Part shown: piece by piece, positions 1-64,000 of the stretch | Position numbering within the stretch: position 1 is the first letter of the stretch | Layout of the letters: each line of letters opens with the position of its first letter | Assembly (NCBI GenBank): GCA_051294375.1 | Contig: CM119268.1 | Span: 981,218 to 1,045,217 of the forward strand | Source of the DNA: Paraspadella gotoi | Lineage: Eukaryota; Animalia; Chaetognatha | Direction: 5' to 3' | DNA length: 64,000 nucleotides | Program-made: the position numbers and the translations under genes | The notes under the pieces: model-generated | What the model saw: only the letters and a program-made list of their open reading frames with translations | Databases searched by the model: none | What the model was told of the DNA's origin: nothing

Positions 1-199
1 TGTTAGATTAAATACTATACTTAAAAATATGTGTAACTAGGTGTGGTAGTTTGGATCGAGATGATTCGCTCTTCTCCTCACAACTTCTTCGCTTCCGCTA
101 AACCACCTTCTTCGCTTCCGCTTAACTGCCCTCTTTCGCTCTCCTAACCACCTCTTTCTCGTCCATAATCATCCGTAAATCTCTCCTCCCCCCGGTTAA

Positions 200-2330
200 C
201 CTTTTCCTCTTCTTCCTCTCTTCCTCTCCCCCCCACTAACTCTCATCCCCATTTCCCTCTCTCCCCTCCTCTCCCCATTCCCATCTCCCTCCCTTCTCCC
301 CATTTCCCTTCTCCCCCTCTCTCCCCATTTCCCTTTTCTCCCTTCTCTCCCCATTTCCCTCTCCCCATCTCTCCCCATTTCCCTTCTCCCCCCTCCTCTC
401 TCCCATCTTCCCATCCTCCCCTCTCTCCCCATTTCCCCTCCTCTCTCCCCTCTCCTCCCCCATTTCCTTCTCCCCTCTCTCCCCATTTCCTTCTCCCCCT
501 CTGCTCCCCATTTCTCCCCTCTCCCCCTCTCTCCCCATTTCGCCATCTCCCCCTCTCATCCCCATTTCCCTTCTCCCCCCTCTCTCCCCATTTCCCATCT
601 CCCCTCTCTCCCCATTTCCCATCCTTCCCCCTCTCTACCCAATTTCCCTTACTTCCCCCTCTTCTCACCCTCTCCCATATCTCCCCTCTCTCCCCATTTC
701 CTCTCTCGCCCCCTCTCTCCCCATATGTCCTGGCTTCCTCCCCCATCTCTCCCCATTTCCCATCTCCCCTCTCTCCGCCATTTCCCTTCTCCCCCCTCCT
801 CTCCTCCATTTCCCTTCTCCCCCTCTCTCCGCCACTCTCCCCATTCTCCCCCTCTACTCTCCCATTTCCCTTCTCCCCCTCTCCCTCTCCATTTCGCTTC
901 TCCCCCTCTCCCTCTCCATCCCCCCGCTCTTCTCCCCGTATTCCCCTTCTCCCTCTCCTTCCCCATTTCCCTATCTCCCCTCTCTCCCCATTTCCCATCT
1001 CCCCCTCTCTCCCATTTCCCCTTTTCCCCCCTCCTCTCCCACACTTTCCCTTCCTCCCCTCTTCCCCCATTTCCCTTCTTCCCCCTCTCTTCCCCATTTC
1101 CCTTCTCCCCTCGCCTCTTCCATTCCCACTCCCCCCCTCCCTCTCATTTCCTTCTCCCCCCTCCCTCTCCATTTCCCTTCTCCCCCGCTCCCCTCTCCAT
1201 TTCGCTTCTCCCCTCTCCCTCTCCATTTCGCTTCTACTCCCCACCCCTCTCCATTTCGCCCTTCTCCCCCTCTCCCTCTCCATTCCGTTCTCCCCCTCCC
1301 TCTCCCATTTCCCTTCTCCCCCCCTTCCCTCTCCATTTCCCTTCTCCCCCCTCCCTTTCTCCATATTCCACTTCTCCCCCCTCCCTCTCCATTTCCCTTC
1401 TCCCCTCTCACCCCTTCCCTTCTCCCATTCTCCCCTCTCTCCCCACCTCCATCTTCCTTCTCACCCCCCTCCCCTTCATCCATTCTCCCTTCCTCCCCCC
1501 TTCTCCCCCCTCTCCATTTCCCTTCTCCTTCCGCTCCCTCTCCATTTCGCTTCTCCCCCTCCTCCCCTCTCCATTTACCCTTCTCCCCTCTCCCATTCGC
1601 TTCTCCATTTCCCTTCTCCCCCCTTCCTCCTCTCCATTTCCCTTCTCCGCCCTCCCCTCTCCCATTTCCCATCTCCCCTCCTCCCCATTTCCCTTCTCCC
1701 CCCTTCTCTCATTTTCCCTTCTCCCCCTCCCTCTCTCCATTTTTCCCTTTTTTTTCTTCCCCGCCCCTCCCTCTCCATTTCTCTTCTCCCCCTCCTCTCC
1801 CATTTCCGCTTCTCCCTCGCCCTCTCCTCTCCATTTCCCTTCCTTCCCCCTTCTCTCCCTCTCCCATTCCTCTTCATCCCCTTCCCTCCCTCTCCATTTC
1901 CCTTCTTCACCCCCCTCCCTCTTCCCATTTCCTTCTCCCGCCCCCTCCATTCGCTCTCCCTTCTCTCCATTTCTTCCCTCCTCTCCCTCCTTCCGCCTGC
2001 CCTCCCTCTCCATCTCTCCTCCCTTTCCCTTCCCCTCCCTCTCCATTCCCTCTCCTCTCCATTTCCCTTCTCCACCTTCCTCCCTCTCCAGTTTCCGTCT
2101 CCCGCCCTTCCCTGCTCATTCCTCTCCCCTCCCTCCTCCATTTCCTCTTCTCCCCCCCTCCCCTCGGCATTTCCCCTTCTCCCCCCTTTCCCTCTCCATT
2201 TCCCTTCTCCCTCCCCCTCTTCCTTCTCCATGCTCCTCTCTCATCCCTTCCCTTCCTCCTCTCTCATTTCCGCTTCTCCCCCCTCCCCATCGTCCATTTC
2301 CCTTCTGCCCCCCTCCGTCCCCATTTTCTC
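200..2330. repeat. Polypyrimidine degenerate minisatellite (CCATTTCCCTTCTCCCCCTCTCT-like unit)
   Basis: almost only C/T on the + strand with a recurring CCATTTCCC. Confidence 0.9.
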
Positions 2331-2594
2331 CCAGGGCCTCTTTGAGCCAGATGTCTGGATCGCGGCGTTTTGGATGCGCGTTCATCATGAATCTCTGGAC
2401 AAGAGGTCCGGAGCGTGCCCTGTTACAAGTTGTCGTCGTCGTTACGTTTATTCGTCATCTGTTTCCCCCATAATATTTTCCAGTATAAAAGGTGAAAGAC
2501 CGACGCGGGTCTATTTCCCCCCTCTCCTTCTCATTCACCTCCTCATCCTCCTCCCAGGGATTCGGGGCCGCGTTCACGAGGTTCAGTTCACCTT

Positions 2595-2636
<42 letters not shown>

Positions 2637-3060
2637 TACTAGTTTCTCCCCCTTTTTTTACTCTCATTATTTTGTCAATATATTATTTTTTCACATTCTT
2701 AGGATACCTTTTCAAGTTTTAGGAGTTTTCAATTTTCCATCCATTTGTTACCTGGGTTTACCCCACCCTCATATTTCTCCCAATTCCCTATCTCTTCTTG
2801 CTTTTATCTTCTCGCTTTTCATCCTCCTATCTCTTTCCCCATCTCTTCCCCCAATCCTCCCATCTCTTTCCCCATCTGTTCCCTCATTCCTCCCATCCCT
2901 TTTTCCATCTGTTCCCTCTTTCCTCCCATCTCTATCCCCATCCCTTTTTTCCTCCCACTTATTCCTCCCCCCACTTTCAGCCTCTCTCAATCCTTATGCT
3001 TCTTCGTAACGAGTCGCTAATGGGTTTTGCGGTTTCCAGGAATCCGGAGATTTTGTCTGC

Positions 3061-3186
3061 ACCGCCATCGGGACCGGTAGCGCCGTTTGTGGGCACCGCC
3101 ATCGGTCCGGTAGTGCTGTTCGAAGGCCCCGCCTTTGGTCCGGAAGCGCCATTTGTGGGCACCGCCATCGGACCGGTAGCGCCATC
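3061..3186. repeat. GC-rich short tandem repeat with a 24-bp basis
   Basis: ACCGCCATCGG.CCGGTAG.GC recurs 3 times plus variants. Confidence 0.7.
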
Positions 3187-3309
3187 TGCGAATAGAATCA
3201 TTTCTGTTTCTGCTTCCTTTTTTTTTTTGGATCTTCTTTATTCATTCTTCGTTGCTTATTTACTCTACCGAATCCTTAATTCACATGTGCCCGTTTTTGT
3301 ATTTGGCTT

Positions 3310-3426
3310 TCTTGATACTGTAGTCGGGCATTGCATAACTACCCCCTTCCTTGATACTGTAGTTGGGCATTGCATAACTACCCCCTTCCTTGATACTGTA
3401 GTCGGGCATTGCATAACTACCCCCTC
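3310..3426. repeat. 39-bp tandem repeat x3
   Basis: CTTGATACTGTAGTCGGGCATTGCATAACTACCCCCTTC. Confidence 0.9.
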
Positions 3427-4129
3427 TCTCAACAACACTCCACGACCCCCCCCTCGGCAATCAAAAAATAAAAGAAGGAAAAAAAAAAGAAAACGAAACT
3501 GAATAAATAAAGGTAAAGAAATTGCTTCCTGGTCTCTCGACGAAGGTTAGGTCCAACTTAACTCTCCCCTTTTTTCTCTGTCCCCCCTCCACCCGCTCAT
3601 CTTGTACTTTTCCGAAGTCTCCATTCTCTCACGTGAACTCAAAACCTTTTTCTTTCTAACTTACCCGCGATTTTTACTTACCTCCTTTTTTTTCTCCTAT
3701 TCAGTTTCTAACCCAGTTACTCTATACCTGCCCCTTCTCTGACTTCCTAGGAGTAGCAATCGAAACACCTTTATTGGATTTCTCTCTCTCTCTCTCTCTC
3801 TCTCAATATTTGTTTTCTTTCTCCATTTCACTTCCGTTGCTTTGATTTTATTTGACTTTGTTTTTTTTTCTGTTTTTCTTTGGGTTTTTTTTTTGAAGGA
3901 AACCAATTTTTTTCTCTCTTTTTTGTCGTCCTTTTTATGAGACTGATTTTTCAACTGCGAGACAAATCTATGCTCATTGCTCAATATATAAATATTGAAA
4001 ATTGTAAAATTTAGATTTACGTAGATTAGGAAGGTTTTAGATCATTTTTTTCCAATATTCGGCACTCGTGTTTTTCAGTTAATCAATTCTCCCTAATTCT
4101 CGATCGCTTCCTCGTTCACTTAAAATTTT

Positions 4130-4592
4130 TTCTTTTCTTCTTTCCCTTTAATTATTTTCTCTTCCTCCTTAGAAATTGTTTCCTCCTTTCCTTTTCCTCC
4201 TTTCATTTTCCTCCTTCCCTTCAATTATTTTCTCTTTCCTCCTTAGAAATCGTTTCCTCCTTTCCTTTTCCTTCTTTCCTTTTTTTCCTTTCCTTTTCCT
4301 CCTTTCCTTTTCCTCCTTTTCTTTTCCTCCTTTCCTTTTCCTTCTTTCCTTTTTTTCCTTTCCTTTTCCTCCTTTCCTTTTCCTTCTTTTCTTTTCCTCC
4401 TTTCCTTTTCCTCCTTTCCTTTTCCTCCTTTTCTTTTCCTCTTTTCCTTTTTCTCCTTTCCTTTTTTTCATTTCCTTTTCCTCCTTCCCTTCAATTATTT
4501 TCCCTTTCCTCCTTAGAAATAGTTTCCTCCTTTCCTTTTCCTCCTTTCATTTTCCTTCTTTCCTTTTTCTCCTTTCCTTTTCCTCCCTTCCG
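4130..4592. repeat. CT-rich low-complexity repeat
   Basis: (TTTCCTTTTCCTCC)-like units. Confidence 0.85.
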
Positions 4593-5239
4593 CTTTAACA
4601 AGTCGAGAGGAAAAAAAAGTTTTAAACTTCCTCTTTACTGTTTTCGCTTCTCGTCACAAGGAAAGGAAAACAACAAGAGAAAACAGCGACGAAACAGCGA
4701 CAGAAAGCAGTGATCTAAAAGCATGAGTGTCGCTGATGGACATAAACTCTCCTTGTAAATTGTTGCTCTTGATTTCCTTTTGTAAAAATGTATTAAAATA
4801 TAAACAATCAATATTTGTTTACTAACATTACCGTTCATTATTACTTTATTAATCTGTTTAATCATGATTGTGATAATATTGATTAGCCATCTTCGGAGTT
4901 TTTGTAGGTTTTTGTATGTTTTATTTGTCATTCATATGTTTACATTCTATTTGCGTGGTAAGGCATTTTTTCATTGAGGAGGCTGACCTTACCTGAGAAA
5001 TCATTGCCGGTTCTGATTGTTTCCCGATGTTTGCTTTTGCTTACCTCCAGTTCTAGATCATGCTTGATCCCAGAGACTCGCGAATCAACCCGATTGCTGC
5101 CTGCAATATTGATACTCTGTCTCAGAAGGTCAGCAAGAGATGGAAAATCCCGCTCATCACTCCTGCCTCGTGCTTTTTTCTTTAATACAATTGAAACATT
5201 CTTCGAAATATTATACCACTTCATTGATAGGGAAGCCAG

Positions 5240-5391
5240 GTACTCTGGGAATGAATAAACGAGACTGTGGGAGTCTTGATTGAAAGCTTGCAGGGACCCG
5301 CTATGTCATTATCTTGTAAGAGTGATGGAGGCCTTAAACCACCAAAGCCTGTCCAAAGTCGGGGGCAAGATAGCTTATTTATTAAATGAAT
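5240..5391 (+). mobile_element. Dispersed repeat family B (possible non-LTR retroelement 3' end); this copy may extend further upstream
   Basis: reverse-complement copies at ~11756-11888, ~36700-36800, ~47550-47601 and ~57575-57700; three of them share the terminus AGATAGCTTATTTATTAAATGAAT or a close variant. Confidence 0.65.
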
Positions 5392-6042
5392 GGATAATTT
5401 TTATATTGGTTGTACTAATTTCATACATGTAATGCAAAACCGCAGCCATGATGTTGAAAACTCAGAACCACAACGTCGCGATATCCTTGAAAGAGAGAAG
5501 AACTGCTACAAAAAACAAAAAAAAAAACTGGAGGACGATGAACTCCTTGATTACAATTCTCATTATTATTGCATTACGATATACGAGTGTTCGCGCGAAC
5601 AAAAGGGAAATGGAGAGTGAGACAACGCGGTGAGGGGTGGTCAGGGGGGGCGTGGGTTGGTGGGCCTTGTAGGGTTAAAGTCGTATCACCCACACCCCTT
5701 CAGTCTCTCTCTTCGACTGAATTGCAAATTGCGAATCAGGCCCGAGACGAGGACATGGATGATGCGTAAACTCAAAAGGGGATCTTACTGCTCGTCCTCA
5801 GCCACGTCTCAATGGCTGAGCAGGCTAAATCATCTCGTTTCAACCGTGCGTCCCGGGTTCAATCCCTGGGTATTCAGGTTCTGGCTTAAATGTGACGGAG
5901 CTGGTTCAGAAATTCACGTGAAAGGAGGCGGTCACTGAGGGTCCGCAGCCCCAATGCCAGTTGGTGAGGTAACCGGCGCCCCAGGTATCATTGGGCAGTC
6001 CTCCCGTAGCTATAAGCTCTCCCTGGTCTCCTTCCACACCCA

Positions 6043-6286
6043 AGCCAGAGTCTCCCTCCGAGAGAGTCTCCCTCTCCCCAGAGTTTCCTCCATAGGCCAG
6101 AGTCTCCCTCCGCTGGAGAGTCTCCCTCCGAGAGATTCTCCCTCTCCCCAGAGTTCCCTCCATAGGCCAGTCTCCCTCCGCTGGAGAGTCTCCCTCCGAG
6201 AGAGTCTCTCTTTCCCCAGAGTTTCCTCCAGAGGCCAGAGTCTCCCTCCGAGAGAGTCTCCCTCTCCCCAGTCTCCCTCCGCTGGA
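6043..6286. repeat. Composite tandem repeat (AGAGTCTCCCTCCG)
   Basis: repeated AGAGTCTCCCTC cores in a higher-order arrangement. Confidence 0.85.
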
Positions 6287-6414
6287 CCGACGCTTCATTT
6301 TCTGCTTCGTCGCGACGAATTCTCAATCAACGCCCACTAGAGAAAAAAAATGTATAGATACAACTTGTATATTGTACATTGTACAATGTTAAAACGTAAG
6401 TTTAAGTGAAATGT

Positions 6415-6580
6415 GGCGAATCCTAAATTCGCCTTCCGTATAGCTGGATGAAACTCAGCTCGTCCAATTGGCTTGGACAGCTAAACCAATCGTGTGTTCC
6501 GGGTTCAATCCCCTTGCGGTCACGCTGAGCGCCAGCTGTCGGGAGATGCCGGGTATGACACAGGTCACCCCGTTGCCATA
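6415..6580 (+). mobile_element. Putative tRNA-derived SINE
   Basis: B-box GGTTCAATCCC at 6502-6512; leading hairpin GGCGAAT-CCTAA-ATTCGCC; diverged reverse-strand copy at 60349-60573. Confidence 0.5.
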
Positions 6581-8197
6581 CAAACTTATATAACTTTAAC
6601 GATCAGTCGAGGACTCTAGATTTCTTCAGTTTTAATACCCGAGAAATTAATTAATTCGTTTCGATCAAATTGACAGTTGACAAACTCAATTCCCTCGGCC
6701 ACGTACGGTTTTTTTTATCCCTGCCATCTCGCTCTCTCTCATCTCTCTCTTAAAAGCAAACTAGTCATTTCCTCAAAGCCTTTTACTTTCCTTTCCTTTT
6801 TTCCCCTGTACTTTCCTTTCCTCTTTTTAGCTCCTTTTTCTTTCCTGTTCCTTAAATCTTCCCTTTCCCTTCTCTCTTCTCCAATTCCTTTCCCCCACCC
6901 CACCCGCTCTCTCTCTCTCTCTCTTCTTTTTCTTTTATTTCATTTTGTTCTCCCTCCTCGCGTTCCTCTGCTCTTTTTCCTTTCCTCGCCTCCTTTCCTC
7001 GCCTCCTTTCCTTTCCTTTCACTCTCTTCCTTTCCTTTCCTCTTCCTTTTCTTTCCTCCTTCCTTTTCTTTCCTCCTTTTCCTTTCCTCTTCTTTAACCA
7101 CGAGCGACTTTCGAAGCTAGAATAAAAAGAGAGGAAAGCAAACGGAAGGAATTCCGTTTTGATACATAAGGGTAATTAAATAATTTTCCTCTTAAGAAAC
7201 GCATGGGCCCGCAGCTCTTGGTTGGCAGTTGCGCGTCATATTAGAATAATTTTATGATTTTCTCCGACAGGCGATTGTAAAATTATTCACAGACTTGGAG
7301 AGACCAAATTACGTCACTGTGACTCTGGGTGAGTTCGATCGGACATTGTTTCGACGAACGAGTNNNNNNNNNNNNNNNNNNNNNNNNNNNNNNNNNNNNN
7401 NNNNNNNNNNNNNNNNNNNNNNNNNNNNNNNNNNNNNNNNNNNNNNNNNNNNNNNNNNNNNNNNNNNNNNNNNNNNNNNNNNNNNNNNNNNNNNNNNNNN
7501 NNNNNNNNNNNNNNNNNNNNNNNNNNNNNNNNNNNNNNNNNNNNNNNNNNNNNNNNNNNNNNNNNNNNNNNNNNNNNNNNNNNNNNNNNNNNNNNNNNNN
7601 NNNNNNNNNNNNNNNNNNNNNNNNNNNNNNNCTGGGTGAGTTCGATCGGACATTGTTTCGACGAACGAGTCACGATCGCTCACTTCACTTTTCCTTCTCT
7701 CGGTTAATCGAGTTGGTTCTCACCCCCCCCCCCTTACCCTCGGCAGCAACCAGATGGTTTTTGGCCGACCTACTTACCCGGGGGATTTTTACCTCTCGGG
7801 CGAGGAAAGGCCGACGTCGAGAGAAAAGAGAAAAAGGAGCCTCGAGGTCACCTTTGCTTACCTTTGCTTACCTTTGCTTCCTTTAGTTACCCCGTTTTAT
7901 TTTTATTTCGTGGAATTAATAAATAAATTTAGCATAAAGTAAATTTAATTTCTACTGCTATATGCAAATGAGATCCCTGCCTTTTTTTGTTGCGAAGATA
8001 ACATGCTTATATAAATAAATGACTTTTATTTTAAATTTCCATTAGCAATATCTCGCTATAAAATACCGAGTTTCCATCTTCAAATCCCAACTCAAACCGA
8101 ACAGAAAAAAAACCCTTTTATTTTTACGGACGGAAAAAGGTTTTTTTTGTTTCGCGCCACTTGTTTGTTTACGTTCGTCTTACGGCCTCCATTTTAC

Positions 8198-8290
<93 letters not shown>

Positions 8291-9164
8291 TCCCTCTCCT
8301 TCCCTCCCGACAGAGGGCGCTGATTCGTTCAAACGATCGAGCGGCGCGTAAATATTTTTCGGAGCTTTATTTTTAGTCGTTTTCTTTCTCCTTTTCCCCG
8401 AATCGGGAAATGTTTTTCTTTTTTATGTGGCGAGGGAGACAGAGACTCTGTCTCCCTCTCTCTATTAGAGAGGCATTCCTCGTAAGAGTTTTGACGAGGT
8501 TAATCCGCGTGACCGTAACATCTGAGATGTGACATGGATGGGATTGTTTGAGTCTGTGTTTCTCTGACAATCATGCTGGATCAAGGTCGTGTGAGGGGTC
8601 GTGTATGACGAGGAAAAACAAGTCGAGTGATTTATAACACGTAGAAATGGTAATATAAATATTAATATAAATATAAATATTAAAAAACAAAACAAAAGCG
8701 ACGACAGATGCGAAAACGTACGAAGAAAAAAGCATCGTACAAGACAATCGTTCAATTTATTTCTTATTTCTGCTCGAAAGATAAACGGTTTTAAGTTTGT
8801 TTTTTTGGTATTGGATTCGGAAGTCGCCATCTTGTTATGATGTAAGAGTTTGGGTTCGGAAAAAAAAAAGATTTACGAGTTTCTCCGCCAAGCGAAACCG
8901 AAAATCCTCATAAATCAAAACTTGTAAACCAATTTTTAAAATAAGTTCTCGGAAAAAGAAAACCCGTTGGTACTTTTTAATAAAGTTAGGTCGTGCGGAA
9001 AGAGTTTGATTACGCAATTCAATTCCAAATGTTTAACTTTATAAACGATTTCCAGGCAACACTTCAATCGTTAAGGTAACGGAAAAGTTGGGCTCGAAAA
9101 TGTTGGCACGAAATGCGCCTCGTTTTTCCCGCGGCGCCTTATCGCCCCAGTTCTCTCGACTTCC

Positions 9165-9205
<41 letters not shown>

Positions 9206-9439
9206 GGAACGCTCAACTTACGATCCGTTTTTCCTCTCGACGTCTCGCCTCATCTTCGCGACCAAAACTTTCTGGAAAAAAAAGAAAGACAAAATTTTCC
9301 TTTTGCAGGGAATTTTTTGTCATTTTAATACCGACGAGGGCAAAAAAGGGGTCAATCTAGTGGTAGCCCTTGGGGGGCGGGAAACTCGGCTGCCGACGGG
9401 AAAAGGGTGAAGGAAATTGAGACGAACGTTAGCGACGAG

Positions 9440-9790
9440 TTGTCGTTTTTGTCGTTTTTGTCGTCGTTTTAATCGTTATCGTTTGTCGTTTTTGTCATTT
9501 TAGTCATTATCGTCGTTTTCGTTGTCGTTTTAGTCGTTATCGTCATTGTTTTAGTCGTTATCGTCATCGTTTTAGTCGTCATCGTTTTAGTCGTTATTGT
9601 CATCGTTATCGTCGTCTTTATCGTCGTTTGTCATTTTTGTCGTTATCGTCATCGTCGTTGTTTTAGTCGTCTTCGTCGTATTATTTGTCGTCTTCTCCTT
9701 CTTCTCCTTCTTCTCCTTCTTCTTCTCCTTCTTCTTCTTCTTCTTCTTCTTCTTCTTCTTCTTCTTCTTCTTCCTCTTCATCGTCGTCCC
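9440..9790. repeat. (GTC/TTC)n trinucleotide low-complexity tract
   Basis: degenerate GTCGTTTT repeats followed by pure (TTC)n. Confidence 0.8.
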
Positions 9791-10786
9791 TGGCGAGATG
9801 TAGATTTGTTGTCCTCGATCTCGAGCGTCGGTTGCGACGTTGTGAGGTTGTGAGGTTGTGAGGTTGTGAGGCGTCGAGGGACTCGGCGACGACGCACTCC
9901 GTGGAGAGAGCGAGGTGTGAACTCTCTCCCCGGGTGGATGGCGATACTCACGCGCCAGGGAGATTCGGGGGGGGGGGAAGCCGTGATGGTGAGTTGAGAC
10001 TCGCACTTTGCAAAAGCGCAAGCCCGACGAGTAGGCGACTTCGCAAATGCGTGTGAAAATCTGACTCGGTGAGGTTGTGAAAATCGAGAGAGAAAAAAGA
10101 AGCCTGATGTGACTTAACTGAGAAAAAAAAAAGGATTTGTGTGATAGAAGCGGCGTGAAAAAAAAGAAAAAGTCGTGGGCGGCCCGGTGGGTCTAGCGTC
10201 AGTCACGCGAAGGAGAAAAAAAAAGCCGTTTTCTTCCATGTGATACGAAACGGGACGTGATTTATGGGCAGCGCCGTTTCACTGCCATTCGTTCTACTCC
10301 CGTTGCTTCCCGTTGCTTCACACCCTTTCATCCCTCCTGTTTTTTCTTTTTGTTTTTTTTCACCTCTCCTTTTTTTCTCGCTCTTTTTTTCCTTCTTTTT
10401 TCAATTTTCTAGTCGTTAGACTTTTTTTTCCCCTTCTGGTTTTTTAACCGCTTCTGTAGAGATGTGATGCTTTAATTCCTTTTTTTTGCTTTTTTAACTT
10501 TTTTTTCCACCGAATGATTTTCTTAAATTCTCGCAATTTCTTCCTCCTTTATATCTTTTTACTACTTTTTGAAAAAAAAAAAAAAAAGCCCAAGTTTAAA
10601 ATTCTGTTTTTCTCTTTTCTTTCCTACAGTTTTTAGATTTAAATCGAATTGTAAACCAATCTATTTTTAGCCGCATCTGTGTTGCTCATCTCTCTTGTGG
10701 ATGCATTGCGTTCCTCGTTCCCTTTTGAGCCTCAAGTCTCTTCCGTCTTCTTCTTTTTCGTTTCATTACTTTTGATTTCAAAGCGA

Positions 10787-11598
10787 GGCGCCACGGTCGG
10801 TGCCACGCTCGGCGCGACGCTCGGCGCCACGGCCGGTGCCACGGTCGGCGCCACGCTCGGCGCCACGTTCGGTGCCACGTTCGGTGCCACGCTCGGCGCC
10901 ACGGTCGGTGCCACGTTCGGTGCCACGCTCGGTGCCACGATCGGTGCCACGCTCGGCGCGACGCTCGGCGCCACGGTCGGCGCCACGTTCGGCGCCACGC
11001 TCGGTGCCACGCTCGGCGCCACGGCGCCACGCTCGGGCCACGCTCGCGCCACGTGTCGGGCCCGCCGTTCGGTGCACGCTCGGCGCCAGCGTCTGCCACG
11101 ATCGGTGCCACGTTCGGTGCCACGCTCCGCACGTCGCCACGCTCGGTGCACGCTCTGCCACGTTCGGTGCCACGTTCGGTGCCCACGCTGGCAGGCGCCA
11201 CAGCCACGCTCGGCGCCACGATGGTCGCCACCGATCGGCCGCCAACGCTCGGCGCCACGTTCGGCTGCCACGCTCGGTGCCACGCTCGGCGCCACGGTCG
11301 GTGCCACGCTCGTGCCACGCTCGGCGCCACGTTCGGTGCCACGTTTGGTGCCACGCTCGGCGCGTTCGGTGCCACGTTCGGGGAGTCGGCGCAGGGCGTG
11401 GCGCCACGTTCGGATGGCCACGCTCGGCGGGCACACGTTCGGGCCACGCCTGCGCCACCTGCGGCCAACCTCGGCGCCACGTTCGGTGCCACGCTCGGCG
11501 CCACGTTCGGTGCCACGGTCGGCGCCACGTTCGGTGCCACGGTCGGCGCCACGGTCGGTGCCACGCTCGGTGCCACGTTCGGTGCCACGGTCGGCCAC
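10787..11598. repeat. 12-bp GC-rich minisatellite (GGYGCCACGBTC)n
   Basis: regular at both ends, indel-noisy in the middle. Confidence 0.92.
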
Positions 11599-11755
11599 CG
11601 ATGAAAGTCCGCGGATGACAAATTAAGGACGAAACTTTCTGTGTTGTACCGTTTTTCCCTATAACCGCTCCTTAATCGTTTTGCCGTTTTTGCGCGAAAT
11701 TTTCTTATTTTTATTTATTTCGTGAAATTGGTACAGTCAATATAAAAATTATACA

Positions 11756-11888
11756 TTCATTTAATAAATAAGCTATCTTGCCCCCGATTTGGGACAGGCT
11801 TTAGTGGTTTAAGGCCTCCATCACTCTTACAAGATAATGACATAGCATGTCCCTGCAAGCTTTCAATCAAGACTCTCTCACAGTCTCT
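11756..11888 (-). mobile_element. Dispersed repeat family B copy
   Basis: near-identical reverse complement of ~5262-5391. Confidence 0.68.
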
Positions 11889-14800
11889 TAAACTCTCAGT
11901 AATTTGCGTTTCCTTTTTACGCTTTACTTTAATGCTTGGAGCTGGAATTGCTTAGGTTAATTGAGGGGTGAAGCTAGGAAAAGCCCATTACAAGCTTTTT
12001 ATGTAAACTTTTTTACTTGCATCCACTTTTTCATTAATTTTAATTACTCGCATTTCCTATCTCATTTTAATTTCACTCAACTTTTGCATCATTCATGCTC
12101 AAATTTTTTTTTTTGCTCACTTTTCTATTTTCAACCTCACTTTTTCTCATTCACCAAGATTTTTTCACATCAATCCTTTTTCGCATCCCATACTTCACCG
12201 TTCTCTCCTTTGCATGCTTCCTCTTACCATAATTTACCCACCGAGAAAATCTCATTCCAAATATTTCACCCTTACCACGATTTAATCTTTTCCTTACCAT
12301 TTCTCAACATCTTTCCCTATTTGGGTTCGCTTTTGCTTACCCTCCCATTGCCTTACCCTCCCTTTGCCTTACTTTCCCTTTGCCTTACTCTCCCTTTGCC
12401 TTACCCTCCCTTTGCCTTACCATATATATCAGCCTTTTTTCTCCTTTCTCCCGTCAGGATCGGTTTTCCCGATATCGGAATATCAGTCTTCGTTCCTTTC
12501 CTTCAGTTTCGTAGCAAAATCGTTATTTATGATCCGATGTGTTTTATTTTTAATATTAAACTCGACAACCCTCGTCTTAACAACACAACACAGTGCACAG
12601 CAAAAACCCTTAAAGTTAAAATTGGAACTGTTTTCACTCCGAGTTAATTTTCTTTCAAATGAAATGATTTCGTTGTCTTCGCTGAACGGTTAACGAATCA
12701 TCTCTCATCTGTCATTCTCTTGACTCTACCCAGAATTGCCAGAGCGATTCCAACCTTTTCCCTTTTTGCCCCAGAGAAAAACTTTTGCATCACTTATACA
12801 TCACTTTTAGAGTTTCCCTTCATAAATCTGATCCGGACCTACCTTTTTTTTTCACTATTAGCGTCTCTCTCTCTTTCTCTCTTTCTCTCTTTCTCTCTTT
12901 GCTTTTTTAAGAGACCTCGAACCAAAGCCTCTTCTGACTCATTCATTCACGCTTTCCTCTCTTATTTCGTGATAAATGTCGAAGATATTGACTCATTTTT
13001 CTTCGGCTTTTTCTCAAATCTGCGTCTCGGGGATCGTATTTACATCCGGGTCTCGGCGATAGTATTTACATCCGCCTTTCTGCAATCGTAAATATCAATT
13101 CAATTTCTTGTATATTTCTCCGACGAAGCGCCCGACTATTTTTTCAGTCTAGCTCTTTGATTTTAATTTATTTTAATTAAAGCTTTTTAATTTTTAACGA
13201 TACCAAATTTAGAAATTGTTTGCCAGATTTTTTTTCATAATTTTTTTTTCCTATTGTAAAGTTTTTAATAGCTATTGGACCACGACTTTCCAATTAAAGG
13301 AATTATAAGGGGAGAAAAAGTTTTTTCTATCCCTTCTTTATTTTCATATTTTTTCATTCCTCCTTTCTTCTCTCCATCTTTTTTTCCAGTCTCCGAAATC
13401 AAAACATCTTTCCCCCTCCACTCCTACTTTCTTCCCTCCATCCTTTTTTCCAGTCTCCGAAATCAAAACATCTTTCTCTCCATAACCGCGACCCGCAAAT
13501 CTTCCGTTCATCTTCTGTCGATCGAAGGCGACGAGCAGCGGATTCAATCAACTCGCGTCGCTTGACTTCCTCGTTTTAGCGCCTCTCCGCCCCCCCTCTC
13601 TTGACTTCTTCGTTTTAGCGCCTCTCCGCCCCCCCCCTCTTTCTCTCCTTGAGCCCGAGGCGCCGTAATGGTTTTTCCGCGCGAGACGATGATCCGTGCG
13701 CCTCAGGGGGGGGAAGAGGGGGCGCTTGTCTTTCAAGGAAATCCGCTAGTTGTCGCCGCGGGCGTTTTGAGAGCGGCGCTGGTGGCAAATGAGGTTTGGG
13801 TAGCCATGTAGCGGAAAGGTTGATTGTGGCGTTGTAGAAGATCTAAATATATGGCCGAGTGGGCATCATGGTTAAGTGAAAACGGGTTTTTAGGTGGTTT
13901 TAGGTGGTTCTCGTTAACTTACGTCGATTGGTAAACCGCGCAATGGTAGATTCTCTGTCTTTTGCGGCCGATTGTGACGTGAAAAAAAAAGGTTTCCCCG
14001 ACTTAGCAACATACGGCTGGGTGATTAGTTCTCTCTCCTCGGTGTGACTCCGCGGTGATGCTTTGCTCGAACGTCAATTCACGCGTCTATGGATGACGTC
14101 GGTGAAAACGTCACTCTCGGCCCTCTACCGGCGACTCCCGCCTCCAATGGTCTTTCTTGCGTTGCCTCATAAACCATCGCAAGGGACGCCGGCGGTCGTT
14201 TCGTAATCACGAAGGTGAAGTGAAAGTTGTAGATCAGAATTCGAATAGTTGTTCATTAAAATTAAATTTTAAGTTAACTATAACAGTATTTTAAGATTTT
14301 GACTCACTTAAAAAAATAATTTTCGTGAGGAATTCGAGGTGAGTACTATGTATAAATATGGGCGTATGCGAAAATTTAAAAAAATTAAAAAAATATTTTT
14401 TCTTATGATCTACTATTCGAATTTTGATTAAACTTGATTTTAATATTTTTGCTCCGCTTTAGTAATCACCCTTTCTTCTTCATCGCTCTTGACTCGTTGG
14501 TAGTGAATGTTATACTGGCGTCCTTAGCTTTTGTGTATCTAAGTTGCCGCGCTGCACGATAATTGTATAATCTCCTTTTAAATACAATAGAAACAGTTAA
14601 ATTTTAACTTAAAAGAAAAATGTCATGCACTTCATTGGCTGGAAATTCATTTAAAAAAATTTGACTTTGTGAGTCTTGATAGAAATCTTGCATGTCCTGC
14701 CATGCCATTATCCCGTAAAAGGGATGGAGGCCTTGATCCATCATAGTCATGCCATGCCATTATCATGTTAATGGGATGGAGGCCTTGATCCATCATAGTC

Positions 14801-15365
14801 ATGCCATGCCATTATCATGTAATCGAGTCAAATACCATCTCGAATGTATTGTCGTTGTCGTAATTATCGTCGTCATTTCCATCTGCTTCGTATTTCGCCG
14901 TAACGATTTCTCGGTCTGTCTCTCATCCGGGTCTTATTTGGGTCAATTGCTCGAGAGGGCGTAGGAGGCGAGAAGCGGGCAAAGTTCGCGCCAATTCTTG
15001 ACGAGGGGGCGTCTTTGAGTGCGCCTTGCGTGCGCGGCGCGTGGACGACGTCCACCAGGTGGCGGGAGCTCCGGAGCTCGCTTACAACTTTGACGATCTT
15101 CTCTTTCGCGACGTCGATCTTTACGATTTACCGGCGTCGCCTTGGCAACCGTGGACGACAACAACAACAACCTGATTCGTCGGTTCTTCGTGGGCGACGA
15201 GAAGAGGAGGCAGGCTTTGCTGTCGTTGTACGTAGCTGTTGTAGCTGTTGCTGCTGTTGTAACCATTGTTTTTCATGTTGTAAGAGTTGATTTTATTCAT
15301 TTTGCTTCATTTTGTTGCAGCAACTTTCTGCTCCAATATTTGACTCCCCTCTCTCTACTCCTAAA

Positions 15366-15552
15366 TATCTCCACTCTCTCCAGTCTCCACTCTCTCCAGT
15401 TCTTCCACTCTCTCCAGTCTCCACTCTCTCCTTCTCCACTTTCTTCATTCTCTCGGTCTCCACTCTCTCCAGTCTCCACTCTCTCCAGTCTCCACTCGTC
15501 TCAGTTCCACTCTCTCCAGTCTCCACTCTTTTTCGTCTCCACTGTCTCCACT
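15366..15552. repeat. 16-bp tandem repeat (TCTCTCCAGTCTCCAC)
   Basis: directly visible units. Confidence 0.8.
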
Positions 15553-15655
15553 TTCTTTCATCGTCCCATCTTTGGCGAAGACGCGAGGCGACGAGTATAA
15601 AAAAAGAGAAGGAAACTTCTTTTTAACGATCGAAAGCGCAAAGAGGAACAAACTC

Positions 15656-15700
<45 letters not shown>

Positions 15701-16803
15701 TCGCAGACGCGCTCCAATCTCGTTTGCATATATTCGCCGAGAGAGAGAGTGTTTTAATAGCGGAAGTCAACTCTCTCTCTCTCTCTCTCTCTCCTTCTCA
15801 AGTAAGTTTATGCTCTTTACGAGCTGACTGGCGAATTGATGCTGAGATTATTTTTGCCGTAATTGGTTGTTGTTGCCATATAAAGTGGTGATTTAGGAAA
15901 ATAATATTCTCGTTTAATTTATTTTGTAAGTATAAGTCTTATGTTTATACGTTAGAGAAGTTGAGATAATCTGTAAACGCGGTATTAATATACAATGCAT
16001 ACTGAAGGGTACTCTAAATATAGTCTGCGCTAGAGACTTAAAAAAAAAAATAAATTCCGGAACAAAGCCGCGGAAAATTGGTCGCCGCTGCCGCCGCTGC
16101 CGCGCTTACCCTATATGTTCCGATCCGCCGTCGCCGCCGTCTAACACTACATCCAGCGGAACTGCTATTTCCGCCAAAAGCTTCGCCCGTCCGTCAAAAC
16201 GGAGAAAATTGCTAGAGTTGCAAACAAAAGACATCTGGGGGGGAAAGGGGGGGGGGAAATAGGCAGGGTCGGTCGTCGCGAGGTTTGCGAGACAGACAGA
16301 CAGACAGAATGAAGAGAGAAAAAAAATAGGGTCGTTCACTTGTTAAAGAAAAGAGAATGGTACAAAGTTTGTACCGGAAGAGAGAGAATGAGAGAGAGAG
16401 AAAGAGAGAGAGAGAAAGAGAGAGATTAAGCGATACAGAAAAATTCATATACGGACAAACGTAATTTTAACTATAGATTTTTTTATTATTTTAAGCGAAT
16501 TTTTTTGAGATAAAATTGTGCTTTTAATCATATTAGCTCATCCGATTTTTTTTTAATACGTTTATTCTTATTTTCGATTTTTGTGTTAAAAGCGACAAAA
16601 GTCACAAAAGTTTCGGCCACTTATTTATTTTTTAAGATGGTAAATATTAACAATATTTCAGAATTCAGACACAGACTTTTAAGGTCAAACTTAAAAGGAC
16701 GAAAGGAAAAAATAAAGTATTTTGGGATTCGGATTTCGAAAAGAAAAATAAACGCGGAAACGAAAAGTGAGAGAGATTACGAGGAAATCGATGTAAACAA
16801 GCG

Positions 16804-16841
<38 letters not shown>

Positions 16842-16931
16842 CCGGGAAGAAGGAGAGGGAATGGGAATTGAGAAGGACAAATTATAGAGATAGAGATGAA
16901 TGGATATCAGGAGGAAAAGTGGGTAGGAAAA

Positions 16932-16964
<33 letters not shown>

Positions 16965-17052
16965 TGCTCCTCTGGATTTTGCGCGGATCAGAAAGCCTTC
17001 TCATAAATTCGCCTCTTTGTGGTCACAAAAACTAAAAAAGGATTTGGGGCGA

Positions 17053-17086
<34 letters not shown>

Positions 17087-18724
17087 TAGAAAGAAACGGC
17101 TAATAAAAAAGAGGGAGAGTAAGAGATTAAAAGAGAAACTAAGACTTAGAGAAAAATTGAAAAAGAGAGATTAAGGAAGAGAAAGAGAGAGAGAAAGAGA
17201 GAGAGAAGAGAGAGGGCTCGCACGTGCCGTCGAGTCGGGGGTAGTTAGTTGCCCCTTTTTATATCAGATTGCGTCCGGGAAAAAAAATGAGGAAAATGAA
17301 AGATGGCGGAACCGGGAAAAAAAATTTCGGAAATCTTATCTTTATATATGCGGGGTTGGGGGGGTGGGGGAGGAAGAGAGAGAGAGAGAGAGAGAGGAGG
17401 AGGATGGAAGAGAGAGGAGGGAGAGAGAAGAAAGATTAAGAGGGGGAGAGCAGAGGAAAAGGGGAAAGAAAGAAAGAAATAAAAAGGAACGGCTCATGAA
17501 TTTCGTTTAAATTAGGCTGTCATATACGCCGCCCGGGCTTGATTAAACTAATTACATATACTATATTGGATGAATGCTGTACATTTCAGATCAGTCGCAA
17601 ATAGTGAATAAACAAGTGATGAATGAGTAATCAACGAGTGATTAGATTACTTTTGAAAGCTCCAATCTTTTTTTTTTAGATCATCTATTTCTCGAGTCAG
17701 GTTGATCGCTCAGGGTCACGCTGGGGTCATCCTCAAGGTCACCCTCGAGGTCAGCATCCAGATCGACTCTTTGAGGTTTCCATTCGTGTCTTTTTTGGAA
17801 AGGGCGCGGCGCCCGGGGTGCGTGGGGGAGAGGGACGTTGCAGATGTTTGGAAGCCGTGGGTAAAACAGAGAGGAAGGGTGGGCCCAGTGAATGGACGCG
17901 AGGGTTGGGGGCAGCGGGGGGGCTTAATATCACTTCGACGTCGCAAAAAAAAAGAAATCCGAGCGGGAAAAACAGTATTTTAATCGATTTAAAAAAATCT
18001 TTTTTTTTAAAGTTTTCTCTTTTATTAAAATGTTTTTTGTTAGATATTTAAATAAAAATCGTTTTTCATTTATTATTATTCTTTTTTCGTAAGTCGCGTC
18101 ATTATCCGATTTTAATATGAGATGAAGAAAAATCGCCGACTTCCTGCAGCGCCGACATTCCTGCGTCGGCCCTCCGACGGCGCCAAAAAGCGGTTCGAGT
18201 TCGGGTCACGCCCGTCGACCCGCCCACTTGACCCCGGGGCTTTTGACCTCTCGTCGGTCTCTCTTCGGACCGATCGTCTCCCCACGACCGCTGACCTTGG
18301 ACCCAACCTCCCCCTTTTTTCTCTCTCTCTTCCTCTATTCGAGATTGTTAACACTCTCTCCTTTTTTCGAGTTTCTCCTAACCCTGCTCAATGAGTGGGG
18401 GATATCGCTTTAAGGTCCTGTATATTGTTTAATCGGTTGGCGTTTTTTCCTTTTTTTCTTAAAAAACTTTTTTCCGCGTTTCCTTTTCCTCAATGGGCCG
18501 TCGTTTGAACTTACCCCTAAAAGCCTAAACATAGTTCTCAGCTTTCTTACCCTGCTAACGACGTCAGCTCTCATTCTTTTAACCCTGCTAACGACGTCAG
18601 CTCTCATTCTTTTAACCCTGCTAATTGTTTTAATGTTGTACTCCTTGTTTTTTCCTCCTTTAAAATCGATTCCACTTGTTGCAGTTTTATTTCCTCACTC
18701 TTCACTTTCAGTTTATTAGTCCCT

Positions 18725-18860
18725 CTCACACACTTTACCCAGGCGTCACCCACACTTTACCCTCACCTCACCCACACTTTACACACGCCTCACCCACACT
18801 TTACCCAAGCCTCACCCACACTTTACCCACAGCTCACCCACACTTTACCCCTCACCCACT
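18725..18860. repeat. ~23-bp tandem repeat (CACCCACACTTTAC core)
   Basis: about 6 units; second copy at ~20990-21125. Confidence 0.8.
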
Positions 18861-19186
18861 GCTCACCCTCTCACATTTCCCAAGGGTCCAATTTTCAAAC
18901 TGCGTCTTCCCTCCCACTTTTTCTCGCTAAATCGTTTTCTTCCTCCCAAACGTGGGAGGAAAAAAAAAAACCCAGGCCGAAGATTCGGGCGCCCGCGCGT
19001 GGAAGGACAACAGTGGAAAACGACGACCAAAACAGCAACAACAAAAAACAGCAACAACAAAAAACAGCAACAACCAAAAATCAGCAACAACCAAAATACA
19101 GCAACAACCAAAAAACAGCAACAACAAAAAACAGCAACAACCAAAAAACAGGAACATCAACAGCGTCTGCATTATCGCGATTACGG

Positions 19187-19945
19187 GCGACGACGAAAAC
19201 GACGACGAAAACGACGACGAAAACGGGACGAGAAAACGACGACGAAAAACGACGAAAACGAACGAACGAACTAGACGAAAACGAGATCGAATACGACAGA
19301 AACGAACGACGAAACGACGACGAAAACGACGACGAAAACGACGACGGAAACGACGACGAAAACGACGACGAAAACGACGACGAAAAACGACGACGAAAAC
19401 GACGACGAAAACGACGACGAAAACGACGACGAAAACGACGACGAAAACGACGACGAAAACGACGACGAAAACGACGAACGAAAACGACGACGAAAACGAC
19501 GACGAAAACGACGACGAAAACGACGACGAAAACGACGACGAAAACGACGAGAAAACGACGACGAAAACGGAGCGACGAAACGACGACGAAAACGACGACG
19601 AAAACGACGACGAAAACGACGACGAAACGACGACGAAAACGACGACGAAAACGACGCGAAACGACGACGAAAACGACGACGAAAACGACGACGAAAACGA
19701 CGACGAAAACGACGACGAAAAACGACGACGAAAACGACGACGAAAAGCGACGGGAAAACGACGACGAAAACGACGACAACGACGACAACGACGGACGACA
19801 AAACGACGACGGAAACGACGACCGAAAACGACGACAACACGAACGACGAAAACGACGACGAAAACGACGACAAAACGACGACGAAAACGACGACGGAAAA
19901 CGACGATCATAAACGACGACATAAACGACGACATAAACGACGACA
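19187..19945. repeat. 12-bp minisatellite (GACGACGAAAAC)n, copy 1
   Basis: directly visible; changes to GACGACATAAAC at the 3' end. Confidence 0.93.
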
Positions 19946-21465
19946 TTGACTGCGATCAAAACCATAACCTGGAAGTAGAACTCTGACAAGTTTAGAGTCA
20001 ACTTGTCGGCAACATGTCGGCATATGACAATAACAATGACAAAAACGATGAGGACAATGGCAATGACAAGAATAGTAAAACCATAAAATAGGCCTCGCTA
20101 TAAAACTGAACAGGAAGCAATAAGACTTTACACTATATGCAAATGAGATTGGTGAATTTAATACCATTCGGTAATATTAAAAAGAATCTATCTCCTACAC
20201 GACATTCGTAAGCGACATAAACGACGTCACCGATTGATATCCCCACCTCTCTCTCTCTCTCCCTCCCCCCCCCCTCATTCGAAGACGGAAAAATCTTCGG
20301 CTAAAAATGGAAAGAGAATCGAAGAGAAACGTCGATAAGACGTCGCGCCCTTTGGACGTGACGTCGCCATTTTTTTTTGTTCTGCTTTGAGACTCCGCGT
20401 CGCCCAGAGAGGGCGTTTCCGCCCCGTTAGCTTCCGCCTTCGAAATTCCGGTTTTCGCGTCCTCGGTCACATCGCTCCTTACTTATTTCGGGATTTAATA
20501 ATAATCCGTTTATAATCCCTTTTTAAAATCCATTCTTAATCCGTNNNNNNNNNNNNNNNNNNNNNNNNNNNNNNNNNNNNNNNNNNNNNNNNNNNNNNNN
20601 NNNNNNNNNNNNNNNNNNNNNNNNNNNNNNNNNNNNNNNNNNNNGTGATATCTGGCTTTAAGGTCCTGTATATTGTTTAATTCGGTTGGCGTTTTTTCCT
20701 TTATTTTCTTTAAAAAAAACTTTTTTCCGCGTTTTCCTGTTTCCTCAATGGGCCGTTCGTTTGAACTTTACCCCTAAAAGCCTAAACATAGTCTCAGCTT
20801 TCTTACCCTGCAACGACGTCAGCTTCTCATTTCTTTTTGAACCCTCGCTAACGACGTCGCTCTCATTCTTTTAACCCTGCTAATTGTTGTTTAATGTTGT
20901 ACTCCTTAGTTTTTTACCTCTTTAAAATCGATTCCACTTGTTGCAGTTTTTAATTTCCCTCACTCTTCACTTTCAGTTTATTAGTCCCTCTCACACACTT
21001 TACCAGGCGTCACCCACACTTTACCCTCACCCTCACCCACACTTTACCCACGCCGTCACCCACACTTTTACCAAGGCACTCACCCACACTTTACCACAGC
21101 TCACCCACACTTTACCCTCACCACTGCTCATCCCTCTCACATTTCCCAAGGGTCCAATTTTCAAACTGCGGTCTTTCCCTCCCACGTTTATTCTCGCTAA
21201 ATCGTTTACTTCCTCCCAAACGTGGAGGAAAAAAAAAAAACCAGGCCGAAATTCGGGCGCCCGCGCGTGGAAGGACCCAACAGTGGAAACCGACCACGAC
21301 GCAAAACAGCAACAACCAAAAAACCAGCAAACAACAAAAAACTAGCAACAACCAAAAATCAGCAAAACCAAAATACGAGCAACAACCAAAAAAAGCAACA
21401 ACAAAACCAGCAACAAACCAAAAAACAGGAACATCAACGCGTCTGCATTATTCGCGTATTACGTG

Positions 21466-22790
21466 GCGACGACGACAACGACGACGAAAACGACGTACGA
21501 AAACGACGGACGGAAAACGACGACGAAAACGTGACGACGGAAAACGACGACGAAAACGCGACGAAACGAACGACGAAAACCGACGACGAAAACGACGACG
21601 AAAACGACGACGAAAACGACGATCGAAAATCGACGACGAAAACGACCGAAAAAACGACGACGAAAACGACGACGAAACACGACGAAACGACGCGAAAAAC
21701 GAGCGACGAAAACGACGACGAAAACGACGACGAAAACGACGACGAAAACGACGACGAAAACGACGACGAAAACGACGACGGGAAAACGACGACGAAAACG
21801 AGCGACGAAAAACGACGACGAAAACGACGACGAAAACGAACGACGAAAACGACGACGAAAAACGACGACGGGAAAACGACGACGAAAACGACGACGAAAA
21901 CGAGCGACGAAAACGAACGACGAAAACGGACGACGAAAGACGACGAAAACGACGACGAGAAACGACGACGAAAACGACGACGAAAATCGACGACGAAAAC
22001 GACGACGAACGACACAAAGACGACGAGCGAAACGACGACGAAAACGACGACGAAAACGACGACGAAAACGACGACGAAAACGGACGCGAAAACGACGACG
22101 GAAAACGACGACGGAAAACGACGACTGAAAAAACGACGACGAAAACGACGACGAAAAACGACGACGAAAACGACGACGGGAAAACGACGGACGAAACGAC
22201 GACGAAAAACGACGACGAAACGACGACGAAAACGACGACGAAAACGACGACGAAACGACGCGAAAACGGACGGACGAAAACGACGACTGAAACGCGACGA
22301 AAACGACGACGAAAACGACGAGCGAAAACGACGACGAAAACGACGAACGGAAAAGAACGATACGAAAACGACGACGAAAACGACGACGAAAACCGACGAC
22401 GAAACGACGACGAAAACGACGACGAAAACGACGACGAAAACGACGGACGAAAACGACGACGAAACGACGACGAAAACGACGACGAAAACGACGACGAAAA
22501 CGACGACGAAAACGACGACGAAAACGACGACGAAAACGACGACGAAAACGACGACATAAACGACGACATAAACGACGCATAAACGACGACATAAACGACG
22601 ACATAAACGGACGACAAAACGCACGACATTAAACGACGACATTAAACGACGACATAAACGACGACCATAACGACGACATAAACGACGACATAAACGACGA
22701 CATAAACGACGAACATAAACGACGACATAAACGACGACATAAACGACGACAAAACGGACCGACATAAACGACGACATAAACGACGGACAT
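21466..22790. repeat. 12-bp minisatellite (GACGACGAAAAC)n, copy 2 (longer and noisier)
   Basis: same unit, same 3' variant and same flanks as copy 1. Confidence 0.9.
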
Positions 22791-23516
22791 TGACTGCGCA
22801 TCAAAACCAAAACCTGGAAGTAGACTCTGACAAGTTTAGAGTCAACTTGTCGGCACAATGTCGGCATATGACAATAACAATGACAAAACGATTGAGGACT
22901 AATGGCAATGACAAAGAATAGTAAAACCCTTAAAATAGGGCTCGCTATAAGAACTGAACAGGAAGCAATAAGACTTTACACTATATAGCAAATGAGATTG
23001 TTGAATTTAATACCATTCGGTAATATTAAAAAGAATCTATCTCCTACACGACATTCGTAAGCGACAGTAAACGGACGGTCACCGATTGATATCCCCACCT
23101 CTTCTGCTCTTCTCCCTCCCCCCCCTCATTCGAAGACGGAAAAAGTTGTCGTGCTAAAAATGGAAAGAGTATCGCAAGAGAAACGTCGATAAGACGTCGC
23201 GCCCTTTGGACGTGACGTCGCCATTTTTTTTGGTTCTGCTTTTGAGACTCCGCGTCGTCCCAGAGAGGGCGTTTCGCCCCCGTTAGCTTTCCGCCTTCGA
23301 AAATTTCCGGTTTTCGCGTCCTCTCGGTCACATCGCTCCTTAACTTATTCGATTTAAAATAATCCGTTTATTAATCCCTTTTTAAAATCCATTCTTAATT
23401 CCGTTTAATCCAAATTTTGCTGTTGGAAATAAAATCCGTTCTCTTGCCCTTCCTTTTTCCGGCGATCATTAATTCTGTCTCTGGCTCCGCATTCGTCATT
23501 TTGGCGTCTCTCTCTT

Positions 23517-23575
<59 letters not shown>

Positions 23576-24297
23576 TCTGCGTTTTGGGCTCCCTCTCTAA
23601 CGCTTGTCCGACTGGCATCATCATTAATGCGAAAGTCTCTCTCTCTCTTCTCGTCCTCTTTTCCCTTTCTCCATTTTTTTACTTCCCCTCCCTCTCTATC
23701 TCTCTTTTTCACTTTCATTCTCTTTTAATATCACTCTTAAATCACGTGTCCCTTCTTCTCGTCTTTCAAATCTCACCCTTATGTTTCGTTTATACCTTTA
23801 TACAAAACCAAATTAACGAAACAAAATTAACAAAAAGAAAACAAAGAAAAGAATCGTCACACAACTCATTTCCCCTCCATCCACACCCACCGACCACAAC
23901 TCATTCTTACCCCCCACACCCCCCCCAAAAAACCCCTAAATCCCTCCCTTAAACCCCCGGGTTTCTGGTTCGACCCCCTCCCACCCACTAGTTTCCTTAA
24001 TTCCCGATAGAGGGCCCGAACCTAAAATCCCGATGACTTTTGTTTTCTGCCAGAAATTCTTGTCGCGTTTTCTTTCGCGGATTTTCTCCCGCCCGTTCTT
24101 GGAAGGACGGACGTCCATTTGAAGTCAGAATTTCTTTGTTTTTTTTTCGTATATAACATTTTGTTAACTTTAAATTTAAGGGTTTTTTTCTGTTCTTAAT
24201 TTATGATTAGATCTCCCCAATTTTTTGTTATTTCTTTCTGGCAAGAGAAGAAAACGAGAGAATTTATTGTAAAACTTTCCTTGACGTTTATTTTTTG

Positions 24298-24501
24298 AGA
24301 GAAACATCAAATCTAATGGACTGCTAGCGCCGCCTTTAGGAAATCCTAAAACTATAAAGAATAAAAGACGGAATTCCGATGCAGTGCGTGTCATTAATGC
24401 ACGGGCAAAGAAAGTTATTGTAGTCGTATAGTCGAGTCCCGTCACGATAAATTCAATGTGAAAATAAAGTCACTGCGTGCGCAACAAATTGGATGAACCG
24501 A
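24298..24501 (+). mobile_element. 5'-truncated copy of the same HINE-like family
   Basis: matches the 3' half of copy 4 (AAATCTAA.GGACTGCTAGCGCCGCC...AATTCCGATGCAGT...CACTGCG); runs into an N gap. Confidence 0.7.
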
Positions 24502-25965
24502 NNNNNNNNNNNNNNNNNNNNNNNNNNNNNNNNNNNNNNNNNNNNNNNNNNNNNNNNNNNNNNNNNNNNNNNNNNNNNNNNNNNNNNNNNNNNNNNNNNN
24601 NNNNNNNNNNNNNNNNNNNNNNNNNNNNNNNNNNNNNNNNNNNNNNNNNNNNNNNNNNNNNNNNNNNNNNNNNNNNNNNNNNNNNNNNNNNNNNNNNNNN
24701 NNNNNNNNNNNNNNNNNNNNNNNNNNNNNNNNNNNNNNNNNNNNNNNNNNNNNNNNNNNNNNNNNNNNNNNNNNNNNNNNNNNNNNNNNNNNNNNNNNNN
24801 NNNNNNNNNNNNNNNNNNNNNNNNNNNNNNNNNNNNNNCGATAATATTCTTTCCAAACTATTTATAAACTAAAGAAGATTAAATAGTTGATGTAAAAAAA
24901 GTAAGTCTTGTTGAGGGTCAGTTGGTGACAGGAAAGTCATGTCCGTACTTAAAAAAATCGAAAACCGTTTTAACTAATGCGATGACGACGGTTAAAAGAA
25001 GTTGTTGCAAAGAGACAGGGAGAGAGAGACAGACACAGAGAGAGAGAGAGAGACACACACACAGAGAGAGAGAGAGAGAAAGAAAAGAAAGTTTATATCG
25101 ATTGTTTTTCCTCTCGCGTCAAAAGTCGATAAATCCGATTCTATGTCGCAGCGCCCTCTCGTTTTCTTAGTTTTATTGCTATTTTTTTTTCTCCTTATTT
25201 CGATGATGGAGGCCTTTCATAATGTTTCGCAAAGACTATTTATCCGATATTTTTTTTTTAGTGGGGGAGACTGATTATCGAATTTTGAAGTTGCGGCGAT
25301 GTAATAAAAGCATTTACATATTGATTGAATTCTAACTTTTACGTCAACTTATTTACGAGAGCGCCAATTATTCGAATTGCACGATCCATCACGCTTGGGT
25401 CTAAAAAATATCTATCATAGAAACGGTTCTCCCTTGGCATTCTTTTGGCAAAAGACCGTCCCCTCTTTACAATTGGCACAAGAGAGAAAGTTAAATCGAA
25501 CAAGCGGCTTGTTGGTCTTACCAAGGTTGATTGATTGACTCACGAATTTTGATTTTTGAACCAAGAATAATATTGGGTTTTGGAGATAAAAAAAATAAAT
25601 ATAAATAAATAAATAATATTGGGTTTAGGAGATATAAAATTTTCTCTTAAAAATTGCGTTCGCCCTCAAAGTTCAAACCAGAAAAATAATTAAAAAAAAA
25701 NNNNNNNNNNNNNNNNNNNNNNNNNNNNNNNNNNNNNNNNNNNNNNNNNNNNNNNNNNNNNNNNNNNNNNNNNNNNNNNNNNNNNNNNNNNNNNNNNNNN
25801 NNNNNNNNNNNNNNNNNNNNNNNNNNNNNNNNNNNNNNNNNNNNNNNNNNNNNNNNNNNNNNNNNNNNNNNNNNNNNNNNNNNNNNNNNNNNNNNNNNNN
25901 NNNNNNNNNNNNNNNNNNNNNNNNNNNNNNNNNNNNNNNNNNNNNNNNNNNNNNNNNNNNNNNNN

Positions 25966-26032
25966 GTAATCGACGGACGTCTTCCCTGCACCGCGGATCA
26001 AGCCATCCTATTGGCCGGCTACAGCGTTCAAG
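25966..26032 (+). CDS. PTPN14: PTP exon, FERM F2 (5' part lost in N gap)
   Basis: [22 protein letters not shown], donor gtaatt; phase 1 matches the next exon. Confidence 0.88.
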
Positions 26033-29000
26033 GTAATTCGATTCGCCTCCTCATTGGACGTCGAGAATCGGACGAGGTCGGAGTCGGCGTTCTCGTTTCC
26101 ACGGCGATGACGTATGTTATTAGCGCCGCTCGGGGATGAGAGTTCGACGCTTGACGTCGCGGTAGATGGCGCGGTTAGCGAGCGGGGAATATAGAGAGCG
26201 AGCGATAATTAACCGTCACTAATTACGGTTTTTAAGCGCGGGAGATATATATTTTTTTTTGGTCCCGAAAAAGAGACGGAGCCTCGCGAGCGTTTCCATC
26301 ACTCGCTAATAGAGCCTTTTTTTTGTGCTCGCCGAGGGCTTTTTCTCCGCTCGCGAGTGGGACCGTTTTTCGGTTAAATTTCGTTCTTGGAAGGGGTTTT
26401 TTTTAAAGATGAAAATTCTTTTTTCTTAAAGAACTATTGGCTTTCAGGGTTAAATTAAGGTTAGGGATTAGTGTTTATAAAATTGTATATATGTTTAGGT
26501 TAAATATGAAAGTTAAAATTAAATTCTGGTATAAACAAGCAGTTTTGGTGTTCTGGAAAAAGAGTGGCAATAACAGAAATGGGGCACTCNNNNNNNNNNN
26601 NNNNNNNNNNNNNNNNNNNNNNNNNNNNNNNNNNNNNNNNNNNNNNNNNNNNNNNNNNNNNNNNNNNNNNNNNNNNNNNNNNNNNNNNNNNNNNNNNNNN
26701 NNNNNNNNNNNNNNNNNNNNNNNNNNNNNNNNNNNNNNNNNNNNNNNNNNNNNNNNNNNNNNNNNNNNNNNNNNNNNNNNNNNNNNNNNNNNNNNNNNNN
26801 TTTTGAGCGGAACCCAACGGACCAACGTCGATTGCCAAACGATTTTTTTTTCTCGCAATGTGACTCACCTCGATTGCGTCAGCGATTCCATTTGACATTT
26901 AAGCAAGTACAGTGGCCCAATTCAATGCAATAATTTTACATTGCAGATACACAAGCCTTACCAAAAAAAGAGTTCCTGCCAGATGGCCGCCACCGAGACA
27001 TCTTAGTCCACCATATTCCTTTTTCCAGCGACCCCGGTCGGCCCAAAAAGTTATTAAGCTGACCCCAATAACCGATTTGACGAATCGCTAAAACGTTTGA
27101 CCTTTTTTCGTCGCAGTTGCAATTTGCGAAGATAAATGAGAAAAACGCCTGTCTTTACGACTGGCTCGCTCGTAACGAGAACTTCTTTGGGAATAATTAA
27201 GAGGTGCTAGTATATAATAATTAGTTATCTATTCGTGCTCCGTAGAAAAATAAGTATTTTACCGCGCTTTTATCGGAGACGAATATTTTTTAAAAGCGTC
27301 TTTGCGTTAAGTCGTTTTTAAAATGGCGAGAAATGCTTTTTATTGTCGGACACTAATCGAAATGAAGTCTTTGTCATGGAAATTTCTAAGGTTTTTGGGA
27401 ATTGAGAAAAGAAAAAAAACTGTTTCGTGGTTGGGGGGGGATGCTTAGGTAGAAATGGGTGTTGTTTTTTTCTTGTCATGTTTCCAAAAAGGTTTAATAA
27501 TGTTAATAATGTTTCGAAAAGATTTAATAATGTTTAAAATTAAAAATTCATTTCGTGGATCANNNNNNNNNNNNNNNNNNNNNNNNNNNNNNNNNNNNNN
27601 NNNNNNNNNNNNNNNNNNNNNNNNNNNNNNNNNNNNNNNNNNNNNNNNNNNNNNNNNNNNNNNNNNNNNNNNNNNNNNNNNNNNNNNNNNNNNNNNNNNN
27701 NNNNNNNNNNNNNNNNNNNNNNNNNNNNNNNNNNNNNNNNNNNNNNNNNNNNNNNNNNNNNNNNNNNNNNNNNNNNNNNNNNNNNNNNNNNNNNNNNNNN
27801 NNNNNNNNACGCGTGGCCCGCCTCGGCCCTCACACCCCACCCACTTTGATACAGCGAAAACCCGCGCCTCGTTTCTTCTCTTCTCTCTCCTCTCTTCCCT
27901 CTCTCTCTCTCTGTCGACTTCATACATTTTCGGCGAAACAGACTCGAAATAAAACAAGAGACACGATTCTGTTTTTCCTTTCAAAAGGGGGAAAGCAAAG
28001 ATGAAGAAAGAAAGGAGTGTAGGGATAGGAAAGAGATCTGAGATTGGGGATGAAATGGGGATTGAAATGGGAAATTAAAGAGGAAATTAAATATTAAATT
28101 AAATAGGAAATGAAATGGGAATTGGGATTAAATTGTAAATAAAATTGAAATGAAAGAGAAAAGGGATAGAGATGGAGAAATAAAAGAAAGGTGAAAAAGA
28201 AAGAGAATAAAAAGGGTGAAAAAGAGAGTAACAAAAAGCTAGAGAAAAAAGATATAAAGAGAGAGGGAGAGGGAGAGAAATAAAAGAAAGAAAAAGAAAA
28301 AAAGGAGATAGAGAGCCAGCGATAAAGGGTACAGTGCGTTTTAAAATGCGGAGCCTCGTCTTTCTCTTCCTCTTTTTATCTTCGTATTCGTTTTTAGTTT
28401 TCCTCTTTCGTCGCTGCTTTATATCCTCTCTGGGATTCGTGGATTTCCGGCCCGCGGTCGTAACGGCGCCGCCAGCCGCCGCCAGCCGCCGCCAGCCGCC
28501 GTAGCCCACCGCCGCATCTGACATCTCTATCAGATGACGTTAAGGAAATCCTGGTTTCGCGGCACTACTGCCCACTCTACGGTACACTGCGCCGTGGCCA
28601 CTGGACAGAGTGGACGGTCAAAAAAGTTATTTTTTTCAGAGAGCTGGGTTCATCCTTAAGGCCAGTCACGCACTCTAGGAGTTGTTAAAACTGGATCCTA
28701 ATGTTCACTTTGAAAATTAAAATTATTGCATTTACCAACATCATGTCAGCCAACAGTGTTGGTACTGCTGAGTGCCCACACCGGCCACAAGGAAGCCTGC
28801 CTTTGCCATCTCATTTATAACCACTACTGCTTTCACTCTTCGTCGTCCCCAGCCTCTCTGTCTCTGTCTCTGTCTCTCTCCGTCTCTCTCTCTCTCTGTC
28901 CCCTTCACTTCACCGCGATCGCCACTTCCGTCTCCCTGTCCACCGCCTTCAATCGTTTCGCCGCCGCCGCCGCCACCGCCTCCGCCGCCGCCACGGCTCC

Positions 29001-32000
29001 CTCCCGCCTCTGCGCATTTCGGTGTTTACAATTTCTTAGATGTTCGTTTCCGCTACATCAATTCCCAGAGGACATCGTTGGTCTTTTTCTTCCAACCCCT
29101 ATTTGCTTTTGCACCCCTCTTCCGACACCCCCGGTTTTAGGTCACAAGGTTTTTTTTTTAACTATTCAAAATATTAAAAAAACAAGTTAAATACTTTTAT
29201 ACTTTTTTATACTAATTTAAAAAAAAATATTCTTACTAATTGACTAATTGACAAAGTTTGAGTACAAATAGTTTCAGCGTATAAAATTCGCATTGCACAA
29301 AAATAAGATATTTACAGAATTTCTAATAATAAAAAGTGATAAATGCTGGGAGGCCTTAACCTCCACATCCCTAACTCTATGAGAATCTATGAGTTCCCAA
29401 TGACCGTCTCTCAAGAAATAATCGAGTTTAATAAACGAAGCGGACCAAATCCATTGTTTGTCCTTTTGTTTTTAAAGTTTCTAAAGTCGCCCGGAAGATG
29501 GGGCGCGGGAAAGAGGAGGAGGAGGAGGAGAGGGGGAGGAGAGAAAGGGAGGAAAGTTTCAATGTTTCTTATTTTCTTCAATGTTTCTTCATTGTTTCTT
29601 CTTATTTTCTTCTTATTTTCTTCAATGTTTCTTCATTGTTTTCTCCGTTTCTTTTAATTGTCTCTATTTTAGTTCCTCTGCTAACCTCGTTCTCCCTTTT
29701 CCTCTTTCCTCTCATTCCCTTTTCCTCTCATTCCTCTCATTCCCCCCCAAACCCCCTTTTCCCCTCCGTAGTTTAACTCTGCGTAGAACCGACATCAATT
29801 CCGTTTCAACCGGGAGAGTTTGGACAAGTATTAGAACTGCCCTCGACGCCCTCTATTCCCTTTTTTTTCTCTCTTTTTGGGAAAGGAAGGGGATAGGAAG
29901 AAAAAAAAAGGAGGAAAGGGAGAAATAAATGTGAGAAAAAAAAAGGAAAGAGGAGATCCGAGTTCCCATAGGGGGAGGAAAGGAGAGGAAGTGCATTTTG
30001 CTTTTTTTTTCCTCTCCTCTGTGGTGGGCAACGCCTCCCAAGTTTTCATTGCCTATTTGACGGTGGATGGTTTTACGATGCTCGTCTCTATGGAGAGAGC
30101 GGTGGGTATTGGGGTGGGTATGGGGTGAAAAAGATGGCGGGGAAGTAGAGAGAAATAAAAGGAGCGGATTAGTAAATAGGGTAAAGAGAAAGAGAAAACA
30201 TTGGTAGGGCAGGGTGCAATCTGTGTGAAGTTACTCCGTCGTTTGAAAAGTAGATAGGGGAAAGAGAAAGAGAAAACATTGGTAGGGCAGGGTGCAATCT
30301 GTGTGAAGTTACTCCGTCGTTTGAAAAGGAAAGGAAAGATGGGGTAATTTTACTTTCGCCGACCGGGGTTAGGTTAAGGGTTAGGGGTGATTTAGGGGTA
30401 GTTTAGGATAAAAAGGAAAATTATGTACTTATTTTTATTTATTTTTTTTTAAAAATAAGTATTTTTAAGGAGTTTTTCAAAAAACGCCAAAACCTCGGTC
30501 GGCGAAAGTAAAATTTAGCCGAAAGAGGAATAAGGAACCAGCAGTGGGGGGGGGGCAAAGAAAATTAAATCCAAGAAGGAAAGAAAGTTCACAACCCGAA
30601 TAAATCGTAGAAAATAGAAAAAAAAATCGTAATAAAATTGAAAGAGAAAAAAAAAGTCGCGTCGCCGTTAGGAGGAAGAAAAGAGAAAATGTTCCGAGAA
30701 GAAAAGAGAAAATGTTCCGGGAGGCGGAATGAAGAAATAGTGACGAGAGATCGAGGTAAAAATAATATAATGTATTTGCCTGTTGACCTAAACGGACACT
30801 GCTGTATATTTTCCCCTACGACGCAGCAAACCAAACGTACGCTGGACGGTACGCAATTTTTTAACCTTTCACCGACGCAGTCATCTGGGTGCCAAGAAAC
30901 GACGCCGGTTTATGAAACGACGCCGGTTTATGATACAACCGGCGTTTTTATGATGAGAGAAAATCTTTTTCTGGTTACAATTGGAAATGGAAAAGAAAAT
31001 GTAATGAAAGCATTAAAATGGATTAAAATGCCCCCTACCGGATTAAAATGCCCCCTACCAAACCCCTCGGTTAAAATTAAAATGCCCCCTACCGGATTAA
31101 AATGCCCCCTACCGGATTAAAATGCCCCCATTACCGCACAAAAATGCCCCCCGCCGTATCAAAATTTCCGCCGTCGGATAAAAATTACTTGGCGCTAAAA
31201 CGAAAACGATGTCCTCCGGCAGGAATACTTCGAAAAAAGAAAATTTCCGGTCTCGGGGACAGAAATTTTCTCCTCATTAGATTGAAAACTTGTGCCTCTT
31301 GGCTCGAATAGATGCGTCCTTCTGGCACGAACCAAACCCTGTCCCTTTCCTTCTTTCGGGTCATAAAATAATCCCTTTCGTTCCCCGGCCGCGATCCCTT
31401 CGTTTCTCGGCCGCGATCCCTTTCGTTCCCTGGCCGCGATCCTTCTCGTTCCTCGGCCACGATCTTTATTGTTCCTCGGCCGCAATCCCCTTGTTCCCCG
31501 GCCGCAATCCCTTTTGTTCTTTCGGCCGCGATCCCTTTTGTTCCCCGGCCACGATCCTTATCGTTCCTCGGCCACGATCCCTTCCTTCCCCGGTCGCGAT
31601 CCCTTCCTTCCCGGCCGCATCCGTTCCCCGCCGCAATCCCTTTCGTTCCCCGGCCGCAATCCTTTTCATTCCCGGGTCGCGAACTTTTTTGTTCCTTGGC
31701 CGCGATCCCTTCGTTCCCAGGCCACGATCTCTTTCCTTCCCCAGCCGCGATCCCTTCGTTCCCCAGCGGCGATCCCGCTTCAACTTCTTTTCCTCCACCG
31801 CGTGAAAATTTTCTCGGTCCGGATTTTGGAAAAAAAATCGACGGCGGAAATTTGGGTTTGTTTATTTTTCCGGCAGAATTATTTTCCAAAACATTTACCT
31901 CTCGACTCACGTTTTTAGTTGCGCCGCGAGTACTCGCGGAGCAACTCTATAAGTCACTTTTCGGTCGGTCTGTCGGTCGGTCAGTCGGTCGGTATGTCTG

Positions 32001-35000
32001 TCCATTGGTCTGTCCCAATTAGGTTAAAAATGCTAATAACTCGCATATAGTTGGTTGCTATGAATTTGTTTAGACAGGAAAAAACCTTAAATCTAAGGGA
32101 CTGCTTTCAGGAAATAAAAAGACAAAAGACAAAATTCCGATGCAGTGCTTGTCATAAATACGCCGGCTAAGAAAGTTATGTCATGTTATGTAATGTCATG
32201 TCATGTCACAAAAAACTGCAGTGACTGCGGCGCAACACGGCGTATTACCGTTCTTGTTTTTGTTGTTTTGCTCCCTTTTTCATTTTTATGTGATGGGCTG
32301 AGGGCGAGGTGGAGGCGAAGGGGGCGGGGGGAGTAGTTGGGAGTGGATTAGGGGGGAAGGGGTGAATGTGGGTGGTTGGTGAAGTAATATCATAATAGTT
32401 GTGCGCTGAATTCATTGATATATATACGCGAAAACGTGGGACGGCATATCATGTAGTGGATTGGTTATAGCTGAATAACCCGTGATAATGAATTAATATG
32501 AATTAATATGAATTAATATGAATTAATTCTGCGTTCTAGGCCGTTGAGCCAAAATAGTTGAATTATTTTTCCGAGTGGCAATAATACGCCTGGGTTCATT
32601 TTTTGCTTCCCTTTCGTTCCTTCCGACTAAACGTAGGACGAAATTAAAAAAAATGAGGCCGAAAATATTTTGAAAACGCAAATTGAATTCCATCCGCTAG
32701 AAACGGAACGAGACAATTATCTCGAAATGAAATCGATGAAAAATAGTTAAAGCGAATTGAGGTGAAGCTTAAACGATTTAAACGAGGTTTTATTATTGTG
32801 GGCGTCGACTTGGGTTGTCGTACTGATTTCAGAATATTTGCATATAATTTAATCTTACGTTTAACATATAGGGAGATAGAGACAGAATTTTCACTAATGT
32901 GTTTTTAGAAAATAATTAATTATTCCAGATGAAACTTGACGACGAAGTCAAAAGTTTTTTTCATCGAATTTACATCATTTCACGTTATCGATTCGTTAAA
33001 AAAATGTTTATGATAAATCCTAAAAATACAGTGGCGTACTTTATTTTTACAGTTGTGTTCGGCGAACACGATCCCGAGAAACACAGTCCCGACTTTCTCA
33101 AAGAGTTCGTGCTGCTGCCGCGGACGCTGACTGTGGAGGAGACTGCGCTGGATGAACTCACCCACGAAGTCGTCGTCGCTCATTCAAATCTCTTGGGTGA
33201 GTTGAGGGGAGGGAAGTAATGAGGGAAAACGAATCTGGCTTAGAATGGGAATATATTTCTTTTTCATAAAGCGATTTAGCTCAAAGATTGTGGAATTGGT
33301 AATCTTTATTGTAATAATTAATCGCAACTTTCTTGCACTGAAGCTTGCAAGAAACGACCCAACAAAATTGATGCATGTCGGGGCGCCATCGCTTTCAGTC
33401 TCACTCTTCTGCCCCCGCTCCCGCTTTAATTGCTGGCCTATCCTCTCTCTCTCTCTCTCCTCTCCCTCTATCTCCCCACTCCCTCTCTCTCCCCCCTCCC
33501 TTATCCCTCTCCTCCTCCCTTTTTCCCCCCTCTCTCTCTCCCTCCTCCCTCTCCACTAATCCCTCTTCCTATCTCTCTCTCTTTCCCTTTCCTCCCTCCC
33601 TCTCCCCCTCCCCTCCTCTCTCTCCCCCCCCTCTCCTCTCTCCCCCTCCCTCTCTCTCTCCCCCCCTCTCTCTCTCCCCCTTCCTCTCTCTCCCCCCTCT
33701 CTCTCTCCCCCCTCTCTCTCTCCCCCCTCCCTCTCTCTCTCTCCCCCCTCTCTCTCTCTCCCCCTCTCTCTCTCTCCCCCTCTCTCTCCTCCCCTCCCTC
33801 TCTCTCTCTCCCCCCTCTCTCCTCCCTCCTCCTCCCTCCCTCTCTCTCTCCCACCTTTTTCCTTTCCACGCGGTTTTAAAAAACTCAAAACGCGTTTCTA
33901 TGGCAACCAAATTCAACTGATTTTCCGTTCATTCAAAATTTCAAAAAGCGATTTAAATGAAAAAAAAAAATCCATTTTGATTTCTCGTTTCTGTCCAGTC
34001 CGTCCGTTCGAAGCTTGTTTTGATGGCATTGTATCGATGGCATTGTATCGATGGCATTGTATTGATTTTTTCAGGGATGAACAGAGAGATAGCGGAGCTT
34101 CACTACATCGTGGAAGCCATGCAGCTCGACGGGTACGGAATGGAGTTCTACGCCGTCAAGGACCGGTGAGGAAATTCCGGAAACGAATCAAATCCCGAAA
34201 ATGTTCTCATCGTTTTACGATTCTTTTTTTTTTTTAAACGAACCATTCCATCCGTTGACGCAGGATGGCGCTGATCTCTACCTGGGAACTTCGAGTATCG
34301 GACTCTGCGCTCGACATCTCGACGGTCAACCGCCGACGTGGTACAAGTGAGTTTCATCGCGAAAAGGCTCATTTACTATTTTTCCGCTGCTGTTTTGTTT
34401 TTTTTTCGTTTCGCATGTTGTAAAGAAGAGGTCCTCTTGATCGACTTTTTCTCACGGCCGAAAAAAAAACAAAGTAGCAAGGCTCTATCTTTATACAAAT
34501 TAATTAAGCCATCGACGATCTAAAAGCTAAAAAAATAATTAGTTAAAATGTTATACTTAAGGTGGAACGATATTACCAACATCAGCCACAACAAACGAGC
34601 GCTCACGATAGAACACAACCAGGTAAAAATGAAACTGTTATTTTTAAAAATTCTTGGATTTAATTGAATATTTTCTTAACATATAGAATTTGTCGAGAAG
34701 CGAATCTTCGATCGACGATCTTTCGCCCGAAACGACGACAACAACAACAACATCGAGTCAAGTCTCTCACTTTTACTTCGAGGATCCAGAGACGACGAAA
34801 TACACGTGGAAGATGTGCTCGCTGCATCATAGGTCCTTACTTAATAGCTTAATTTAATAACTTAATTTAATAAGTAAACTTTAGAACACTTCGCTCTCTA
34901 ATGATCTATTTCGTGCTCTATTTAGTACAGTTAATTTAAATTTCAATCTATATTTAAAAGGGGTTGAATTAATAATTAGTTATCTAATCGATTGTCAGAT

Positions 35001-38000
35001 TCTTTCGTTGTTCTGATGATGGCGACGTCTTGTATTCGGACGACGAACTCAACGATTTGACGGCGACGAAATCGGAAATCGATCTCAGGTTTGAACCAGT
35101 TTCATCCGGTTTTAATTGAAGCGATTTCAGTTTAATACGGAATCTTTATCTGATTTAAAAAAAGATTAATCCTTACTCCCCGTTTCCCTGTTTTTTATTT
35201 GTTTTTTTATTGTTTTTTTTGTTTTGTTTTGCAGAGATTTAAATTCCCCCACCGAAGGAAGCCAAGATCAAGTGAGTTCCGAATTTTTTTAATTATTTCC
35301 CATTGATTATTACAAATTTAAATGATTATTAAATGATTACTAAATGATTATTACGAATTTCAATGATAATAACAAACGAGCCTAAATAATTAAGAGCGTT
35401 AAAAACAAAATGATTTGACTTCAATCACATCCACTTTGATCGTTTTCAAGAATCGTGTTCAGATCGATTCCCAGACGCCGCATCTTGTCTCTTATCATAT
35501 TTTTAGTCTCCGACGGCATCGACGTATTTCTGTAGAATCGGAAAAAAAGATTGTCTCGTTAGTTGCGCCGCGAGTACTCGCGGGGCAAACTCTCAATAAG
35601 TCACTTGTCGGTCGGTCGGTCGGTCGGTATGTCTGTCTGTCCGTCGCTCTGTCCCAGTTAAATTTTAAAAAATGTTTATAACTCGGTTATTACTTCATCA
35701 ATTTAGTTTACGTTTGGTATGAAAGTGAAGTAACATAACACCTTTAACATGCATATATATTATATTTGTGAAGTCACGCGATCACATTAGAAAGCGGATC
35801 ACATTACCCAAAATTTAAAGCGGCTTAAATTTGGTTGCTCTTTTTTTTTTATTATCGCTGTCTTAAATATTAGCTCTTACGAGCGCTACCTTTTTTTAAA
35901 AGAATAACTGACGAATTCCGATGCAATGCCGTACAATGCCGTACATCGAACATACACGTAACTCGGGATTATAATGACCGTTCTTGTTTTTTTTACTCTC
36001 GATAACGGAACAGGGAGATCCTTAAAAAAAACTCTGAATTAGTCCTGACCTCGACGCGATCCAAATGATCTCCTCGTAACCGAAGATCGGAATCTTGACG
36101 CAAGTGAAAGTGACGGCGAACGATTCGTAGTCAGTCATCAAGACGCGAAGATCGCTGGAGAAACTGAGACCCATCGTGTTGATGTTGAGGTCCATGCGTC
36201 CCCCGTCAGACTCGGAGTATCTTCGGTTAAATATTTTTTTACAATAATATTCAAGTTATATCAAGTTAATGTCATTATTAACTCTTTCTTGCCTCTCTCT
36301 GCTTCACTATATTTCGTAGTTGAGAATCCAATGTACTTACGTTCCTCGGTGAACCTCGAACCAATCGGGGCGCTTGTCGAGAATGCTGGAAACTTTAAAA
36401 ATGACGCCGTGTTTTCCCGGCTCCAAGAGGTTGCTGCTCACCTGAGATTAGTCGGCGAAACTTATCAATTTTGTGTCATCGCCAGTTTCAAACAATTGAT
36501 TCACAATTGTTGCGGGAATGACTCTTCAGTCTACAGTCACAAACCTCACCGCAACAGCGGAGCATCTTCCGTTTCCTTGTAGGTCGTAGCTGTTCTTCTT
36601 GTGCATGATTATTGGCCAACGTCCGTTGAATCTTGGGCGCCAAATAAATTTGAAAACATTATGACCGACATAATTGAAATGGCAACCAATATAAAATTAT
36701 TCATTCGTTTAATAAATAAGCTATCTTGTCCCTGACTCCATCACTCCATCACTCTTACAAGATAATGACATAGACTCTCTCACAGTCTCGTTTATTCATT
36801 ATATCTTTCCATTTCAAAACAAGTATCATTCACAATGATCACTAAAACCATGGAATTTCATCATTTAACTGTGACTTTCACCCACAAGTGAACCTTTCAA
36901 TCTCGACCTCCTTCATTGGTGCCGCGTCGTTGCATCGAGATCCGGCGAAGAAAAATCCGTCACAAAATCGAAGAAAAACGAAACAAATGAACAACGAAAA
37001 TAAATAAAAGTGAAAGGATTTCATCGTTGGTCGTAAATGAATGAATCAAATCGAATTCTTAACTGAAACGTCGTTTCTGTTTGGTGAATGAACTAGCGAC
37101 GGACAAGGGGAAAGAGGAAAGAGAGAAGAGGAGAGGAGAGAGAGAGAGAGAGAGAAATTTGCATATTCATGCGATTCCTTTTTTCCGATTCCCTAGTTTA
37201 CCGCATTTTCCTTTCCTATTTCTTTTTATTTTCTTTTTTCTTTTTTTCTTTTCCTTTTCGTCGAATCGATGTTTCGTGGAGATTCTTTCGCCCGATCGTT
37301 TCGTCGCTAATTGGATCAGTGGCTAGGGTTTTTTTTTTAGTTGCGCCGGAAGTACTCGCGAGCAACTCTATAAGTACTTTTCGGTCGGTCTGTAGGCGGT
37401 TTGTGTCTGCCATTCGATTGTCCCACTTATGTTAAAAATTTCTTATAACTCGACTATAGTTGCTCTTTTGTTGAGAAGGAAAAACTCCTCAATCTAATAG
37501 GACTAGCGTCGCCTTCAGGAAATCCTAAACTAAAAAATGGGATTACGATGCAGTTGCGTGTCATAAATACATATTGTACGTCATCTCGCGTCATGTCATG
37601 TCACTGTCACGAAAGAAGGATAGCTGGCATTTTGAATATAAAATGTCACTGCGGCCGAACACATTGGATGAACGATCTTTTTTTTTCCCTTTTTTAAAAA
37701 GAGAATAATTCGCGAAAATGTTTAAAAAATCGGATGTTCGAGTTTGAAAGGATGGAATTTGAAAAGGGGGAAATTCCCTGAGGGCAAAAAGTCAGTAAAA
37801 AGTGAAAAAGTTGGAAAGTAATTGTTTTTTTTTAAATGTAGAAAGACTTTCCATTTACGAGTTGGTAAATTTATGAGCTCTTTTCAAATCATCTTAAAAA
37901 CGGTTAAACTGTAAACGATCTCTTTAACTATCATTAACAACATTTCATTTGAATTCAATAGAGCCAAGCTTTTTTTTATCATCATCATTTCGATTTTAAA

Positions 38001-39251
38001 GTTTCTCTTTTTAATTTTTTTTTGTTTTTCAGTTTCCCACTGCAATCATCTTCCCTCAAGACGACGGAGCTTCGCTTGGTAAGTTTCTTTTTCGGTTTTT
38101 TTTTTTTTGTTAATCTTCTCTCTTTTGACGCGTAATTCCTTCTCAAATGACTTTAACTTTTCCAAAATTCTCCGATTTTTCGTATGATTTTTCGAGGATC
38201 GACGACTTTTAAATGACAAAAAATATTTTCCCTCGAATTTGATCGACTTTTAGGAAATTTAGGGATTTAGGAAATGAATGTAAAAATGTGAATGATGAAA
38301 AATATGTAATTGACCGAATTTGGGCTCCTTTACGCACGCACGCTCTCTCGCTCTCTCAATCTCTCTCTCTCTTGTAAGCCGATGCTTCCAACGTTGAAAG
38401 ATTCCAAATTTAAATACATAAAATTCCGAACGGATTAAAGGATAACCCAAGATATAAACACGGATTCTCTAAAATCACCGGAATTATTTTTTTTTTATTT
38501 CTGATTCATTAAAAAAAACCTGGATTTTGGCATTCACTCGATAAAACGAGACCTTGGAAATCGGAATGTTCCAAAGGTGCGAGAGAGAGAGAGAGAAAGA
38601 GAAAGAGAGAGTAAATAAAATCCCTTTTCGAAAAAGAAAGATTTTGTCGGGGATTAAGCCGATCGGTGGAGCTTAAACGGTATTCGATTCTCGAAAAGCG
38701 ATACTTTTGTTTTTTACTCGAAGGTAAACACCTAGGCAAAGTGACACAGTTTTTCCTACAATTCTCTATCGAGGTCAAATCCCAACCCCCTGCAGGGAGG
38801 CGACAATGGAAGAGAGAGTGAGAGAGTGAGAGAGAGAGAGAGTGAGAGAGAGAGATGGAGCGAGAAAAAGAAAAGCCTTTTGTTTCCTTAACTAATTTTT
38901 ACGACGGTGTCACTCTTTCGGGATATTTCGGCGTCGAATTCTATCGACTTTTGACGACTTTATCGTTGTTTACGACGAGAGAGAGAGAGAGAGAGAGGAA
39001 ACATTGTTCGTTGAGATTGATGGTGATTTGCAGGAGTTTCGGTGACTTATTGCTCATGGAAGAAATTGTTGGTCCATAGACTTTTCTTGCAAATTTCTCC
39101 TTTGCTGAATTTTTTTTTCAAATATGATTTCCTCTGAACTCATTCAGTCTATGCGATGCGAGATTTCACGATTTGACGAGTCTGAACTTTCTTGGACAAA
39201 ATGAATTCTCACGAGTTCATCGAAGATTAATCTTGTGAATCGCCTTTTGGA

Positions 39252-39298
<47 letters not shown>

Positions 39299-42200
39299 CA
39301 AACCCGGGAATTTAATTGAATGCGGAAACTCTTTTTATTTTTTCCAATTTCCTGTTGAATGTTTAGTTTTTCACTGTCGCCGATGCTGTCGTCGTCCTGG
39401 TCGTTAANNNNNNNNNNGTCGTCGTCGTCTTCATTTGTATTATTGAGTTTGTCCCAATCCTCAACCCGACAGTTGTCATAATAGTGGTCGTCGTGGTTTT
39501 CGTCGTCACGATCGTCTTTCTTATAATCGGGGGACCACTGGTCAAAGGGTCCAGTGGTCATTGTTCAGTTGGAGGTTTTTTTTGTTCCTTCAAGATAGTC
39601 ATTGCCTCCATGATCGTCATTGCTCTCTTGGTAATCATTACCGTCGTTTCATTGCTTTTTCTAGTTGTAGTTTTTGGGTCATCTTTTTTGTCAACGTTGA
39701 TGGGTTAAAAATTGTCGCTACGCACTAGCGGTTTTCTATTAACTTAAATTCTGTCATTGAATTTTGAATTTCTTATCCTTGTTTTCTTAAAACTCTCTGG
39801 TGGTCGGGGAATTTTCTTCGTCGTCGTCGTCGTCGTCGTCGTCGTCTGCGACAAGGAGAGACGAAATAAAAATTTACGCCTGGATTTTTCTTTGTCAACT
39901 TTTTCTTTTTCTTTTTTTCACTTTTTTTTTTTTGCCCTTTTTGATTTTTGATCTTTTTCCTCGATCGGAATAGAAATGGGAATAAAAATAGGAATAGGAA
40001 TAAGAATAGAAAATGGAATAGAAATAGGAATTATCTTTTTCTTGTCTTTTTCCCAAACCTTCTCCTCCTACTTTTGGTCTTCGTCGTCGTTTTCGTCGTC
40101 GTCTCGTTCGTTTCTTTTTTTCCACTGAAAAAATTTAAATATTTTATTACTATTAAATATTAAAATTTATTAATATATATATTAAATATTAAAATTTAAA
40201 TATTTTATTACTATTTAGACAGTGGATTCTAGGGTGGAGTGATGAAAAGATTGAGCGATTGAACATTATTTTTTTGTTTTTTATAGACATGTAATTAACA
40301 AATTTTAAATCTTTTATAAAATTTTTTTTAAGCATAACAGTATAGTAAAACCAATTATTTATGTAATAATAACCTTGTAAAATCATTAAATTTCAAAATA
40401 TTTTTTTTTAAACAAGATTTGGTTTTGTCTTAAAAACTAAAATTTTTTTTATAAAATATGTTATATGATATTTTAATTTTTAGACCGTAAACAATGACTA
40501 AAACGTTTTAACATATAAAAGTTTCTACTAAAGAGAATAAAAAAGTCAGAAATTTATACCTTTTTTCCCCGTTTTAAATACTGAAGATGACAGAATTTTT
40601 CATAATATGTTTTATATTTTTGTTTTAACTTTTTATAAAGAATCTGAATCTTTATTAAAAAGTATTTTTAAAATTTATTATTTTACAAGAATATTACTAT
40701 AAATATATTTTATTTTACTATTGTTCCCGAGATAATATAAACAAAATATTTTTTGTACTAGTTCATCATACTATCTCACATCTAAATATCCTTGTTTTGT
40801 TCAGTCAAATTTTTTTTTTCTTGAGTGGACACATTTTATTTTTTTTTCTCTTGTTTGTTTTTAAAAATCTTAATATCTTGACAATGAGAAGGAACGCGAA
40901 TAGATATGATGACTCTGACATGTCATCAAGTGCTGTATTAATGTCCAAGCCGTTGCTCGCGTTGTCTGTCAATAAGTCGTCATCATCTTCGTCATTCCTC
41001 AATGTCAGTCTTTTTCCTTTTCACTCTTTTTGTCGTCGAAGTTGGCATCCAGACTTTTCATCGTAATCGTGGTGTCGTCGTCGTCGTTGTCGTCGTCGTC
41101 GCTTTCCATCGTCATCTCACTCTTCCCCTTTTTTCCACTTCCTCCTCCTCCTCCTCCTCTTCCTCCTCCCTCGGGATGTTGGGATTCAGATCATCTCGAA
41201 CCTTTTTTTTCCCCGACAAAACTTTTTTTTATTCCACCCCAAAAAAAAAGAGGAGGAAGAGGAAACAAAGAAAAAGAAGAAAAACAATCAACAAGAGGGA
41301 ACAAAGAGAAGAAAGGAAAGAAAAAAAAATTCGTTCTACCAATTATGTTTCTGGATCCTTTTTCTTCTCATTCGTTATCAGCTTTTCAGTTTGCCCGGTT
41401 TTCTTCGCTAGAAATTGTGGGGAAATAAGAAATTAAAAGGAAATTAANNNNNNNNNNAAATTAAAAAAAGAAAAAAATTAAAAGGAAATTAAAAAAAAGA
41501 AAAAAAAATTAAAAAAATTAAAACAAGAAAGAAATTAAAAGAAAATAAAAAAAAAGAAAAAATTAAAGAAAATTAAAAAAAGGAATTAAAAGTAAATTAA
41601 AAAAAAGAGAGAAATTAAAAGAAAATTTAAAAAAGGCGAATCGATGACTGCGTCTGGTAAACAAGAAAAAAAAGAAGAAAAAAATAAAGGAGAAGAGAGA
41701 AAAAGGGAAAAGTCTTGGCTAAAAAGAAATTAAGAAAAAAAAAAGGAAAAAGCGATTCGCGTTTGAAAAGGAAAAGGGGAAAAGGGGAAGGAAATTATCG
41801 ATCGCTTAGCGAAACGACGACGACGACGACGACGACGAAATCCACGACGATTGAATTAAATTCTAAAATTCTTCTCGTTTCTTTTTCTTATCTCATCAAA
41901 TAATCGTCGTCCGCCATTTTTTTTCAACAACAACAACAACAACAAACTCGAAACAACGACCGATCGATCGACAAAAAAAAACAAAAAAAAAACAAAACAA
42001 AAACAAGACGAGCTCGACTCTCCCTTCTCGGCGCCCAACTTCCGCCTTCCGCGCGTCACTTCCGGATTTCCGGCGCTGACGTCGACGCCGGGATCCGGCG
42101 CCGACGCCGTCGAGGACGACTTCGCGTCTCTCGTCGCCGCCGGCGTCGCCGCCTCCAAGTCTCTGCCGCAGCTGCACCGCCTTCAGTCCACGCAGTTCCT

Positions 42201-45200
42201 GCGCGACGGCGCGTTTATCGGCGGCGGCGGCGGCGGCGGCGGCGGCGGGGTGGGCGTGGCGTTCGACGCTGTCGTCGAAGGTTTTTTTTTTTTCCATTTT
42301 TCTCCTCGATCAACTTCTTATTTGCATGACCCCGTTTCTATGGCGACGGGAGGGGGGAACAATTTGGAATTTCTCTCTCTCTCTCTCTTTTGTTCGTCGG
42401 CATGTTGTGGATCGCGATGCCATTTTTTTAAACTTATATTTTTTTTTGAATGACTCGATATATATATTTATATATATATAAACTATTTATGGCGTCATAT
42501 ACTTGAAAATACGTAGCTACGTAGTTAAGGCAGACTTACATTTTTAAAAAATGAATATAAACATAATATAATATAAATGAATAAAAACATAATGGATCCA
42601 TTACGATTATTCGATTCGTTATTTGATTTTTGTTTTTGATAATTAGTTTAAATATAGATATATATATTTATATCGTCTTGTTTAATATCGCCAGCTCCCT
42701 TACAATCGTAATGTTTTGAACTCTCTTCCGATAAACTCGTTTTAGGAATAATAATAAAAATATTAATTAAAATATTAATAAAAATATTGTACTAGTTTGT
42801 TACCGCATGCTAGCGACGTAGACCGTTCTAGATTCTATACCTTGCCATGCCATCGGTTATGCTACTATGCCCTGGGCCCCGGAATAACGTCTCGTCTATC
42901 TCTCTCTCTCTCTCTCTCTCTCTGCATCACTGACCTCATTCGAAGCTTTTATTTTTGGCTCTCTTTTCCCAGAGCGGCCCCATCTCTGTTTTTGGCTCTT
43001 TTTTCCAAGAGTGCCCATTTGTGTTGCCTTCTCCTGTAATTTAATGTTAACCATATTATTTAACTTAAACATATTTTTAAATTTATAACTCAATCCCTAA
43101 CCCTTACTTTAAACCTTAATCTTTAATCCTAATCCCCAACCTTCATCTCTAATCCTAAGCCCCAACCTTCATCTCTAATCCTAATCCCCAACCTTAATCT
43201 CTAATCCTAATCCCTAATCTTAACCATTAGTTTAATCCCTAACCCTAACCTTCCATTCCGAATTTAAGATTAGGGGTGTTCTTGGAAAATAAGTCTCCAT
43301 TTTCCCCCCCCGAAATTACTTTTTTTTAAATTTCTTTATTTTCACGACCTTACCAATTGACTTCGGGTTTAACTTACCTTCATTGTTTCCTCAAGATGGC
43401 ACCGCGTCGTTTCCTTACCCGAACTACGATTGGTCGCATCAACGACGCGATAATAGACTGACCTCATATCCGCCCGTCGAACAAAAAATACAACAGCCAC
43501 CGCAACAGCCAACACAACAGCCACCGCAACAGCCACCGCAACAGCCTCTCGAGCAAAGACCTCGATTGTCACTCCCGTCGACGCCGTCCTCTCAGCAGCA
43601 GCAGCAAGAGCAACAACAACAGCTCCATCAAATAGGATTGACTTACGCCTCGTCGCCCGAGACACGAGAAACCGGTGAGTAAAAGGCGGGAACAGATTTG
43701 TGGCGTGGTTGTTCCTTTTCTCCTTTTTCCTTTTCTCCTTTTTTCCTTTTTTCCTTTTCTCCTTTTCTCCTTTTTTTCTTTTCTCCTTTTATCCTTTTTT
43801 CCTTTTCTCCTTTTTTCATTTTTTCCTTTTCTCTTTTTTTTCTCCTTTTTCCTTTTCTCCTTTTCCTTTTCTCATTTTTTCCTTTTCTCCTTTTTTCCTT
43901 TTCTCCTTTCTCCTTTTTACTTTTTTCAGTTTTCTTCTAATTTGTTCCTTTTTCTTTTCGGACTGCCGTTTTTTTTTACATCTTCGGTCTACCAAACTAT
44001 TTTTTTCCCTTTACCCTTTACTCCTTACCTTAGACTTACCTTGGCCTTAGCCACAATCTCAAAAATCTATTCACCTAGGGGTATATTAAATTATATTAAA
44101 TTATATTAAATTATATTAAATTATATTAAATTATATTAAATCATATTAAATTATATTAAATTATGTTATTAAAAATTATTTTACAAGTATAAAATAACTA
44201 ACAAGAACACACATAACAACACCCTCTAAATTTCCTCAACCCCTTCACCCACCACTCTACCACTTTAAACTCCAACCTTTATTCATATCACACCACTTAC
44301 ACCACATGCCACCCATTACTTCACCACAACAAAATCCTTCACACCCAATCCATTCTCATCCCCTATCACCCTCCCATTCTCTCACCACTCTTTCACAACA
44401 CAATATAATTATATCAAACCGTACAAAACCCATTCTCTCCCCTTTCACCCCCCATTCTCATCCCTTCCACCCTCCATTCTCTCCCCCCTTCACCCCATCA
44501 TTCTAATCCCCCCTTCCACCACCCATTATTTCCCCCTTTCCACCCCTATTATTTCCCCCTTCCACCCCTCACGCCATCTCTCCCTCTTCCACCCCCCATT
44601 ATTCCCCCCCTTCCACATCCCAGGCGCCGATCCCTTCGCGGCTCAATTTTCCTCCTTCGATTCTCCGCGGAAGAAGCGCCTCGCCGAGGAGGGTCTCCCC
44701 CGAGGGGGCTAATCACCGCCCCGCGGGGAATCACCCAATAATCACCCCCCCACCATCCGGAACAGCTCATCGATCACCATCATTTCCTTCACCGTCGCCT
44801 CGAACCCGTGATCCTCAGGTGAACGAAAAGAAAGAATAACTTCCCCCCCCTCGCACCCTTGTAGTCATTGAGCTCTATTTAAATACTTAATTTAATAATA
44901 GTTTTAAAAATGTATATAAATCATTATGATATTAGTTGTCTCGATAAATCTTTTTCTTTCTCTCTCTTTCTCTCCCGAAAAAAGGTCATAGGTGGGCCGT
45001 AAAGGGGGGAAAAAAAAAGAGAAGAGAGAGAAGAGAAGAGGGAGAGAAGAGAGAGAGAGAGAACTAATCGGCCGAAGCATTTTTCTTTTTTCCATTTCAC
45101 ATCCTTTTTTCTTTCTCTCTTCGTAGACTTTTAAATTCGTTTTTCGATTTACTCGATACAATTTCTCGCTTCCCCAACCGCCCCCCCCCCGCGTCGTCAA

Positions 45201-45874
45201 AAGTGAAAAGTTGACATAATTCGAAATTTTAACGATTTAGACTCGTAATTCTCGCCCCGTTTATTTTGTCTGTTTTTTTTTAATTCGGTTTTTTATTTAT
45301 TTTTTTTTTTTAAGTTTTTTTTTTTAGCGATCTTTTAAAGACGGTTTTTATGTGTTTGTGCCGTAACTTTAATCTAACTCATTTGTTACATTGTTTTCTT
45401 TCGATGGAAGTCGTCTTTATGATACTTACTATTGAGTAATTTAAAGTAACATTTCATACATTTTATACGTATCATCTTCTCTGGCAGGCTCACATTGGCT
45501 CGTCGCTACAACAACAACAACAACAACATCAACAGGTGAGTTTGATGTCGAGGAGAAAGATTTTTTTTCGTAAGGAGTTTCACAATCTCTCTCTCTCTCT
45601 CTCTCTTTTTTTCTCACTCTCTCTCTTCATCTCTCTATCTTCATCTCTTTTTCTCTCTTCATCTCTCTTTCTCTTTTCATCTCTCTTTCTCTCTTCTTCT
45701 TCTCTCCCCCTTCTCTCTCTATTCTTCTTTCTCTCCCTCTCTTCTTCTTTCTCTCTCTCTCTCTCTTCTTCTTTCTCTCTCTCTTCTCTCTCTCTCCTCT
45801 CTCTCTCTTCTCTCTCTCTCTCTCTCTCTCTTCCCGACTCAAACTCTTCCTCTTTTCCCCTCCTTTTCCAACAT

Positions 45875-45913
<39 letters not shown>

Positions 45914-48900
45914 CGACTCAACTCTTCCTCTTTTCCCCTCCTTTTTCCAAACGACTCCTCAGACTCTTCCTTCTCTTTTCTCTTGTCCCTTCGCCTTTTT
46001 TCGTCGTCCATTTCCCGGAAATCGTTTCCGTAGCAACCTGGGATCACGTTTCCATGGCAACTATCATTTTCGCCACGATTCACAATCACGTTCGGATCCC
46101 AATTTTGGGTCGAGTTTTTACTTTTTCGATTGGGCCACTCTTTTTTTATGATGTGTCATTTCCAAAAAAGAAAAAAATCGAATTAATAAATTAATTAATT
46201 AATTAATCCCCTCCAAAAACTAAATTTAAAACTTTCACTTCTCTACCCTAATTTTGATGGAGAATGTGTAGTGATTGAGGTGAGCCATGATTGTCCAGAC
46301 TTAAATTCCGTAACCGTTGTTGACTCGCCGATCCCATCACAACTGAGAAATCCTACTACTACCAGTTTGTCGGTTTTATGTTCGTCAATTAACAAATTGA
46401 TCATCCAATTTTTAACGGTTCCCCAGACAGCCCGTAAAAGAAAATACTATGTGACTTCATATCTGTATTTGTTTATTAAATTGGAAATGAATAGATAGTA
46501 CGGTTCTGTGCACACAGTGTGCGTTGCGCAAATAAATCTTGTTAAAATATTTTATCATAAAATATATTATTGGTCAATAATGTTCATGGAAAAAGAAATT
46601 ATTGGTGTAAAATTTGGTTAAAATGTAACCATCCGTTTGTAAGCGATGATTGTAACTACTTATAGTTGACTAAAATCCACCAACCGTTCATCAGCGGCCA
46701 TTGGTGCAGGAGGCAAGGCATTCGCCTGCCAACCCGGTGGTCGCCAAGCAGTTAAGAGGGACGGTGCGCTTAACCCGCCTGTAACACGGTATTACAGCCT
46801 GATCCAAAGCTCAGTGACTGATTATATTGAACGGTTCTGTCCCATTACAATTATTACTTTCTCTTCATACTCAAACAAAGCGTTAGAGCAGAAGAAAATC
46901 CATTTTTAAGCTGTTAAGGGTATCATAGACATAGCTTTTGAATGACTGTATGTATGTATGTATGTATATATGCATTCTTCTTTCAAAAATCTATATTTCC
47001 AATCCTAAAAATCTAAGGCTAAACAGCATCTTCGGTTTTTTGCAGATTTAAAAAAAAATATTTTCCCATTTTGTTTTTCATCACTTATCTTTCAGGTGCC
47101 AAAGCTTTTAAATGGCTGGACCGATTTTTTTTTAACTTATATATTATGATTGTTTTTTTTTAAATTTATATTTACTATTTAAATTTTTTTAAATTTAATT
47201 TAAGATTTAAAAGTGTCCTATTTTTTTGCATAGGTCTGTATTTACTAAATTATAATTATTTTTGTTTCAAAAAATAACTTGAACGAATAATCATAGGCTT
47301 ATGAGAATAAGTTCATATTTAAGCTATCTTTGATTACATAAGGATTAACATGAAAAAAGTAAAATTTGATAAAGATTGATTAATTATCATTATTTGGTAT
47401 TTAAAAAAATAATATTAAAACTTTAAAATTCGGTTAAAAAATTTTGATTAACATAATTAACAGAGTTAACAGATTAACATAATTTTTTTACTTCATTACG
47501 ATTTCGTAAAAGCATTACAAAATTGGTACAACCAATACAAAAATTATCTATTCATTTAATAAATAAGCTAATAATGATATAGCAGGTCCCTGCAAGCTTT
47601 CTATATTTTTCTTTTTTTTATTTTAAAATTTTTTTTATGGTTTGTCCAGGGAACAGTATTTTCTGTTTGCCAATTTGTTCGACGTTGCAAAAGAAACTAT
47701 TAGATTAGGACAATCGATCTTTTTATCTGCCATTTTGAATTTGGTTTTTTTTCTGTCTATATCAAAATTTCATAAATCAGAAAAAGACAAACTGGCTCTA
47801 GATCGATTCGCGCCAAGTTTATCATCCGACGAAGTATTCGTCATGGAGCCGGAGTCTTACAGCATCGGAGGCGCCGTTCCAGACAAAGGGGCACAGTGAC
47901 TTCGAAACAGGCATTAGCAGTGAGTCAATATTTAAATCTCCACAGAGGGAGATTGTGGAGTTTGCTTATGTGTGACATATAGTTTTTAAAACAAGGTAGT
48001 GGATCAAAATATTTCAAAATAGAAAAAAGTCTTCAAAATGAAAGAATACGACCAAGTCGACTGACTCTAACCGATCAAAACATCAGCTTTGCTAGTAAAC
48101 GCCCCCTTCCCTTTCTTCCTTCCTTCCTTCCTTCCCTTACTTCTTCTCTCCCTCTCTTCTTCCCTCGCTCTCTTCTTCCCTCCCTCTCCTTCCTTCACCA
48201 ACGAGGAAACTAAACAGAAACATCTTGACTGCCAAAAAATTGGGTCAGTTCCTCCTTTTGCCCTTTTAAATTTTCTCTTAACCTTCCCAATCTCCCTTTT
48301 CTTTTGCTTTATTTTTTTTGCAGTCTTTTTGGTCGTCAGTCATCCTTGTCATTTTGAAGACTTCACTTTTTTCCCACTTTGTCATTGAGCTTCTCTTTCC
48401 TTATCATTCACCCATGTCATTGAGGAGGCTTCACCTTTTTCTACTCTGTCATTGAGCTTCTCTTTTCTTATCATTCTCCTGTGTCATTGTAAAGACTTCA
48501 CATTTTTTAATTTTGTCATTAAGCTTCTCTTTTCTTGTCTTTTACCCATGTCATTGCAGAGAGTTCACCTTTTTTTCTCTTTGTTATTCACATTTGTCAT
48601 AACAGATTCATTTTTATTTTAACAGATTCATTTTCCCCTCGTCATTTGCTTTGACCGAATCTTTAATTTTTCTTCCGTGTCATTCTTGTTTTAGTCCTGG
48701 CGGGAGCTTCAAATATTATTACTTTGTCATTCATATCGTGCGGTCAACTCTTGCGTCTCCAACTGTAACTTTACACTTCTTTTTAAAAATAGACTTTATT
48801 GGTTTTACCAGTATTGATACATAATCTTACGATTTATTTTCTTTTTGTATGCCAAAACTTTTAAATAATTGCTCTCCTTAATTATCTTTCCTTTCATATC

Positions 48901-50416
48901 CTTACTTTCACTGATCTTGATCCCTGAACTTTCTCAGTTCTCTCTTTTTCTTTCTTTTTTATCTCTCTTAATGTCCTATTAAGCCTTGTTGTATTTGAGT
49001 CTCTCAGTTTTCAGTTTTCCTTTTTTGTTTTTTTTTCTTTTATCTCTGTTATTGCCTCTTTGTATTTCAGTCTTTCCCAAATATCTTTTTCTTTCTTCAG
49101 TATGTTCCTTCTTTAGCTCCCTGACCTATTTTGCCTTACCAACGTCTTTTTTTTCAATGCTCTATCTTTTTATTATTGGAATTCTTTTTTTTTAATTTCC
49201 TTCTCGTCTTTCTTTATTATTTTTTTCTTCCCTTTTCTCTCCTTTTAAACTGTTTCCCTGCTCTTTCATTTCTTTTTCTCCTTCAAACTCTCATTGACTC
49301 TGGGTTCCCCAAGAAAAAAAAGATTCCAAAGCCTCTTGACCATCGACCCCAAAACCCATTTGCATATTGGAGAAAAATATCGGACGAAAGCTAGGTTTTT
49401 TTCCTTCAGTGTCTGTCATTTACATTGGGTAAAAATTAAGTTTAATTAAATTCCCTTAAAATAAAAAAAAATTATTGAAGAATCTTATTAAGCTTTCGGT
49501 TTAAACTCTGATTTTTAACTGTCAGATTTATTTTTTCAATGACAAGATGTCATTTTTCTAGCACATGACCAAGTAAAAAAAAAACGGAATTCAGTTCGGT
49601 TAGAATTTATTATTTTTTAAATTTTTTTTATCATTTTCTTTGCTTTTCTTTTCATCCCCTTAAAAAAATCTAAAAAAAGATCTGAGTAAAAAGATCACGT
49701 TTTCCTCTTCGGCTCTTTGACCTTTTTTTTCTTATATTCAATTATCTTCTCGTTTTATTTTTCATCTTTTCCCGAGAGAGAGAGAGAGAGATAAAAAAAA
49801 ATTGATCTATATTTCTTTCATTTTACGATTAAATGTTGTGTGTTATTCAACATTATTGTTTGTAAAATTTCGGGATTTTTTCGATCGTCGAAAATTTTTG
49901 GGTAAATTTTTTCTTCTTTCTGATTCGAGTCGAACACTTTTATAAACATTTATTAATTTTATAAAATTTAAAACAAAATAAACCTGCCTCGTATTTGAAA
50001 TAACAACCTTCCTTCCTCGCACCTTCGTCCAACGGGATCGCTGTTTTAAAACCTTCGGCCAACGGGATCGCTGTTTTAAAACGAGATTAAAAAATTATAA
50101 AACTAAAATATCCCCAATTCCTCTTTTTCACGAAAACTTGAAAATCCTAAAAGTCGAACGAATTCGTGAACAAAACTGCTCCTCCTGTTCGGATTCACCG
50201 TCCAGCGCCTCGGGTCGTTTTGTGAAAGAAATTGTGAGAAGGAAGGGAAGAACGAGTGAACGCCAAGACTCACAACAACTTTTTCCACATGAGATTTTGA
50301 GTGAAATATTTTTTTGTCCTGTTTTTCGTAGATTCTGTTTTGTTTTTGGTTTCCAACTCTGCCGTCGGGGAGGGACGAAAAGAGGAGACCGATGAAAAAT
50401 TCTATATCTCTCTCTT

Positions 50417-50468
<52 letters not shown>

Positions 50469-50548
50469 GCAAACGGGGCCCACTTCCGATTTTTTGACTC
50501 CGTCTCAAACTTGCGCTTGTTTTTCCCCGCCGCCCTTTTCATGTTTTG

Positions 50549-50608
<60 letters not shown>

Positions 50609-51236
50609 CTCCCTAAAGGCGTGGGCAAAGTGTTTGAAAATTTTAACTGCATCGTTTTGCAAAAATATCACGTTCGAGTAAACAACAAGTTTCTGTAGTT
50701 TACTTTTTAACTTTTTGAATTTTGACCAGAAAAAAAATGTATAAAAAAACTTTAAAAAATAACACTTTTATAAAATAAATAAAAGATTGTTTTATTTTGT
50801 TCATTAAAAAGATATCTCGCTGGAACGTTGCCTAATATCATTTAGATTCGAGCATAAACTTTGGAATCGTTTGTTTAAACTAAAATTATATAGTTAATAG
50901 ATAGTAAGATTCCGTTTGGTCTCAAATTTATTTATTTCTTTTAATTGATTTCAATTCATCGGCGGAAAAATAAAAAAAAAAAGAATAAAAATGTGTAAAA
51001 TAAATTAACAACTTAAACTTTCAGATTATTTCCGCTTCTTCCTCCGCCGCGTCGCTTCCATCGTCCGCTTCTTCCCTATCTTTATCTTCACAACAACAAC
51101 AACAACAGCTGCATCAACATCAACCCCGTCAACAGTCGGCCAACTTTCGCCCTTCTTTGCCGCTCGGTCAAGGTGATAAATGTCCGTCTGTCCAGATAAG
51201 AAACGAGTTGTCAGTTTTCGAGGGATGAAGACACAA

Positions 51237-51273
<37 letters not shown>

Positions 51274-51434
51274 TTTTTTACTTCAGATATGGGAAAATAA
51301 TGCGTTTATTACTTAAGATATAAAAAGATAAAAAAAAACTCCCTCTTTAGTCGAGAAACCCATCTGTTTTAAAACTCTTTTATGAGCTGCTATTTTGTTT
51401 TAGTACCTTAGGAACACTTTCTTCGAGACTGTTT

Positions 51435-51469
<35 letters not shown>

Positions 51470-54400
51470 ATAAAAATTCTAGCCTCCTTGGCGAGGGGTG
51501 AAAAAAAATCTCTACTAATGTACTTTTTATTCTTTCTCTTGATATCTATTATTTTTTGCGAGAAGCTTAGAACAAAACCGCTTTATTTCCCTATGTATAT
51601 TATTACATACATATATGATTTATATTCTCTATCGAAAATCAAAAAAAAATAGAGAGAGAGAGAGAGAGGGAAAAAAAAAGATAAAAAGAAGTACAAACCT
51701 ATTTCCCTTATATAAAATACATGTATATTTATTTTAGCGAATCATCAATATAAAAAAAGAGAAAGAAACAGAGAAAAAGAGAGAAAGAGAGATAGAGAGA
51801 GAGAGAATCAGAGAGAGAGAGAAAAGAAAGAAAAAAGGGGGGGTATGAGTTATCAGTTATCACTCGTTCCCGAGATCGCGCCCTTTTCGCCCTGCGGTTA
51901 AAACAGGGCGAAGTGAGAGAGTTGAAGGAGCGAGTTGGTTGTGAGACGAGGTGGTTGTGAGACGGAAAGTGAGCAGAGGGGGGGGGGTGATAGAATGATG
52001 ATGACGATGATGATGATGACTACGTGATTCGAGAGTCCTTTTACGGTCGAGAAAAGATAAAAAGTATAATTCTCACATTTGACCTTTTTGCGACGAACCT
52101 GACTGAAAAAATATTGTGACCATTTGAAACCCCCCCCGCCATAAAAATTTAACCATACGAAAACGCGTCTACGATTTTAATATTTTGAAAATAGATACAT
52201 GAAGAAAAAACATATTTTTTATATATAAATTCCCTGATAGTTAATTATAATATTTATACACTTTATCTACTTCTTTCAAATGGTCTCCCTTTCTCTGTCT
52301 CTATCTCTCTCTCACTCTCTCTATCTTTATACACTTTAGCTACATCTCTTTCTTCTTCCGCCTTGCTATTTATTTTTACCCCCAACCCACCACCTCACCC
52401 CCACCTAACCCCCCCAACCCCTATACACTAAGGCGTAGTAAAATTTCTAAATTTAACTTTAATTAAAATTCTAACAGTGAGGAACGAACAAAATTATACT
52501 AATGAACATTTCTGTATAAAAAATGTTATTATAAATTTCTCAATTTACGCATTAGTACTAATCTAATAAATGTTAAAATTTCAAAAGTTTTTTCTAAGAT
52601 ATTTTTGCAGATTTGGATTCGTCATAAAAAGTTTATAAAAAGAGATATAATTCTTTTTAAAAAATTATTTCATTAAGTGGGTCAAAAATCAGAAAAAACA
52701 TATTTTAATCTGAAAATTAACTTTTTATATATTAAATATAGTTTTTCTAATTTTTAACGATGAAAATGAGATGAATTTTTAAAAATGAGTTATATTTTCT
52801 TTTATCAACTTTTGACGAGTAATTTAAATCTGCAATCAAAATTAATAAAAGCCGATTTTATAAGGATAGTACTATATATAAATAAGCCTAATGCGAAAAT
52901 TATAAAAAAAAACATAAAATTAATTTTTTTTTACAAATTAATGTTCACTGATGGTATGTTGTTCATAATTGACTTTTAGAATTTTCGTACGTAACTTTCA
53001 CTACTCTCTACTGTACACTTCCACAACCTAGCCAAACTCTTTTCATCTCAGTTTCTCTTTAATTGACTCAGTCTCTGTCTCTCTCTCTAACTCTATTATT
53101 CTCACTTTCTCCCTCCCAGTCAACGGGATCCCCTATCCCTTATCTCCTTCCCATTCGAACAATTCGCTCTGCGGGAGTCAGACCCTGCTGCTCCCGTCCA
53201 CGTCCCACTCCCAGCAGCAATCTCAACAGCCGCCGCTTCTACAGCAATCTCAACAGCCGCCGCTCCTACAGCAACAGCATCGCCATCTGGGTTCGATCTT
53301 CGCTCAGCGGGTCCCCGAGTACAGGTAGGTGCATCGAGGGCGAAGGATTTAGATTTAAACGATTAAATGGTTAAATTAAATTAAATTAAATTGTTAAATT
53401 GTTTTTCTGGTCACGTGATCGATTTAAAACCGATTCATCCCTGTCAGTTGTTGAAGAAATCTGCTGTACTATAGTTCCCGTGTTACTTTGAAAAAATATT
53501 AAGTTTCTTTTTAAAAATCGGCTTTTGGTTACACGCACACACTCACGCACACACACACGAATAAAAAAAACCCGAGAAGTTCACTTGTTAGACGAGTTCA
53601 TCCAATTAAATAAATAATGAGGATCGGAAAAAAACGCCATTGCGATTCATATAAAGAGCGTTTTATATAATATTCTAATATTAATATATTTAATTCAAAG
53701 TTACGCTGAGATGAATTATATAATTATTAGAGAATCTTTAAATAATTCAAATCAAAAATATATTTCAGATTTATTGATAATTGTACAATTCTGAAGAACA
53801 TTCTGAAAAAAAAAATGTATACTACAAATCCTTAAAATTCGGATTTGTTATAGTGTTTTTTTTTTAAATAATATTCATGAAAAATAATCTTGGCCGCGTC
53901 TTAAAATGTCAAATTTGTTCGTTTAGGCTGACGCCTGATTACGAATCGGTCCAACGGCATCGCCATCTGTACAACCTTTCGTCTTCGAGGTTAGCGGTGG
54001 ATGTGAGGGCGACGGCGGCGGTGTTAGAGAGAGAGAGAGAGAGANNNNNNNNNNGTGTAGTACGGACAGAATTAAATTAAATTACCTGCTCTTTCTTTTT
54101 TCTTTTCGAGGCCAAGGAACTGAGTTTCGCCCTTTTTCTCTCTTCTCGCTATAGTTCATTCGATATTAAAAAAAACAAATTCGCTCTAATTGCCGCTTTT
54201 AACTCGTACATTAAAACAAAAGAAATTTTCATCGATAGTAATGTTATAATTGTTTAAATTTCTGTTCCACAAAATTAAAAAAAAAAACACTATCCATCCC
54301 GGTGTAAGTATGTGGATATATGAAAAATTGCAATATTACTCGTTTTACTATATTAGACTTTACAATTTTATATTCAAATTTTAAAAATAAATGTAAAAAT

Positions 54401-57400
54401 TTAATAAATTTTACTTTATATTAGATTTAATTACATTCTTTTTATACAGTATATTCTTTTATAATGTAATGGGGAAAGGGATGTTAGTGTTGTCTTCTGG
54501 AAATAGAGGGAGCATCTATACAACATATATAATGTATAATTATATATATGTATATATCATCAATTCTTTTGTTTTTTTGAGGTCAAAACTAAAATTCAAT
54601 GTCAAACTTAATAACTTGTTCCTTTGTTTCTGGATTTTTAATTTCTCGAGGTCATCCTCGATCATTTTTATTTTCTCAAGGACGTCCCATATCATTTTTA
54701 TTTTCTCAAGGACGTCCCATATTATTTTTATTTTCTCAAGGACGTCCCATATTATCTTTTATTTTCTCAAGGTCTTCCCATATCATTTTTATTTTTCAAG
54801 GTCGTCCCATATCATTTTTTATTTCTCAAGTCGTCCCATATCATTTTATTCTCAAGGTCATCCCATATCATTTTTATTTTCTTCAAGGTCTCCCATATCA
54901 TTTTTATTTTTTCAAGGTCATCCCATATCATTTTTATTTTTTCAAGGTCATCCCATATCATTTTTATTTTTTCAAGGTCATCCCATATCATTTTTATTTT
55001 TTCAAGGTCATCCCATATCATTTTTATTTTTCAAGGTCATCCCATATCATTTTTATTTTTCAAGGTCATCCCATATCATTTTTTTTTCTCAAGGTCGTCC
55101 CATATCATTTTTATTTTTTCAAGGTCGATCCATATCATTTTTATTTTTTTCAAGGTCATCCCATATCATTTTTATTTCTCAAGGTCATCCCATATCATTT
55201 TTATTTCTCAAGGTCATCCATATCATTTTTATTTTCTCAAGGTCATCCCATATCATTTATTTTCTCAAGGTCATCCCATATCACGGACTCGGACGATTCG
55301 AACCTTCACTTTCAACCATCCTCCTTTGGCGTCGTTTCGGGTGAGAACGAAAAATATTATTTGGCAAAAAATGAAGATTATAATAAGTAATTTGCAAATT
55401 TTACTTGAAAAAATGAAAATAATGTTGAGAATGACACTTATGATGTTGAGAATGACATTTATGATGTTGAGAATGACACTTAGCAAAAATTAACACCATT
55501 TGGAAAAATGACGATGATTATTATTATAATGGTAATGATTAGCAAACTTATCAAAAATATGCCTTAAAAAATAAAACAAAACCTTTAATGAAAACTGAAA
55601 AAAAAATTAAAACTAAAAATTACGATTAAATTGCAAATGCGTTTAAATTGCAAATGCGATTAAATTGCATATGCGATTAAATTGCAAAAGCAATTAAATT
55701 GCAAAGGCGATTAAATTGCAAAGGCAATTAAATTGCAAAGGCGATTAAATTGCAAAGGCAATTAAATTGCAAAGGCGATTAAATTGCAAAGGAAATTAAA
55801 TAGCAAAGGCGATTAAATTGCAAAGACAATTAAATTGCAAAGGCAATTAAATTGCAAATGCGATTAAATTGCAAATTGATTCGAAGATACTTTCGAAGAA
55901 ACTGAGAGAAAAAAAAGATTTTTTTTCAATTTTAGGTGAAGCCTTAAAAAAAAAAACAAAAAAAAACAAAAAAAAAACAATGCCTCTGTGGTTTTTTTTT
56001 ACGATCAGAGAAAACGGAAACCTTTTGTTTCAACTTTTTTTTATCGAGATTTAGGGATTACAGGGAAATTGTATACTTAGTTTACAAAAATAGAAACCCC
56101 CCACAAAAAATATAAAAAAATCATTATTTTTTGATTTTGTGGCTCGAAACAAAGTGCGTCGTATTGTCAAGTTCGATTTAATGTTCGTGGATATTTTGAA
56201 CTTTTCCCCCCAAAACGAAATTCATATTTTATCAAACTTTTAATCAGGCGAACTTTCTTCGACGCCCAGCGACGGCGAACCGTCGGGCGGATCTCACCCT
56301 CACCTCTGCCCTTACCCGAGCCTGACCCCGAATCAGGCGGCCCGCGTCACCTACCCTCTCGTGGCCAACCAGGCGGCGGCGTCCTCCACGCCGCTTCACG
56401 AACCCGCCGCCTCGACCAATCAGCTTCATCAGCCCTCGACCAATCAGCTTCATCAGCCCTCGACCAATCAACTTCACCATTCGCTGTCGTCCTCGGCCAA
56501 TCAGCAGCTTACTTTCCTTCACTTTTCCCCTCACCTCACTCAATCTTCGCCCGGAGTGCCTCCGTCACAAATTCAGTCGATCAGGTTAATGAGACAGATT
56601 TGGGTAAGTTTGGTAAGTTTAAATATCAACCCAATCTATCCCAATTTATTCCAGAACCATTCCGAATCGTAATCCCCCTCCATACCCCGGCACCGCTGGA
56701 GGGGGCCACGTTTCCTCTTCCGCCAATCACATCGCGTCCTCAAATCACGTGCCGCCTTTGACCAATCAGGGAGCTTCGATTCAAGTCGGCGGAGCTCTCA
56801 TGAATATCGGAAATGGCCTTTCCAACGGGTGAGGAAATATTTCTTTTATTTATCCTCGTACGATTATTTGACTGCAATAAAATAGTAAAATATAATACTC
56901 AAATTACCTAATATTTTAAGTACGAGATTTCTCCCTCAGCTTCGAAGACGTCCGGCTGCTCGGCTCGAGCGTAACCGCCGGCGCCACCGGCTACGTACCC
57001 ATTATTCATTCCGGCGCCGGTTTCGTCGCCGCCCCTCACGCCGCCTACGACGCCCCTCACGCCGGCGCTCTCTTGCCGAGAGTCGGGGATCGGCCGGCGT
57101 CGCTCATAATCCAACCGACGTTTTTGAAGGCCGATAATCGGCACCGACAAACTCTGCCGGATTTGCAGAGCCAAGGTAAAAAAAGGAAATTTTGAATAAA
57201 CAATCTTTTATGTCAACAGCCGAGTTGCCTGTGATGTCCATTGGGATGGTGCATCTCACTGTTGGCTTTGGGGGCTTCCGACCCTCAGTGACGCCTTCAT
57301 CACTGGCGCGAGTACCCTAGGACGGTCTCGCTTTGCCAACACAGATGGAAGTCGTTAGGAATTGGAAGGAAAGCAACGCTTGGGATGTGTGTTCCCCCTT

Positions 57401-60400
57401 CGAGCAATGGATAACGATGGTGGATGTGAGGCGGTGTGAATATACCGCCACGCTTTAAAACTTATTTTTGAAAATTTATTCAAGGAAAAATTGACTTATA
57501 TTTGATTTAGATTAAATTTCCCTTTACACGGTTATTTTGATATGAGGAAAAAAGATAATCTCAATCTACTCAAAATCTGACTTTAGACAGACTTTGGAGG
57601 TTTAAGACCTCCATCACTCATACAAGATAATGACATAGCGGATCCTTGCAATCTTTTATTCGAGACTCTTTCACAGACTCGTTTATTCACTCCCAGAGTA
57701 TATTATCTTCACTCAAAATAAAATCTAAAAATTAAATCTTCCCCTCGTCACGTGTCAGGTCTTCCTCGCGAATACACCCAAAGCGAATCGATGCTTCAAG
57801 AAGCCTTCCTTCACCAAAGCCCCGGCCTCGTCGTCGGAGGCCACGCCCCCTTGGAGGCCAATCTCGATTTCGGACGAGACTTCCCAGGCGATCCAGGCGT
57901 GGCTCTCTCCCCTCGCGACGATCCCCAAACTCGCCTTCAAGGAACTCAAGCTCAGCCTCGACCAGCCCATTTGCAACCTCACCTTCAGCGTCAGAACGCC
58001 CCATTCTGCGCGCCCCGTGGCGGCGGCGTCGTCGCCAGTTACAGCGTCCCGGACCTTCACAGCGCCGCCTTGCGTCCGAAAGACGAGGTGGACGAAGACC
58101 GGACGCGGACGTCGCGTCACAAGAGCGTCACGCGGTTGACGGTAAGATTAGTATTGGGGGGGGAATTTTTATAAAAGGTTGTAAAACTTAAGATTGGGTC
58201 AAGTCTCAATTTATTTTTAAAAAAGTCACAAAGATATCTCCAAAGAACATTAAATTAAAAGAAAATTTCACAAGATTTCTCATAATTTATGTCCTGTCGA
58301 TCCTTTCCAGAACGAAGAGGAAGATCACATATACGACACTCCACCGGACGCCTCGTTCGATTCCCGCCAATCGCCACGCCCCCCGGGCATCCCTCCCTCC
58401 GCGTCGCAACCCCTCGCCCACTCCTCCCATCCCCAACAACCCCGCCTTCCACAGCCCGCCAACCTCCTCGATCAAAGACAAAGACTGGAGGCGAATCCCG
58501 GCGCCGAGAATCTCAACCATCTCCTCGAGAACTTGTCCGCGATCGGCGTCGACGACGGCGTTGGCGTCGTCGGCGACCGACTCGAAGGTTGGCCGGATGC
58601 CTGCCTCTCGTCTCCTAACGGCCTCGTCGACGGTCGCGACTCAACCGCCTCGAACCAAGCCTTCCGCGTCCACGAGACTCTCGGCGATGCCGACTTTTTC
58701 GATCCCCGGGCGCCGGCGAAGCCTCCGCGTCTCGGCGTCGACAATGAAGACGCGTTGGGCGCCATCGAGAATCCCCTCTACAGCAGCGACGACGACGACG
58801 TCGTTGTGGGCGTGTCTCGGCGGACGAACGGCGACCGACATCGAAGTTCCGGCGCCAAGACGGAAGGGGATTCCGGACTGGAGGTCGACGCCCACATCAG
58901 CTACGCTGCGCCGTCTTCGGGCGACCCGGCGTCAATGATTGGGCAGTTGTGCCGAGGAGAACCCGCAGAGAGGCTGGAACTCTTGCTCGCGGGAGGGAAG
59001 GAAAAGTTGGAAGAAAAACCCGGTGAGTTGAATTGAAAATGGGGGGGGGGTGAGGAAATGTGAAGGTCTAACTCTATTTATGTACGACGTTTGTAGGACA
59101 TGGTACCGCGACATAAGTAATAAGTATTCGTATAATATTACATACAATTATAAAAAATATTAAAAATATGCATTATCTTTCGTGCATAAACAATAAACAT
59201 CATAAACCGAAGAGAGGCTATTGACTATAGTATTCTCGCATTGCTAAATGTCATAATAATTCTGTTTCTTAGAAAAGAAACATTTTTTATTCTAAACTTG
59301 ACGTTATTTCGCTATTATTGATAAAATAACACGCCGCTAAAGATAAAAATGAGGCAATTATTCTTGGCAAATTCGAGGTTTTTAATTCCAGCCCGTCTAA
59401 AAATCCTTCAGCTCGCGTTTCCCCGACGGGCGATTCGTCCGTCTCGCCGAACGATTCCCTCGGTTCGCCAGACGACCAAGAAAAGTCAGTCATCAGTCAA
59501 GAGACGGGCTACCAGACGGACTCGGAGAAGGGCGACCCGTCCTCCTGTCATCGGGGGCCGAGGCAGCAACCGCCTCAGCCGCAGCAGCGCAAGAAGAAGG
59601 CCGCTCGATCGAGGGAGCAGCCGGAGACGATAGCGACGACGACTGCTTCGTCGTCGTCATCGTCGTCGCCGGACAAACTGCAGAGTTGCAAGTCGTCGCC
59701 GTCGTCGTCGCACTCGAAAGCGTTAAACCAATTGCAAGCGGTTTTGAGTAAGTCTATTTGTTTGTTTGTTTGTTTCTTTGTTTGTTTATAAACTCATTTG
59801 TTGAAAAATTTGTTTGATAAATTATGAACAAGTATATAGGTATTTTTTTCAATAATTAAATATCGCATTGAAGGAGCGAATTAACCAATAAACATTAAAC
59901 AGAAAACAAACAATTGATTCAATGTTCATTTGTTCCCCGCTTCATTCCCCTTCTCTCCGCCAGACGCCGCCGACGGTCCCGGCGATTCCTCCTCGGACGA
60001 AGCCACGTCGGCCGCCGTCGCAACGCCGTCTCCGACCGGCGCCCGCCACGCTCCCGGAGGTCGCGCCGCTCCGCCGCTGCCGCTGCGGCGACGCGACGCC
60101 GACAACGAAACGATTCAATGTCTCGATCTCTCGAAAATCGACGAACTTTACGGCGTCAATGGACAAGCCGCCATGGGCGCCGGTGATCCTAGCGCGACGC
60201 CGCCGACGACGACGCCGCCGCCGCCTAGAAACAGTCTCCCCACGTTGGACGGAGCAGATTCGCCAGGGAGCGAGCCGAGGGAATCTCCTCGTAGCGAAAT
60301 TAGGAACACGGGTAGGGAAAAGGGGCAGAATCTGGGAAATGGCGGGGCTATGGCAACGGGGAGACATGTGTGATGCCGACTGGTGGCGCTCAGGGCTTTG

Positions 60401-63400
60401 GACCTGCAGTGACCAACCCACGTCACTGGCGTGCTCATACCGGCACCATCACACTTGACCGTGAGGGGATTAAAGCCGGAACTAACGGTTGGTAAGCGAG
60501 TAGTTTGCTGTCCAAGGTAATGAGACAAGCTGGGTTTTACCAATCTATACGAGAGGAGAATTCAGGATTCGCCCCAGTGGTTCCGATTGTTTTTGTAAAT
60601 CTCGGTCCCTTAATTCTTGATATTTCGATTCCTCCTCTTTTTCTTTCTTTTATTCGTTCTTTTCTTTCCTTTCTTTTAATTTAATACCACTTGTTTACTT
60701 TCCCCTTTATCCAGTTTCGTCTCCCGCCATGTTGAACCAAAGCGCTGAGATCGAAAGCGTCGGGTCTTCTCCCTCGGCCGGGGGCGGCGCTGGCGTCGAC
60801 GGCGAAAAAGAATCGCGTCGTCATGACAACGAGAGAAACGACAAACGCGACACGGCCTACGGGACGGACGAGGAGCGGGAGGAGGAGGAGGAGGAGGAGG
60901 AAGAGAACGGGAAAAGTTACAGGTGAGTCTTATTGCTATTTTGGAGTAATTAATTAGTTGCGCCGCGAGTACTCGCGGAGCAACTCTATGAGTGACTTTT
61001 CGGTCGGTCTGTCTGTATGTTTGTCCGTCCGTCTGTCTATCTTACGTTAAAAATGCACATAATTTGCCTATAGTTGCTCATTTGTTAAGACAGAAAAAAC
61101 CTCAAATCTAAGGGACTGCTAGCGCCGCCTTCAGGAAATACTAAAACTATAAAGAATGAAAGACGCAATTCCGATGCAGTTCGCGTCATAATTATTGGTA
61201 GTCATGTCGCGTCATGTCATGTCATGTCCTGTCACGAGAAATACACGTTAAAATAAAGTCACTGCGGCGCAACACATCGGATGTACTGATCTTGTTTTTC
61301 TTTTAATCGTGTCTTTTATTTTTTTTCCACAATTTGGGTTTTTATTGTCAATCAGTGATTCAGTATAATTTTTATCTGGGAAGGTCCCGCCAATTTAATC
61401 GGCACCGAAATGACGTACCACAAAACTCTTTTGATAAAGAACAATACTAATTGCTCTGACAATAAAAAAAATAAAATCGAATTAAACCATTACGTCATAA
61501 CGTGTGACAGTCGGAATCCGAAGGCGGATAAAATAAACTAAAAAAACTCGATTCCAACTCGATAACCAGTTTCTATCGCTGAATAAAATCCACTTAAATT
61601 AATCGGTTTCGAAATTTTTAAACGTTTCGTTTTTCGCTACTTTTGCGATATTTGCAGTTGGGGTCCGATGAAGATGGCGGCGATGAACGGTTTAGCGCTG
61701 ACGACGCCAGAGGCGCTCTCGGTCTTGTCGGGGCCGGACAAAAGAGCGCCGCCGACGGACGAAAGAATTCGGGAGTTGGAAAATAAAATCAAAGGGGGAC
61801 AGGTGAGCAAACTTATCTAAGGAAAGGATTATACTCTTGCAAGGAAGAATCAGAATGTCTTGATCGTGGCGTTTTTAATGATTTTTCCGAGTTTTTGTTT
61901 TGTTTTTTTTTTGGTCCGTTTATCAATCTACGAGTTTGAAGAGACAGTAATAATTGTTATGAGTTAGTGACAGAAGCGTTCAATATAACGTTGACGTTTA
62001 GTTGAACGTTTTGATGATAAGATCGTCGCTCTTAACTTTTGAACGCGTTGGTGGATTTTAGTCCACCATAAGTTTTACTTACTTTTTGCCTCTTCACTTT
62101 CACTCTTCACTTGTCGGCATTTTCATTTTTTACTTCCTATAATTCATATTTTCTCTCACTTTAACTTACACTTTAAACTCTCGTCTTTTTCCCTAATCAC
62201 TTTCACCGATTTCCCCCCCCTTCCCCCCCCCCCTTTCTCCGCACCCCAGGTCTTCGCGGAGTTCGAGAAGATCCCGCGAAAGAGACCCAACATGTTGATG
62301 GACGTGACGACGGCGTCGGCGGAGGAGAACGAGTCACGGAATCGCTTCAAGGACGTCCTGCCCTACGAGGACACGAGAGTCAAACTCAAACCGACGGGCA
62401 GCAACCCGGCCGGCTACGTCAATGCCTCGCACATTCAAGTAACGGAGTTTATAGGGCGGTCTATTAGTCGGTTTGAATAATTTTGCTTTCTTTTAAGTCA
62501 TACCGAATATGATTTGATTAAAGTTGATATTGCACTATGACTAGTAATTAAACAAAACCAAATAAACAAGATTTTATGGCTGCGTTTCAAAAAAAAAAAA
62601 TATATATATATATATAATTATTAATTATAAATATTTTTCAAATTATCAATATTTGAGGCGGAATAAAAAATCTAATTAACTTTTTATTAAATTTAATCAA
62701 ATCAAATATATATTTATTATTATTAAATTCAGGTTCAGTACCAGGACGTGTCCTTGCGCTACATCGCGGCACAAGCCCCGATGGGCAACACGGTGGCGTC
62801 GTGGTGGGCGCTCATTTGGGAGAACGACGTCAGGATCATCGCCATGTTGACCGACGTCGGGGGTCAGAGGTAAAGGAGGGCCCCCACTATAGGGTGGATG
62901 ACGGAAAATATCACAGGGCCTCGCTATCGAGACAGAACGACTGTAGGGTTGGTGATAAACGCGATTAAGGGAAGGGCAAAGGTCACAGGGTTGAGAATTA
63001 GGGGGGGGTTCAAACTTCATAGTTAGGAAGTGGAAGTCGTATTTCACCGTTTCAGTGTGTGGAAGGCCTTATTGGAATTGTAAAAGTTTAAACTGTCAAA
63101 GTTGTAAAACAAGGTTGGCCGATAATTAAAATTCGAGCAAGAGAGCGGCGTCGTAGCTCGGTTTCGCTTAATCCTCACCCCGTCCGCAGCCCGTCGACTT
63201 ACTCCGCTAAACCCACCAAACCGACCTCGCCTATTGGATCGAGCAGAAGCTTTCCTTACTTTCCCGATACCGTAGGGAACAAGAGCAAGTTGAAGTTCGG
63301 AGAAGTAAGTTAACATTAACCTAAGAAAATTGAAATATAAACTTGGAAATAATCCTGCTATTTTTCCCACAGTTCCATGTGTCTCTCCAACTGTGCAACG

Positions 63401-64000
63401 CGGCGCCCTCATACGTCACCAGATGCTTGCTCGTCAAAAACGTCAAATCGAAGGAGGAACGTAAAGTGTGGCATCTCCAACTCACCGAATGGCCCGACCA
63501 TGGATGCCCAGAGGATGTTCATAGTTTTTTGGGTAGGCTTACTTTAAATGTTAATATAATTGTGAATTTAATTATACTTAATTTGTCCTGCGTTTTATTT
63601 TCGCAGCCTACATCGAAGAGCTGGAGTCCATCCGTCGACACGTGGCGTCCGAGGCGCAGACGACGAAATCCCGCCAATCAGCGACGAGATCAAATTCCAA
63701 CCAATCGGAGAAGAGATCGACGCTAACTGCCGGCGCTTCGCTGTTCGGCGGGAGGGGATCGTCCGGAAGCCGCAAGTCCGACCCAATAAGTAAGTTACTA
63801 CTTCGACTGGTTTGATTAACACATTGTAATTAAAAGAATACGATTGATTAAAAATCATATTTAACTTGTTTTGGCTGTGCAGGTCCTCCGAAATCACCCA
63901 CGCAATCCGCCGACGCTCCGCCGCCGCCGACGCTTGTCCACTGCACCGCCGGCGTCGGCAGAACCGGCGTACTCATCCTCACCGAAGTCATGATGGCCTG
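25966..64000 (+). CDS. PTPN14: FERM-domain non-receptor protein tyrosine phosphatase, PTPN14/PTPN21/Pez family; multi-exon, partial at both ends
   Basis: 32 manually spliced GT-AG exons. They give FERM F2/F3 motifs ([50 protein letters not shown]), family linker motifs ([30 protein letters not shown]) and a PTP domain ([44 protein letters not shown]). Probably the single invertebrate co-orthologue of PTPN14 and PTPN21. Confidence 0.93.
26440..26589 (-). mobile_element. Dispersed repeat family C copy (abuts N gap)
   Basis: reverse complement GAGTGCCCCATTTCTGTT...AATCCCTAACC resembles 42972-43115. Confidence 0.48.
30183..30328. repeat. ~70-bp tandem duplication
   Basis: AGAGAAAACATTGGTAGGGCAGGGTGCAATCTGTGTGAAGTTACTCCGTCGTTTGAAAAG occurs twice. 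Confidence 0.88.
30343..30520. mobile_element. MITE-like element with ~27-bp terminal inverted repeats
   Basis: AATTTTACTTTCGCCGACCG.GGTT ... AACC.CGGTCGGCGAAAGTAAAATT; interior GGTTAGG-like repeats; no clear TSD. Confidence 0.6.
31020..31150. repeat. 20-bp tandem repeat (GGATTAAAATGCCCCCTACC)
   Basis: about 5-6 units. Confidence 0.85.
31370..31778. repeat. 21-22-bp minisatellite (TCGTTCCCCGGCCGCGATCCCT)
   Basis: about 18 diverged units. Confidence 0.88.
31917..32258 (+). mobile_element. DINE-1/HINE-like non-autonomous Helentron, copy 1
   Basis: 5' hairpin AGTTGCGCCGCGAGTACTCGCGGAGCAACT, (GGTC/GTCT)n microsatellite, 3' subterminal IR GCGGCGCAAC, short stem-loop, TCTTGTT end, T-rich flanks. 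Confidence 0.8.
33053..33196 (+). CDS. PTPN14: PTP exon, FERM F2
   Basis: ttacag / [48 protein letters not shown] / gtgagt. Confidence 0.92.
33440..33852. repeat. (CT)/(C)n polypyrimidine tract
   Basis: nearly pure C/T. Confidence 0.88.
34075..34165 (+). CDS. PTPN14: PTP exon, FERM F2/F3
   Basis: tttcag / [30 protein letters not shown] / gtgagg. Confidence 0.9.
34264..34346 (+). CDS. PTPN14: PTP exon, FERM F3
   Basis: cgcag / [28 protein letters not shown] / gtgagt; 1-nt phase conflict with the preceding exon. Confidence 0.85.
34562..34622 (+). CDS. PTPN14: PTP exon, FERM F3
   Basis: cttaag / [20 protein letters not shown] / gtaaaa. Confidence 0.9.
34687..34832 (+). CDS. PTPN14: PTP exon, FERM F3 with S/T-rich insert
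   Basis: atatag / [49 protein letters not shown] / gtcctt. Confidence 0.87.
34999..35088 (+). CDS. PTPN14: PTP exon, end of FERM and start of linker
   Basis: tgtcag / [29 protein letters not shown] / gtttga; phases consistent. Confidence 0.82.
35235..35271 (+). CDS. PTPN14: PTP linker micro-exon
   Basis: strong pyrimidine tract + gcag / [12 protein letters not shown] / gtgagt. Confidence 0.75.
35421..35529 (-). CDS. lipocalin exon 5 (C-terminal helix, stop)
   Basis: ttctacag / [35 protein letters not shown]. Confidence 0.92.
35421..37024 (-). CDS. Secreted lipocalin, apolipoprotein D/Lazarillo-like, 197 aa, 5 exons, nested antisense in a PTP intron
   Basis: complement(join(35421..35529,36050..36220,36341..36441,36550..36631,36894..37024)) = 594 nt from ATG to TGA. 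All introns are GT-AG and in phase. Hydrophobic signal peptide, GxW motif (RFNGRW), [23 protein letters not shown]-terminal [16 protein letters not shown], 4 Cys in the mature chain. Confidence 0.93.
35561..35988 (+). mobile_element. DINE-1/HINE-like element, copy 2 (divergent interior; lies in the last lipocalin intron)
   Basis: same 5' hairpin and (GGTC)n; shared AATTCCGATGCA block; CCGTTCTTGTT end. Confidence 0.72.
36050..36220 (-). CDS. lipocalin exon 4 (SCR2 TDY, SCR3)
   Basis: ccgaag / [57 protein letters not shown] / gtcagg. Confidence 0.93.
36341..36441 (-). CDS. lipocalin exon 3
   Basis: ctaatctcag / [34 protein letters not shown] / gtaagt. Confidence 0.88.
36550..36631 (-). CDS. 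lipocalin exon 2 (SCR1 GxW)
   Basis: cccaag / [27 protein letters not shown] / gtgagg. Confidence 0.9.
36894..37024 (-). CDS. lipocalin exon 1 (signal peptide)
   Basis: [44 protein letters not shown] / gttcac. Confidence 0.87.
37339..37680 (+). mobile_element. DINE-1/HINE-like element, copy 3
   Basis: colinear similarity to copies 1 and 4, inserted in a T run. Confidence 0.75.
38033..38078 (+). CDS. PTPN14: PTP linker micro-exon
   Basis: long T tract + cag / [15 protein letters not shown] / gtaagt; phase 0 to 1 fits neighbours. Confidence 0.72.
42008..42280 (+). CDS. PTPN14: PTP linker exon (symmetric, poly-Gly; possibly alternative)
   Basis: 273-nt GC-rich open frame [17 protein letters not shown]...[11 protein letters not shown]...GGGGGGGGGG...VVE; phase 1-1; atypical A-rich acceptor. 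Confidence 0.62.
42972..43295 (+). mobile_element. Dispersed repeat family C with degenerate CCTAA repeats
   Basis: first ~145 bp align with the reverse complement of 26440-26589; internal IR TTTTCCAAGA...TCTTGGAAAA. Confidence 0.5.
43396..43674 (+). CDS. PTPN14: PTP linker exon, Q/P-rich
   Basis: ctcaag / [13 protein letters not shown]...QQPPQQP...SSPETRET / gtgagt. Confidence 0.78.
44083..44165. repeat. 10-bp tandem repeat (ATTATATTAA)n
   Basis: about 8 units. Confidence 0.9.
44624..44818 (+). CDS. PTPN14: PTP linker exon
   Basis: cccag / [23 protein letters not shown]...PRTRDPQ / gtgaac; open in phase 0-0, which conflicts with the preceding donor phase. Confidence 0.62.
45488..45535 (+). 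CDS. PTPN14: PTP linker micro-exon, poly-Q
   Basis: tggcag / [16 protein letters not shown] / gtgagt. Confidence 0.72.
48345..48580. repeat. ~66-bp diverged tandem repeat x3
   Basis: recurring GTCATT.AGCTTCTCTTT and GTCATT...CTTCAC blocks. Confidence 0.65.
51025..51172 (+). CDS. PTPN14: PTP linker exon, S/Q-rich
   Basis: tttcag / [14 protein letters not shown]...[27 protein letters not shown] / gtgata. Confidence 0.75.
53120..53324 (+). CDS. PTPN14: PTP linker exon
   Basis: tcccag / [21 protein letters not shown]...FAQRVPEYR / gtaggt. Confidence 0.85.
53927..53989 (+). CDS. PTPN14: PTP linker exon with conserved TPDYE motif
   Basis: gtttag / [20 protein letters not shown] / gttagc; resembles PTPN14/21 YRPTPDYETV. 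Confidence 0.87.
54640..55283 (+). repeat. ~30-bp tandem array (~22 units) made of a 3' splice site plus exon start
   Basis: unit TTTTTATTTTYTCAAG|GTCATCCCATATCA; the last unit runs into exon 55270-55340. Confidence 0.9.
55270..55340 (+). CDS. PTPN14: PTP linker exon starting in the last unit of the splice-acceptor tandem array
   Basis: ctcaag / [24 protein letters not shown] / gtgaga; supplies the phase 2 to 1 bridge required between the flanking exons. Confidence 0.78.
55624..55876. repeat. 17-bp tandem repeat (GCRATTAAATTGCAAAG)
   Basis: about 15 units. Confidence 0.9.
56248..56584 (+). CDS. PTPN14: PTP linker exon
   Basis: aatcag / [12 protein letters not shown]...(STNQLH)x3...SQIQSIR / gttaat; this donor was chosen by phase. 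Confidence 0.78.
56655..56828 (+). CDS. PTPN14: PTP linker exon with PPPY motif
   Basis: ttccag / [13 protein letters not shown]...NGLSNG / gtgagg. Confidence 0.83.
56940..57175 (+). CDS. PTPN14: PTP linker exon
   Basis: cctcag / [11 protein letters not shown]...[12 protein letters not shown] / gtaaaa. Confidence 0.8.
57575..57700 (-). mobile_element. Dispersed repeat family B copy
   Basis: CCTCCATCACTC.TACAAGATAATGACATAGC...CGTTTATTCA.TCCCAGAGTA block shared with the other copies. Confidence 0.62.
57759..58141 (+). CDS. PTPN14: PTP linker exon
   Basis: tgtcag / [14 protein letters not shown]...SYSVPDLH...HKSVTRLT / gtaaga. Confidence 0.83.
58311..59022 (+). CDS. PTPN14: PTP linker exon (largest)
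   Basis: ttccag / [13 protein letters not shown]...[12 protein letters not shown]...LEEKP / gtgagt; 712-nt open frame. Confidence 0.83.
59412..59747 (+). CDS. PTPN14: PTP linker exon
   Basis: cttcag / [10 protein letters not shown]...[11 protein letters not shown]...LNQLQAVL / gtaagt; an upstream AG at 59391 is possible but out of phase. Confidence 0.72.
59964..60311 (+). CDS. PTPN14: PTP linker exon
   Basis: cgccag / [13 protein letters not shown]...APPLPLRRR...SEIRNT / gtaggg. Confidence 0.8.
60349..60573 (-). mobile_element. Putative SINE, second copy
   Basis: shares both ends (TATGGCAACGGGG and AGGATTCGCC) and the GCTGTCCAAG block with the reverse complement of 6415-6580. Confidence 0.5.
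60715..60922 (+). CDS. PTPN14: PTP linker exon, acidic
   Basis: atccag / [15 protein letters not shown]...[14 protein letters not shown] / gtgagt. Confidence 0.8.
60956..61296 (+). mobile_element. DINE-1/HINE-like element, copy 4
   Basis: intact 5' hairpin, (GTCT/GTCC)n, GCGGCGCAAC subTIR, ATCGG-ATGTA-CTGAT stem-loop, CTTGTT end. Confidence 0.8.
61658..61802 (+). CDS. PTPN14: PTP exon, conserved pre-catalytic region
   Basis: ttgcag / [14 protein letters not shown]...[15 protein letters not shown] / gtgagc; resembles PTPN21 GPLKLAALNGL...DER. Confidence 0.9.
62250..62438 (+). CDS. PTPN14: PTP catalytic domain exon
   Basis: [12 protein letters not shown]...[38 protein letters not shown]. Confidence 0.95.
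62733..62869 (+). CDS. PTPN14: PTP catalytic domain exon
   Basis: [45 protein letters not shown]. Confidence 0.94.
63190..63304 (+). CDS. PTPN14: PTP catalytic domain exon
   Basis: ccgcag / [38 protein letters not shown] / gtaagt. Confidence 0.88.
63373..63532 (+). CDS. PTPN14: PTP catalytic domain exon (WPD loop)
   Basis: [53 protein letters not shown]. Confidence 0.95.
63607..63789 (+). CDS. PTPN14: PTP catalytic domain exon with long insert
   Basis: tcgcag / [24 protein letters not shown]...SRKSDPI / gtaagt. Confidence 0.9.
63883..64000 (+). CDS. PTPN14: PTP catalytic domain exon (P-loop), truncated by window end
   Basis: [39 protein letters not shown]. Confidence 0.96.

What the first reader, a model, noticed from the sequence alone, without database searches (positions are those of the whole stretch)
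35421..37024. Complete ApoD-like lipocalin gene nested antisense in a PTP intron
Seen: five in-phase GT-AG exons on the minus strand give a 197-aa protein with a signal peptide, GxW, TDY and WIxSR motifs and 4 Cys. It lies wholly within the 35272-38032 intron and is invisible to the ORF track. Its stop is only ~150 bp from the donor of the PTP micro-exon, so the 3' UTR may overlap PTP exons antisense. Known: ApoD/Lazarillo lipocalins carry small hydrophobic ligands (lipids, bilins, carotenoids). The sequence is divergent (GRWPII rather than GxWYEI). I know of no conserved nesting of a lipocalin in PTPN14/Pez, so it may be lineage-specific (inference).
Basis: partly seen in the sequence, partly recalled or inferred. 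Interest (0 to 1): 0.72.

Follow-up and report, generated by a model that had tools for sequence, protein, structure and literature searches.

The report
Lipocalin gene inside a phosphatase intron
A five-exon gene, seen spliced in one public sequencing run, lies on the opposite strand inside an intron of an animal tyrosine-phosphatase gene and encodes a lipocalin that is predicted to be secreted and likely carries small fatty molecules; it is a real but ordinary member of a large known family, in a common kind of gene arrangement.

Summary
Observation confirmed; the finding is ordinary. Five minus-strand exons (37024-35421) give an open 197-aa protein. All four introns appear as CT..AC joints in contigs of one public run. 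The protein matches a profile of 161 lipocalin domains over most of its length: 56.8 bits against at most 3.0 in 500 shuffles. It has the GxW, TDY and SCR3 Arg motifs, four cysteines in the ApoD/Lazarillo pattern and the ApoD pocket Trp. The host is a FERM-PTP gene of the PTPN14/21 (Pez) type; its transcript contig covers the exons before the intron and skips the lipocalin region, but the exact downstream junction was not displayed. A 69%-identical relative keeps intron 4 and exon 5; whether it is nested too is unknown. Two oddities: Pro after the SCR1 Trp (0 of 153 domains), and intron phases 2,0,2,2 instead of the published lipocalin pattern 0,2,1,1,1. The proposed antisense overlap of the 3' UTR with the host micro-exon is possible but not shown: RNA cover ends 24 nt past the stop. 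Ligand, fold and secretion are untested.

The parts
36894..37024 (-). Lipocalin exon 1 (start codon, predicted signal peptide 1-23, Cys31)
   Evidence: RNA contig covers 37073-36894 and joins to 36631
37025..37073 (-). 5' UTR, at least 49 nt; no leader sequence seen on the contig
   Evidence: record 5 starts at 37073; a contig end is not a transcript start
36550..36631 (-). Lipocalin exon 2 (SCR1 GRW, Cys67)
36341..36441 (-). Lipocalin exon 3
   Evidence: dropping it costs 7.7 bits
36050..36220 (-). Lipocalin exon 4 (SCR2 TDY, Cys145, Trp158, SCR3)
35421..35529 (-). Lipocalin exon 5, coding part (N163 sequon, C-terminal helix region, Cys196, stop)
   Evidence: conserved in relative P0026 in a shifted frame
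35288..35293 (-). ATTAAA, candidate poly(A) signal 128 nt after the stop, inside the host intron
   Evidence: use untested
35194..35211 (-). Two AATAAA hexamers, 210 and 222 nt after the stop, beyond the host micro-exon; they lie in the complement of the host's pyrimidine tract
   Evidence: use untested
37039..37164 (-). Candidate TATA-less core promoter: initiator-like hexamers at 37091, 37066 and 37044, octamer at 37164
   Evidence: consensus matches only (the octamer occurs 6 times in the window)
35272..38032 (+). Host intron (2761 nt, GT-AG, phase 0) that holds the lipocalin gene
   Evidence: frame open across it; host contig skips the region
35235..35271 (+). Host 37-nt micro-exon (length not a multiple of 3)
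   Evidence: bin depth 21.7 fits the host contig's 70.7 over 34 nt
34999..35088 (+). Host exon just after the FERM_C-matching exons
   Evidence: contig of 1822 nt, depth 70.7; frame
38033..38078 (+). Host exon after the intron (46 nt)
   Evidence: strong acceptor and donor, in frame; junction not displayed in RNA
34075..34832 (+). Host FERM exons (FERM_M, FERM_C pieces)
   Evidence: Pfam E 0.005-0.03, each below the curated cut-off on its own
62250..64000 (+). Host PTP-domain exons, closest solved structures PTPN21 and PTPN14; the gene runs off the window end
35559..35685 (.). Dispersed repeat copy in lipocalin intron 4; a longer copy lies upstream at 37337-37685
36683..36773 (.). Second dispersed repeat in lipocalin intron 1
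   Evidence: very high contig depth

Best explanation
This is an intact, spliced five-exon gene for an ApoD/Lazarillo-type lipocalin on the minus strand inside an intron of a PTPN14/21 (Pez)-type phosphatase gene; its product is predicted to be secreted and to fold as a lipocalin barrel, and it likely carries a small lipid-type ligand outside the cell, with the nesting likely incidental. Shown: open frame, the four splice junctions, strand (from CT..AC joints), full-length lipocalin profile match, host identity. Inferred steps: transcription from its own TATA-less promoter near 37090-37070; leader cleavage after Gly23, leaving 174 aa (about 19.7 kDa, pI 6.0); two disulfides, 31-145 and 67-196, by analogy with ApoD (pairing recalled); possible N-glycan at Asn163; release as a soluble protein, as there is no C-terminal hydrophobic tail; a pocket lined by Trp158. 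Within this reading I put a lipid or sterol-type cargo (transport or stress buffering, as for ApoD and NLaz) at about 60%.
For: Open 197-aa frame. 4 of 4 introns as CT..AC joints, depth 4.7-7.9, no differing letters in the exon pieces. Profile of 161 lipocalin domains matches residues 29-181 at 56.8 bits vs max 3.0 in 500 shuffles; dropping any one exon lowers the score. W49, C67, C145, W158, C196 fall in columns conserved in 153-161 of 161 domains. Exon 4 and alignment A1 hit ApoD, crustacyanin, Bla g 4, RBP4 and sandercyanin in the PDB. Hydropathy peak 2.5 at residues 6-21. A relative is 69% identical over 49 aa with the same intron-4 point and a matching exon 5 (121 vs max 70 in 40 shuffles). 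Host: PTPN21/14 best, E 2.5e-14 and 8.3e-14 vs 1.1e-10 for the next PTP.
Against: One run, one study, contigs only; the tool lists it as RNA by guess. Unspliced contigs also cross introns 2 and 3 at depth 2-2.8; retention would stop the frame after residue 78 or 105. No exon alone reaches a Pfam cut-off (best Triabin E 0.018). Pro after the SCR1 Trp is in 0 of 153 domains. Best identity to any full domain at hand is only 23-30%. The comparison set is all insect polycalin-type domains, 24 of its 25 proteins fetched with exon 4. The Met in the ApoD Met93 loop is not kept in the relative. Fold, secretion and ligand were not tested.
Confidence: 0.85

Rival explanations
1. Same gene, but the protein is a pigment carrier (carotenoid or bilin), as crustacyanin, insecticyanin and sandercyanin are.
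For: Crustacyanins rank 2nd to 5th for alignment A1 (E 0.004-0.018), next to ApoD (E 0.0026); sandercyanin and insecticyanin also appear.
Against: These scores rest on one exon and do not separate subfamilies; Trp158 aligns with the ApoD pocket Trp, where the crustacyanin alignments show Phe. No ligand data.
Confidence: 0.2
2. The nesting is functional: the lipocalin transcript runs antisense over the host's 37-nt micro-exon, or the two polymerases collide, so that lipocalin expression would lower inclusion of the exon and shift the host frame after the FERM domain.
For: Stop only 150 nt from the micro-exon donor; the nearest canonical AATAAA hexamers lie beyond the micro-exon; the micro-exon length is not a multiple of 3.
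Against: RNA cover ends at 35397; depth in the micro-exon bin is fully explained by the host contig (21.7 seen, 21.66 expected). An ATTAAA lies inside the intron, 128 nt after the stop. The AATAAA hexamers may be by-products of the host's pyrimidine tract. No skipped form of the micro-exon was listed.
Confidence: 0.08
3. A gland- or secretion-type lipocalin that scavenges amines or lipid mediators, like the triabin family or Bla g 4.
For: Best Pfam hit of exon 4 is Triabin (E 0.018); best PDB hit of exon 4 alone is Bla g 4 (E 0.0077); the divergent SCR1 suits a fast-evolving copy.
Against: Both hits are weak and under the cut-off; with the relative added ApoD ranks first; the relative's own best Pfam hit is Lipocalin; only one copy lies in the window.
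Confidence: 0.1
4. A decaying copy or a chance joining of exons.
For: Weak donor of intron 1, pyrimidine-poor acceptor of intron 3, low depth, unusual Pro50.
Against: All four junctions are used, the frame is open, every exon adds to the profile score, and a second species keeps exons 4 and 5.
Confidence: 0.03

Closest known systems
Apolipoprotein D (chordates; PDB 2hzq) and ApoD/Lazarillo-type invertebrate lipocalins (Drosophila NLaz, GLaz)
   Same: N-terminal leader, mature length about 170 aa, four Cys in the same order, GxW, TDY and SCR3 Arg, Trp at the ApoD Trp127 position, no membrane tail (ApoD features from PMC8530192 passages).
   Different: Pro after the SCR1 Trp; four coding introns in phases 2,0,2,2 (chordate ApoD has four coding exons, PMC8530192; the five-intron lipocalin pattern is 0,2,1,1,1, PMC3184775); Met93 equivalent not conserved; ApoD proper is described as a chordate gene, and orthology was not tested.
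Arthropod lipocalins: polycalin domains, crustacyanin (1gka, 4alo), Bla g 4 (3ebk)
   Same: The most frequent sequence hits of exon 4; colinear over about 150 residues.
   Different: Only 23-31% identity; one domain, not a multi-domain chain; no evidence of a shared ligand.
Antisense intronic (nested) genes, e.g. Drosophila 2mit in timeless2
   Same: Whole coding sequence inside one intron of a larger gene, opposite strand, own introns. Nested genes are about 6% of fly, 2.1% of worm and 0.5% of human genes (PMC3786989 passages).
   Different: This host-guest pair (lipocalin in PTPN14/21) did not come up; conservation of the nesting is untested.
PTPN14 / PTPN21 / Pez (host)
   Same: FERM exons, long low-complexity linker, PTP domain with WPD and HCxAGxGR motifs.
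   Different: The gene runs off the window end; two of my junction choices elsewhere in the gene do not keep the frame.

Membership tests
Lipocalin family | Full-length similarity to lipocalin domains | tested here: met
   Own profile of 161 domains from 25 proteins (4 of 4 scanned pass Pfam PF00061): 56.8 bits, positions 6-152 of 172, vs max 3.0 in 500 shuffles; exon 4 masked 8.7 vs 1.8.
Lipocalin family | Pfam PF00061 or PF08212 at the curated cut-off | tested here: inconclusive
   Only single exons were scanned: 1 of 5 gave a lipocalin-type hit (Triabin E 0.018, under cut-off); relative P0012 PF00061 E 0.014, under cut-off. The spliced protein was not scanned.
Lipocalin family | SCR1 (GxW) | tested here: met
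   G47 and W49 align with columns G 141 of 161 and W 159 of 161; the next residue is Pro, seen in 0 of 153 domains.
Lipocalin family | SCR2 (TDY) and SCR3 (basic residue) | tested here: met
   T134-D135-Y136 (146, 140, 147 of 161) and R162 (141 of 161).
Lipocalin family | Eight-stranded barrel with C-terminal helix | not tested
   No structure was predicted; the fold is inferred from the colinear profile match.
Lipocalin family | N-terminal signal peptide (most members) | tested here: met
   Basic N-terminus and hydropathy 2.5 over residues 6-21. Hydropathy only; SignalP is not available.
Lipocalin family | Binds a small hydrophobic ligand | not testable with these tools
   Needs a binding assay.
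Lipocalin family (typical, not defining) | Conserved intron pattern (phases 0,2,1,1,1) | tested here: not met
   Phases 2,0,2,2, or 2,2,2,2 with the alternative reading of intron 2, against the pattern quoted in PMC3184775. Positions could not be compared with real gene models.
ApoD/Lazarillo-type lipocalins | Four Cys for two disulfides | tested here: met
   C67 160 of 161, C145 161 of 161, C196 159 of 161. C31 aligns with the profile's first Cys in HMMER but fell in a gap column in MAFFT. Bonds not shown.
ApoD/Lazarillo-type lipocalins | Pocket Trp (ApoD Trp127) | tested here: met
   W158 aligns with the Trp of 2hzq thirteen residues after the post-TDY Cys; 153 of 161.
ApoD proper | Conserved antioxidant Met93 | tested here: inconclusive
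   M121 lies in the same loop but in a poorly aligned column and is Tyr in the relative P0012.
ApoD proper | Orthology to chordate ApoD in a tree | not tested
   Only insect domains were held; no tree was built. I file it as ApoD/Lazarillo-type, not as ApoD.
Nested antisense gene | Whole coding sequence inside one intron of a larger gene on the other strand | tested here: met
   FERM exons lie on one side and PTP exons on the other; the host frame is open across 35272-38032; the host contig (depth 70.7) does not cover the region. The junction 35271-38033 itself was not displayed.

The most novel reading that the evidence does not exclude
The lipocalin reached this intron as an intronless retrocopy and regained four introns at non-ancestral positions, and its 3' end now runs antisense across the host's frame-shifting 37-nt micro-exon, so that switching on a secreted lipid carrier would turn full-length Pez phosphatase into a FERM-only or degraded product in the same cell.
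Probability: 0.05. Interest if true: 0.55.

Novelty: new member of a known kind. Interest (0 to 1): 0.16.

Why it matters
Modest. It is a correct annotation of a divergent gene that ORF-based and probably automatic pipelines miss (no protein from this gene turned up). If the organism is an arrow worm, as an earlier unreviewed note suggests, it fills a gap in lipocalin sampling: one search found no paper describing a lipocalin of that phylum. The non-canonical intron phases make it a small test case for intron turnover in a family whose gene structure is used as a phylogenetic marker. It opens no long-standing question unless the antisense overlap proves regulatory.

Tried and rejected
No whole genome is held, so copy number and synteny are open. 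The search for homologous proteins with exon 4 found 0 of 2 candidates; with a polycalin domain 1 of 46, so no broad single-domain set or tree was possible. Metagenome scans: 0 of 299 stretches for the lipocalin; 3 of 304 for the host exon, none a close relative with the nested region. No second lipocalin in the window: tblastn and a profile scan of 2178 stop-free stretches found only this gene; a hit at 51619-51530 (E 0.07) lies among simple repeats without motifs and was rejected. PDB search with exon 5 gave 0 hits and with exon 2 only two lectin repeat hits, judged chance. ESM Atlas for exon 4: lipocalin clusters at 0.87-0.89, under 0.9, a lead only. A wider read-laying over the host gene gave no result, so the host junction across the intron rests and on frame. 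My idea that the host contig's remaining 603 nt match the predicted downstream exons (605 nt) was dropped, because that chain breaks frame after 43674. Horizontal transfer from bacteria: no support; of 10 hits looked up 9 are insect proteins and 1 is unnamed. No RNA holder on record was listed; the one run is RNA by guess. Supplements of PMC12460157: 0 hits in 3 files.

Full report
Observation. The five exons named by coordinates (minus strand 37024-36894, 36631-36550, 36441-36341, 36220-36050, 35529-35421) join through GT-AG introns of 262, 108, 120 and 520 nt into a 594-nt frame of 197 aa. GRW is at 47-49, TDY at 134-136 and WIASR at 158-162. There are six Cys, of which four (31, 67, 145, 196) lie after the hydrophobic leader (hydropathy 2.5 over residues 6-21). 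The donor of intron 1 and the acceptor of intron 3 look weak, so expression data mattered.

Splicing. One public run holds 0.21 of the sampled words of 34900-38200 (listed as RNA by guess). Laid on that stretch, its contigs show 4 of 4 introns as joints with CT..AC ends on the plus strand, i.e. GT-AG on the minus strand, at depths 4.7 to 7.9, with no differing letters in the exon pieces; cover runs from 37073 to 35397. Intron 2 was reported 5 nt shifted; both readings are GT-AG and give the same mRNA. Against: it is one run and contigs only, and unspliced contigs also cross introns 2 and 3 at depth 2-2.8. These may be host pre-mRNA, DNA or retained introns; retention would stop the frame after residue 78 or 105. 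The other joints in that table involve repeat copies and were disregarded.

Family. Exon 4 alone hits Bla g 4 (E 0.0077), crustacyanins and ApoD in the PDB (6 of 7 hits are lipocalins) and Triabin in Pfam below the cut-off (the other four exons gave nothing relevant). A search of 1.84 billion representatives returned 25 proteins; of 10 looked up, 9 are insect polycalin-type proteins and one is an unnamed 62-aa fragment, P0012. I cut 161 domains from 25 proteins (24 of those hits plus P0030; P0012 and P0026 left out); 4 of 4 scanned pass PF00061. The spliced protein scores 56.8 bits on this profile over positions 6-152 of 172, against at most 3.0 in 500 shuffles. Because the set was fetched with exon 4, I masked that exon: 8.7 bits remain against at most 1.8 in 500 shuffles. 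Dropping any one exon lowers the score. W49, C67, T134-D135-Y136, C145, W158, R162 and C196 fall in conserved columns. With P0012 added, ApoD ranks first in the PDB (E 0.0026) and W158 aligns with ApoD's pocket Trp. ApoD has a signal peptide, four Cys in two disulfides, pocket Trp127 and antioxidant Met93 (PMC8530192, passages). The protein is divergent: 23-31% identity to the best domains, and Pro after the SCR1 Trp in 0 of 153. M121 lies in the Met93 loop but is Tyr in P0012, so ApoD's redox role cannot be assumed. No structure was predicted and no tree was built.

Relative. P0012 and P0026 are 69% identical to exon 4 over 49 residues and lose similarity exactly after WIASR, where intron 4 lies. 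The tail of P0026, read in a shifted frame, can match exon 5 with score 121 (self 182; at most 70 in 40 shuffles). So a second organism keeps exons 4 and 5 and the intron point between them. Its contigs (822 and 2352 nt) could not be read, so nesting there is unknown.

Host and nesting. Plus-strand exons at 34075-34832 match FERM_M and FERM_C weakly, and exons from 62250 match the PTP domain above cut-off; PTPN21 and PTPN14 are the best structures (E 2.5e-14, 8.3e-14; next PTP 1.1e-10). Seven exons from 34264 to 43674 join in one open frame across a phase-0 intron at 35272-38032. A host contig of 1822 nt at depth 70.7 covers 34997-35088; depth 21.7 in the next bin fits 34 nt of the micro-exon (21.66 expected); several bins inside the intron have depth 0 to 10, so this contig skips it. 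The junction to 38033 was not displayed. Two of my junction choices elsewhere in the host break frame (34165 to 34264; after 43674); they do not touch the nesting. No second lipocalin lies in the window.

3' end. The stop is 150 nt from the micro-exon donor. An ATTAAA lies 128 nt after the stop, inside the intron; the first AATAAA hexamers are at 210 and 222 nt, beyond the micro-exon, within the complement of the host pyrimidine tract. RNA cover stops 24 nt after the stop codon. Overlap is possible, not shown. The micro-exon is 37 nt, so skipping it would shift the host frame; no skipped form was listed.

Gene structure. Lipocalin genes are said to share exon-intron structure (PMC2667264, passage); the five-intron pattern is 0,2,1,1,1 (PMC3184775, passage quoting Sanchez 2003, which I did not read). 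Here the phases are 2,0,2,2, at codons 44, 71/72, 105 and 162. From recall only, intron 1 lies one base before the first coding intron of human APOD and intron 4 a few bases after the canonical SCR3 intron; this comes from no call. Either intron sliding or loss and regain could explain it. An earlier unreviewed note reports intron-making transposons in this genome (e1-10599122), which I did not test.

How it likely works. Inferred: a TATA-less promoter near 37090-37070 (initiator-like hexamers) drives a minus-strand transcript; the leader is cut after Gly23; the 174-aa chain (19.7 kDa, pI 6.0) forms two disulfides, may be glycosylated at Asn163, and is secreted, as fly NLaz and GLaz and ApoD are (PMC2667264 passages); it carries a small hydrophobic ligand, most likely lipid-type. 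Pigment binding, gland-type scavenging and antisense control of the host are the rivals.

Novelty. Nested genes, often antisense, are about 6% of fly genes (PMC3786989, passages). Earlier notes report another ApoD-like lipocalin nested in an arthropod FEM1B intron (e1-9966798) and many nested genes in this genome (e1-10588303); both are unchecked leads. The taxon (arrow worm) comes only from note e1-10588039 and was not tested. Searches for this host-guest pair or for a lipocalin of that phylum found nothing relevant (0 papers; 73: 1 unrelated by its listing; 51: 1 unrelated by its listing; 52: 1 on a sponge); the library lacks most subscription journals. PMC12460157 (passages; 3 supplement files searched, 0 hits) does not mention lipocalins. 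PMC8420045 was read as abstract and parts 1-2 of 4 of the main text. Searches were seen as listings only. Verdict: a real gene, correctly read by the first stage, a new member of a known family in a common arrangement.

Noticed in passing
window:34075-34346: Host exon 34075-34165 ends in phase 2 but the next exon (34264) reads in phase 0 under the only GT-AG choices I found: a missing micro-exon, a non-canonical site or a one-base assembly error.
   Followed up: partly
window:43674-44818: The host chain loses frame between the exon ending 43674 and the candidate exon at 44624; a further exon or another donor is likely.
   Followed up: partly
window:35559-35685, 37337-37685, 31912-32213, 60954-61299: A dispersed repeat family (72-79% alike) with a short terminal palindrome and a GTCG/GTCT microsatellite; resembles non-autonomous helentron/DINE-type elements (label recalled). 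One copy is in lipocalin intron 4, one about 300 nt upstream of its start.
   Followed up: partly
window:36683-36773: A second high-copy repeat in lipocalin intron 1, with copies at about 5301-5412, 11738-11845, 47529 and 57609; contig depth above 30000 in this bin.
   Followed up: no
window:36201-36349: An unspliced contig at depth 2 differs from the window by two substitutions and a 5-nt insertion, all inside intron 3: probably another allele.
   Followed up: no
window:36549-36545 and 36441-36437: The same 5-nt word stands at the donor and after the acceptor of intron 2, so two GT-AG readings give one mRNA; such a duplication could be a trace of intron gain or sliding.
   Followed up: partly
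window:37063-37068: A TTTCAG in the 5' UTR could act as a trans-splice acceptor, but the contig runs 10 nt past it with no leader.
   Followed up: partly
P0027 vs window:62250-62438: An unnamed 211-aa protein is 92% identical to the host PTP exon, so a close relative is in the protein collection.
   Followed up: no
window:1-2500, 10700-11700, 18900-22700, 54600-55300: Long low-complexity or tandem arrays that give spurious long open frames.
   Followed up: no
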